64,000 nucleotides of DNA from Lytechinus pictus (GCF_037042905.1 NC_087256.1:24490001-24554000), one strand, 5' to 3'; positions 1-64,000 are shown, numbered from the stretch's first letter. Numbers and translations are program-made. The notes: generated by a model from the sequence alone, not told the origin.

Positions 1-2248
1 CCCCGCCTACCTGAGGCAGCTTGGGCTCCCATTGGACGAGGAGAATGACGAGAGTAAGCGCATGTCACGTAAACTTTTTTGATTGGTTAGATGTTATAAA
101 TGGTAAGCCAAGTCGGGTCTAGCGTACATCATGATTCAGGACTTGAACCGGATGCAGATTTATGAATGAATGAATTAATTAGTTATCCAAATCAATTACA
201 CAAGTTTTTATAGCCAATTAGCTATATACGAATACATAAAAAGCAAGGAAAATAGGAACCAGAAAGTAGCATGAATGCTAGTCAAGTCTGGCCCCTTGAA
301 GTTTAGGCAGTTAAAACATGTTTCTTAACTTGTTAATTAAAAATGAACATTACATCACTTTGTATGTGAATCTGCTAATTATAGTCTGCAATAAACGTAC
401 ATGCATAAACACTGCTTGCATAACACAATTAATTTATTGATTTAGATATCAAGATATTAATGATAACAAATCCAATGTATTCAATTTTCTAAAAAGATGT
501 TCGAAGACAGCTTTAGGAAAACTTGACCTTGATGCTTAGGCTTCTTTCTGATTGTGATTGGTAGCTCATTTCAAGAAGTTGTGGCTACATAAGATACACA
601 CTCCTTTCCCAAGCTTTGTAAATGCTTTCCATCCACTGTTATTGAGTTCACTTCACTTTATCTTCTTTAAATTTTCCACCCTTTTCATATCATTTACAGA
701 GATACAACTCAATGGTTTGATGAGGACTGCGTTGGACTCCCTTGCGCTCTTGCCCTACGCCAGTGCAGTAGATCAGTGGCGATGGGGCGTGTTTAATGGA
801 TCCATTCAACCTGATCAATATAATTCAAAGTGGTGGAAACTCAGGTTAGTTGGTCAGAGGTGATAGAGAGTACTCCACAGTTCTATCCAATCTATATTCA
901 ATTGTTTGTTAAATATTGATTAGTAAAGTTAGCCTACAAAAATGTGTATACAATTATTATTTATTGATTTCATATCGATACATTTTTTCTTAGATTTAGA
1001 TTTATTTCCGTTCAACAAAATAGACAAATATAATCAAAGTAATAGTACATATTCAAAACAATATAGTCAGTTCAATGACATTCCATAACAAATATAGACG
1101 ATAAATTAATTGAACGGAGGGGAGGGACTTGCCAAGAAAGGCAATGCTTGTATAAAAGGCAAGTCCCTAAACTTAGTTTCAATAACTAATTAACAAAGCT
1201 ATATTTTATATGAATATCTTATATCTTATATTTACGTTTTATATGGATATCTTCTATCTGAGCATTAGCGTTGATTCAAAATACATTTCCTGTCCGAAAT
1301 GAGTCTATGAAAATTATACAGGTACATCATTTTAGAGTAAATTCATTCGTCATTTTAAGTAAATTCAACCAAAACCTATATACATTACATGAATATTTTC
1401 TTTTTCTTAGATCGAATTATGAAGGTATTGTCCCGCCATTGGAGAGGACTGAAGCTGACTTTGATCCCGGCGCGGAGCTCAACATCATCTCAGACAACTC
1501 GTATGCAAAGTAAGAAATTCTTTTATACACATGAGTTCAACCATGATCAAAAGTAGAGGTGCCAGATTGGTGTGCATGTGCGGGGGCAAATGCCCCCCCC
1601 CCCTCCTTAATCAGAGTCTTTGCGACGCCCCTGATTTTTTAGACTTAAAAATACATTTTTAAGGCTTAAATGTTGTCATAAACATCACATTATTTGATCT
1701 ATGAAATACCACCTTATCCTCTTCATATTTAAACATTTGTTGCTAGGTCGCTAAGCCCCCTTGCATAAGCGGTGACACGAAAAAAGGGTAATGATCATAT
1801 GAGGGCACAGGAAATTTTCTTCCAATAAGTCTTTTCTTTGTCCTCAATTTGCCCCCCTCTTCCCCTTTCCCACGATTTGAAGTTTATTTTATTCAAGTGA
1901 ATAGAATATAAATATACAATCAAACGAGGCGGAGATTGAAACTGACCGATATGGGAGGTATGATATAAACGTTTTCAAAACCTCCGTCTGTCCACTACTT
2001 CTTATGATTATAGATATATCAATTTTAAAAATCGAGACGTATATAACCTGAAATTCCGCTGCTGCATTGATAAGCAACCATGATTGTTTTCAAAAGTGCT
2101 CTTATATGAGTAATTTTTCCTCATTCTTGGAGCGAGAGGAGAGTGAAATAACAAATATTTTTTTGTTTAATTTGTATTCATATTCTGTAAATTACCAAAG
2201 GCCGTGTATCATTTCTTTTACCACGTGTGGAGTTGCAACGTCCTGCTT

Positions 2249-2303
<55 letters not shown>

Positions 2304-3089
2304 ATTTAATCTCAGGTATGTAATCCTTCGACTATTATGTTTGCGGCCCGATGACCCCGACTGATGACCAGTGCGCATACTTATCTCTTTCTTAATTTGC
2401 AGGCATTTTCTTGGACAGATAATGAAGTTTCAATTTATAAAATCTCTGTGTCAAGCGGCTGCGCATACGGGACCAATCCAAGATTGCAATCTGTATGGAA
2501 ACAGAGTGGCAGGACAACTCATTACGTAAGCATCATCATTATTCACATAACAAGATNNNNNNNNNNNNNNNNNNNNNNNNNNNNNNNNNNNNNNNNNNNN
2601 NNNNNNNNNNNNNNNNNNNNNNNNNNNNNNNNNNNNNNNNNNNNNNNNNNNNNNNNNNNNNNNNNNNNNNNNNNNNNNNNNNNNNNNNNNNNNNNNNNNN
2701 NNNNNNNNNNNNNNNNNNNNNNNNNNNNNNNNNNNNNNNNNNNNNNNNNNNNNNNNNNNNNNNNNNNNNNNNNNNNNNNNNNNNNNNNNNNNNNNNNNNN
2801 NNNNNNNNNNNNNNNNNNNNNNNNNNNNNNNNNNNNNNNNNNNNNNNNNNNNNNNNNNNNNNNNNNNNNNNNNNNNNNNNNNNNNNNNNNNNNNNNNNNN
2901 NNNNNNNNNNNNNNNNNNNNNNNNNNNNNNNNNNNNNNNNNNNNNNNNNNNNNNNNNNNNNNNNNNNNNNNNNNNNNNNNNNNNNNNNNNNNNNNNNNNN
3001 NNNNNNNNNNNNNNNNNNNNNNNNNNNNNNGACGGAAGGATGGTTCGATGGATGGATAGATTATAGACATAAAAATGATAGATGGAAGA

Positions 3090-3139
<50 letters not shown>

Positions 3140-3229
3140 GAATAGATAGATGGGAGGATGGATCGATGGATGGATAGATTATAGACATAAAAATAATAGA
3201 TGGAAGAATAGATAGATAGATAGATAGAT

Positions 3230-3290
<61 letters not shown>

Positions 3291-3795
3291 TGTAGATATG
3301 ATATTGACATTTTTTCGAGACTTCAAAATAATGGCCTCATATTTAATGCCTGGATAGAGAAAGTTACGTAATTTTTTTTAATGATCTTTAGTAGATGTAG
3401 AAGTCTTGAATATGATTTGGTAGACCTTTTGCCCTTACTTTCAATCTTCCCCTCATGCCACCCCCTCCCCCCTCTCTCTCTCTCTCTTTCTCTCTCTCAC
3501 CCCTTCTTTGTTTTGTTTTGTATTCTTGTTTTAATTTATCTGCCCTATGTCTTTTTACAGCACCGCAATGCAGCTTGGGAAAACACGTTCATGGACCGAG
3601 ATCTTCTACATCTTGACGCAACAATACGATTTGGATACGTCACCATTCCTAGAACATTTCCAGCCGCTCAATGAGTTTCTGGAGAGAGAAAATCGAAGGA
3701 ATGGGGATTCTACTGGCTGGGCACTGTCTGCAAGAAGAAGGCCCGACCAAACGCCTGGACGAACGGAGCCTAGTAAACCCGATGACCGTATGTAA
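1..3795 (+). CDS. ACE: Angiotensin-converting enzyme-like (peptidase family M2), 3' part; exons <1..53, 700..844, 1411..1509, 2403..2525, 3561..3795(stop); no TM anchor; probably a non-peptidase or altered-specificity homolog
   Basis: Spliced translation ...PAYLRQLGLPLDEENDE/KIQLNGLMRTALDSLALLPYASAVDQWRWGVFNGSIQPDQYNSKWWKLR/SNYEGIVPPLERTEADFDPGAELNIISDNSYAK/HFLGQIMKFQFYKSLCQAAAHTGPIQDCNLYGNRVAGQLIT/TAMQLGKTRSWTEIF...PFLEHFQPLNEFLERENRRNGDSTGW... matches the ACE C-terminal half (DQWRW, YNxxWWxLR, FDPGA, FQFYxxLC, CxxYG, GW). All introns are GT-AG with compatible phases. The HEXXH motif lies upstream of the window. Confidence 0.93.
2253..2302. repeat. (TA)n microsatellite
   Basis: Direct reading. 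Confidence 0.95.
2557..3030. other. Assembly gap; others at 16016-16174, 16759-16969 and 17010-17417
   Basis: N runs. Exon phases and protein continuity hold across all gaps, so no exon appears to be missing. Confidence 0.99.
3040..3295. repeat. (GATA)n microsatellite region next to an assembly gap
   Basis: Direct reading; includes a duplicated ~120-bp higher-order unit. Confidence 0.95.
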
Positions 3796-6116
3796 TGTCG
3801 AGATGACGTTAATCATCATGATAGAATATAACCACAAGCGCAAACATATTTATCAATAATCTTTGAAAAAACCTTGTGTTGTAGTATTGGAAGATTTCAT
3901 CCAAGAGCTATCGTTTATCAGATTTCTTTTCTTTCATATTTACAACTCAGCGGTAATTTCATTTAATTATCATAAATATAACATAAAACATAGAACATTT
4001 AACATTAATACATACATATACACCATCACGATCTAAAACAAGACAATCATCATGATATCATCAATTACATTTAGAGTTGCTTTCAGTATATGGTATTTGT
4101 TCATATGAGTGATCCTAATGAGAGCAGAGGGAGAGAGAGAGAGAGCAAAAGAGAGGGAGAGAAAGCAGTGCTGATTATGTGAATAGACAGAGCTTTGTCA
4201 TCAGCGTTGTAAAAGTTTAAATTGTTAACCGGAAATAACTCGGCCACCAGCCCCCCCCCCCTATGGGAATGTTTAACCATAATCAGATGGTTGTTCTTTG
4301 CCAAAGTGCATATGGCATGTCTCTCCCCCAAATATTCAATAACAGTTAAGCAGGTCGGTTACATCTTCAAATCATCGTGTCTTCGGATGATTTGGAATCA
4401 ACTGTTTCCAGAATAAAAAGCCAGTACGACAATACACCAGACGGTGGCCTGTACTGTTTCCCGAAGAAAACTGTTTTGGTTGCCGTCGCGATCACTCGGA
4501 TGACTTCGGACCTGCTTCTGAACGTTGCATTATCTCAACCTGCAAAGTTTGAGTAAACAAATGATGATTCTCACACACTTGTTTAAGTTAATATTGTTAA
4601 ATGATATAAACTTGGCCACCAGCTACCCCACCCAACAGTTGTGTAACCATAATCAGATAATTATTCTCCTAAGGGCGTAACTATGCCCAGGTGCATATTT
4701 CATGTCTCTTTAAAAAAATAATTTCAGCTGGTCGTTGGCATCTTAATCTTCATCTTCGTGTCGTTGGGTAATCGGACGACTGGAATCAACTGTTTCAGCT
4801 GCTCTCGTGATCGCTCGGATGTCTTCGGACCTGCTTACCTGAAGTTTCTGAAAGACGTCAATCATAACATCTCGATTCAAGGTTTGTGTGAATAATCAAT
4901 GACTATAACAAACTTGGCCACCATGCAAATTACCCGGAGAATTTTTAACATATTCGATGCACATATGCTTTCCTTCTCCTCAACATGTTGTATTTCACAA
5001 GCAGGTTCAATAGATTTTGACAGGAACTACTTCTCTTCTGCAGCTAGTTGGGACATCATTTTGCGAGGATATGAAATGATCTAGATACGTTTCGGATCAC
5101 AATTATACTCATTTTTCTCCATACCTTTGAAATTGGAAAGAAATAGGTAAGTAAACAACCCAACAATTGGATCAAAAGTCACTCCATTTTCACAGGGGTT
5201 TTACCTTCTGAAGCGCACCTTTCTCTGTCACGTTCTTCATAAGGAAGCTTCACAGGTTCGCCAAGATGAAAGAACGTACTGAGAGGACTCGTCCATTGTC
5301 GTCAGATGATCATTTGAGAAAATGTATTTCCAGCAGGGCCAGCATCGTGCCTTCCAAGATTTGTGAGAGAGGTATGTAAACAATGAAAACAGACACAACT
5401 GTCCAAATTTGTTTGGCCATTCCGTAACCATTTTGTTTTCTTTACAAGCTCTTTTGTCCGTCACATTTTTCTTTTTTCAGTTTCCTATCCGTATTATGTT
5501 CAACAGATAGATGTTCATAAATACATCCGTATGTGAGGGCACATGATGGACTAAGATACACGTCGTGAAAAAAGTTTTGCAGAGGAGTGCATTTCCTTAC
5601 CTTCTCCAAGTTCTACTCTTCCAGGTAAGATTTCATCTATGAAAACTTGGCCACCAATGTATAATATAGCATAACTGTAACATTCTACTCTACTCTGAGA
5701 TTTTTGGCTCCCCTCCCTTTTTAGTTCACAGTTTATTTTTATCAAGAATTAACGAGTACTTACAAGTATACACCACATCAGCATCCTGACCATTATTTAA
5801 GAAGCAAGGTGCTGTCAGATCACAGATAAAGGGATCCCTGCGGCTAGACTGAACATACCATGGCCGTGAACCTTCACCATCAACTGATCAACAAGCCAAT
5901 GGAAGACACCAAGCTCAAATAGGCTCCTACAGATGGACTGAAACTAGCTGACTTCTGGATTCATAGGAATGGACCAAAATCTAATGAAGATATGGACCTA
6001 GGTCCATGATATAAGAGTAAGCTGCAGGAAGTTGCTTTCGTATGCCCCAGTCACACAAGTGGATCCGACTCCGGGCTGACCGAATCTTTAAAATTCTTGA
6101 TGCAAAAGCTGATCAG

Positions 6117-6241
6117 GGTCCCGTAACACAAAGGTTAGCGATTGATCGTACGATTTTCACGATTGATTGTACATTGTAGTCAATGCAATCAATCGTAGAA
6201 AAATGTTCTACGATCATTGCTAAGCTTTGTGTTACGGGCTC
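6117..6241. mobile_element. ~125-bp palindromic MITE; degenerate relatives at ~9470-9600, ~19290-19420 and ~47385-47655
   Basis: CAG|GGTCCCGTAACACAAAGGTTAGCGATTGATCGTA ... TACGATCATTGCTAAGCTTTGTGTTACGGGCTC|CTG. Confidence 0.7.
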
Positions 6242-6245
6242 CTGG

Positions 6246-6556
6246 TCCCTCGTCACACTCCTCTCTCTCTGAGTAAGCCAAGGGACCAGTCATTTTGGGG
6301 TGGGATTTGCATCTCTTGAGAGTGCATTTTTGCTCCTTCTGGCAGTCTGGAGTGAAAATGTATAAAAATATACACTGTTCAAAAGGTTCAATCCTGAGAG
6401 TGCATTATAGCTCCGTCTGGAGTGAACAGTGCATATTTTTAGACATTTTCACTCCAGAGTGCCAGAAGGAGCTATAATGCACTCTCAAAAGATGTAAATC
6501 CCACTCCAAAATGACTGGTACCTCGTCTCACTCTGGGAGGAGTGTGATTAGGGTAC
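6246..6556. repeat. Foldback (long imperfect palindrome), probably a MITE
   Basis: Arms of more than 120 bp: ACCAGTCATTTTGGGGTGGGATTTGCATC...CACTGTTCA versus TGAACAGTG...GATGTAAATCCCACTCCAAAATGACTGGT. Confidence 0.7.
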
Positions 6557-6654
6557 AGATTAGCTCATTTTCACTGTACGTTATTTCCAATGGCATACCA
6601 TCGATCAGTTTGGAGTCAGGCTTGTTGGTGTGACTGTATGTAGCACGAGGCTTT

Positions 6655-7123
6655 CCCTACTGGAAAGAACACCTTGTCCCACAGTGTGTGTCACAGTATG
6701 TTCACAGTGTGGAAACAATGTAAAATCACCTTCACACTGTTAAGTTTGAGCATTTCAACAGTGTGAATCACATATTCACATTGTTGACTCATGTGAACAC
6801 GCTGTGTACAGTCACACTCTCAAAGTGTCCACAGTGTGAAAATATATTCACACTAGTGAATTTGAGCATTTAACAGTGTGAATAACATTTTTACATAGTC
6901 TACTCTGTGAACACATTGTGAACACGCTGTGATCGCGCTGTGAACACACTGTGAAGACAATGTGAACACACTATGAACAAAAAGTGAACACACTGTGATC
7001 GCACTGTGAACACACTGTGAACACACTATGAACACATTATGAACATACTGTGAGCACACTGTGAACACATTATGAACATACTGTGAGCACACTGTGAACA
7101 CACTTGTGTTCTTTCCAAGGGGG
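6655..7123. repeat. MITE with internal ~11-bp minisatellite (TGTGAACACAC)n
   Basis: TIR CCCTACTGGAAAGAACAC / GTGTTCTTTCCAAGGGG around tandem TGTGAACACAC units. Confidence 0.65.
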
Positions 7124-10100
7124 TTACTTTGGATACAAAAGGTTCAAAATATGACGTCCAAAGTTCATAAATGTGAACCAAGAATACTATGACCACTTTA
7201 AAACTATTTCAAATGTATTGATTTTATTTTAAATACCATCCACTGCCGCCCTAAGAAGGATTTCCCCCCCTGAACATATTTCAACAAAACAGATTCAATT
7301 TGGATTTTCATTGTATAGATTGTAATTCCTTAAGCTATAACTGTTCCATCAATGCTAACTACCATGTCAAAACCATTCTAATTGGCCGCTGAGCACGGTT
7401 ACCATTGTAGTTGTCATTAATGGCAAAGTTATGTCATCGTCATTTCATGCAACAGGGACTAAGGGTACATTATTGCATACATGTAGGAGAACACTACACT
7501 TTAAAAAACTTTTTTTTCATCTTGAACGGGGAGAGGTCTAACAGGTATTTTTAAATTAGCTTTGTTTTAATTTTTTCTATTTTTCCTTATTTTTTGTTTC
7601 CTTAGCTAATCATGGGGTGATCAATCTGTTAAAAGATACAATCTTTACAATCAGACTCAACTAAATTGAACCAGATACAACCATATTCAACCGGACTAAA
7701 CAAGACTCAACCAGATTAATTCGGGCTTCATCAGATTCACCCATTGAACTGAATGAATAGCTGAACATCATCAACATGGGAAGATTTGTAACCTGCTCTC
7801 TACATCATAAAATGTCTTCTAATATTCATACCCTGAGGACGTGGTGTGTGACAAATTACAAAGCTATTCTAAAAGTATAGAACTGCTTTATAGGTCAATT
7901 GCATATGGAAAGAAAAATGACATTCCTAATCATATTTATTCTTATAAGCTAAAGTTGTAAATGGAATTTTGAATCAAATATTTGGAGTAACATTTTTGTC
8001 AATGAAAAAATATATATATTTATTTTGATAGACTAACATTTTCTTAACTCCTTGCCTATTGGAATTCAATGGCCCTGTTCAAAGACTATGGGGAGCACAG
8101 AATTTCAGTTGTTCATGAATTATATCAAGATTGTATTGTGTATCTTGAAATGTCACACTCAATTTGCTCATGAAGCCCTGCACAGGGGTCACAATATTGA
8201 TAGATAGATATATACATTCCTGGCATGTAACAGCTTTCAGAGAATAAAAAATCAAGCTCGACAAGTAAAATGGAATTATGCTTTGCATTTTATTATGTTT
8301 CACACAATGCATTTGATGCACAAGAAGGATTAAAATCAGCCACTCACAAACCACAATTTGATTGTGAAAAGTTAGATACAGAAATCAATATAAAGATAAA
8401 TAGAGTAGTTCTTAATAATATTTGCTGTAGAATGAAGAGATTTTAGAAAATTAAATCAAATTAGACAATGAAAGGGGAAATATTTGCTACTAACTGTTTC
8501 ATCAAAATCAAAAGTATTTACAGAAAATGCCAAAGCTGTCCGTCTTTGGTTTTAAAATCTTTTGTACATTTTCCCCTTTCCTATGCAAAAAGGGTATGTT
8601 TATATCAGCTGCAAGAAATAAAAACAATAAAATGGCATAATAAAATATTTACATTGTGTACAGGTTCTATTTTTCTTTTGTTAAGGTATTAACAATCTTT
8701 AGAATAAAATTTTGTTTGGATTATACAAAATAAGCAGTCCTTGCTAAGCAATATTAAGGGAATCCTAAAATCATACAAATAAATAAAGAGTGAAAATAAT
8801 ACTACGAAGAGTTGATTCAAAAGATGTTTACATTAAAACCTGGATATTATCATATGTAAACATTTAAAATATGTTGATAATGTTTTTTACCCTGTATTCA
8901 TATTAATATATTATGCTCTAAAAATATACAATATGTTTGTTTTAATGCTCCCTTGCTCTAAGTAAAATAAATGACAAAAAGTAGTTTTCTACAAAAATTA
9001 CATAAGTTATAATTCCTTTATGTTAATATGTAAAATTTCACTTAAATCTACAATACATTTGTGTATTAGTGTAATAAGGCATCTGTTTCATTGTTTTTAA
9101 AATAATAGTTATATTTTATCAATTATTACACTAGTCATACTGAAGCTTTAAATTGTGCTTTTATGAGGATATGATGCATAAATTATAGCAAATGAGACAA
9201 GTTAAATGGGGAATTTCTTCTGACAATTGTTGTATCCTGATTTACTGGCTTAGTGTAACAGTGAATTGGCTTGTTTAAATCTAATTTCAAACGATTCATA
9301 TTCAAAACTTTGATGAGTGCACAATTTAAAAACTTTTGATTGACTCTATTTAACATATTTTTTCAGTTTCTTACACCAAATAATCTTTGTATGCTGGTCA
9401 CTCTGTCAATTCAGCTATTGTGCAATGTGAATGTGAATACATTTTAAAGGTACTCTTAACAAAGTTCCTGAGCCCTGTAACATAAACTAATGGTGGATAA
9501 TTTTATTGCTTTTTATAATTGATTGTACATAACGATCAGTGCAACCAATTTTTAATAAATTAGTCAATAATTAATCTTTAAACTTTGTGTTGCAGGGCCT
9601 TGCTTTCTTTTGTTTTATGTGTATAATTGGTAAATGCAAAATATATCCTTCACAACATCAACATGTAAGAAACTTGGAGCATTTCATCCATGAAGTAATA
9701 GATTGAAATTGTTTCTACCTTGTAACTAACACAATATACAGTGTAATATATAGAAAATAATTTCAATGCAATGCAAATAGTACCAGGCATTCATACACAG
9801 CTAAAGGCAGGTTTGTATTATGTCTTTAACTGTAAACAAAAACAAAACCTCACACCTCATTAAATACTGAGCGTTAATACTTTGTTTATAAATTTGTAAA
9901 AGCTCTCTATAATACAAGCTTTACAGATGGGATGTATAAGATAAACGTCATGCATTGATAATAATAATGGTGATATACTGCACTTAGAAACATCTGTACA
10001 AAGCAATATGTAAATTTATAGTATTATTTTTATCATTATCATCATGGAATGAAGAATATTTCAGGTTGCCTTGTAAAGCTTATATTCATATCAGCCTGTA

Positions 10101-10605
10101 TGTAGCTCTTATCTTCATTATGTTCACTAATAATAAAACAAATAATGCATAAACTTGAATCACAAGAACATCTGCCTGGTCATTTTTTATTTCTCATTTA
10201 TATGTCTGAAGTTGTCTCCTCCCATTTTGTTCACATTCTTTCTAGATATTCATTAGTTAATGATCTTCACATTCTTTGCAACAGAAAACCAAATGTTTTT
10301 CGGCTTCTGCTCTATGGGCCAATAACCAAACTAATACAAGTGAATTCTTCTGGTGAGAAATAATAGAAAAAAACTTGCCATTTTCACTTAAAACCCATTT
10401 GTCAACATACCCCCATCAATAACCACAATTAATTCATTATAAATTTTCAAATTTTTAGTTCATGTATATAACTTTGGGTCTTATCATCTGTATCTTCACT
10501 TTTCCTTCCACTGCGTTGGCTTTTCATAACATTTGACCTCCATAACATGTTGTTTCAAGATGTTAAAGTCCAATACGTCAATAAGTCTCTCCATCCTCTC
10601 TCTCT

Positions 10606-13600
10606 TTAGGATGGTGGGAAGAGAATAGAGTAGGTGACATAGAGGGGTAAGCAAAGCCCCTCCAGGGTGAGGACCTCGCTCTTGCAGGTCTTGGGTCCGA
10701 TCCCAAACCGCTTTCCCAGGATGCCCGTGTTGAACGCATAGTCCTGGCCCTTGATGCGGCACTGGATGCGGATGGAATAGAGGACCTCCCGATCGTGCCG
10801 CAGCGAGAACGTCTGACGCTCACAGACGCGGAAGGAGAGGGCAGGGTCGCGGGGCTTCAGACGCTGTGAAGAAAACAATGAGATTGAAATAAGATAAAAG
10901 TTTTAAAACTAATTTTCAAAATTTTATATGAGGACAAGAAATAACTACACTTTATAAAAATTCATCTCAACAGAGTTTAAATGTAAGATTAACAGCACTC
11001 AAAGTAATTATACAAATTTATTATGTTAGGACAAGAAAATTCCTAAACTTAATGAAAATTCATATCAATACAGTTCAAATACTGTTTAAATTTTGTTTTC
11101 CTTCCCCAGTTGGAAAAGGAAGAACCTTTCAAGATATCAAGATTTACCAAAGATATATTATTGCAGCCTGACAGCTGAATTGACAAATGATTCACAAAAG
11201 AGAATTAAAAAAAACATTAAATAAGCAAATAAGCAAAATTACAAAGGAATCAAGAAATTAAGAAAGCAGTTTTACATTAGCATAATAACCCTTGATGACT
11301 GTATAAAAAACAGTTTGAATAGAATACTATTGTCCACTTAGAATTTTATAATTCTGTAAAAGTATCGCGTACAACTAACCTGGATATAGAACTGGTACGA
11401 GTTCTGTTTGCCAACACGCTGTGCTTTCAGCTCAAAGTGGAATCCATGCAGTGAGACTACTTCACAGTGGTAGCGAGGTTCCTAATAACACACAAAACAA
11501 AACAAAATACAAAATTATTATTTTGACACACACACTTAAGGAACTGTGTACAAGAACCCAGTGGTGATTCATTTCAAGCTGATTGTAAATTAATGCATGA
11601 TGATACAAATGATTGGAGTAAAAAATGCTTAATTATAAAACAAAGAAAGAATTTCTTGATATGACAGCAAAGTATGACCATCTTTCAAATTATTGTGGCG
11701 AAGAGTGTATACTTTGCTTTAAAAAATGTCAAATAATAATCAGCATACACCTATTTTCTAGCTTTGGTCATCTACTATAAGTAGTCAGATGAAATGTAAC
11801 CTAGTGTTATGGTATGATACATAGACACAAATTTTCCTCTTCAAAATTGACAATAAAAATGAAAAAAATTTCATTTAAAAAGTGGGTTGACATTTCACTA
11901 TTTGGAGAATTTACCTACACTTTAGTGGTGGTCGCTATTTCACAGCATTACAAAGTTTGTTCAGGCTGAGTTAGATGTAATAACAATCTGACATTATGCA
12001 AATAAAACAAGATTAAAGATGGAAATGAACGCAAGAGCAATTCCTCTTCCCAAGGAGATAGTTTTGAAACACTTTTCATTTGAAATTAGTGTTGGACGGA
12101 AGCAGTGTTTTTCATGAGTGGTGGTCAGAAATCTTCTGTGCTGGTTGGGCCCGACCACTGCCGTCCACTGTAGCTATAAAACTGGTTAGTGTGATGCCAG
12201 AATCCCACTTACCAGTTCAATGATGAAACCGAGTCTGATGGCATCCTTCTTGAAGTCCTGCATCAGGGACATATCGCCCCCTCCCTGGAGGGCGTGGTAA
12301 TGCAAGGTGAGGGTTCGCAGGATCCACTGGCTGGGGACGACGTTCATCTGGAGCATGTCGTCTAGGTGTCGGGTGTCGGTGATACCACTCATCCTCAACG
12401 ACATAAAGAGGCCGGCGTACGGCTGCCCCCGCTCCTGCTCTATGAAGGCACTGGAGCGCGACATGCTGAAGGGGAAAAAAAAAAATTATGATGGTGGTGG
12501 TGGTTTTATTTGAGGTGGTGGATGTAGTGGTAGTAGTTGTTATGATGAATGGTGGTGGTGGTGATGATGATGATGAAGATGAAGATGATGTTGATTATCA
12601 TGGTGATGATTAAGAGGAAGATGTTGAGGATGATGATCACGGTGATGAGGATGTTAATGATGGCGATGGTGGTGGTGGTGGTCGTGGTAGTGACAATGAT
12701 CATGATTACTATTGTGATGATGATAATGGTAATGATATTAATGATGGTGATGATGAATACACTGATAACATGATGATTACTATTGTGATGATGATGATAA
12801 TGGTAATGATATAAATGATGGTGATGATGATTACACTGATAACAAACAAAAACAATCTGTGTCCTTCATATTGACTTGAATTTCATAACGAACTATACAT
12901 GTAAGTAATCTTGTGAAGTGAGGCCATATTTTGACGTGAAGTAACTTGCTCATGCAAATTTTTCTTTTTTGGGAGGGGATGGGATTAGATAATATCAATT
13001 ATACTGGATGGCTTCATTTCATGGCATACCAGAGATATTCCACTTATTGGGCCAATATTTCATGAATTGCAGATGAGTGGAATATTGGCCCTCACTCTTG
13101 GAATATTTCTGGTATTACATTCTGAGCCATCCAATATAATATAATTATCAATATCATTGAGACTTGACACATTCAAACTAACATTATGGCATGTAGTCAA
13201 CCTTAAATTGGTATGAAACATTCCTGATGCAGTTTAAACCAATTAAAACTGGTAGTTACCTGTTGAAGAAGGTGACGATGGTACTATGGGATGGCATCAA
13301 CTGAAGATGATCATTCTCCTGAAGGAAGATCCAGTAACACAGCGTCTTATACACATAGTATTCATTGAACGTAAAGAACCTGTACAAAAGAAAAAAAGAA
13401 ATAATTAAGGACAAAATGTTTTGCATGCCTTAAATATGACAACTACAACACAGTGGTACTTTAAAGAGTCTGGCAGAAGTATTTTTTCAGAAACAGAAGT
13501 TAGTTTGAAAGCTTGACATAAGGAGAGAGTACAGTGAGCTTGAAGGCTACTACATCCATGTACGATCAAGCGAAAGTGTTGTGTGTGTGAGCACGACAAA

Positions 13601-16600
13601 CATACACAATATCATTCACTACACTGTTTTTGCATGATATCAATGTGTTGCAAAGCAAATAATATTAGCATTATGATAGTATACTGACATGGTCAGTATT
13701 GTATATTGTTGGTCGAATTACTGTAAGCTTCAAGGTTTAAAAAAAATCCATATGACTTTACTACCTTTAAGTATGGAAGAAGAATTTCACTCAATACAGA
13801 GAAAAAATGATGTCACTGATATTAATGGCAAATGCCTATCAACAGGACAAAACATTTCATAACTTCTGAAGGTTTCCATGGCGAAGGACAAATCAATATG
13901 GCTCAGGCTTCACGGAACAATGTATCTTTCAAGACCAAACATGCTCACAAGATATACATGCTGTACCATAAAGCCTTTACATTGAAAACTTTCTATAATT
14001 CACACGTGCGCAGTCTGCAAGTCTCCCAGATAGAATATGGTTATTATTTTTTTTTTTACAGGTGGTTTCTAAACCAAGTTTAACTGTACAGAGATGATTT
14101 TTATATCCTTGTGATATAGCAGTTTACTAATGGGTACCTGGTAGGAAGGAATTCCTATAATGCTCAAGAACCTGATCAGGGTAGCCATGCTATATAGTCT
14201 GTTTAATAAAATGCTGTGTTCAGAAATACTATTTCAAGCGCTATAAAAATGTTGCATATATTGTATTCATTATAAAGTTTATTTGAAAAGACTAACCTGC
14301 TTGACTTGATAATCTTCTGAAGAAGTTCTATGGGTAACTGCCTCAGCTGAATCTGAACAGACAACTGTGGATAGAGAAGGGTATTTAAATAATTTACTCA
14401 TTGAATTTATTTGAACTTAATTGAACTGAACTGAATTACATAGAGTGTGTGCCAACTGCTCTGTCATAGCCAAAGTAGAGCACATAGAGATTCCCAGGGC
14501 ATGCTTTATCAACATTTCTCCTTCTTCCTCCTCCTCTTCCTCCTCCTCCTTCTTCTTCTTCTTCAAAGACTTGCTAGTCCATGTAGAGACACCGCAACTA
14601 AGGTATGTGGTCATGGTCAAGAGCATTCGTTCAAAAATTTCAAAGTTTGGGATCTAAATGTATCTATTGATCCCAGCTTGATAATATCACCAGGGAGTTC
14701 TCATCTGACTTGTCAGATTTGCCAATTATCCTTTATTTGATTAGCTGAGAAGCAAAGGTGTCTTAACTGTCAAATAAAACAGACCTAAGATAAAAATATC
14801 TGCCAAGTCCCGTCACAACATGCTTCCCTAATAAAGTTAGTGTTATATGCACTTTCAAAGTATAATCATCACAATTATAATTGTCCATAAAGTACATTTT
14901 TTTTACATTTGGTGAATTACAACTGCATAAATACAAATACAAAATTCCATTATCATGTTTCTGTAAATTGACAAAATCATTAATGAATATTATGGCTAAA
15001 TATCTATTATCATAAACCAATAGAAATGCGTGTTGCATAAAGACAAAATTCCATTATGTTTCTGTAAATTGACAGAATCATTAATGAATATTATGGGCAA
15101 ATTTCTATTATTATAAACCAGCACAAATGTATGTTGCATACATGTATATATAAAGGTATTCACCTTTTCAGTCACATATCAAAATCTATTGCCTTACCTG
15201 TGGAACCAGATTGAGTTCTAACCAACGCTCACATGCATTCACAACCTGACCAATCTTGTACTGGAATGGGAAAATATAACATGACAAATATTTTAATAAA
15301 CATCATCAAACAAAAATATGTAATATTTAGTGTCAAAATACAGAGTTTTTCTTCTCAGGCGATTCTCTGCAAATAAGCAGAAATAAACCAAAATTTCCTT
15401 CTTTTTATTTAAATAAGCTTGAAATAACAACAGTTAACAGCTCTCCTATTTGTGTTAATAGTATTAATTTAATGAATATACATCAAATCCATAATGTAAC
15501 ACACAACAGGAATAATATTTTCTTCAAAATAAGTATATTGCTACACTTTTTTTTACAATTGTTTCTTGCTAAATGGGCCCCCTTGTTTGATTATTTTGAT
15601 ATTTTCATTGAAATTAATTAAATAAAGCAGAAAAATATTATAATAAATATTATACTAAATATCATAATAAAATAACTAATTACCTTGAGTGCTGCCTGAT
15701 GATATTTACAAATTGTACTTGACTGTATGTCATCCATCATAATATCAGCACATCTATTGAAGAGGGAAAGAAAAAGGGGAGAGAAATTTGTAAAAAAAAA
15801 AAAAAATAGGACAGAATATGAATGTCTCTGGTGTACGAGGTGTTTCATAAGGTTCTCATTAAGTGCACAAAATAGCAAATTGTTATAAATTTGCAAAATT
15901 CATCTTACTACGGATAAAGATTACCTAGAAACTTTGACTTTTAAACTATGTTCACCCCTTTTCGGGGATACTGAAAGAAGATGTATACTTATGAGTACTT
16001 AAGTGATGACATCATNNNNNNNNNNNNNNNNNNNNNNNNNNNNNNNNNNNNNNNNNNNNNNNNNNNNNNNNNNNNNNNNNNNNNNNNNNNNNNNNNNNNN
16101 NNNNNNNNNNNNNNNNNNNNNNNNNNNNNNNNNNNNNNNNNNNNNNNNNNNNNNNNNNNNNNNNNNNNNNNNNNGCACCAATTATCTAAAATAAAAATAA
16201 AAACTCCAAAGGCTCCCGTTCCCCAATATATCACACATTATTCACGGATTTGCTTAAAAACTGAGTTTGTAGTTCATTTTATTTTTAATTTCAGCTACAT
16301 GCATATCATATATAAATAGAGGATAATGGAAAAATATCCACATCCAAAATTTCATGGGAATCAATTCATGGGGATGGAGGTGCCGAGATTTGGCTGAAGG
16401 CCTATCATACTTTAATCAAATTCAAGGTAATATTTACCATGACCAGGAAAACTGGACCTGACACTGAATTTTAAAATTCTTTGAAAGAGGGTGGGGTACC
16501 TACCTCCGTTCAAGGTCTGAGAATCCCAAGGCGTGTCCTGACGCTAGAACCCCAACCACATCGGTCCTCTCCGGGTCAACACCTTCATGGTATAGGTTAC

Positions 16601-19600
16601 CAAGGGCGATGGCAAAAGCTGAAAACAAACATGAGATACCAAGGATTAGAAGGTTGATGATGATGGTGACAATGTTGATTTGGATGATGATGATGATGGT
16701 GTACTTTGATGATTGTGGATGATGATGATGGTGGATGATGATGATGATGATGGTGGATNNNNNNNNNNNNNNNNNNNNNNNNNNNNNNNNNNNNNNNNNN
16801 NNNNNNNNNNNNNNNNNNNNNNNNNNNNNNNNNNNNNNNNNNNNNNNNNNNNNNNNNNNNNNNNNNNNNNNNNNNNNNNNNNNNNNNNNNNNNNNNNNNN
16901 NNNNNNNNNNNNNNNNNNNNNNNNNNNNNNNNNNNNNNNNNNNNNNNNNNNNNNNNNNNNNNNNNNNNNATGATGACGATGGTGGATGATGACGATGATG
17001 ATTATGATGNNNNNNNNNNNNNNNNNNNNNNNNNNNNNNNNNNNNNNNNNNNNNNNNNNNNNNNNNNNNNNNNNNNNNNNNNNNNNNNNNNNNNNNNNNN
17101 NNNNNNNNNNNNNNNNNNNNNNNNNNNNNNNNNNNNNNNNNNNNNNNNNNNNNNNNNNNNNNNNNNNNNNNNNNNNNNNNNNNNNNNNNNNNNNNNNNNN
17201 NNNNNNNNNNNNNNNNNNNNNNNNNNNNNNNNNNNNNNNNNNNNNNNNNNNNNNNNNNNNNNNNNNNNNNNNNNNNNNNNNNNNNNNNNNNNNNNNNNNN
17301 NNNNNNNNNNNNNNNNNNNNNNNNNNNNNNNNNNNNNNNNNNNNNNNNNNNNNNNNNNNNNNNNNNNNNNNNNNNNNNNNNNNNNNNNNNNNNNNNNNNN
17401 NNNNNNNNNNNNNNNNGGGATAATGATAAAGATGGTAATGATTGGGATGATGATAAAGATGAAAATAATACTGACATTAACGACTATGATAATATCATAG
17501 ATAAGAGATGCAACTGCCAATTTAGCACAAGTGACTATATCAGGCAACAAATAGCAAAAGCAATAGTGCTAGCAGAAGTAGCAGTAACACTAATATTAGC
17601 AGCTACATGAGCAGTAAGAGTCAGTAACAGAAGCATTATGAGTACATGGTAGTAAGAGTAACAGTAGCAGTAGCAACAGTTCTTTGCAGTCCCAAGAGCC
17701 GTGGTCACAGAAGGAGCAGCATCGCGTACCACCGGCACTTGCATTATTACCCATTTCCCTTTACATTCCTACATACCTTCCTTGGAGACCATCGGATCTT
17801 TGATCTTCAGCTTGAGTTTCACCATGTTACTAGTTCTAGCGGCTACGACGTGTGCTGGGTGGTTGATGTCTTTCTTAGAGGTCTGTTTGACGCTGTCTGG
17901 GGGAGCTTGTCGGGTACTCTGTTCTCTGCTAATCTTCTGATATTCAGAGCTGAAAAGAACAAGAACAGGGAAGTTGTGAATCCTTGACCCAATTGTACTG
18001 CACACATTCCTCACAAATGCATAACAAGTAATTTAGATTGGCTCATATTCCTTTCCATGTTTAGTTGGTTTTCCAGCTCATCAAAAAATAAGCAATATAA
18101 GTAGGGTTCAAAATCATTCACTTTTATGTTTATTGATTTTATCAGGCAAGCTTAACGTTCGCATTTCACTCAAGACCTAAATAGCATTGAGATGTAGATT
18201 ACAATGACAAAAAATGTGGTCCAATAATCTTGGACCACTATATGATAAGTTCTCATTCCAGAACTTTAGGGTCCAAATCCATAGCAAAAATAAAGCAATC
18301 ATATTCACCTGTAAAACTGACTTTTGCTGATATACTGGTCTACGGTTGCAGACATGGGATCTCTGTAATAGAGCTCTTCGTGTGGTTTATCGATAGCTTT
18401 CTGCAGCAACTGTGTCAGGGTGGATGCCTTGCGGATGTATGGACGGTGCAACTCCCAATTTGTATCCAGACACTGGAGCAAGATGTCTGGTGGAGGTAAT
18501 GAGATAAATAAAAAAATTAATCAATTGTAAACAGAGTGAGATCTACCAAGAAGAAAAAACCAGGAAGACCGGTTATCTTTTTAACGGTTTCCAGTAGATT
18601 TTTACTGATTTCCAGTAAATTCTTACTTTGACTTGACTCTTAACTGGTCCAGTAAAAATCTACTGGAGACCAGTTCTATCAAATGTATTCCAGTTGAAAC
18701 AAAGGATTAATACCAGTTAAATTGTTTTTCATCAAACTGGTGTTGAGTTAAGGCCAGTTGAATTGGATACCAGTTTAAAATACCCCTTAGACCAAACTCA
18801 AGTATCAAGACCAGTTTAAAATTCCTGTTACAATTCAAGACAAGTTTGATATTCAACTGGACCAGAATGACCAGGTAGATTAGCAAAACCATTCGAATTT
18901 CCAGAGTTACCAGTTGAAATTCTACTGGTTCAAACTGGTTCTTCCTTCTTGGTATAGATCGATCAACCTAAGTTTGTGCAACTGTGACCAATATAACAAA
19001 GATATACATGTATATACTTATATTTGTTGAATATAATGCATTCATAAATTAATACAGAATTTTGTAGATTATGTCCCAGGCAACCTGCGTGCCAATTTTC
19101 GGCGCGATCGCATTATCGACGGCCTAGATTCTCAAGGGGGGCCTGGGAGGCGCCCGCTCCCCCCTCCCGGCCATATGATCTCCCAAAATACCCCGGCCTA
19201 GATAGGGTTAAGGCTTGTGATAGATGTGAGCTTTGCAAAATTGTGCCCCCCCAAAAAAAAAAAAAAAAAAACATACATAATCAGTAATCTGGGCCTTATT
19301 ACATAAAGGTTATTCATTGATCATAAGGCTGATTTCTACAATTGATTGCTTTGATTATTGTGTATGATCAATTGTAAAAATTAGCTCCATGATCAATAAC
19401 AAGGCTTTATGTTACAGGGCTAGGAGAAGCCGTCAAGTAGGAAAGGCTATTGTACTCACCAGGCCCGAGCAGACTGTGCACAGGAGCTGAATGATAGTGA
19501 AAGATATCAACAGGCGTGGGAGACCTGGCAGACATCGGTCGGAACGTCTCTATTGGAGCAGGGGGTCTGTGAAAATAAAAAATCAATCAATGTTGTTGAG

Positions 19601-22600
19601 TAATAATAATAATATTCTGCATTTATATTATTATTATTTGTTTGGCGTCACCTGTGCCTGGGAGGTCTCTCTATAGTGCTTAACACATCGGAACGACGTC
19701 TCTAAGCGCTTTACAGATATATTATTACCCCGGTCATTGGCTCCTTGCATGCCTGCATGCAATATATGCACCTTCTCCACTCCCTAGGGAGCATTCCAAC
19801 AAGAGTTCCAAGGCTCACTTTCTAGGCAATACTACATAGGCTTTCACATCCTACCGGGTACCCATTTAACACCTGGGTGGAGAGTGGCAAATTGTGGATT
19901 GACGTCTTGCCAAAGGACGCTAGGCCATGGTGGGATTCGAACACACGACCCTCCGATTACGAGGCGAGAGTCAGAACCGCTATACCAGGATAAATTACAC
20001 AACTTTAAGACTCCTTTTCATTTCTGACCTTCTGTCCATATTATCCCTCCATCTTCATATACCTCTACAGATCCGATTGCCCTTAACTGAAGCACAAACC
20101 ATTATGTGACTTAAAGGGATGCTCCGGGCTAAAGATATTTATATTTCAATAAATAGAGTAAATTCCACAGAGCAAAATGCTGAAAATGTGATCAAAATCG
20201 GATAACAATAAAGTTATAAGATTTTAGAGATTTGCATTATTCCGGTGAAACAGTTCTAGGCATGATTTTATCAATATTCATTAGGTGGGCTGATGATGTC
20301 ATATCCTCACTTGTTCTTTTGTATTTTTTTATATGAAATTAGGTTTATTCAAAAATTTTCTACCAAGAACTAAAACAACTGAATTGACAACTTATTAAGT
20401 GCATTGGTTATTTATTGCTACAACTTATTTCATCATAATGGAGACACATCATTTACACATGTATGAAAAATGAAACAATTATGATTTCATGTAATAACAT
20501 ATCAAAGAAAAGGGAAAGTGGGGATGTGAAATCATCAGCCCACCTAATGAATATTCATGACGTGCATATAACTGTTTTCACAAAATATTGCTAAACTCTA
20601 AAATTCAATAGCTTTGTTATTTGTTATACGATTTTGATAAAATTTTCAGCATTTTGCTTTGTGAGTTTTACTCTATTTATTTAGATATAAATATCTTCAG
20701 CCTGGAGAATTTGTTTAACATTGGATTCAATTTAGTTCAATACAAGTAGGTTTTGTCTAATATTGCATATGGAAGTCAAATTGAGCAGAAATTACAATCC
20801 ACAATGGATAAACATACGTACATGCATAAATGTACAAATATGATTTATAAGAATAGAGGTATATAGCGTCACCTCTTGTCTGAGTTAAGGTCAAATAAAC
20901 AAGACAAGATGTTAGATTTGTCTTAGATATTTTGAGATCACTTGTTTGTAGCTGTGAGAACCCGTATGTCATATCAAGTCAAGATATGATACAACTGTGA
21001 AATCAAAATATGGATTAAATCAAAATGCAATTCCTTTGTGAACAGAGGCTATAATTAAAGGTCAAGTCCACCCCAGGAAAATGCTGATTAGAATAAATAG
21101 AGCTAAATCAAACTAGCATAATGCTGAAAATTTCATCAAAATCGGATGTAAAATAAGAAAGTTATGACATTTTAAAGTTTCGCTTATTTTTCACAAAACA
21201 GTGATATGCACAACTTAGTGACATGCAAATGAGACAGTCTATGATGTCCCTCACTCACTATTTCCTTTGTTTTTTATTGTTTGAATTATACATTATTTCA
21301 TTTTTTACAGATTTAATGAGAAGGGCCAACTTGACTTAACCACACAGTATTAAATAATGCTAATTCCACATTTTCAGGGAGGAATTAATCATTTTTTCAC
21401 TTGATAATGAGGCAAAAATTAGATTATTTCATATATCTAAATAAAATACAAAAGAAATAGTGAGTGGATGATGTCATAACCAGGATGTGCATATAACTGT
21501 TTTGTAAAATTAAGCGAGGCTTTAAAATGTCACAACTTTTGGGGTGGACTTGTCCTTTAAAGATAACTTACTGACATGTTGTTTTCTTCCCATAGACTGG
21601 GGCGGTGGCGGGAGGCTGTGGACTGGGCCCTCTCTGGTTGTACCAGCTCTCGCTTGCAAACTGAGGGGCTGTCATCGGCTTATCATGGCCCTCTGTGGAA
21701 TGAAACTGATAGGGACGGTCAGGATCGCGGTTGGTTGTAGTAGCAGGGTTGTCAGCTAAGGAATAACAATGAAAATTGAGATAAGATGAAAAATAAGATT
21801 TTGCGATGAAGCGACACCAACAGATCTTCTTTACAAGCCTTCCATGGTTTGGTCGGTCCCTCACTGTTATATTTGAGATCTTGATAAACTGTATCTTTAC
21901 ATGTAGATATTGTAAAATATGAAACATACAACTAATAAATTTAACATTTATAGGCTACTTATTTCCTTTCAAACAGACCTATATGTTTTATGGGAAGATT
22001 CATATTCAAAGCAAATTAATGAAACAGCTTTAAACAGAAAATTTATAACAAAATGAGTGCAGTCAAAACACTAATACATATATAAGTGAAACTTAATTTA
22101 CTTCACTGTGACACCTCCCACTGATACACAGAATGTTTTCTTCCCCTGATAGCTTTGGAGCTGCTGAAAGGGATTATTTTTCAAGGTTCAAAGTACTAGA
22201 CCACAAGGAACTTTCAACTATACATTCGTGACATCTTTGCATGTTTCAATAAACAAATAACTGGAAAATAATAACCACAGTGAACTTGGAGCAAATTTGT
22301 AATAGGGGGATTTTCACTTCAAAATTATATCTTTCCAGCTGTTTGATTACAAAAAAGCAAAAATAATAACAATCAATTATAATCTTCACTTGCTGAATTA
22401 GGAGAGATTAGCTTTTATTCTATTTCATTATTTAGAGTCAGTGTTGTAGTCAAGGCCCAAACCCTCCAGGCCCAAACCAAGGCTTCAATACCCATGGCCA
22501 AGGCCAAGGCCTAGGAACTGGACTAGAATATTACCTGATAGAATAGCAACAGTGTTCTTGTTATAGGGTTCATTGATGGATCGAATGGCTTGAGAAGTTC

Positions 22601-24442
22601 CCAGAAGATCACCTCCGAGTGACTCCGGGAGCCTCCACCTGTTGGTCCCTCCGACCTGCTTCCTGATCCTGTAGCGTGGAGACTCGGGATGCTGTCAAAT
22701 TTAGAAAAAATAGATAAAGATAGATAGATAGATAGATCAAATGGATTTTCATTAAAAACAGTCTCGCAGTGCAGACTGAAATGAAAGTGAATAACAAATA
22801 AAGAGAACCACAAGGCATTAAACAATATACAGTAATGTAACACCTAACATTGGGCATCAAGGGGTCATTTTCACAGCACACTCCCATATATCAAAAATCC
22901 TAAATGAATTGCTCAGTACTCACCCCCCCAAAAAAATAATTTCATTTCTGTATTAATTTCCAACTTTTATCCCTCTGATGAAACATAAAAAATTGACGAA
23001 CAACTGTATTGGAATGTAGACACTCGAATGAAGTAGCTGAGCTGTAAACACTGATTTCACAAGAAAATATGTAAAACCTAGATTAATTATCACTATATCA
23101 TCATGGACCTTAACATGGTAGTTAGTGATGAACTGAACTTAGTGATCAATCCTGTAATCTAAGCTGAAAAACCGTCACACTGTAGATATTATTGCGTGGG
23201 AATATACCTGACATTTTGCTCGAATCCCAGTTATTTCTCAGCAGTGACAGAGTTTCTTCCAGTATCTTTTGGCACACATTTTTTTCTTTATGCAAACAGA
23301 CACTTGGGTAGTTATATTAGTGGATTCTGTACGAACTCATTTTGAAATCATCACCAAACTTGGTGTTTATCTGTAAACTTACTCTTGGTGGTTGTCTTCC
23401 ATCGACTACAACACCCCGGAGAGCCGTGTAAGGAGCACTCTGAAGGGCCCTGTGTAAAACAAAATATTCATATTTTAGTTTCAGATTTCAATTTAGCATG
23501 ATTAACTTCACCATCATAATTATAGTACACATCTGACAGGTTGTGTCTGGAAAAGACAGCACTTCTAGAGCTAAAAAAAAATAGACTCTTATCAATTGCA
23601 AGTAACAGTAACTTGAGTAAGCAATATTTTCATTAATTGTTGTCTTTTCTTTTGAATTGGCTTTGATGACCACATCAAAGACGTAGTGTCGATTATTATA
23701 GCAGTGGAACATATGTCAGACAATTATTATTTATAAACCACAATTTATTTTTAAAGTACCGGTATGTGGGGGTTTATTGAGTTTTGTCAGACATGTTTCA
23801 ATCAGATATGACTTTTTACGTCCGAGACCGACCTTTAATGTCACCATCCAAAAGACACTCAAACACGAACCTCAATTGATTCTCAATCTCTGTATCAATT
23901 TGTAAGTAACTTTCAAATATGAATATAATTATATATCTAGGTTGGATTACATTTACATACAGGCACATGCTACAATGCCCAGTTGTGGTGTTCAGTAGCG
24001 TACGCAGGATTTTTGAAAGGGGGGGTTTGAGTTGAATGAAAGTTTGACAAACAAAAAAAAGAATGTTAAGTTTTCACAAAAAAACTTAGGGGGGTTAACC
24101 CCTGTAACCCCCCCCCCCTCCCACCCCTGCGTTAATTAATTAGTTTGTACTGCAGACTATTCTTCTTTCTTTCTTTGTTTAGGGTCTAAACAAGTTTAAC
24201 AACAAAATCTTGTGAACTTGTTTATGTCATGACATGATCTTTATCAATTCATTTCAAATCAAATTTCTTCGGTCCAATTCTAGAATCTTCCAGACAGTGC
24301 CAAAAAAATCCACTCACATGGAATAAGAAAGTGCACGAGGATTAAATCTTGGAGGTTCTGTTGGTAAATATGGCAACATTAGTCTTCCAGATGCATGCGA
24401 TGTACTCGAAGAAATATTCCGGAGCACAGTTGTCTCAGCCAT
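10606..24442 (-). CDS. BTBD16: BTB/POZ domain-containing protein 16 (germ cell-less-related), complete, 15 exons, 679 aa: complement join 24318..24442, 23383..23449, 22535..22691, 21572..21755, 19460..19566, 18309..18486, 17777..17949, 16504..16618, 15684..15753, 15198..15260, 14297..14364, 13260..13379, 12213..12465, 11380..11481, 10606..10863
   Basis: Exons sum to 2040 nt in one open frame with GT-AG junctions. Motifs match recalled BTBD16 sequence: RKQVGGTNRWRLPESLGGDLL, DILLQCLDTNWELH, LKIKDPMVSKEAFAIALGNLY, VVGVLASGHALGF, CERWLELNLVP, SSRFFTFNEY, HYHALQGGGDM, and the C-terminus CKSEVLTLEGLCLPLYVTYSILFPPS*. The ATG at 24442 is in AAAACCATGG context. The two most 5' exons rest on phase and splice signals only. 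Confidence 0.92.
12488..12842. repeat. (GAT/GGT)n degenerate trinucleotide repeat
   Basis: Direct reading; intronic in BTBD16. A similar tract at ~16655-17500 is broken by N-gaps. Confidence 0.9.
13000..13137. repeat. Palindromic MITE-like hairpin in a BTBD16 intron
   Basis: TATACTGGATGGCT..ATACCAGAGATATTCCA..GGGCCAATATT / AATATTGGCCC..TGGAATATTTCTGGTAT..AGCCATCCAATATA. Confidence 0.6.
14120..14275 (+). mobile_element. 5'-truncated SINE fragment of a related family
   Basis: AATGGGTACCTGGTAGGA core and AAGCGCTATAAAAATG tail resemble the SINE at 19600-19990. Confidence 0.45.
14941..15140. repeat. ~104-bp imperfect tandem duplication in a BTBD16 intron
   Basis: AAAATTCCATTAT..TTTCTGTAAATTGAC..TGTTGCATA occurs twice. 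Confidence 0.85.
18546..18952. mobile_element. TA-flanked MITE with CCAGT/ACTGG internal repeats
   Basis: TA|CCAAGAAGAAAAAACCAG ... CTGGTTCTTCCTTCTTGG|TA. Confidence 0.6.
19600..19990 (-). mobile_element. tRNA-derived SINE with Deu/Nin-like central domain and L2-like tail
   Basis: Minus-strand head TGGTATAGCGG (A box)...GTTCGAATCCC (B box), central CACCCAGGTGTTAAATGGGTACCCGG, tail TGTAAAGCGCTTAGAG...(ATT)n. Confidence 0.8.
20115..20714. mobile_element. TTAA-flanked MITE with long TIRs (Kolobok-like)
   Basis: TTAA|AGGGATGCTCCGGGCTAAAGATATTTATAT ... ATATAAATATCTTCAGCCTGGAGAATTTGT|TTAA. Confidence 0.7.
21059..21556. mobile_element. TTAA-flanked MITE (Kolobok-like), related to the 20115 element
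   Basis: TTAA|AGGTCAAGTCCACCCC ... GGGGTGGACTTGTCCT|TTAA. Confidence 0.75.
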
Positions 24443-24639
24443 GGTTTTGTTTTTTTTTCTCGTCTCGTTTCTCACTGCAAAATCCAGACGATCAGATTGC
24501 AAAATCTCTTTATCTTTTCACTATTTTTTAACTAAATAACGAGCACGCACACTCCTGACAATAATGTCATTCTTGTCGATCCATTTCTAGAAATCTATAA
24601 CAAATGTTCAAATGTCATGAAAGTTTTGTTGATTATTTC

Positions 24640-24930
24640 GGTCCGTTGATCAGCGCTGATTCTGCCAAGAGAACAGGACACGGTGCGGTGTTATAGCCCG
24701 CCCGGGAAGTTACGGCCACGATGATAATCAGCACTCGCTGGCGCTTTCCATTTGCCTGCGACAGCTTTTGTTTACAATGCAACCTTCGAGGAGGAGTCTC
24801 ACGTGTGGAAATGATGGCGTTAGTAACGGTTGCTAGGGTAAGGAGCTCAGCTAGCTCAGCCGCGCTCACATGCACACTGCGCTGGGGTCGGGGTCGCCAG
24901 GGGGGGGGGGGGGGGGGGGCGGGGCGGAGG
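24640..24930. promoter_or_regulatory. Candidate bidirectional promoter for BTBD16 and the ASB gene, with a probable non-coding first ASB exon ending at 24837
   Basis: CpG-enriched patch just upstream of the BTBD16 ATG. It contains an E-box TCACGTG (24799-24805) and an RFX X-box-like GTTGCTAGGGTAAG (24829-24842) overlapping a strong + strand donor G|GTAAGG (24838). Confidence 0.5.
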
Positions 24931-27447
24931 TGTCGTAATGAATTGAATTGAATTGAATTTTATTTTATCACTGTCAGGTAAAATCACATATGAACAATGA
25001 TATGAATGCCTTCCCGAGTTCCCCCTTGATCAGCAAGAAACAAGCAATAGAAACATATAGGCCCTGCCCTAGTACTTAGGCCTGATAAAATTTGAAGGGA
25101 AAAAAAGGTAAGGGAAACAAGAAATGGTATGGGTGCCAAATGTTATGTAATTAATGATAAGTATAGAAGAAGAAAAAGAAGAAGTTGAAGAAGACGAAGA
25201 AGAACGAGGGGGAGGAGAAGAAGAAGAAGAAAGAAGATTAAGAAGGAGATTAAATTAACCTCCCTCTCATTATACTTCACCCACTATGAATATAACCATA
25301 CAAATGCCATAAAATTGAAGTTTTAACTCTTACCGTGTTTTGTCAAAAGCGCTCTGATTTTTTTTTAGAAAATGGCTCCGTCGCTATAAACTCCTTAATA
25401 TAAATTTATTTAAAACATACAGTTTAGAGTCAGGAGAGTCGATCCATGTTTCAGATGGCGAGAGGGGTAAAGTCAATGCCCAAAATTTTCGTCAAATTAT
25501 AGGCCTTATGCATAATTTTGCATGTGAAGCACATCGAAAATTTTGCAATATATATGTTTAATATTATTTTTATGTCAAATTTGATGATTTTATAGCGCTT
25601 TCAGATGTTTTTTTCCAACACAATTTTGCATTGGATTAATAAATTTTTCATTTTTTCAAAATTATTGGGCAGGGCAAATCAACTGATGTTTGCCGAATCC
25701 CCAATATTTTCATGGCGATCGCCCCTGCCCCCCCCCCCCCTCCGTCCCATGATAGAAGCAACATGTAGAATGGTTTGACTCTATTCTCTACAATACTATA
25801 CTGTAGACTTTTGCATTATACAGGGCAGCAGTGATCATTGGGTTATTTTGCAGCCCATATGCATGTTGAGTATATCCCCGTTCAGTATTAACGAAGTATA
25901 TATTAGGTTATTTGGAAGTTTCCAATTAGGGCTCCAATGCAAATTTTGAGAATATCGCTCTTAAAAAAAAAACGCCTGACGAGAGTAACAACACAAACCC
26001 ATTTCATGAGTGCAGTCCTTGCCCCCCCCCCCCCACCATCATCGTTACATGCCCTCATCTACATCTATAACATCCACTAGGCCCTGATGCATGTTATAGG
26101 GGAAAAATTCTCAAGCATTTTGAAAATGTGATTTTTTTTCTCCCCCGCTTGGTCGCTACACCCGAGTCCCTCGCCATGATATTATTAATATTTTTTTTAT
26201 AGTCGGGGAGGGGGGGGGGGGGGACAAGCTGCTTGGTCAGTATCCCACCATAGGCAATTTCATTGTATTTAATAAACCAACTTCGAAAATTTCTCAAGCC
26301 CAAAGAATGCCCCCCCAAAAAAAAAAAAAAAAAAAAAAAAAAAACATTTTGGTCGAGGATGAGACTTAACACCAGTCGTGGTCGATGCAGTGAGCTACAA
26401 TTGGGTTATATAGGACACTATTTATTACTAGTCGCAAGTGAACGAAAATATTGGTCTTTTAAAAATGAAAATCTAATTTTGTGATAGATTTTGACATATT
26501 AGGAGTTCTTACAAAATAATATAATATCATACCCTTTTCTTCTTTAATACTTTTTTTTCTTGATCACGAACTTTTTTTTGGAGGGATCAGAGTGGCACTA
26601 ATCCCCTCTCCACCTATGTGCGGTTAGTTGTACGCTGCCTAATACACAGCTAATAAATTTATTAACCTCTCCATCAATTAGTGCCACATCTGGAATTAAA
26701 AAAAATAGAGGGAAAAAAGTAAAGAAACAGAAAGAGAGAATCAAAGAAGGAAGGAAGGAAATAAAGAAGAGGTATATATTTTTTTCCACTTTTTTTCACT
26801 CATTTTGCAATTTGATTCCATTCTCTTATGAACTTTTCACAACTGAATAGTATTCCTGGTCCGCACGCCGCATACCTCCCACCACCAACGTGCCGATAAG
26901 CCGATTCCCACCATTTTGTCCGATTGGTCTCGGATTGTTAAATGATCTACAACCAGTTCGTCTAATAATATCTTATGGTCTACATTGAAATTGCCACTTA
27001 GGCTACTAGCAGTCAGTTTTTCATCTAGTCCAATTCTCATATAGGTCATAGACCATTTCGTCTGATATCCACTTTATACGGTTATGGACTGTTTATTTTA
27101 TTAACAGAACTTCAAATTAGACCAATTAGCTGCATGGATTATACTAAATGAAAAATTTGGATCAAGTGGGTATAGATTAGATCTTAGTGTAGTGTAGGCC
27201 AAACGGCGATAGGATCAAATGATAGTAGCCCAAACGAGTTTAGCCAAATGATAAGGTAAACCAACTTAACCATTAACTGAATGGATCCCGCGGTCATAGC
27301 TCCTTTGGATACTATGCATTTTATTTCTTTGATGTTTTGTCTCGTCACTCATACCATCATTGTTTTCTTCCTTGCCTGAGCCAAATTAGAACACAAATTA
27401 CCATCATGTTTACTCTTTAATTTAGTTAGTTCCATCTGAAGTAAATC

Positions 27448-30400
27448 ATGTCCAAGAAGAAGCTTCATAATCCCATGAATTTCTTCCAAGAAAACCGTGG
27501 AGTAAATCAACAAAGAGCACTGGATACAGCACTCGTAGAATGTTGTCTGTCTGGAGATGACGATGCGGTGATCGACCTTTTGCAGAAGGGAGCCTCCCCG
27601 GAAGGAGAGGCGTATGCGATGACACAGATTGCGAGTGGGGAAAACTTCAAGCGGCCGCTGATGGCCGCAGTGATGAACGGGCACAAGAAGATTGCGCAGC
27701 TGTTGTTAGACAATGGAGGTATGATACTTAATACTAATAGAGTGTTATTGATTTTGGTTATTTTAGAACTGAATTCATAAAAACAAATCATCTTGCACTC
27801 TGTCTAGTCTCTCTTGATTAAACATTTGTCATTTCAGTTTCACTTGTTTTGAACCGTTTGAACGTCTTTCAATCGTGTTTTTTTATTTTTGGATTCAACT
27901 TTTTAAAATCTGCCAAAGGCAAAGTGAAAGTTTTTTTTAAAAAGTCAGTCATTTGATGATTTGCATTTATTGTATTGACATATATCAAAAACAGACTTTA
28001 TTTTGAACACAAATAATCAATGTGAATTATTTCCTTTGATGTTACCTTTCCTTTGTCTTGACTTTGAGTTTGATCTCTCCACTTCTAATACTTACATGTA
28101 TAGTGACTCCTTTTATCATCTCAAGTCATGCTGAACATTTTTATCTCCTCTCTGCTTCATAATACATATTAAAGAAGTCTTTAAATTGCCATCCTTCACC
28201 TCCTGCCTTTCATTCCTCATGCAATAGTTACAATGTTCTTTTCTTCATGTTCATTCAATGGTTCAGTTGATTCACTCTCAATGGTTTAGCATTTAGAAAT
28301 TAATAGTAAAATTAAAGTAATGTTTATTCATAGCTCATTTATATTAATTAGAAAGTCATTTATATTCATGTTCTTCCTTTTGTATACAAATCATCTTAAT
28401 TTTTTACAATTCTAAAAAAAAAAATGTTTATGCAAATAAATCTCGAGGGAGATCAGTACACCATCTCAAGGCAGATCACCTCAGGCAAGCACAGAGTAAG
28501 AATGTGTTATGTTAAAACTCTGTAGGGACATACCATGCCCGTATAGCCCCAGGCCAACCTCCAGATAGAAAAAATAATTGCAAACCATACAATATGCTGA
28601 CATGACTTTGATGAAATCATGTGTTCATCTTCTGTTTTAAATTTAATCTTCAACTATAAAGGCTTTAGTGTTTAGGATGGATGGACTGATCAAATAGAAA
28701 TTTCGTTGTAAGCAAAATTATTACCTACAATTTCTTTTTAAAAAGAAATTGTAGGGCATAATTTTGCTTACAACATTTGATTTATATATTTTGGGTCATA
28801 AGAGAAAAGTTCATAGTTCTGCAATCTGATGTACAGTCCTATGTAGAAAATCTGCTACACCTATTATTACACTTTTTGTGTAGTGCTCAGTCTTTTAAAA
28901 TGTGGAGCAAATTGTGATGTGATACTAGGAAAATTATTCCCTGAATTGATAAGCAATATTTCACATATGGGCTATTCCACGGTTACCCACGTTACATTTG
29001 GAGACACCTTGACTCATACTTGGAGCTGTAACTCCATTATTATTGATAGGAACTAAACATCTCTTTATCACAACAAAGTACGCAGTCTGACTATCCTTTG
29101 TATTTAAAAACAAAACTTGGGAAATTTTATTATGCTCCTGGCAAATCTTTGAAATGTGTCGGTTACTCATGTTACATGATTTGGACATGCATAAAATGAA
29201 ATGTCGACATACACCTGTAAGTGAAAAGTGACCTCATGGCTTTTATGAAAGTTGATTATATCCATTTCAAAGAAGTATATTAGGGAGACAAACTTTGTAT
29301 ATAATTAAAAAAATAAAGAACACATGGGTCTTACTAGGGGTGCAGATAAAGTGGTTACTCACATTACGGTTACGTTACATTTTGTCCATGTATGGTCAAC
29401 AACATAAATGTCACTAAAAATTCAATAAAGTGTGTAAGATTCATGTTTCTGTTCTGTAATAATATGAGTAGGATTTTAGACACCAGTTTATGTTTAAAGG
29501 TAACATTCTGAATAAGTTTCCTCCTCTTTTACTTATTGGTCAGTATATTAGTAATGTATTAACTAAACTGTACGAGATCTGGCTTGGGCTGTGTAAATCA
29601 AAAAATGTTAAACAAATGCATTCCATTTCTTGCCTCAAGCCTTCAACATCCATTAAAGAACCAGCAATAAGTATAAGTAAGGCAAACACAATTAAAATGT
29701 ACAGTTCAGATGGGCTACCTATTGAATTATAATTTTTAAGCTCATGTCCACCAACCTATGGAATTGCCCATATTGCTTTAGACTTTGTTTGGACAATATT
29801 GCAAGTAACAACTAACGAACATTTATTTGTCATAAGTTGTGCTGTTTTCTGACTATTGTTTAGTCAAGATGCAACTAACATGTATGCTACGCTCACAAAT
29901 ACCTTTACAACTACCATACGAACGATTTTGTCTTGCCTGCATACAGCAGAGCGGGACTATAGGTGCTGCTTTTCTGACAACAATGGCAGCGTCAACATTA
30001 AATCTTAACCTAAGGTTAAGTTTTTGAAATGCCATCATAACTAAGGAAGTACTGTATTTGGACCTAGTTCTTAAATTTAGCCAAAAAGGGTAATTAGGTA
30101 TTACTGAACATCCTTCCTGAGTTTCCGGTCACATGACCAATGTCAAATGCCATTTAGGGTCAATGAACTTTGGCCATGTAGGGGGTATTTCTTGATTTCC
30201 TTCATAATTTTGAAAGTTGGATCTGGTTCTTGAAACTTGGACATAAGAGTAATCAAGTATCATTAAACATCTTTTGTGAGTTTCAGGTCATACGACCAAG
30301 GTCAAAGATCATTTAGGGTCAATGAATTTAGATTATGTTCAAAGATTCAAAATGAAATCTTAACCAAGGTTAAGTTTTTGAAATGTCATAACTTTGAAAG

Positions 30401-33400
30401 TATATTATGGATCTAGTTAATGAAACTTGGACTTAAGAGTAATCAAGCATCAGTGAACATCCTGTGTGATTTTCAGGTCACATTACCAAGGTATATGAAC
30501 TTTGGCTGTGTTGGGGGTAATTGTTGCATTGCCATCATAACTTTGACAGTTTATGGATCTAGTTCATGAAATGAGGACATAATAATTAATCAAGTATCAC
30601 CGATCGTCTTGCACAAGTCTTCGCTCACACGATCAATGTCAACTGTCATTTAGGGTCAACGAACATAGTATTTTATTACCGGTATCATATGAATGGTGTT
30701 TTTGTGAATAATTATTCTGTAGTCGTTTTCAAATTCAGCACTGCTGCTATGTTGAATGCAGGCGAAACTGCCAGAGGCACTCCACTTGTTATAAATGGTA
30801 CAGTATGTAAAGGTATTTGTGACCATAGCATTGATTGAGGCTTGTGGAAATAAACTGGACAAGAAGAGCCCACCCCCCCCCCCCCCCCGGCCTCCACAAT
30901 CTTACTACATTTATAGTTCCACGTTCTTTTAAAATTTATTTGATACAGCTGATCCGTGTGGTGTGAACAGGTACCATGTCCAGCCCATCCATCTTGCTGC
31001 CCATGCCGGTCACAGAGATTGTGTGACTCTGCTTCTCAATGCTGGAGCAAATGCTAACGCGGAGACTTCGGACTTCAATGCGCCTGGTGTCTACAAAAGT
31101 GAGCTTGAAATAGTTCAATTTTGTTGTAAATATTGGTAAAAAGAAGAATCTTTTGTCATGCATTTGACAATTTTTATCTGATGGATACACTTATTTTGTC
31201 TTGAAAGAATAGAATCTTTGAAATTACAAGTACATGCAAAGACATGATAATTGTAGGTTATTATTGATTTATGGCCTCATTGACAGTCAAGATAATGCTA
31301 ATGCAGAGATTTCTGATTTTTATCAAGTCAAATATTTTGACATTAAACAGACAAGTTTCAATACATTTTTATCTTGAAAAACTAAAATTCTTAAAAATTG
31401 TAAGTAAAATTTCAAGAATTGTATGCTTTTAATGCAAATGTAATGGCCTGAATTACTACTGATATGTGACTCTATATCTCATTTTTCAACTTTCTTTTTC
31501 AAATTGTATTTTTGGGGACAAAAGCCAACCAGACCTACAATTTAAATTAAGGGGTCACCTAATGGTTTTTGCACCATGGAAAGAAAACAAAATCACAAAG
31601 GACAATATGAATAAAATAACACCAACCAGTAAAACAAACAAACAAACCTGCACTTTATGTTTGTGTTCAATAACATATTTTTATCATTTGTCAGTACAAG
31701 GCCCCATCTTACTAAGTGTTGCAATTGATCCGATCAATCGCAAACTATGGACGGCCAGCAATGTCAACATGTATTAAACATGTTTGTTCAAAATATTTTC
31801 TAGCTATGTGTATTCATGCATTAATTGTTTTCTTAAAAAATTCACTCTGCTTTTCTTTATTTACAAAGGACATTGTGTAAATTTCCTGTAGAAAAATTTA
31901 TGACACTGATGGATTTCCATAGAGTTACGATTGATTGGATCAATCGTAACTCTTTGTAAGATGGGCCCCAGGGGTATAAATTGTATAAACAGGAAATGTA
32001 AGAAAAGAATGTCACATCTTTGTTTGCAGAGCCATTTCGAGGAGGGACCACACCCTTACACATGGCAGCCAAGTTGAACCGCAGCGACTGCATTGAAGAG
32101 TTGGTACAACAAGGCCATGCTGATCTTGACAAGAAAGACGTGATTGGAATGAATTGTCTGAACACTGCATGCCAACTTGGCCACGAAGAGAGTGCTCTCA
32201 CCATTCTTAGGCTGTCTCGAGAAAAGAAGATAGCGGCTAAGTCATCGATAGGCACAGGTTAGTTTAAGTGAGGTTGCATGACATACTGAGAATACTGAGA
32301 TACAGTGATGCAAATAATGACTTCATTTGGATTATCAATATCTGAAACTCATCTGTTCTATTAATTCAGATAACAAAACTACCTCAAAATAGTACAATAA
32401 ATCAGCAACGGAAATCTAAAAGGTCCCGACATTATCCTTGATCCTGTTCAGTGTTATAGCTGCAGCGGTCGGGCCCAACATGCACAGATGATATCTGGCC
32501 ACCATTCTTCATGACCACCACTAATTTTTGTCTCACCTGCATAGCAGAGTGAGACTATAGGCGCCGCTTTTCCGACGGCGGCGGCGGCGTCAACACCAAA
32601 TCTTAACCTGAGGTTAAGTTTTTGAAATGACAGCATAACTTAGAAAGTATATGGACCTAGTTCATGAAACTTGGCCATAAGGTTAATCAAGTATTACTGA
32701 ACATCCTGCCTGAGTTTCACATCACATGACCAAGGTCAAAGGTCATTTAGGGTCAATGAACTTAGACCATGTTGGGGGAATCAACATCAAAATCTTAACC
32801 TAAGGTTAAGTTTTTGAAATGTCATCATAACTTAGAAAATATATGGACCTAGTTCATGAAACTTATACATAAGGTTAATCAAGTATCACTGAACATCCTG
32901 CATGAGTTTCACATCACATGACCAAGGTCAAAGGTCATTTAGGGTCAATGAACTTTGGCCGAATTAGGGGTATCTGTTGAATTACCATCATAACTTTGAA
33001 AGTTTATGGATCTGATTCATGAAACTTGGACATAATAGTAATCAAGTATTACTGAACATCCTGTGCAAGTTTCAGGTCACATGATCAAGGTCAAAGGTCA
33101 TTTAGGGTCAATGAACTTTGGCCAAATTGGGGTATTTGTTGAATTACAGCCATAAATTTGAAAGTGTGTTGGTCTAGTTCATAAAACCTGGACATAATAG
33201 TAATCAAGTATCACTGAACATCCTGTGCGAGTTTCAGGTCACATGATCAAGGTCAAAGGTCATGTAAGGTCAAAGAACTTTGGCCACATTGGGGGTATTT
33301 GTTGAATTGCCATCATATCTCTATAAGTGTATTGGTCTAGTTCATAAAACGTGGAAATAAGAGTAACCAAGTATCACTGAACATCTTGTGCGAGTTATAG

Positions 33401-35634
33401 TAGTTTTCAAAATCAGCACTGCTGCTATATTGAATCGCGTGATGCAGGTGAGACGGCCAGAGGCATTCCACTTGTTAATGATAAGTGTTTCAAACCCAAC
33501 TCCTTGCAACGAAGAATTGTAATTTCATTTGTATATTTGATTACAAAAAATTACTCTTCAAAGATTTGACAATTTCTAAGAGTCACTATGTTCATTCACT
33601 TTCAGCTTTTAGATAAGTAACTCAGCCTATAAAACTTTTTGTTGCTGTCAAGTTGTGACCACCACTAAAAGCGACCGCACACCTTACGACCGGTCTGCGA
33701 CCCGATTTTGGAACAAATCGCATTTTGCTCAATTTCTGAAGATGTGAATGGAACATATCATTTTATTTGAGGTTAAAATTAATTGAAATAATAATATTAT
33801 AACCATTTTGAAAGATTGCAAGCCCTTATTTTGGAGTAAAGACCAAATTAGTTACAAATTGTAGCCAATTGTACGACTGCTATGACGTCATTACGACTAG
33901 ATATTAAATTCGCTTTTATTCTAAGAAGGATGATAGCATAGTCACAAATTTGATCATAGGTATTCGTTCGATGATTTAGAACATTACACGGTAAGATATT
34001 CCAAGTCTCAATATTAGCATCAAATTCTACTACATTTTATTCTGAAATCGGGTCGCAGACCAGTCGTAAGGTGTGCGGTCGCCATAAGAAGTCTCTAGCT
34101 TGGACAGTGATTGTATTAATGGGAAAAGTGTCAGGGTCATAAAGATATCATGTTCATCCATTTTCCTAATAATTTCTCTAAACTACTTCTAGGTCTCGAT
34201 TGAGGCGATGGCTATTAAATCCAAATTATTTATTTTTTTAATCATATCCCCCCCCCCACCACCCCATTAGGAAATAGCCCACTCCATGACTGCGTACGTT
34301 GTGGCCTTCTGAAAGCGACAAAGGCTCTTTTAGACTACGGGGTCGAGGTGAACGCAGCTAATCCAACTGGTTATACTCCGCTGCACTTTGCTATGATACA
34401 AACAAGTGATGCTGGACCAGATCTTATACGAACTCTCATACTGCATGGCCGCGATATTGAGGTCAACCTTCCGAATAGAAAAGGTAAATGTCTTCTCAGG
34501 CCCCTGGTACACATGCGTCAGGTTTGAAGCCGGCTCCAACGCCAGCTTTGGAACTGCCTTCACGCCTGCAGTTTGATGCCGCCTCAGGATCATTATACCC
34601 CCTGTTAAACATGGTCCGAGTCCTGCAGTTGGGTGTCTACACTTAAGCTGGCTTCATGTTGCCTATTCACGTGACACGAGTCACCTGACTTTTCATGTAA
34701 ACATTATGAATAGTTCTTGTACGGGTGGTTAGCTGTAAGTATTGTTCGCTATCACGTCAATCCCATTGTAGAAATACAAAATTAATAGTTCAAAGGTCAC
34801 TTTGGGTTGATACACGTACCAATTGCAGAACTGAAACTGGAGTGACAGTGGCTTCAAACCACATCCAGAGATTGACTCGGTCCGAGCTGGCGTCAGTACA
34901 GCTTTTAAAAACAGGGTGTTGCACTTACATTGAGCCGCCTCCAGGGCCGGCTTTATGCAGTTTGTTTGCAATTATTGTTTTATTATTTGATATTTTTTCA
35001 TTGAAATTCACAGGTCATAAATTATTCATCTAATATCGTATTGATATTGTATGATGATTATTTTCAATGTAATGAATTTGATTATTGTTACGAGTATAAT
35101 GTGTACCTGGAAATGAAATAAAATAAAACTAGATTTAAATTCGTCATGCGGACGAATTAGGTGGTCTGTCGTAGAAAGATAAATACTAGTAGATAAACAG
35201 ACATAATTACTTAAACAAAAGAGTTGATATTAGATTGAAAGATAAATAGACAGTCAGATAAGAGACATACATATTTAAACAGATACACATAAGAAAAGAT
35301 AGATAAATAGATAGATGGATGGAGAGATAAATGATAAGTGGATAGATTAATAGAAGAAAGGTAGATAGATAGAACATAGATAGATAGAAAATAGACAGAG
35401 AGACAGACAGACAGACAGACATACAGATAGATAGATAGATAGATAGATAGACAGATAGATAGATAGATATATATAAACAGATAAATACGTATTAGATACG
35501 TATCAGAACATATTTAAATAGATACACAAAAGAAAGATAAATAAATAGATAGATGGATGGAGATATAAATGATAAGTGGATAGATTAATAGAATAAAAGT
35601 AGATAATAATATCTTGATATATAGATAGACAGAC

Positions 35635-35666
<32 letters not shown>

Positions 35667-37978
35667 GGATGGATAGACGGACAGACATATCGATAGATAG
35701 ATAGAGTGAAAGAGAGAGAGAGACAGATAGATAGATAGAAAGATATACATATTCAAATAGATAGATATATATTAAACAGAGAGATAGACAGATAGATAGA
35801 TATGTCATGTAGGTAGATAGATAGACAGACAGATAGATAGATAGAAAGATAGATAGATTTATAACATAGATAGCGGATAGATAGACGGATATGATTAGAT
35901 AGATATAATATGAAAAAAGTAATTATAATCTGTTTTATTTTGCAATATTTTAACTATTATTCATTGGAATTCTTATAAATAATCGCGCGCAAGATAGTTT
36001 AAAAAAAAAAAATCATGTTCACCCCCGGACTCGAACCCCTGCCCACATGACTGAATGAGATGCAAGTCTGACGCCGATTGAGCTACAATATTTGCCATAG
36101 ACTTTACACGTATGCAAAATACGAGAATCTCAAATCCAATTTTGCAAGTGAAATACGGGCATGATCCCGGCATCTGATCGGAAAATGAAGGCAACACTGG
36201 CGAAAGCTTAGAATCTCAGCTACAACATACTAAAAGCTCAGGGATAACTGACAAGAAAAAATGGAGATATGGCTCATGAAATAGAGGAATGTAGAATCTA
36301 GTTTTTAGAAAAAGTCATGTCCCATAGAGATTACACGCATAATTAGTAAAAATGACATGCCTTTATTATTTGCAATTTTTCAGGATGATCCGTTGATCAA
36401 AATGAAAAATAAATTAGAAAGAGTAAGACCTAAGCTACAACATATCCAAAATTGGGCGGAAATTGATCAATATTCATGGAGTTAGAGCCAAATTTGCATA
36501 ATTATTATGACGTCATAACACGCAAAATGGTTATTTTGTCATAATATACGTTAGGGTCCAATGAGACATGAAATCATATGTATGATTCAAAATTGGGGTC
36601 CCCGTTCGTTCTGAAGAGCTACAGTGAATTTTTAATAGGCATGTTTTTGCCCATATAGAGCCTATTGAAATAGCTCGCGGGCACGCGTGCTGCAAACTTT
36701 AATGGGTGCTCATTCCCTCATTAATGATCGTAGAGAGCTGATTGAGGTATCAATTTGATCAGAATTATATCATTGATGAAAACACAGAGAAAAAACAGCA
36801 AATTTATGCTACGTAACACCGTTACGCACGAAAACGCGCGCAGAAATGCTTAAAATGACCTGAAACGTACCCAAAATTAATTATAGGCCATTTTGAGCAT
36901 TTTTCAATTTTTCATGACCTTTGATGGCATCGACAGTTAACCTTTGACCTAAAGTTTATTTGATGTAAATATGACTGATTATTGATTATCCGTTATGTAG
37001 ATATGATGAAATAAATCATTTTACAAAATGGCGCCTAGATGACGTCATCATAACTTGATGAACTTGAAAAGCTAGGTATGCCGTTTCTGTGATAGACTTT
37101 ATATATGACGAAAAATTCAGCAAAATTGATATAGCCGATTTGTAGAAAAGTTGGCGACAAACATAGGTGCGAAAAAGAAATAAAGAAATAAATAAAGAAA
37201 ATTCTGACAAAATTAAGAGGTGATCTGTCAGAGACAGACCACCTAATGAATACATAAATAATATCTAGATTTTCAGGATTTGTACAAGTTTCGTTTTATT
37301 GCATTCTTGTAGGCTGTTTCAAGCGTTTTGTGATAAAGTGCGTTTATACGTTTATACAAGTAATTTACTAGTAGAAGGATATTTTATTATGCGATTCCTG
37401 GGATAGATCTGATTTATGTGTGTACTGTAATTTTCCTGACATGCAGTATCAACATCACACTGGTCTGTGCTATATTTTTTTTAGGATTAAAACCTCTTCA
37501 TCTTGTGGCCTTCAAGTCGGACGGAAGAGAGCACTTTCATCACGTACACACCATAGAGTATCACATGTCCCGTGATCATATAACCCTTGACCCCGGCCGA
37601 CCTCGCTATGACCCAGAACTGACCTGCTTCTTGCTGCAGTACGGAGCAGACTTCAACATCGAGTATCACGGCAGGTCGTTGTTACAACAGGAGATCTACA
37701 ACAAAGATGATGACGATGATGATGATGTCATCTTAGATACTATCTTGCGAGCGACGGACTCCTTTGAGATACCCCACCACCCCAGTCCGAGGGATAGCCA
37801 AATGTCAAGGGATTTAGAGAGATTGACCATGCTGCGGACTCTGTTCTCTAACCCGAGACCGCTCCAACATCTGTGCCGTCTTCGCGTCAGGAGGCTCCTC
37901 AGACCGACACGTCTTAATAGAGTCGGGGAGCTGGCTGTTCCCGATCGCCTCAAGGAATACATCCTCTTAAAATGTTGA
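27448..37978 (+). CDS. Ankyrin repeat and SOCS box-containing protein (ASB family), complete, 451 aa: join 27448..27718, 30949..31098, 32030..32257, 34271..34483, 37485..37978
   Basis: 1356-nt open frame with four phase-1 GT-AG introns. Multiple ankyrin repeats (RPLMAAVMNGHKKIAQLLLDNGAD, QPIHLAAHAGHRDCVTLLLNAGANAN, GTTPLHMAA, GNSPLHDC, GYTPLHFA, GLKPLHLV) and a C-terminal SOCS box (NPRPLQHLCRLRVRRLL...LAVPDRLKEYILL). Paralog cannot be assigned. Confidence 0.92.
28969..29769. mobile_element. Non-autonomous DNA transposon with 4-bp TSD (Sola2-like)
   Basis: TIR GGGCTATTCCA / TGGAATTGCCC, TSD ATAT on both sides, internal GTTACAT repeats. Confidence 0.7.
29926..30790 (+). mobile_element. HINE copy 3 (diverged), in ASB intron 1
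   Basis: GTCTTGCCTGCAT ... ATGCAGGCGAAAC subTIRs, related internal repeats, 3' end GCCAGAGGCACTCCACTTGTT. Confidence 0.75.
31700..31968. mobile_element. ~270-bp GGCCC-ended MITE (PIF/Harbinger-like), copy 1
   Basis: TIR GGCCCCATCTTAC..TTGCAATTGATCC / GGATCAATCGTAACTCTTTGTAAGATGGGCCC. Homologous to copies at 41435 and 44615, in the opposite orientation. Confidence 0.75.
32525..33476 (+). mobile_element. Helentron-associated non-autonomous element (HINE, DINE-1/pearl/Tsp-like), copy 1, in ASB intron 3
   Basis: Subterminal inverted repeat GTCTCACCTGCAT (32530-32542) / ATGCAGGTGAGAC (33442-33454), 5' hairpin, (GGC)n microsatellite, internal ~180-bp tandem units, T-rich flanks, no long TSD. Confidence 0.8.
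33669..34084. mobile_element. PIF/Harbinger-like MITE with TAA TSD
   Basis: ~38-bp TIR GCGACCGCACACCTTACGACCGGTCTGCGACCCGATTT and its reverse complement, flanked by TAA. Confidence 0.8.
35127..37247 (-). mobile_element. Second HINE family (2.1 kb) carrying a (GATA)n array and a tRNA-like Pol III unit, in ASB intron 4
   Basis: 15-bp subTIR ATTAGGTGGTCTGTC (35156-35170) / GACAGACCACCTAAT (37233-37247), hairpin AATTCGTC-atgcg-GACGAATT (35138-35158), and a CTAGT 3' end on the minus strand. Confidence 0.75.
35200..35910. repeat. (GATA/GACA)n compound microsatellite
   Basis: Direct reading; lies inside the minus-strand HINE. Confidence 0.9.
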
Positions 37979-39664
37979 GTATGCAATTATTGTCACAGCG
38001 GATAAAATCCACTTAAAACATTTCAATATTTATTGGATTATCATGGTATACATGAATTTGTGTATGAAGGTATGTATTTAAGCAGGCATGCAAAGAGATC
38101 TGACCTATATGAGGACTTTCAGTCAGAAGTTCAAAGTCTTATATCTGACTTTGTCCCCATTGAACAGGATGGCAGGGTTCACCTCCCTCTGGCATATTTG
38201 AGTTGATGATGATGTTATTATATTATGTTATAAAATGAACCATTTTTAATGAAAAGAGACTTTTGATGGAGAATAGAATTCACGTAGGAATAGTGATCTG
38301 ACGTGTACATTTTATTTCAGAACTGGCATTGGGAAAATGTTGAGATTTTTAACTGCTTTTAGTCGAGAATCCATCTATTTTTAATTTTTTTTTTTTTTTT
38401 TGGTAATAGTTTTCAAGTTCCTCTTTTAAAGAATTTTTTTCATGAGCTCTTCAGTGTACTTGCAGCAATTCCAGAATGCTATGACTTGTTGCTGCAAATC
38501 TGTTCAGCTTGCGGTCAAGTGCACCGAGCCATGTCAAGTTCGGAAGTTGACTTGAGATGTCTTTGAAATGTCTTTGCCATGAAACACTATTACAAGTGCT
38601 TCTAAAAAGTAAACCATCAACAACTCGCCATACTAACTTGCCTCTGTGTGTGTGAAAGTGGTATAGGTTTCCAAGTCTTCCAGGTCTGTTGCTTAAGTCT
38701 GTATCGTGAAGAGATTATCCTTGGTTATAAATAAAACTGATGATTTTATGTGACCGCAATTGATTCAACTCAAACTCAGATCAAGAATGATTTTAATTCA
38801 TATCTCTCAAGAAATCTAATTGAAATATCAATTTGATCTAGAATAAATTATAACTTTTGTAAAGAAAGGATCCAAATTGAATATAAAAGGTAAAGTCTAC
38901 CCCAAAATCTAGTCTCCTGTAAAAGTGAAAATTTTCACTGTGTGGAAATTTTCGCAGTAAAGAAATCCCCTCATCGTAATCCCCTCATCTTTGCAGCGAG
39001 CTCTATAATGATCTCATAATTTGTCCATAATTGGTAAAAATAACTTCCATTTTTCGACCTACTTTTCCTTCGATTTCAGTTGGGAAGGGGGAGTAACTGA
39101 TATATGTACCTGATGCCGAGCCATTGCAGATTCCCTCCCAGCCACCATGTGACTATGGCTGTTATTTTACAGTAACTCCTATCGAAATAACTCAGACGGT
39201 ATCACACATGATGACATACACGTAGCGGATGCCTATAATCTTCCCCATGAAAAAATACATTTGCATATTGAGACAACACAGTCCGCACCTAGACCATCCC
39301 CTCACGCCTGCATCCTCCATATGCTTCCCGGCTGTTTATTTCTGCCTTCAGGCTGAGAGACGAGACGCCTCGCTGCTGGGATGCTTGCCCCCTGACCTAG
39401 ACTCTCTTTTCTTATCCTTTTTTGGGGGATTTTATTTCATGTCTCATGACTCCAAATAATCAAGATAGCAGATAAATAATAATACAAAGTCCGTGAGAGA
39501 CCACACAAAAATGTTGGTCAGTTCACTCTCCATAAGTCTTGGGAATGGAGATGTGGATTAAAAGATTGACCTGGGAACAGTGGTCAGAACGGAAGTTGAG
39601 ATAATGATATGAGTGGAGGACTCTATAGAATCACAAGATGACTTGAATGTGTGGATCATTCCCC

Positions 39665-39870
39665 TTCTGTGTTGTATGCTCATTTGGAGTCTACTCTATT
39701 CCAAAATATACAGACGTTGTCACGTTGACCGTCTTGCTCTAGCCGATCGACGTCCTCCTTCCAAGGCGATCCTACACTGCTAGGCTTCAAGCTCTTCAGC
39801 TCTTCTAACATCGTTGACATAGCTGTCGTCACAGCATCCACAAGGAGAGGTTGAAGAGCCAGTAACGAGT
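39665..39870 (-). mobile_element. LINE ORF1-like fragment (coiled coil to RRM start)
   Basis: DVDRLEQDGQRDNVCIF, then frameshift, then GIE*TPNEHTTQK; resembles the ORF1 motif LEQYSRRNN.RIFGIPE..GE.T. Confidence 0.55.
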
Positions 39871-39946
39871 CTTATGATCATACAGTAACCGCCATATCCA
39901 CATTGTTACCATTTGGTTTTCTTATCTCTCCTTTTGCACCTGAAAA

Positions 39947-40125
39947 CAGCATCTTGACATTTTCTTGTGGGAAGTCAAGTATGCCAAGCGAGTTGATGGT
40001 CATCTTGGCAACACTGATTTGCTGAAGGAAGTCTGCAAATTTCCACAATCCGTTTGGGTCCCTGTCTGTGAACTAAGCTTGGCCACAAGTTTAGCTTCCT
40101 CATGAATTTGACAAAACAACACTAG
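39947..40125 (-). mobile_element. BEL/Pao LTR retrotransposon gag fragment
   Basis: Frameshifted RKLNLWP..RDPNGLWKFADFLQQISVAKMTINSLGILDFPQENVKML resembles the BEL gag consensus KLxxWPKI..RD..GLRKFSDFLQQ...EN.KML (recalled). Confidence 0.6.
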
Positions 40126-40487
40126 TTTACAGGCAAACCAAGTTTCTCTGCCCAGTAGGCCTTTTCAGCAAGTTTATTGTGTTTCTTGTCATTAACAGGA
40201 ACTTGCCTTTCTCTCAGAAATTGCTTGAGTTCAGCTGTATAAAAATGCTGAAATCTACAAACAGCGTCACCCATCGTGTTGGCCATGATTACAGGGTTCA
40301 GTCATGAAGTACAGTATAAGCATTCTAAAACTCCCATATTGAGCTTGAAAAAATGCTTGAGTTCAGCTGTAGAAAACTGATGAAATCTACGAACAGTGTC
40401 ACCCATCATGTTGGCCATGATTACAGGGTTCAGTCATGAAGTACAATAAGCATTCTAAAACTCCCAGATTGAGTTTGAAAAAATGCT
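40122..40487 (-). mobile_element. Truncated SAP-like ORF start, probably transposon-derived, with a ~132-bp tandem duplication
   Basis: ATG at 40286: MANTMGDAVCRFQHFYTAELKQFLRERQVPVNDKKHNKLAEKAYWAEKLGLPVN* shows a SAP-like LK.FL..R pattern. Segment ~40222-40353 is repeated at ~40354-40487. Confidence 0.45.
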
Positions 40488-40859
40488 TTGAAATTTCAGG
40501 TTAAAAAGAGGCTGAGTATTTAAGCTGTACTGTAGAAAATATATGACATTATATGGCATCAGCGCGGTTGAAAACGTGTTTGCCCCCGTTTCCTTCCCGT
40601 GATCTTCTGTGCGATATGTGCTCCCACGCAACAAGCACTATTTGCGATAACGTCGATTGGTGAGTGACTCCCTATCTCTCAGCTAGGCTGTATCAGTGCC
40701 AAGAAGAAGATAATGTTCTACAATTTTGTTTGATTTTCCAGGAATGGTGGTGTGCAACATGTTTAGTTTGGTTGCAGCTGCTGTCCTCAAAAAGATGATT
40801 TTATGAGTTTGGGGGATTGCGTTGCAGTCGATCCATCGCTTTTAAAAAATTGGGTCTCA

Positions 40860-41420
40860 TTTTTCAACATTTCAGCAGAAATGTACAAGATGTTTGTGTC
40901 TTTGCGGAGACATTGGGCAACATCAGATTTTGCTGCATCTCCTCCTCAGGACTGCCCTCCAAGCATCATTCTTAATAGTCCCACCAATACTGTCAACTGC
41001 TCCATGGTTGCATTGAAGTCTTGACTTTGGTAGAGTGTGTTAGCAAAACTTAAAGAAAAAAATTAATTGATGTGCTGCTCCATCGGACCAGTAGTGAAAG
41101 TTTGTGATAGGATAGCTCAGTTTTTTTCTCAGATCTCTAACTAAGATCTTGTTGAATCCCACAACAGCCTCTATGTTGTGGCACAGCTCATCAGACACCA
41201 ATGCAAAATGCACCTTGTCCTTTCCTTCTGAGAAGTACACCACATCAGTAAAAATGGTACAGCTGTCATTAGAACCAGTGGGCAGATTGGATCTCCCCCT
41301 GATGCTTGAGACTATAGTTCTCGGAAAAGTCTTCATGTACATGATGATCTCTCCAGGCCGAAGCATCCTCTTCAAGTCTTTTAACTCTGCATGCTGTCAC
41401 CACATTACTGACATATGACT
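40860..41420 (-). mobile_element. Degenerate DDD transposase relic, Sola2-type
   Basis: Frameshifted motifs HEDFSENYSLKHQGEIQSAHW, FALVSDELCH, HYWSDGAAHQ and HGAVDSIGGTIKNDAWRAVLR. These match my recollection of the Sola2 catalytic motifs (DFSENY / SDGxxxQ / HGKGxxDGIGG). Confidence 0.75.
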
Positions 41421-41434
41421 GGCATTTGGGCCAG

Positions 41435-41704
41435 GGCCCTGTCTTACAATGAGTTACGATTGATCCAATCAATCGTAACTATGGAAATCCATCAGTGTCA
41501 GAATTTTTTCTACAGGAAATTTGCAAAATATCCTTTGTAAGCAAAGGAGATCATACCAAATTGTCAAGAAATCAATGAATTTATGGATATACTTTTATAT
41601 CTAGATTTTTTTAATAAATAAACATGCATTTAATATGTTGACTTTGCTGGCTTTCCATAGTTGCGATTGATTGGATCAATCGCAACTCTTTGTAAGACGG
41701 GGCC
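41435..41704. mobile_element. ~270-bp GGCCC-ended MITE, copy 2, abutting the Sola2 relic
   Basis: CAG|GGCCCTGTCTTACAATGAGTTACGATTGATCC ... GGATCAATCGCAACTCTTTGTAAGACGGGGCC|CTG. Confidence 0.75.
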
Positions 41705-41939
41705 CTGGTGTAAATCAAGTGGCGTACCTATTGTTCAGGGGGGGGTGAACTATTCTTTCATCCCCCCTTGAATAGTGCGACATCAGGATTTACGCCCATG
41801 CTTATAAGAAAACAAACTTGGACATGAAAAATATTATTACTGATGTTCTGTATTTTGTTTTACTTGACCAGAATTTCTCCTTGGATTTGTTCAGTTGTTG
41901 AATCCTTTGTTGAACGGCCCTCATAATAATCGCTAGAGG

Positions 41940-42235
41940 GTATTCATTTGTCTCGCAATCTACTATGGTCAACAAGGAAATTCGTGATCACTCTCGCAAA
42001 AAGTGTTCACTAGCTTTCTAGGAAATTCGTGATCACTCTCGCAAAAAGTGTTCACTAGCTTACAAGTTCACGAGCTTTCGAGTGCCGCTGCAACTCTTTA
42101 TCAAGTGACGAAAATTATCTGACAACGTCGCCTATTTATACCAACCCCCAGGACCGTACACACGAACGCGGGAACAATAGGTGGGCACTGATCCGTTATG
42201 TGATTGGCCGACCAATCACATAACGGATCATTTTA
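41940..42235 (-). mobile_element. Penelope-like element pseudo-LTR remnant
   Basis: On - in order: CCAAT-containing perfect palindrome (42189-42230), TATAAATAGG (42140-42131), hammerhead motif, and a ~41-bp tandem duplication (41977-42017 and 42021-42061). Confidence 0.5.
42068..42108 (-). ncRNA. Minimal type-I hammerhead ribozyme motif of Penelope-like element type (U3-A8 variant)
   Basis: The minus strand reads UCAC-UUGAUAA-A-GAGU(ugcagcggc)ACUC-GAAA-GC-UC/GUGA: stem I UCAC/GUGA, stem II GAGU/ACUC, palindromic stem III AGCU. Confidence 0.6.
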
Positions 42236-42338
42236 GAATAAAGTTTGTTTTGTTCTGATTGATTTCAATATAGCTTGTTATCTATGGATTCCTTGCCTTT
42301 TTTTTGTAGCAGAACACTTCAAAATTTGAGCATGCTTG

Positions 42339-42596
42339 TTACAAATGGCTCCAAAATTTGTTAAAAAATAGCATATCCATACATTGGTTGGTTCCAGTTT
42401 CAATATTACTCCAGTCTTGAGCGGAGAGCTGACAAAAGCAGACCTTATTATAATACCTATAATTCCTTGTAAATATCTTCTGTTTATCTCTTTCCATCTT
42501 TAATTCATTCTGAAATATAACATAAATGGGAAAATGATCAGAACTATCAGACAAGCCATTAGCAATGCTTGCTCGGTGCATGCTGGGACAATCCAT
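42339..42596 (-). mobile_element. Non-LTR retrotransposon (CR1/L2-group) endonuclease C-terminal fragment
   Basis: LSDSSDHFPIYVIF...KIFTRNYRYYNK..F..LSAQDWS is the typical end of an APE endonuclease plus linker. Confidence 0.7.
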
Positions 42597-43084
42597 TTTT
42601 ATCGCAGGGGCGAATATAGTGCTTTCATCAAAGGGAGTAGGACTAAATGTTGGACAGTGATGTCAGTGATATAATACCGTGTATAAAATATGTGAAACCA
42701 TAGCCTAGGAAGTTGGACAAGACGGTAAATTGAGCTGTGATTACATGTTTGCTTCATGTCAATCTCACTGAATAAAATCTATTTTTTCTAAGCATACTTC
42801 TTTAATAACAATTATCAGAAGACGTTGGTCTATTGTGAGACCTTTCACCATATTAAGGAGTTTCAAGTTATACATAAATGACTTCAATGCCAAATCCCCC
42901 TTTTATTTGGAATGACTGAATCTGTTAAATCAGTTTTTACCGACATCTTTAACAAAGGTGGTGATGCACACATAACCTGTGTGTAGAGGTATTTTCTGCC
43001 CATCCACACTGTATTCGTACAGTGGTTTCCCCTCTAACCAAAAACGAAGTGTTGGGATGATGAGGTACTCAAAATCTCTGCTTA

Positions 43085-44345
43085 TTTAGAGCTGTCTGAT
43101 CTCTTGTCGGGAAAGCCTGAGCATGCCTTGTGAAATGATCGGTTACCACGAGAACATTATCTATATTCCTCCTCCTGACAACTCTAGGCTCAGAAAGTCA
43201 AGGCAGACTACAGTATAGTTCAAGCGGTCGTGAGTTCTTAATTGAGGTCAACGGTGCTCTTGACTTGGATTCTCTCGTCTTCCTTACAGTGCAATGTTTA
43301 CATTGTCGGATGTATTCTTGTATACACAGGATTTCAGTCCAGGACGGAAGTATCAATCTTGCATCAGAGCAAAAGTCCTCTCTACTCCGAGGTGACCCAT
43401 GTCTTGATGTGCCTATTGAAGAGTTGTTTTCCTCATTCCCTTTGGAAGAACTACCAGTGTGCGATCGTCATCTCTTCAGTTTGGTACTTGTCTGAATCCA
43501 TCGGGCCATCCGTCTCTGATGATCCGGGCCAACATGATCATAACTGGATCGACTGCTGTCTCTCTTAGCAACGCTTGTTCTCAGAGAACACAGACAAATC
43601 ATAAACCTCTAGCTTATTCCATCGTCGAAGTAGCATTCTAACGGCAACTTTTTCTTTCTTGATCTGATGTGATCCAGGTTTGCTACCACTTTCTATTAGC
43701 TCAATGACGCGGTTATTGACCAAATATTCCATCTGAAACTGAGCGATCTCTGCCAAAGTCATTCCTTGTAACTCTGTGCTTTTGCACTCATTCTGTTGAT
43801 ACTGATCTGTAGCATGTATGTTGTGATGCTCAGCCACCTTGAAAGGAATGTCCTCTTCCGGAAATGTCATGGGCAGTGGTAGTGAAGTCCAAGGTGCGCC
43901 TTACTTCTTTTGAAGAAATTCTTGACAAGCTGTCAGCGTTATCGTTAGACTTCCCTGGCTGGTACTCTATGTCTGGATTACTCTGTGCCAAATCGTTAAC
44001 CCAGCGTTTACCATGAGCGTCCATGCGAGTTTTTCCTAGAACGTATGTTAGTGGGTTATTATCTGTAATTGCTGTTACCTTCCTTCCGATTTCATAGTCT
44101 CGAAATTTCACGGTAGCAGCTCAATGTAATGCTCTGAATTCAAGTGTATATGAGCCTGATACCTGGCCTCTCCAGACGACAAGCTCCTGCTAGCATAGGA
44201 GATCACTCGCTCTTTACCATCATGTACTTGTGCAAGTACTGCTCCTACATGTAGACAAATCAAAGATGCCTCCGTCTGAAGGATTAATGGCAGCTCAAAA
44301 TCCAAATATCCCAGAGCTGGAGCTGACACTAGTGCCTCTGAAATG
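43085..44345 (-). mobile_element. Degenerate Ty3/Gypsy LTR retrotransposon pol fragment (RNase H to integrase)
   Basis: EALVSAPALGYLDFELPLILQTEAS..VGAVLAQ..ERVISYASRSLS, TDNNPLTYVL..RWV..IEYQPGKSNDNADSLSR, and integrase HHCC/core HQDMGHLGVERT..QCKHC..VLVVTDHFTRHAQAFPTRDQTA. Broken by frameshifts and stops. Confidence 0.9.
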
Positions 44346-44614
44346 ATGAAGACCAAAAAAAATTAATTTTGATTTGAAATTGATTTAACATTTGATAAAT
44401 AACAAATTTAGAATTTTAAACCTCACAACACTGCCCACAGCCCACACAGAATATACCTGTTGAATTGAAATAAATAAGTGCAAAGAAAGAAATAAACTTA
44501 TCAATTTATAGAAATACATTAATTTCATTTACAATCGAGGGAACAATAACATATTTATGCAGACTTCTTCATATTCCAGATAGACAATATAATAAACATG
44601 TTGTACAAGAACTG

Positions 44615-44883
44615 GGCCCTGTTGTACAAAGAGTTACGATCGATCCAATCAATCATAACTATGGAAATCCATCAGTGTCATAATTTCTTCTACAGGAAAT
44701 TTGTAAAATGTCCTTTGCAAACAAAAGAGAACACACCAAATTGTCAAGAAATCAATGAATTTATGGTTATACATTCATATCTAGAATGTTTTTTGAACAA
44801 AAAAGCATTTAATATGTTGACATTGCTGGCCGTCCACAGTTGCGATGGATTAGATCAATCGCAACTCTTTGTAAGACGGGGCC
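44615..44883. mobile_element. ~270-bp GGCCC-ended MITE, copy 3
   Basis: CTG|GGCCCTGTTGTACAAAGAGTTACGATCGATCC ... CTCTTTGTAAGACGGGGCC|CAG. Confidence 0.75.
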
Positions 44884-45551
44884 CAGGATTCGTAAAATTT
44901 CATAAAAGTTTTCATAAACAAAATAGTTACCTAATTATTTACCTGACGCTATCGGTTAAAATTGAAGCTAAATTCCTCTGTCTGACTCAAATTATGAAAC
45001 AAAGGTGGACATCAATATCAGAGTAGGAAAATTGCAAAAAATCAACAAAAATGCAGGTGAATGAAATATCGTCTGTCTCTGTTATTTTTATGGAATTCGA
45101 GCTGACGTCAGAAGGGTTGTGCACAGGCGCAGTTGATTTGATGAAAAAGGGATATTCCAGTCGTGCGGGGGGGGGGGGGGGAGGGGATGTAAACAAGGTC
45201 TATTGTGATAACAGAAATAATAAACATTTATACAAGATAAATGCATATGCTAATAAATAATGATAATAAATTGATTCTTTAACATAACATATATATATAT
45301 ATATGTATATGTATATATATCTCTGAAGTTTGAACACCTGAATTTTATTTATCTCAAATGACTTTACTACAGTTCATTCATAACATTGGCAGGAATCAGT
45401 AGAGTTACCAATATTTACTTTTCATAGAAAAAATGAGAAATGCTTTTCACTTGAGGGTAATACATGTATAAATGGCCCTATGAATGAATAGGCCTTGTGT
45501 TCCATAGCCCTTGCTTTATTGCAAAGACATTTCAAGAATCTCATATTTTTA

Positions 45552-46506
45552 TTGTCTCACCTGCATAGCAGAGTGAGACTATAGGCGCCGCTTTTCCGAC
45601 GGCGACGGCGGCGGCGGCGTCAACACCAAATCTTAACCTGAGGTTAAGTTTTTGAAATGACAGCTTAACTTAGAAAGTATATGGACCTAGTTCATGAAAC
45701 TTGGCCATAAGGTTAATCAAGTATTACTGAACATCCTGCCTGAGTTTCATGTCACATGACCAAGGTCAAAGGTCATTTAGGGTCAATGAACTTAGACCAT
45801 GTTGGGGGAATCAACGTCAAAATCTTAACCTAAGGTTAAGTTTTTGAAATGTCATCATAAATTAGAAAATATATGGACCTAGTTCATGAAACTTATACAT
45901 AAGGTTAATCAAGTATCACTGAACATCCTGCATGAGTTTCACGTCACATGACCAAGGTCAAAGGTCATTTAGGGTCAATGAACTTTGGCCGAATTGGGGG
46001 TATCTGTTGAATTACCATCATAACTTTGAAAGTTTATGGATCTGATTCATGAAACTTGGACATAATAGTAATCAAGTATTACTGAACATCCTGTGCAAGT
46101 TTCAGGTCACATGATCAAGGTCACAGGTCATTTAGGGTCAATGAACTTTGGCCAAATTGGGGTATTTGTTGAATTACAGCCATAAATTTGAAAGTGTGTT
46201 GGTCTAGTTCATAAAACTTGGACATAAGAGTAATCAAGTATCACTGAACATCTTGTGCGAGTTTCAGGTCACATGATCAAGGTCAAAGGTCATGTAAGGT
46301 CAAAGAACTTTGGCCACGTTGGGGGTATTTGTTGAATTGCCATCATATCTCTATAAGTGTATTGGTCTAATTCATAAAACGTGGAAATACGAGTAACCAA
46401 GTATCACTGAACATCTTGTGCGAGTTATAGTAGTTTTCAAAATCAGCACTGCTGCTATATTGAATCGCGTGATGCAGGTGAGACGGCCAGAGGCATTCCA
46501 CTTGTT
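45552..46506 (+). mobile_element. HINE copy 2, near-identical to 32525..33476
   Basis: Same subTIRs, same internal tandem array and same 3' end GGCCAGAGGCATTCCACTTGTT. Confidence 0.8.
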
Positions 46507-48740
46507 TATAAATTTGGAATCGAAATTGTCATCTTGGAGTAAACTATTTTTGTATGCCATGTCCGTGATATACCCCAGCCCTTGCTTTATTGCAAAGATA
46601 TTTCTACAATTTCATATTTTTATTTATGAATTTGGAATTGAAATGTCATCTTGGAGGAAAGATATGTTTGTATCCCCTTGATATGTATGCACATAATTAT
46701 TAGATTTTATGAGTATTTCCTCACCATGTCAAAAAATTATTCTCGAATGTAAAAGGTAAATTTCATCTCAGTCTCAAATATCTAGAAGAGGCTTAAATTT
46801 GATTGTATGACTTATTGTTTGATATTGTTAATGATTCGTTGATTACACCAAATAGCAGCAGTTATCCTTCTCATTGAAATTGAAATGAATTACTAGAAGT
46901 TCTGCAAAAAAAAGTTTAGTACTAAGTCAAACAGTGACACAGTTTCTTTGATTAGTTTATGAAAGTTGATAATTATGATATTTAAAATCTTGAGTTATTT
47001 TTATTGTTGCCTGTGTTATGCCTTGGTCTTTCAGTATCGTGTATTATTAAATAGAAAATGTAAACTTATTTATGAATTATGATTTCTATGATTGCAAGTG
47101 GATGGGCTGCTTTGCCAAAGGACTGATTTTAATCGCATGAACAGTTAGTAGCAATATGACACTTTAATTGGTTTGCCAGAAACACTTTTGTTAGTGAATT
47201 AGCCTGGGTGCCATATTGCGTACAGAAATGAAAAGATGTGACTATTTCAAAGCACGCTTGTGCTCAGTCATGCTATTTCAATTTCTAGAAGAGAATTTCA
47301 GTTCTGAATGTCAGAAAATCTTTTATTGGCGTAGTCAGTGTATATTTTATGTTGGGATTTTGTAGCAATAGCCACTTTAAACTTGGGTCCTGTTTCACAA
47401 AACATAAAGTCACAAGCTGGTGTATTATAAGCTATTGGTATACTGAAATATAAATATATCCCAGGATCTGAATGTTTATGATTGACAACAAGTTTTATTG
47501 AACAGGGTCCTAAGTTTTGGGGCCCATTTCACAAAACTTGTCATAATAACAGTTAAAAGCTACTGAAATCCTTCTCTTTGATTGGCTGGTGGAAAATTGT
47601 TATAGAAATTGTGCATTTGTTATTATAACAACAAGGCTTTATGAAACGGGACCCTGTTTCATGAAAGCATCGTAATTCCTTGATAGTCTGCAAGCTCAGA
47701 CTCATATCTAGAGTGAAGACGAGATGCCAAACTCTGTCTGTGTCAGTGTGCATAGAGCCAATCACAGTACATACTTAATCTAGTCTCACTACTTCAGACT
47801 CTGCATTATGCACTATGCCAATTGCGAAAAACCAAATGTCTATGCCTGCAGACTACCTTCTCAATGCCATCTACATGGAGGATGAGATTGACATTACTCA
47901 TTCGTAAATTAACAGATGAACGTTAATCGGGGAAAGTATATATATGTCAGTTCACAGACTATGATAAGAAAGTTTTTGCATCCACTATGCAGACGCTTTC
48001 TGGAACATTGTGAATCTATTGTCAAAAGCCCTTCATGACAAAGCAGCCTTTGTTGACAATCGGTGAATCAAAACAGTAGTGTCGTCCTGGACTCTGGACA
48101 AACAACATATTTGCAATCCGCTGTCCCTTTTCACCAATTTACCACAATTACCTCTTATTTGTTGTTTATTTATTTATTATTTATTTATTCACAATCTTTC
48201 AACAGGATACCCAATCAACATAAAAATTGCTCTCCCTTGGGGTCCAGCATAAATTATTAAAAAAACGATCAAAATATACATACATAGAACATGATAGTTG
48301 AAGTCAGAAATAAGCAATACTATGATAAAATTAATGCACATCATTAAAAGTAATGGAATATACATTCATAAAGCGTGATAATTGAAATTGACATTGGATA
48401 TATTTAGTATTGGAAAATTAAGCTACGAATTGGACTTAAAGGTTATCTTTTAAATATTTCTTTAAAATTGAGAGGGAGGTTATGTTTTGAGGTTCAGGTT
48501 GAAGACTATTCCACAATGAGACAGCTTGATAATGAAAGGAGTGTTTAAATGATTCAACATGACTTTGGGATTGAAATGTAACTTATTTTGAGAGAAATTT
48601 CCTGTGCAGTATGAATGAATTTCTTTGATTCCTAAAAGTAAATAACCTAGATAAACATGTGGGAGCAATATATATCGTACATTAGATCATTAAGATCAAT
48701 CCAAAAAAGCAAACTCTTGCAATTTAAAATACCTGTGTAA

Positions 48741-49121
48741 TACCCCTTTCACAAACCCAATTATGCGGATAATATCCGCATAATTTGGTTGTAAAATTGG
48801 GGCAGGACCAGAGTTATCCGCATTATTTCGATGTTGCAATTATCCGCATAATAGCAGCATCGGGACCAGATTTTGGCTTTGTGAACGCATTTCCAAAGTA
48901 ATGCGGATAATTGCCATGGTGTGGTCACAAAAGGTCACCCTTTTCCAACACAACCCCATCGGAGGGGGCGTGTGCAGTTGCCATGATAATTATCCGCCTT
49001 TTTCAGGACGCGCGCTCGTAAAAAATAGTGCGGATTATTTTTGGAGTTTGTGAATGCAATTTTTATTGAATTATCCGCATTACTCTTAGGCGGATAATTG
49101 GATGGGTTTGTGAAAGGGGTA
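48741..49121. mobile_element. PIF/Harbinger-like MITE with TWA TSD and internal (T/G)GCGGATAAT repeats
   Basis: TAA|TACCCCTTTCACAAACCC ... GGGTTTGTGAAAGGGGTA|TTA. Confidence 0.8.
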
Positions 49122-50383
49122 TTAGTAGATTGATTGATTCTCAACATTCCATAAAGCGCCTGCACAGTGGTTGCAAAAATTTGCTATTGTCCAGCATTAC
49201 TTTCCATAAAGATGTCATTGAGCTGGAGTTATGAGGCTCTCATAAAACATGCCTCAGGTCTTGAAAACAGTTATGCTTAATTCTATGAAAATGTTTTGTA
49301 TGTTGGGTAAAAGTACATCATTAGTGTGTATAGTATTGATCTTCACTGCTTAAAAAGTTAGTGCAATAAAATATATGGTTTAGTATCTTCCGGAGTAATA
49401 ATTGTGTATTTATTGTTATTGTGTGTTGCTGTAGCTTATCACTTTCTTATGCTTTATGGGGATTGTCCAATTTCCTACGGTACGGTACTTGATAATTAGA
49501 AACTATTTAAGATATCTTTACACCCGTTTCGATTCATCATCTCTCTAAAAATGTGTGAAATTGCCACTCTTTAATGAGTGAGTTTATGAAATATATGGGA
49601 TTTCCCGTGTTAATCCTTGAATAACCTTAAAGATCATTGAAGTGCTCCCAAGGTCTCTCGAACATCCCTCCTTACTTCATTAAATTTGTATCTTTCTCAT
49701 TCACTATTACCCCTTGCTGTTTCCTAATCTTTTTTTTTTATTTCACTTTTAAGTATTAATTGAAATATGCCATAATACAGAGTTCTTTCTTTGTAATTTT
49801 TTTCCCTACATCAACCCTGACATCAACTACAAGTAGATCAACACAAACTTACAAGGAATTCATAAAAATATGAACCTCCATTTGGGGACACTCTCCCTTT
49901 ATATTGACAGGGGAGGGGTGGGTCTACTCGTTAATTATTAAATCAGTAAAATTAGAAGAACATATCATTGAAGGTTTTAGAAAAATAGATAATAGAAAAT
50001 CAGTGGGGATTTATTTTATTTTTGTTATTTAGTTTTCATGGTGTGTACAGAAATTGCATAAAATTACCTTCTTCCTTTCTTTAACAGAAAATTGAGATTC
50101 ATTTTATATGATTTATTTGTCCATGTCTCTTAAAATAATATACAATGAGAATGAAGTGAGTTGAATGATTCTTGAATAACTTAATAAAAAATAAAGTAAA
50201 AAATGCAAGGTGAAGGAGTATAAAATCATACTTGAAATTGCTATATGAATGCATGAAATTCCCAAGTCATACACATCATTTATTTTTCTTCACCTAATAG
50301 TTTACAGGGAAAATCAATTCCTAAACCTATTATGGAAACAAATTAAGTTTTTGTGTACATGATTTATTCATTTAAATTAATTA

Positions 50384-52504
50384 GGGTGATTCCATACGTG
50401 TCGTACGGGACATTTAGAGAACATTTTACAGTTTTTTGACAAGAAAAACAAAAAATATTCCAGTAACTAAAGGTGATCATCAAGTACTACCAGAGTGTTA
50501 GAAAATTCAAGACTTAACATGACTTGAATTCACATCCTGTATAATACAGATTTAAAATAGTAATGTGTCGTACGGACGCAGAAAAAGTGGCTTTTTTCGA
50601 AATCTCAAGTTTGTACTCTAAAGTCTGTGAGTTGGACGGATAATTTTCGTAGAAACTGAACTCAAATTGATATTCAATTACCCAAGAACAAACACATCTA
50701 TGAAAGAAAGCAAAATAAACATTCATGAATAAATAAAGCAAATTACAATTTTCGAGAACATTGTGGCGTACGGGACACTCAAAATGTGTCGTACGGGACA
50801 CCTCTAAATTGAAGCCAAACTTTCTTACTTTATGTCTCTTTGACTTCTTCAATCACTCTATTTGGCTGATGATAATGAAAGTCCTATCAAACTAAAGACA
50901 TTCATTATGTTAGAAACCGCAATTGGCTGAATATTTCTGTCAATATATCATAAACAAAATAATGTGTCGTACGGGACACTTGTGTGTAGTACAGGACACT
51001 TCTGTGTCGTACGGGACACTTTTGTGTTGTACAGGCACTTGCGTGTTGTACTGGGCAGTCTGAATAAAACAATGAACTTTTATCAATTAGAAGGGGAGCA
51101 TTGCCCCTAAATTCTTCCTTTTTAATAAAAAGTCTTTTAATAAGTAGTCATTCAGGACAATATAATTAAATAACCTCAATATATACAATCGGGAGCAATA
51201 TGTTATCATTTTTTTCATAATGGGAAATGTACAAGGGTTCGCAGCATTTTTTCCAAGCTGAAGAACTTGAGGTTTTGTGTGAAGTTATATTTTAGTAAAT
51301 TATTTGATGATTTCCAATACACTATTTAAACAATGAATGAATGGAACTGTAAATTATGGGGTTAAAATGTTATAATTTTTCATATAAAATGTATACATAC
51401 ATGATATATGTCACAACTGTCACTTATAATTCCACAAAATATTTTTTTCTAAAGAAATGCGGTTCTACTTTTTCAAACCTTTCTGCATTTCATGAAACCA
51501 TATGGTTTGTCTTATTTTCCAGATTTTTATTTACAACTTGAAAAAAGTAGGAGTTTCAATACTGTATATAAAAAAAATAGTGATCATCAAGGGAAGTCCA
51601 AATAGTTGATTGATATGTAATTTTTTTACATCTTATAATAATTCCATGCAAGAGGAAGTCATCTTCCAGGCTAGGGTGAATCAATTATAAAGGTTTTCTT
51701 TTCATGCTCAGTGACAAAGAAATTAACCTGCTCTGACCAGTGAAAATCACCAGTTTAGCTGCAGGGATTCCCAAAAGAATACACCTACACTATGAAATCA
51801 ATTAAATGGTTAGAATCACCTATTTCATGTTCTATGGAGATAAAAAAAGTATTTTTTTTCAGTTCACTTTATGTCCAATCAATTACTTGAATCAAAATAG
51901 GCCTACTATTTACAGTTTCTGAATCAAAATCCTGCAATTAAATGCATTATATATTGTGTGTCGTACGGGACAACTTTTAATAGGACAATTATTGAAAAAT
52001 GAAGGGCTGTGATTAGATCCTTATGGGATAAATCGATCACCCATGGGTCAAAGAAAGAGAAACTGATATTGTGAAATTGCATCATCAAAAATAAAATTGT
52101 AGGACAAACTTTTGCATCTTTATGCGTCGTACGGGACATTGCCAAAAATAGGTTCGGAAAAATCAGGGCTGCCCCTATTATGGATCATGAAAATGTTGTA
52201 GATATCATTTGGAACCATCAATGATACATTATTCCATTGACGTGCAATATTTTCAATCTTCTCGTGCTTTGCCAATAATTGTTTCAGGCAGTGTTTGTAC
52301 TTGACTATTTAATTAGCAAAATTATTGAAAATTGAAAATTCCATTATTCTTCCCCAAAAAAACTATATCTGATTTCACTTTTGGTTAAAACTCATAATTT
52401 TCATAAAATTTAGGTATCATAGTAAAATATTACACTACTTATGACTTATTGAAAGCATGTTGAAATTTCTGATATTTTTGAAGTTCTATAGTGTGGAATC
52501 GCCT
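50384..52504. mobile_element. Non-autonomous DNA transposon with 4-bp TSD (Sola2-like)
   Basis: TIR GGGTGATTCCA / TGGAATCGCCT, TSD ATTA (50380-50383 and 52505-52508), about 11 same-orientation copies of a TGTCGTACGGGACA-like motif. Confidence 0.7.
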
Positions 52505-52565
52505 ATTAGCAGGTTTCATGAAACAGCTATTTTCACTTACCATTGTTATAAGCAACTGAAAATAA

Positions 52566-53370
52566 CCAGGGGGCAGTCAAACACATTGCTGTACACATGT
52601 GTGACCAAAAAAAAAGTGTTTAAACAGGTGTTTTTACAGTTTTGGACGCGGGCCATGCTCGCACACCCGTTAAGGGTATAAAAAACACAGATTTTCAAGA
52701 AAAAGGATGGTTTTGAAAGACTGGTCAATGCGGGGCAAAATAGGGTATTCTTTTCCAATGCTTTTTTTTTTAAAGACTAGCCAAACGTGTTTAGGGTATG
52801 TTTTTCCCCAAGCTTTTTCCCCGAGGTCATATTCTGGCGACAAATTGTGTATTTAAAGCCCGCAAAAAACTTGTTTAGGGGGTTATTTTGTACATGTACA
52901 GAAAAAACCGTTTAGGGGGTGTTTGGAAATAATTTGGTCACGCTTGTGTACAGCAATATATTTTACTGCCCCCCCCCCCCCTAGTCTGCTGTGCAAACCC
53001 TTCACTCGAGTTAAGGGTCTGAATATGCAGCCGACTCATGCCTTGTGTACTGAAGGCCCTCTCGCTCACAGCAAGTTTTGTATGTGCTAGTCTTTGCGTG
53101 GAGACACACTTGCTGTTCAAAGTTTCAATCAGGGTCTGTGTCTGCAGACTACCCCCCCCCCCTAGTCTGCTATGCAGACTCTGAATGGCTCGTGAAGTGG
53201 GATCTGCAGCTGGTTTGCGAAGCAAACCAGCCTGAAAGGGCGAGCGTAGCGACATCTGCAGCTCAAGTAGACCATGTAGACCTAGTCTGCTATGCAGACT
53301 CCTTGAATCAGCTGTGATACACACACTGCAGATGTGGGTCTACAGTTGTAGACTACCCCCACCCCGGGGG
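52566..53370. mobile_element. GGGGG-ended MITE with TAGTCTG...AGACTA mini-elements inserted in its poly-C end
   Basis: TIR GGGGCAGTCAAACACATTGCTGTACACATGTGTGACCAAA / TTTGGTCACGCTTGTGTACAGCAATATATTTTACTGCCCC. Inserts at 52982-53151 and 53163-53355 are flanked by C-runs. Confidence 0.6.
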
Positions 53371-54101
53371 AAAATAATTCAGTCTGATCGGCTGAGAGTA
53401 CGTAAGCCTGTGAAAATCACTGACTTTTAGGTGTTAGTGAATAAGAAAAATAGAATCCAGATCGGTTTTGAACCCATATGGGACATTTTCATTTTTATAG
53501 ATTATAATATAATGTTTGAATGTATTCTCACATTTTTATGGTATTCGATTCTGAATAATATGTATTCAAACATGAAGAGAAACTTCAATGCCTTACAGAA
53601 GTCCCCAGTGTAAATGATGAGGATTCATTTTAGGGTGTGAAGTTTCACTATACTAACATGAGAAAGATATAATACTCTCCTGCTAAATGCTGCATTATTA
53701 TAATGCCGATATGCACTGAAAAATTGTAATTTTTCTCTATATTTCATTACATGGAAAAAATTTTAAGTGGGATTCCACCATTTTTTGTATTTTGTAACCA
53801 TTTAGCATTTCATTAAAAAGTTACTCAATTTTTTTATTGTTAAATTGTTAATCAGATTTGTAATAAATTTCTAATTGCAAAATTTTGTCCATCCTTTTTT
53901 CTTCGCATGGCAGCTTTCTCCCCCCCCCCCCCCTCTCTTGTTTGGGATGACAGTTCTAAGAAAAACAAATATTATTTGACACCAAGACGAAAAACGTTTT
54001 TGCTCAAGGAATGATGAAGCAAACAAGGATCGTATATAAATTTATAACAATTTGAAAAACGATTGGTAGCCTTGGGGACAAATAACAAAAAAGTTTCCAC
54101 T

Positions 54102-54174
54102 TGGAGAACCCGGGCATCGATCCCGGTACCTCTCGCATGCTAAGCGAGCGCTCTACCATCTGAGCTAGCTCCCC
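54102..54174 (-). tRNA. tRNA-Ala-AGC: tRNA-Ala (anticodon AGC)
   Basis: Reverse complement GGGGAGCTAGCTCAGATGGTAGAGCGCTCGCTTAGCATGCGAGAGGTACCGGGATCGATGCCCGGGTTCTCCA (73 nt) folds as a cloverleaf with the G3.U70 alanine identity pair and the ATCG T-loop typical of eukaryotic tRNA-Ala. A T6 terminator lies at 54087-54092 and a TATA-like run about 30 nt upstream. Confidence 0.97.
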
Positions 54175-55627
54175 TTGTTGAATCTCCCGGGCTTAAATAA
54201 CGTATATATAGATTGCATTTTTGCGTTCTAAACAGTCTTGTTCAAGGTTTTTCATTCATATCAATTTTATTTATTGACAAAGTGAAGGGCAATACTATCT
54301 TAAATAAACACCATTCGTCTTTATCTGAATATCAGCAAAACACTTATCAATTATTTTACTATAGCGGTAATCAATGATAATTTAGGAAGATTATTAGATT
54401 TATTGAAATTTATTCATTTAGTCTGAAGAATTGTACTACTAACCCACATGTAACGAGCGCACGTGGAATGCGACATTGCGACTTGTACTTCCGCATTAAC
54501 ACATCATTCGTGGGACTTGGACAGTCGACAACACTGAAGTCACCACCCTTACCGTAAGTTGCAAATAATACAGCAGTTGTTTGATTAAAAAAATAACAAA
54601 ATAACTAATCATACAGAATATATATTCTAGATTGGAGTGTAGTTACTGCTTAATAAAAGTCAATAAACGTTCGGCTAACTGCCGGTAAAAGCTAAAATGG
54701 TGTTGGTGCGCTTTCGCATCGCACGACGAAATCAACGCAGTTTTCCACGAGCCGCTCGCCGGCACCGCTGGCGCAGGACGAGACCGGAATTTCTTAGGCG
54801 CTATGAGGGTGCAAAAGCGCATTAGCACCAAATGATAGGACATGGTAGTGATTAGACAGGAATAACCGTCGTTTCTGGGGATTTATTCAACAATTTCTGA
54901 CATTTTACTGTAATCCCCATTTACCGACGGTAGAGTGTTCGTGTGGGCTCGCATGTGTTCTCACTCCCTCCCTTTTGTCAATTCACAGACACAGTCCAAA
55001 GTTTGATGTAATTTTAATTACACATCGAATTTAGACTCTAAGGATTTATAACCAACAAACTTTTAATACTTGATATTCCATTTTTTAAATACTTTAAAAC
55101 GATATAGATGAAGGCATGAAAATTATACTTTACCGATGTTTAATTGGGTTGAACACGATGAAAATGGTCAAAATGGCAGCCAAACGAAATATTTACAAAC
55201 GAACGGAGAGGGCGTCAACAATCACGAATGTGATATCGATATTGCTTTCGATATTATACGATCTGCTCCATATGCGAGCGAAACCGAAGATAAACGATAC
55301 TAGTTATACTAGTTATAATCGCGATATATCAAGACATTAAAAAATTAATAACGATAATGACGTCATTCAAGATGGCAACTTGCAAGAAAAACCGTCGGGT
55401 CAGGTGAAAATGTCTTAGATGACAGATTTCTCAATCATCCAGAGGATTTTTTTCAATAACTCCGGCCCAAGGTATGCAATTACTTAAGTTATTTATATTT
55501 CCCTGATAATGGAAACCATGAAACTTTTAATTTTGCTTAAAAAACAGTTTTAAATCGCGATCTATAAAACGCTAGTTCACTATACGTTGGCTGTAGCCAT
55601 AGGTACGGGCCCCCATCCTCTTCAGTC

Positions 55628-55753
55628 TATGTATGGTGAGTGGAGCCAACGTAGTTCAGTGGAACAACCAAAATACAGAGACTGAAGCTTTATGTATGGT
55701 GAGTGGAGCCAACGTAGTTCAGTGGAACAACCAAAATACAGAGACTGAAGCTT
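55628..55753. repeat. Perfect 63-bp tandem duplication
   Basis: TATGTATGGTGAGTGGAGCCAACGTAGTTCAGTGGAACAACCAAAATACAGAGACTGAAGCTT at 55628-55690 and 55691-55753. Confidence 0.95.
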
Positions 55754-58700
55754 TTGGTCTAGGTAGTAATGGGCACGTTGACTTCCTTGCCTTTAATTTG
55801 AACTGAAACTTTAACAGTGTTTTCTGAAGGCAATCTGAATGTTTCCCATCTACTCTGCTGCCTGCATTCAATTTTGTTTTATCTAAAGTTGTTTGCTTGA
55901 CATTAATGACAATAATAATACTAAATTACGAGGCAGCTGTCTGTTTCGAGGAGTATTCGCCTTTTCGGTCACCCTGTCCCTGCCCAGAATTCAGTCACAT
56001 GACATTTTGCAGTATTTTTGTCCAATAAAACTTTTTGTATCCTAAAATTATTTCATAATTCATGTGTAAAAATGCAAAGACTACAAAAATAAACTAAATA
56101 AAGATTAAAGTGAGAGGAAAACATTGCTTTTAAAAGAAATTTGACATTGAAAAGAATGTCCCCAGGCCCAGTCTCCAGACACACGTACGTGCATAGCGCC
56201 AACTTAATGTGTTCCGCCATCTTGCTTGTTGGTTGCCGATAAAATGCGCATTTTCAGATTTTTTTACGCTCAGTTATTACCCATGACTGAAACATTGACC
56301 AATCAAAAACTAAGATTCTATAAGAAATATGAATATTCATATACGAAAGTATAAACATAGATAATTCAGTTTTATGTGAAATTTAAACCCAATACTTCAA
56401 AATATGGTTAGTTTTATGTCTCTAAAATGACCCTTAAAACCAGAATTTTATTACTAAAAAATAAAGGTTTTCCCAAGTTGCCATGGTAACGCGGTCTGAG
56501 ATATAAAAGCTTAGCAAACACTTCATTTCAGTGATCGAGGATGTATTTGTTTACGGTATACGTCTACATAAATTATAAAATTTTTTTCCAGACCATGGAT
56601 GAACTGTCAAAAAGAGACATTTTAGGCAAGTTTTTACGATTTCCGGCAATTTTCTGACACAGGCACTTTGAAGAGGTAATTTTTACAGAATTAGAAGAAG
56701 ACATCATGGATTTTCCTAATTATCACGACGGATATGCAACTTACTTGTAAACAAATCAAACAAAGTCTATGATACATTTTCGATAATGCAAAAAGAGACA
56801 TTCAAGTCTCTGATTGAGAGCCGCAGATTGAACATTCGCACGGCGCAATGGTAGCGTTTTCGCCGAATTCGTCGGGGCGAAAACTCCAAGCGAGCCGTAC
56901 CACTCACCAGTCCCGAACGCTGCGCTGTATGTTTGATGATTTATCTGGTGCCATTTCGTGCTTATAAATTTGTTTTTTCTACAATGCCACTATCTCATTA
57001 AAATTGTTTGTCATGATAACATTGGAAATATTATCGTTTAATGGCCCAAAGGATCGACTGTAATAAAAGATACTTTGAAATATTGTCAGAGAGTGATTAG
57101 TTAGGTGATGTTTATGGTCAGAATTTAGTCATGGCTTCGGGTGAACTTACGCGAACGCGGTCACTTGCTCACGGGGCGAGTCGGCCTGGCCCTTTGGTGG
57201 AAGGCCGTTAGGCAACGTGCAGTGCAGCTAGAGCAGAGTTGGGGAGTTATAACTTATAGGTATAAAAATACTTTGAAATAAGTAATCTGCAAATATTTTT
57301 GTCTTATCCCTTTGGATTACTTAGATAAGAAATTCTAATTCTCAAAGTTTAAATCAAATTTTAGACAGTGACAACAAAGAGTGGTGCTGTATGGGGGGGG
57401 GGTCTTGCATGCCCCCAAATTAAATTCACAAACAAGAAAAAAAAAGGAAAAGGTAAGAGAATCTTGCGAAATTGTTCAATTTGATTTTTGTAACCAAAAG
57501 TCAAAATTATGCTTATGTCGCTTGCTTGCAACTATATATTTTATAAATTTTGCCTGATACCCCATATCGTAGTACCCTCAATTATTTTCACTTGTTACGC
57601 CACTGACATGACTGATATAACATCTACTATATAGTTTATGATAACATTATTTGGTTGCGGGATCAAAGCATCAGCTATAGCTAAAAATTTATACTTTATG
57701 CCTGTTCAACTTCCAATACAGGTTTAGGCCTGTATTTATGAGATGTTAAGATCTATGGGTGCCTTTATTATTTTCATTTTCAATTAAAACAATGATTAAT
57801 TATGTATTAATTTAGTATTAACCTCGATGATACATTTTATTGTGTTAAATCGTACAATTTCTGTTGTATTAATCCCCTTATTAAGCCCTTTTAAAAACAT
57901 GCTCAGTAGCAGACCCCCCCCCATATATAAAGACAATAGAAGTGTATATAGAATTAATTGACCCCCCCTATTGAAGACAAAATGAAAAAAAATACTCAAA
58001 ATAATCGACCGCCCCCCCCCCCCCTTTGACGAGGCAGCTGTCGGTGGCCTGATGTCTTCATTCACTTCTTTTTGCTTGTAAAAATAATATTAAAGAAATA
58101 GGGGCTACTCTAAGTGTCCCCTATGAAAATTGATTTGGATCTGCAAGTGCATGAGGCTGCGCCCCCTCCAACGTCATAGCTACCCCATATCTTTAGGTTC
58201 AAGCTCTCATATTTTTCAGCTCCCTGATTTTTTGGAAGAAAAAAAAACGAGGCGAAAGAAAAGAGTGAAATAAATGAAAAACGATTAATCAAAATTTGAT
58301 TTGTTTGAAAGAATTATACTTATCAGAGAAACTAAATTAAATTCTACAACCATGAGCTGTAGAGCTGGATATGTTCAGTAGGTATTATGAAAGAAGTCTA
58401 ATTCTGTTCTGTTTGATTGAAAAAGCATCAAATAACAGCAATCTTGATAAATTCTGTTTTTTTTTCAAAATCAGAACCAATCAACCTTTTTCTGATTATT
58501 CTGTCACTTTCCATATTTTGGAGAAAAAAATAAAAGTGTTCATCGACGCCCTGTACTGCATGATGAAACTGTATCCCCACTCGGCCCTCGTAACCACCCC
58601 CCCTCTCTCTCTCCCTCCCCCCCCCCCCACCACAATGCCCCTTGCTCATTTCTCTTATCTCACCTTGACCTTAATTAATTAATCTTAACTATTTGGCGGT

Positions 58701-59029
58701 ACAGTCAAACGTGACTGGTCGCCATCATAGTTTCATCCCCAACAAACAAGGAACAAACAATAACAATTCTGTTTTTCGACCCAACATCATTCCTTTCAAT
58801 ACGCGTAAGGCTATACGTGGGCATGCACAAACAACGTGGGTTAACAAAAACTGAACCGCGTTTGGACTGAAATTGTGATTAAAATAAAAATGTTATAAAT
58901 ATGAAAAAAATATGTGTATAATGAAGGATATTTGATAAACGGAAAAACATCAATCGCTAATTCATAAAAATGCTGGAAAAGATTTGACAGAGGTTTTTAA
59001 CAACGGTAATCAAGGGGAATTAGTGTATG

Positions 59030-59155
59030 GGTGAATGGCGTTCGAGTTTTAGCCGAGCGTTAGCCGGTGAGGGCGCGGGCCAAATCTGCCTGAATCTGGC
59101 AATATGGCGTCGTCCATTAAGCTGACGTTAGCCAGCGGCGACTGCACGTACGTGG
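59030..59155 (+). promoter_or_regulatory. Candidate NOP14 promoter / 5'UTR first exon
   Basis: GC/CpG-rich patch with a YY1-like AATATGGCG (59101-59109) and a possible donor C|GTACGT at 59148. An acceptor GGCAG| at 63003 precedes the NOP14 ATG. Confidence 0.4.
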
Positions 59156-59198
59156 ACAAGGAGCAAAATATCTGTGCCAATAACATTCACATACTTAA

Positions 59199-59770
59199 AG
59201 GGATCGTTTAACTTTGTGAGCAGCTGATTTAAAAAATTCTCAAACTGAGTTGAAACGTGCGTATGAGTGCCTGTATTTGTCCTCAAAAACCCTGAAACAG
59301 ACCACAATATAGGATGAAAATCTCTAATTTAGATACAAGTAGCAATTTATTAGCCTGATTTTGAGAACCATCTAGTAGACGGGTTCAGCTTATGACCAGT
59401 TTTCTCCAATTCAAAAAGTCTGTTGGCTATTTTGACTGCCTTCTGTTGTGTGTATCTCCTATACACACGCTATAAGCTGAACTGTACATTCAGTGTATAC
59501 CTTGTACACACTGTATGTAGGTCATGCTGTGTTCATCTAGAAATAATGTGTTGTGGTGCACAGATTCCCTGTATACACATAGTCATTGAAACCAACTCCC
59601 AATTATTTTCAAACTATGGTTTACATCTCCAAGGTTTTAAAATTGATCCTGTAAATATAATACTATGAAACTTTTGGGATGGTATTTTAACACTATAAGC
59701 CTAATGTTTAGCCCATTTTCAGGAACAAAAAGGAGAATTTTTTAAATCAGAACAAAGTGAAATGATCACT
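59199..59770. mobile_element. TTAA-flanked MITE (Kolobok-like)
   Basis: TTAA|AGGGATCGTTTAACTTTGT..CTGATTTAAAAAATTCTC ... GAGAATTTTTTAAATCAG-AACAAAGTGAAATGATCACT|TTAA. Confidence 0.65.
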
Positions 59771-59922
59771 TTAAGACATAATGGTTATGCACACAAAATA
59801 CTCGGGTGACGGTAAACTGGGCAAGTGTCAAACACATGTAGCCTGGAGCCTAGGCTTCTGGGGAGTAAAGTCATCTACTCTACGAGTCTACGTAGGCTTA
59901 CTCCCCATTGAAGCCTGGGACG

Positions 59923-61007
59923 CAGGGTAGGAATTATTTTTTTTTAGGGGCTACTTTTTTTTTTACATTGGGGCTACCACTGAATATCTTGGGGCTATTT
60001 TCTAATTCATGGGGCTACTTTTTTTATCGCATATCAGCAATTACCTTTTGAAATTCCGAGACTCAATGTGATGCCTAAAAGCTCAGAACATTTTTAACTG
60101 TAATTACTGTAGGCTACAGGCCTTACAATAAACAACAGTGATCCCACCAGAGCAGTGGCGTACCTAGGATTTTCACAGGGGGGCAAATTCGTCCGCCCAA
60201 AAAATTGACAAGCAAAAAAAAAAAAAAAAAAAAGGTGCATGGGTTGTGACTCGTCAGGGGGGCAGACTGCCCCCCCCCCCCCCGTAGGTACGCTAGTGCA
60301 CCAGAGTCGCCTTCAGCTTCACACACTTCAGATTCAAGCCAATCGAGGCCCTAAGACTTTATTGTCGATTGTCTCTGTACAGTACTGTTTCTTTTTTGGC
60401 TTATTCTTCTCAACAGTATCTCGATTTGGAGAGGCTTCTGGCGCTGGCTCTGGCCGTTTGGCTAAGCCAGGTTGAACTCGAATTAGAAACTTATCAATCT
60501 CGCACTCCGACTCGATAATCAGCGCTGTCACAATCACCAGCTGATCGCATACAATTCTGTGCATGCCTAGTACACATAATATACTGTACGATGCACGTGG
60601 TCTCGTTACCAGCTGTGCAGTCTAATCGTGCACGCGTACATGTACATAAGCCATGCGGCAAGTGCGTCAATAATTCTAAAACCCCGTGCTAAAGACTATG
60701 CGTACTCCGCATCCCATATTGCATTGCGCGTTTATTTTACAATCGCGAAGCTTCCGGTGTTAATGAAGGTTCGGATATTGCATCGACCGTTCAACTTAAG
60801 CTAGCAAGGGCGATATAAAAGATGCGCTTGCTCCGCCGCCGGAGAACGTATTATGTGAAGTATTTTTTACATTGTCGATGGTATTTTATTGGGGCGATTC
60901 TGAAATAAATAGTCGCCCCAAAGCATTGGGTTTTGAGAATTTTTAGGGGCGATTTGGGCTGTCATGGGGGCCAAATTGCCCGTCACCCCCGTGTAATTCC
61001 GACCCTG
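59923..61007. mobile_element. hAT-like non-autonomous element with perfect 8-bp TSD
   Basis: TIR CAGGGTAGGAATTA / TAATTCCGACCCTG; TSD CTGGGACG at 59915-59922 and 61008-61015. Confidence 0.85.
60153..60298. mobile_element. Small hAT-like MITE nested in the 59923 element
   Basis: CAGTGGCGTACCTA ... TAGGTACGCTAGTG; perfect TSD CACCAGAG at 60145-60152 and 60299-60306. Confidence 0.85.
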
Positions 61008-63066
61008 CTGGGACGCTTAGGCATAGTCATGCACATACGGCCACAAAACCTGAAACTTTCGCCCCCTAGATTTTTACTTTCCCTCTAAAAGATCTAGCCC
61101 TAAATCATGTACATGGGTTTCAACTTCATTTCCGACATTTCTGCGATATCGATTTCATTTTTAAAGAAGAATTCATAAAAAAAACGAGAAAAATGTTATG
61201 AAAAGATGGGAAGAGCTTACGGCCGTGTTTACGTCGCCATCTTGATTTCTTTGTCTTCCGCTTGGCGACAGCACGCAAATCGTGCGATGTGCGTGCTGTC
61301 GCCGAGGCTTCAATGGGGAGTAAGCCTACGTAGAGTAGATGACTTTTACTCCCCAGAAGCCTCCAGGCTAACCACATGGCAAGAATAATGTGTGACGCCC
61401 TGTATCTCCTTGTTGAAGGCACCCTTGCATTTTAGCTGCAGTAAAGTGAACATCTACATGTAGGAAGTACTCTTCACACACATATTAAATTCATTCTACC
61501 AGCAGATACAATGGACATTTACAAGTGTCTAAATCATGGCCATATAGCTCATATGCTAAGAAAACCAAGAAGTGAAAAACTGTGATGACACTGACCACTT
61601 GAGAGGCCAGTTTGACCAATTTCCAAAGTGGTCAGTGGGCTGAACATTTATCAAGGTGGTGATACATGCTTAGATCTCTGAAATATCACATTTTGGTGGC
61701 TTCTAAATTATTCCTGAGTTTTCAACAGCCATTGAAATAAAAACTGACCTAATACTGGACATGTTGTGCTACTGAAGTTTAATTTAAATGTAATGGGACC
61801 TCACTCAGCTGTAATGCTGCATGTAGCCAAACGGCCTCTGATGTTCTTATGACATTGTCTTGTCGTTAAACGGAGAAGAACAAGAAGTTCTAGCTTTTGA
61901 TGTGAAATAATAGTATGTGAAAAGTTCCACACATACACTCACAACCAGTGCGTTTATCTTCATCAGTTTGAAGCAGCACTTTGGAAGAAGAAGCCTAATG
62001 TAAGTAGGCCTGTGTTGAAACACATAAAAGGTCTAAACTAACATTGATTTCACCAGGAAATCCACATTTACGAAAAATCATTTTGATAAAACGGGGTTAA
62101 TCCTGTTTTTTTTTCCTTTATAGAATACTCTTAAAACATATAAAGGATTCAAAATTTGAATTAAAAATTACATAAATGGAACAGATTTCTTACCAGACCG
62201 ATGTCTTGTGTCTCTAAAATGTTCCCATGCTCCCTACATAAACACAATGCGTATAACGTTTGACACATTTTTCATGATGTGTAGATGTGCTGGTCCACAC
62301 AGAGAGAATCGATGGGATCCGGGCTTACCTCATCCCCGAGGACAAGTTCTCGGTCGAAAGGCAAACTTGTCTTGGCATACTTGAATTTGAAACTCAATCG
62401 AAGGGACACTACCCCTTCAGCCAAGTGTCACATACAAGTACATGAATGTCTCCAATCGAGGAGAGGAGCACTGGGGGAAAATCTTGCCAATGCAGGTTTT
62501 CTCGATAGGGAAGAGGTTATATTATAACTTTGTACATGTACGTAGGATGAGTGGTCGCAGTCAGACTTCGTCTTTGCTGTAGGCCTAGTCTATAAATTCA
62601 ATTATGAACCAAAGTTAGCTATAAAATTTGTGTTACCATGTGGTTTTACATGTAGGCTACTGTATGTTTAGTTTAGTCAGCCATTTGCATGAATTATGAT
62701 TGCTAACTTTAGTCCGTGTCAAAAATGCATGTACTGCAAAGACGAAGTTCGACTGATAGTTTTCATGACAATGTTGAGATAAAATATGTCGGATCCGAAA
62801 TAGACCTGTTCCCGATGCATGATGTTGCTGAAATTCAGGTAATCAAATTTGTGTAAAATGTAAATACAAATTGTCCTAAAACGTGCATTTGGGTTGGCTA
62901 CAAAAACTTTTATGCCTGATCTTGCCTGCCAGCATGTATATCAGATCGCACAATGTTAAACCATGCCATGGCTGATTTGTATTTTTATTTTAAACCATGG
63001 CAGATTGACCTGAATGTCTTCGATGCACCGCTTTTGATGGATGGGTGATTGTGAGATAATAGAAAC

Positions 63067-63773
63067 ATGGCCAAGAATAAGAAAAGACGAGGTCTGACAT
63101 CCAAAGTGGAACAGCGCAGCAAGTCAACAGACGTTAAACACAATCCATTTGAAGTTAAAATCAACAAACAAAAGCACAACATTCTAGGAAGAAAGAACAA
63201 ACATGGAAAAGGAATGCCGGCGGTATCCAGGTCTAAAGGACTGCAAAAGGTAAGGTTCTCTTTGCCATTTTGAATCTTCCAAACTGAAGTTGTGAATTAC
63301 ATGTAATGTATTCGAGCTTGCACAGTGGTGGATCTGGCTGGCTGGTCCCTCCAAAGTTTTGTATGGGTTGTTTTTCTATCGTTGTGTTTTTTTCAAAAAA
63401 GGCCACCGTGCATCGTTAAAGAAATATGTTAACTGTATTATAAAACTATGATGGGAAGCTATTGGGCACAGAATTAACCAGCAAGAGAAAAAAAAGTACT
63501 GATGGACCATGTGTCTGGCATTTTAGGGCAAAAATTTGTGTCTCATTTTGTTCTTTTCCAATTTTGACCCCACTCATCTTTGTTATTAGCAATCATGACA
63601 AATTCTCAACTCCCAAAAATTCTTTATTCTATGTGCAGAGAAATGCCACCCTGCTGCAGGAGTACAAACAACGGCATAAAACGAACAAGTTCCTTGACAG
63701 AAGACTAGGAGAGGACGATCCTGGAATGTCAGTCGAGGAGAAGATGATGGAGAGGTTTACGCTGGAAAAACAG
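63067..63773 (+). CDS. NOP14: Nucleolar protein 14, first two coding exons (63067..63249, 63639..63773); continues beyond the window
   Basis: MAKNKKRR...NPFEVKINKQKHNILGRK...GMPAVSRSKGLQK/RNATLLQEYKQRHKTNKFLDRRLGEDDPGMSVEEKMMERFTLEKQ matches the Nop14 N-terminus. Phase-0 GT-AG intron. The window ends in a pyrimidine-rich ...CAG that may be the next acceptor. Confidence 0.93.
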
Positions 63774-64000
63774 GTTTGTTTTCTTTGATTATTGATTTCA
63801 TGACTTATCTCATGACTGTGGGCGCCTTTCACTGGTCTTTGAGGGTGGAGTATCGAGTGGATCAAATGTCTATATCTCTGTGTGAAGTTAGAAATCAAAC
63901 AGAATTTTCCATATAGTTTTACTAAATACAAAATCATATTTAATTGATCCATCTTTCGTGATGAATGAGAGCATTTCCAAGAACTTTTGCTTCAACACAG

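What the first reader, a model, noticed from the sequence alone, without database searches (positions are those of the whole stretch)
39600..44350. Strand-biased patchwork of unrelated transposon fragments behind the ASB gene: candidate uni-strand (flamenco-like) piRNA cluster
Seen: within about 4.7 kb lie short, broken, often abutting pieces from seven different sources. They are LINE ORF1 (39665-39870), BEL/Pao gag (39947-40125), a SAP-like ORF (40122-40286), Sola2 transposase (40860-41420), a Penelope pLTR/hammerhead (41940-42235), CR1/L2 endonuclease (42339-42596) and Gypsy RNaseH-integrase (43085-44345). All seven are on the minus strand, antisense to transcription running on from the ASB gene (stop at 37978); the chance of seven agreeing is 1/64 if orientation were random. 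I recognised no TE coding relics elsewhere in the window. Established: uni-strand piRNA clusters such as Drosophila flamenco are TE-fragment graveyards oriented antisense to one precursor transcript. Inference: this may be a compact anti-transposon piRNA locus fed by ASB read-through/3'UTR or a nearby promoter.
Basis: partly seen in the sequence, partly recalled or inferred. Interest (0 to 1): 0.8.

Follow-up and report, generated by a model that had tools for sequence, protein, structure and literature searches.

The report
Same-strand transposon relics behind ASB gene
A 4.7-kb patch of old, broken transposon pieces that all point the same way really does sit behind the ASB gene and is weakly transcribed antisense to them, but it looks more like an ordinary transposon graveyard than a proven piRNA defence locus, because no small-RNA data could be found.

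Summary
Between 39.68 and 44.36 kb lie internal fragments of at least five unrelated transposon families, all on the minus strand:
- a BEL/Pao gag relic
- a DDE-transposase core
- a truncated copy of an abundant Penelope-like repeat
- a LINE endonuclease relic
- a Ty3/Gypsy RNaseH-integrase relic

The 'SAP-like ORF' occurs once in the genome and is not shown to be a transposon.

The block is unique in the 812-Mb genome. I found no transposon coding relics in the 19 kb downstream, on either strand.

Stranded RNA-seq gave about 42 read-equivalents in the unique parts of the block. All have the polarity of ASB mRNA, that is + strand, antisense to the relics. Coverage is patchy and not continuous with the ASB exon.

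No small-RNA run was listed, so the piRNA claim stays untested. Several points argue against it. The block is 20-50 times smaller than flamenco-type clusters. The relic families are old and low-copy, 69-89% identical to their one to four relatives. Five or six agreeing orientations give 1/16 to 1/32, judged after the fact.

The scan holds two similar unchecked notes elsewhere in this genome. My odds are about 0.6 ordinary graveyard and about 0.2 real piRNA source.

The parts
37418..37978 (+). Last coding exon of the ASB gene (SOCS box, stop at 37978). RNA-seq cover ends near 38200.
   Evidence: ORF. SOCS_box E 6e-13, and ankyrin repeats in upstream exons. RNA reads with first mate on the minus strand only.
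39683..39871 (-). Identity unverified; one other degenerate copy in the genome.
   Evidence: paralog on C14. No Pfam match. No homolog. Weak Transposase_22 lead.
39864..40126 (-). BEL/Pao gag relic, part A (about residues 315-399 of the related polyprotein).
   Evidence: 69% DNA identity to copies on C18, C10 and C8. tblastn match. Pfam domains of the related 1898-aa ORF.
40127..40655 (.). A 530-bp insertion that splits the BEL/Pao relic. It holds the 'SAP-like ORF' (40122-40286, minus), a 131-bp tandem duplication (40218-40488) and an ~85-bp dispersed repeat (40575-40660).
   Evidence: The related BEL copies are contiguous across this point. Tandem duplication. The ORF is unique in the genome. 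SAP match at E 0.0067, below Pfam's cut-off.
40653..40778 (-). BEL/Pao gag relic, part B (residues 263-304).
40785..41429 (-). It covers the catalytic-core third of a ~730-aa transposase and has a frameshift and stops.
   Evidence: phmmer hits. tblastn E 5e-48 to P0001 residues 349-581. One other genomic copy. Integrase-core-like fold, weak.
41424..41715 (.). MITE with 84-nt terminal inverted repeats. It is palindromic, so it has no orientation.
   Evidence: I1. Further copies at 44601-44897 and 31697-31976. Very high depth in runs.
41923..42230 (-). Truncated copy of an abundant ~440-485-bp repeat. On the minus strand it carries CCAAT and TATA-like boxes and a minimal hammerhead-like motif (42068-42108). 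It is probably Penelope-derived.
   Evidence: Copies 96-98% identical. Sequence. Family RNA is mostly minus-sense. No Rfam hit. U3-A8 variant and inverted pairs described in PMC4209133.
42227..42662 (-). LINE relic: the C-terminal end of the AP-endonuclease domain plus linker.
   Evidence: 82% identical to the one other copy, on C7. That copy has Exo_endo_phos and RVT_1 pieces. tblastn match.
43274..44356 (-). Ty3/Gypsy pol relic (RNaseH to the integrase zinc-binding domain), with a nested ~120-bp dispersed repeat at 43481-43598.
   Evidence: RT_RNaseH_2 E 1e-13. 80-89% identical to one copy on C4. Domains of that copy. tblastn match.
44601..44897 (.). Second MITE copy, in direct orientation to the first (88% identical).
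39001..40200 (+). Patch of low-level + strand RNA. It runs antisense to the ORF1-like and BEL relics and also covers unique non-transposon DNA at 39001-39400.
   Evidence: table 2: first mate on the minus strand only, as for the ASB exon. 38000-39700 is unique in the genome.
43001..43800 (+). Second patch of + strand RNA, antisense to the Gypsy relic. The laid stretch ended at 43800.
   Evidence: table 2.

Best explanation
The block is an ordinary decayed transposon graveyard in the 25-kb spacer between the ASB gene and NOP14.

Several unrelated elements inserted here long ago: BEL/Pao, a DDE transposon, a LINE, a Ty3/Gypsy element and an unnamed ORF1-like element. Deletions cut each down to a short internal fragment. 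Younger small elements then nested into the debris: a Penelope-like repeat, MITEs and ~100-bp repeats.

The shared minus orientation most likely comes from chance. It may be helped by selection against sense-oriented transposon signals (polyadenylation and splice sites), because the stretch is transcribed at low level on the + strand.

The + strand RNA is a weak downstream or lncRNA-like transcript. It may or may not be processed into small RNAs.

Shown: the fragment identities, their orientation, the uniqueness of the block, the nesting and the RNA polarity. Inferred: the cause of the co-orientation and the lack of a dedicated function.
For: - Fragment identities and minus orientation.
- Each relic is a small internal part of its element, for example BEL residues 263-399 of 1898 and transposase residues 349-581 of 737.
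- Nesting of later insertions: the 530-bp insert in BEL, the ~120-bp repeat in Gypsy, and the MITEs.
- The relic families are low-copy and diverged. BEL is 69-75% identical to four copies. LINE is 82% to one copy. Gypsy is 80-89% to one copy. The transposase is 46% (aa) to one copy.
- The block is only 4.7 kb. No other transposon coding relic was detected in 44.4-63.4 kb on either strand.
- Antisense bias of transposons inside transcribed regions without any piRNA role is documented for mammalian genes (PMC3517506 and PMC1794541).
- With five or six independent orientable pieces, the chance of agreement is 1/16 to 1/32. The pattern was picked out after the fact from a scan of hundreds of windows. 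Two similar notes exist in the same genome.
Against: - All six orientable pieces agree, and all are antisense to the only RNA detected. About 42 read-equivalents have + polarity and none has minus polarity in unique bins.
- In run X16, RNA depth at 39001-39200 (4.1) exceeds that of the ASB exon (1.9). Plain read-through does not explain this.
- The three similar single-strand mosaics noted in this genome could reflect a real recurring architecture rather than reader bias.
Confidence: 0.6

Rival explanations
1. The block is a genuine compact uni-strand piRNA source. A + strand precursor, started from a promoter near 39.0 kb or continued from ASB, runs antisense through the transposon relics. 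It is processed into antisense piRNAs that target related elements.
For: - All six orientable transposon pieces are antisense to the + strand.
- Only + strand RNA is found in unique bins, at roughly a quarter of the per-kb density of the ASB terminal exon.
- The block is unique and is not cargo of a larger repeat.
- LINE and Gypsy relics keep 31-74% of their 25-mers within three mismatches of a related copy.
- Antisense insertions in transcribed host sequence can seed piRNAs regardless of gene identity in Drosophila (PMC13226689).
Against: - No small-RNA data were available.
- The block is 4.7 kb. Flamenco is about 180 kb (PMC6724695), and flam-like clusters were found with 100-kb scanning windows (PMC10643416).
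- The relics belong to old families with one to four other copies, so there is little to defend against.
- The BEL relic shares almost no 25-mer with its relatives: none in part A and 13 of 99 in part B at three or fewer mismatches.
- RNA cover is patchy, with no reads over the transposase relic or over 42.2-43.0 kb.
- The tissue of the RNA runs is unknown.
Confidence: 0.2
2. The abutting same-sense fragments were joined in one event and then landed here once. That event could be a chimeric cDNA made by reverse-transcriptase template switching between transposon RNAs, or capture by a gene-capturing transposon. Co-orientation would then be a by-product of how the mosaic was made.
For: - Fragments abut with 0-6 bp between them: 39871/39864 and 40778/40785.
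- All are short internal pieces in one sense.
- Similar mosaics were noted twice more in this genome (unchecked).
Against: - No terminal LINE tail, poly(A) or target-site duplication was seen around the block.
- The 610-bp stretch 42663-43273 is unique, non-transposon DNA inside the mosaic.
- The BEL relic is split by a later insertion, and the young Penelope-like repeat and the MITEs are clearly separate events.
- The block has no second copy.
Confidence: 0.08
3. The whole block is part of one larger repeated element, or a segmental duplicate.
For: None found.
Against: Searches of the whole genome with 38000-45000, in five overlapping pieces, return only the locus itself plus isolated matches to single fragments. 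No place holds two adjacent fragments other than the two BEL parts.
Confidence: 0.02

Closest known systems
Drosophila flamenco and flam-like unistrand piRNA clusters (PMC10643416, PMC6724695)
   Same: Fragments of unrelated transposons share one orientation, antisense to RNA made from one strand only. The locus lies outside coding sequence and downstream of a gene.
   Different: - Flamenco is about 180 kb or more and is dominated by Gypsy-family fragments closely related to active elements. This block is 4.7 kb with one Gypsy relic among five or six classes.
- All the relics here come from old low-copy families.
- piRNA production, the defining property, is untested here.
Genic 3'UTR piRNA sources with antisense transposon insertions (PMC13226689)
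   Same: Transposon sequence lies antisense to a host transcription unit. [quoted passage not shown]
   Different: In that system the insertion lies inside the exported mRNA's 3'UTR. Here ASB RNA cover stops near 38.2 kb. The block starts 1.7 kb past the stop codon, after a stretch without reads, and no read joins the two.
Antisense orientation bias of LTR and LINE elements within transcribed regions (PMC3517506, PMC1794541)
   Same: Retroelement relics are preferentially retained antisense to host transcription, with no defence function implied. This needs only that the region be transcribed, which one search shows.
   Different: The bias is documented for introns of mammalian genes and is moderate, not absolute. 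This is an intergenic stretch of an unnamed non-mammalian animal genome (inferred from its transposon content, not tested), and all pieces agree.
Penelope-like element pLTRs with minimal hammerhead motifs, and non-autonomous derivatives (PMC4209133; bioRxiv 10.64898/2026.07.22.740005)
   Same: This concerns the repeat at 41923-42230 only. It has a minimal type-I hammerhead-like motif with the U3-A8 core variant reported for Cercyon elements. Partial copies lie close together on opposite strands. Most copies are solo.
   Different: No link to a reverse transcriptase/GIY-YIG ORF was tested. Rfam models do not recognise the motif. Copies are too alike for covariation support.

Membership tests
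Uni-strand (flamenco-like) piRNA cluster | Transposon fragments overwhelmingly in one orientation, antisense to the cluster transcript | tested here: met
   Six of six orientable pieces are on the minus strand. The MITEs are palindromic and the 530-bp insert cannot be oriented.
Uni-strand (flamenco-like) piRNA cluster | A precursor transcribed from one strand across the cluster | tested here: inconclusive
   Only + polarity reads occur in unique bins of three stranded RNA-seq runs, about 42 read-equivalents. Cover is patchy and about 6% of each run was read. The tissue is unknown.
Uni-strand (flamenco-like) piRNA cluster | Dense 23-32-nt, 1U-biased small RNAs from one strand, dependent on PIWI proteins | not testable with these tools
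   No single-end or small-RNA run was listed for this organism.
Uni-strand (flamenco-like) piRNA cluster | A large transposon-dense domain, tens to hundreds of kb | tested here: not met
   Relics span 4.7 kb. None was detected in 44.4-63.4 kb on either strand. Elsewhere in the window there is only a LINE tail relic at 485-615. For scale, flamenco is ~180 kb (PMC6724695) and flam-like clusters were sought with 100-kb windows.
Uni-strand (flamenco-like) piRNA cluster | Content able to target active transposon families | tested here: inconclusive
   Share of 25-mers within three mismatches of the nearest copy: BEL 0 of 218 and 13 of 99, LINE 94 of 300, Gypsy 136 of 183 and 353 of 717. Each family has only one to four other copies.
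Genic 3'UTR piRNA source | Transposon fragment lies within the host mRNA's 3'UTR exon | tested here: not met
   ASB cover ends at about 38200. There are almost no reads at 38201-39000 in three runs, and no joint links the exon to the block. Sampling is thin.
BEL/Pao LTR retrotransposon (relic 39864-40126 and 40653-40778) | Homology to a polyprotein with the Pao aspartic peptidase and BEL-type gag (DUF1759) | tested here: met
   The relic aligns to residues 263-399 of a 1898-aa ORF that carries DUF1759, Peptidase_A17, Integrase_H2C2 and DUF5641.
Ty3/Gypsy LTR retrotransposon (relic 43274-44356) | Pol order RT, RNaseH, integrase, with RT_RNaseH_2 and Integrase_H2C2 domains | tested here: met
   RT_RNaseH_2 matches at E 1e-13 in the window. 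The nearest copy has RVT_1, RNaseH and Integrase_H2C2 in that order. The window aligns to the RNaseH and zinc-binding parts.
Sola2 DNA transposon (relic 40785-41429) | Sola2-type transposase; 4-bp AT-rich target duplications and short terminal inverted repeats (PMC3627910) | not testable with these tools
   No Sola reference sequence was available. The homologs have no Pfam family and no names. The relic has no termini. Only a weak DDE/RNaseH-like fold signal was obtained.
Penelope-like element pLTR (41923-42230) | Hammerhead motif in the terminal repeat | tested here: inconclusive
   No Rfam hammerhead at E up to 1. By eye, a minimal motif with a UUGAUAA core, a helix II hairpin and GAAA sits on the minus strand. 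This U3-A8 variant is reported for Penelope elements. The predicted fold is not more stable than shuffles.
Penelope-like element pLTR (41923-42230) | Repeats flank a reverse transcriptase plus GIY-YIG endonuclease ORF | not tested
   All 12 sampled copies were solo or were paired inverted fragments without an ORF.
LINE with AP endonuclease (relic 42227-42662) | Homology to an element with Exo_endo_phos and RVT_1 domains | tested here: met
   82% DNA identity to a C7 element with both domains. The CR1/L2 clade was not tested.
LINE ORF1 (relic 39683-39871) | Similarity to Transposase_22 / L1 ORF1 RRM | tested here: not met
   No Pfam match for the window piece or for its paralog. No homolog. Only a 0.84 language-model lead at rank 15.

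The most novel reading that the evidence does not exclude
This genome may use many small, gene-adjacent, strictly uni-strand transposon mosaics as piRNA sources. This one would be fed by its own + strand transcript starting near 39.0 kb. The two similar mosaics noted elsewhere in the genome would be further members of the same class.
Probability: 0.15. Interest if true: 0.45.

Novelty: already known. Interest (0 to 1): 0.3.

Why it matters
If small RNAs did come from this block, it would be a compact, easily dissected uni-strand piRNA source in a non-model animal. Together with the two similar loci, it would hint that small gene-adjacent traps supply transposon memory, rather than giant clusters. 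As the evidence stands, it shows mainly that co-oriented transposon debris plus weak antisense transcription can be found without any proof of defence function. Strand coherence of five or six fragments alone is a weak predictor.

Tried and rejected
- **Hammerhead search.** Rfam at gathering and at E up to 1, on the window and on three full copies of the abundant repeat, found no hammerhead. ARAGORN found no tRNA-like head in that repeat.
- **Pfam on window ORF pieces.** It named only the Gypsy RNaseH.
- **ORF1-like piece.** Nothing was found in the 5.8-billion-protein search, and its paralog has no Pfam match.
- **Transposase homologs.** No Pfam family and no source names. A text search of the supplements of a Sola2 paper for three motifs of this family found none in the Sola2 alignment file. 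Because that text came from machine reading, this is not evidence either way.
- **Small-RNA runs.** A second run search restricted to single-end RNA libraries listed none.
- **Runs X1-X4.** These are labelled 'RNA?' but look like low-coverage DNA: short contigs at depth 3-9 and repeats at depths in the thousands. I did not use them as expression evidence.
- **Composite transposon bounded by the two direct MITE copies (41424-41715 and 44601-44897).** Considered and dropped. MITEs of this family are very abundant and a third copy lies in an ASB intron.
- **Whole block as cargo of a larger repeat.** Rejected.

Full report
**Setting**

The window is C12:24,490,001-24,554,000 of an 812-Mb animal genome.
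- An ACE-like gene lies at its start on the + strand (Peptidase_M2).
- The ASB gene follows on the + strand from about 27.4 kb. It has ankyrin exons, and its last exon carries a SOCS box and stops at 37978.
- The next gene, NOP14, starts near 63.1-63.4 kb, also on the + strand.
- A tRNA-Ala gene sits at 54102-54174 on the minus strand.

The block therefore lies at the ASB end of a 25-kb spacer between two + strand genes.

**The fragments**

Searching the block against its own genome and fetching the matches let me name most pieces.

- *BEL/Pao.* Window 39885-40126 and 40656-40778 are 69-75% identical to four copies of one element. In those copies the two parts are only about 14 bp apart. The copy on C18 carries a 1898-aa frame with DUF1759, Peptidase_A17, Integrase_H2C2 and DUF5641. 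This is a BEL/Pao gag relic on the minus strand, split by a 530-bp insertion.
That ORF is unique in the genome, scores below Pfam's SAP cut-off, and overlaps a 131-bp tandem duplication. I do not count it as a transposon fragment.
A profile-free search of 1.8 billion proteins found 52 relatives, the best 65% identical over the 118-aa query. tblastn of that 737-aa protein covers window 41429-40785 at E 5e-48. The family has no Pfam model and no names. A predicted structure (pLDDT 74) resembles retroviral integrase catalytic cores at weak E-values but high probability. This fits a DDE transposase. The label Sola2 could not be tested.
- *LINE.* Window 42227-42550 is 82% identical to the single other copy, a LINE on C7 with endonuclease and reverse-transcriptase matches.
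- *Gypsy.* Window 43274-44356 is 80-89% identical to one Gypsy-type copy on C4 with RVT_1, RNaseH and Integrase_H2C2. The window piece itself matches RT_RNaseH_2 at E 1e-13. A ~120-bp dispersed repeat is nested in it at 43481-43598.
- *ORF1-like piece.* Window 39683-39871 has one degenerate paralog and no nameable relative.

In every named case the related element's coding strand corresponds to the window's minus strand.

**The abundant repeat**

Window 41923-42230 is about 285 bp of a 440-485-bp repeat that is present in very many copies, 93-98% alike.

Read on the minus strand, full copies carry three ATTTGCAT octamers, then a CCAAT box, then a TATAAATA box. After these comes a minimal hammerhead-like motif with a UUGAUAA core, a helix II hairpin and GAAA.

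Rfam does not recognise the motif. All the same, the U3-A8 core variant, the solo copies and the nearby copies on opposite strands are exactly what Cervera and de la Pena described for Penelope-like elements (PMC4209133). Inverted partial copies abut the repeat in at least four of the 12 sampled loci, and three more carry a second, inverted copy within 500 bp.

RNA from the family is mostly minus-sense relative to the window copy. I therefore accept a minus orientation and a probable Penelope origin. No link to a reverse-transcriptase ORF was tested.

- A MITE with 84-nt inverted ends lies at 41424-41715. A second copy lies at 44601-44897 and a third in an ASB intron.
- An ~85-bp dispersed repeat lies at 40575-40660.
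- The nested ~120-bp repeat lies in the Gypsy relic.

None of these has an assignable strand.

**Is the clustering real?**

- A tblastn of every long frame from the fetched BEL, LINE and Gypsy elements against the whole window found only one further relic, a LINE tail at 485-615 on the minus strand.
- All 53 stop-free frames of 62 aa or more in 44.4-63.4 kb, on both strands, gave no transposon Pfam family. The only hit was Nop14.
- These tests are of limited sensitivity: Pfam named only two of ten pieces inside the block. They treat both strands alike, and they did not turn up plus-strand relics.
- The block has no second copy in the genome.

**Statistics**

After dropping the SAP-like ORF, five named pieces plus the ORF1-like piece are independent and orientable. 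Agreement of five or six has a two-sided chance of 1/16 to 1/32. The pattern was chosen after inspection, in a scan that has notes on 785 windows of this genome and holds two further notes of the same kind. This is not strong evidence by itself.

**RNA**

No holder of the stretch is on record as RNA, but three ribo-depleted, paired, stranded runs of the same species were available as raw reads. About 6% of each was laid on 37801-43800 at 97% likeness.

- On the ASB exon, every read pair has its first mate on the minus strand. This calibrates the library: first mate opposite to the RNA.
- In every unique bin of the block the same holds. From the depths I estimate about 42 read-equivalents with + polarity and none with minus polarity. 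The ASB's last 400 bp gave about 13.
- Signal lies at 39001-40200, faintly at 40401-40800, and at 43001-43800.
- No reads lie at 40801-41400 or 42401-43000, and almost none at 38201-39000 or 42201-42400.
- In one run, depth at 39001-39200 (4.1) exceeds that on the ASB exon (1.9). That stretch is unique, non-transposon DNA.
- No read joins the patches or links them to the exon.

It looks like a separate or spliced unit rather than simple read-through.

Caveats: sampling is thin, the tissue is unknown, and the reads differ from the reference at many sites. Some gaps may therefore reflect my 97% threshold.

**Small RNAs**

A search for single-end RNA libraries listed none. The defining property of a piRNA cluster is untested.

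**Weighing the readings**

For a piRNA source:
- the orientation is uniform;
- the RNA has the right polarity;
- the block is unique;
- Drosophila work shows that antisense insertions in any transcribed host sequence can seed piRNAs (PMC13226689).

Against it:
- the size is 4.7 kb, compared with ~180 kb for flamenco (PMC6724695) and with the 100-kb scanning windows used to find flam-like clusters (PMC10643416);
- the relic families are old and have one to four other copies;
- the BEL relic has no 25-mer within three mismatches of its relatives in its larger part, and 13 of 99 in its smaller part; the LINE and Gypsy relics keep 31-74%;
- antisense retention of retroelements in transcribed DNA is known without any piRNA role (PMC3517506 and PMC1794541).

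My estimates are about 0.6 for an ordinary graveyard with incidental transcription, 0.2 for a real piRNA source, 0.08 for a mosaic joined in one event, and 0.02 for cargo of a larger element. The remainder is unassigned.

**Novelty**

Transposon graveyards, antisense bias and uni-strand piRNA clusters are all known kinds. Nothing shown here lies outside them. The finding merits a small-RNA test but not a high score.

Noticed in passing
window 41923-42230; full copies L010:968-1453, L011:1001-1436: An abundant young repeat of ~440-485 bp, with copies 93-98% alike. On one strand it carries three ATTTGCAT octamers, a CCAAT box, a TATAAATA box and then a minimal hammerhead-like motif. It is transcribed, mostly in that sense. 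Copies differ by one or two 45-bp units; reads skip 41974 to 42020. It is often inserted in a satellite.
   Followed up: partly
window 41424-41715, 44601-44897, 31697-31976: A MITE family of ~290 bp with 84-nt terminal inverted repeats. Depth in the sequencing runs is thousands of times that of unique DNA, so it is very abundant.
   Followed up: partly
window 45549-46430, 29955-30482, 32553-33243; also L003:8700-10000, L011, L020: A ~162-bp tandem satellite is present downstream of the block, in two ASB introns, and on other chromosomes.
   Followed up: no
window 485-615 (minus): A relic of the C-terminal end of the same LINE family as at 42227-42662. It lies in the ACE-like gene region and is also antisense to its host gene.
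   Followed up: no
window 54102-54174 (minus): A tRNA-Ala(AGC) gene stands alone in the spacer between ASB and NOP14.
   Followed up: no
window 63055-63785 (plus): The first coding exons of a NOP14 homolog lie here (Pfam Nop14, E 2e-20). This fixes the downstream end of the intergenic spacer.
   Followed up: partly
window 37801-40200 and 43400-43800: RNA reads differ from the reference at many fixed sites, for example four sites within 110 bp at 39970-40078. This suggests high polymorphism between the sequenced animals and the assembly.
   Followed up: no
runs X1-X4 laid on window 37801-43800: Runs labelled 'RNA?' give short contigs at depth 3-9 over unique DNA and depths in the thousands over repeats. 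They look like low-coverage genomic DNA, not expression data.
   Followed up: no
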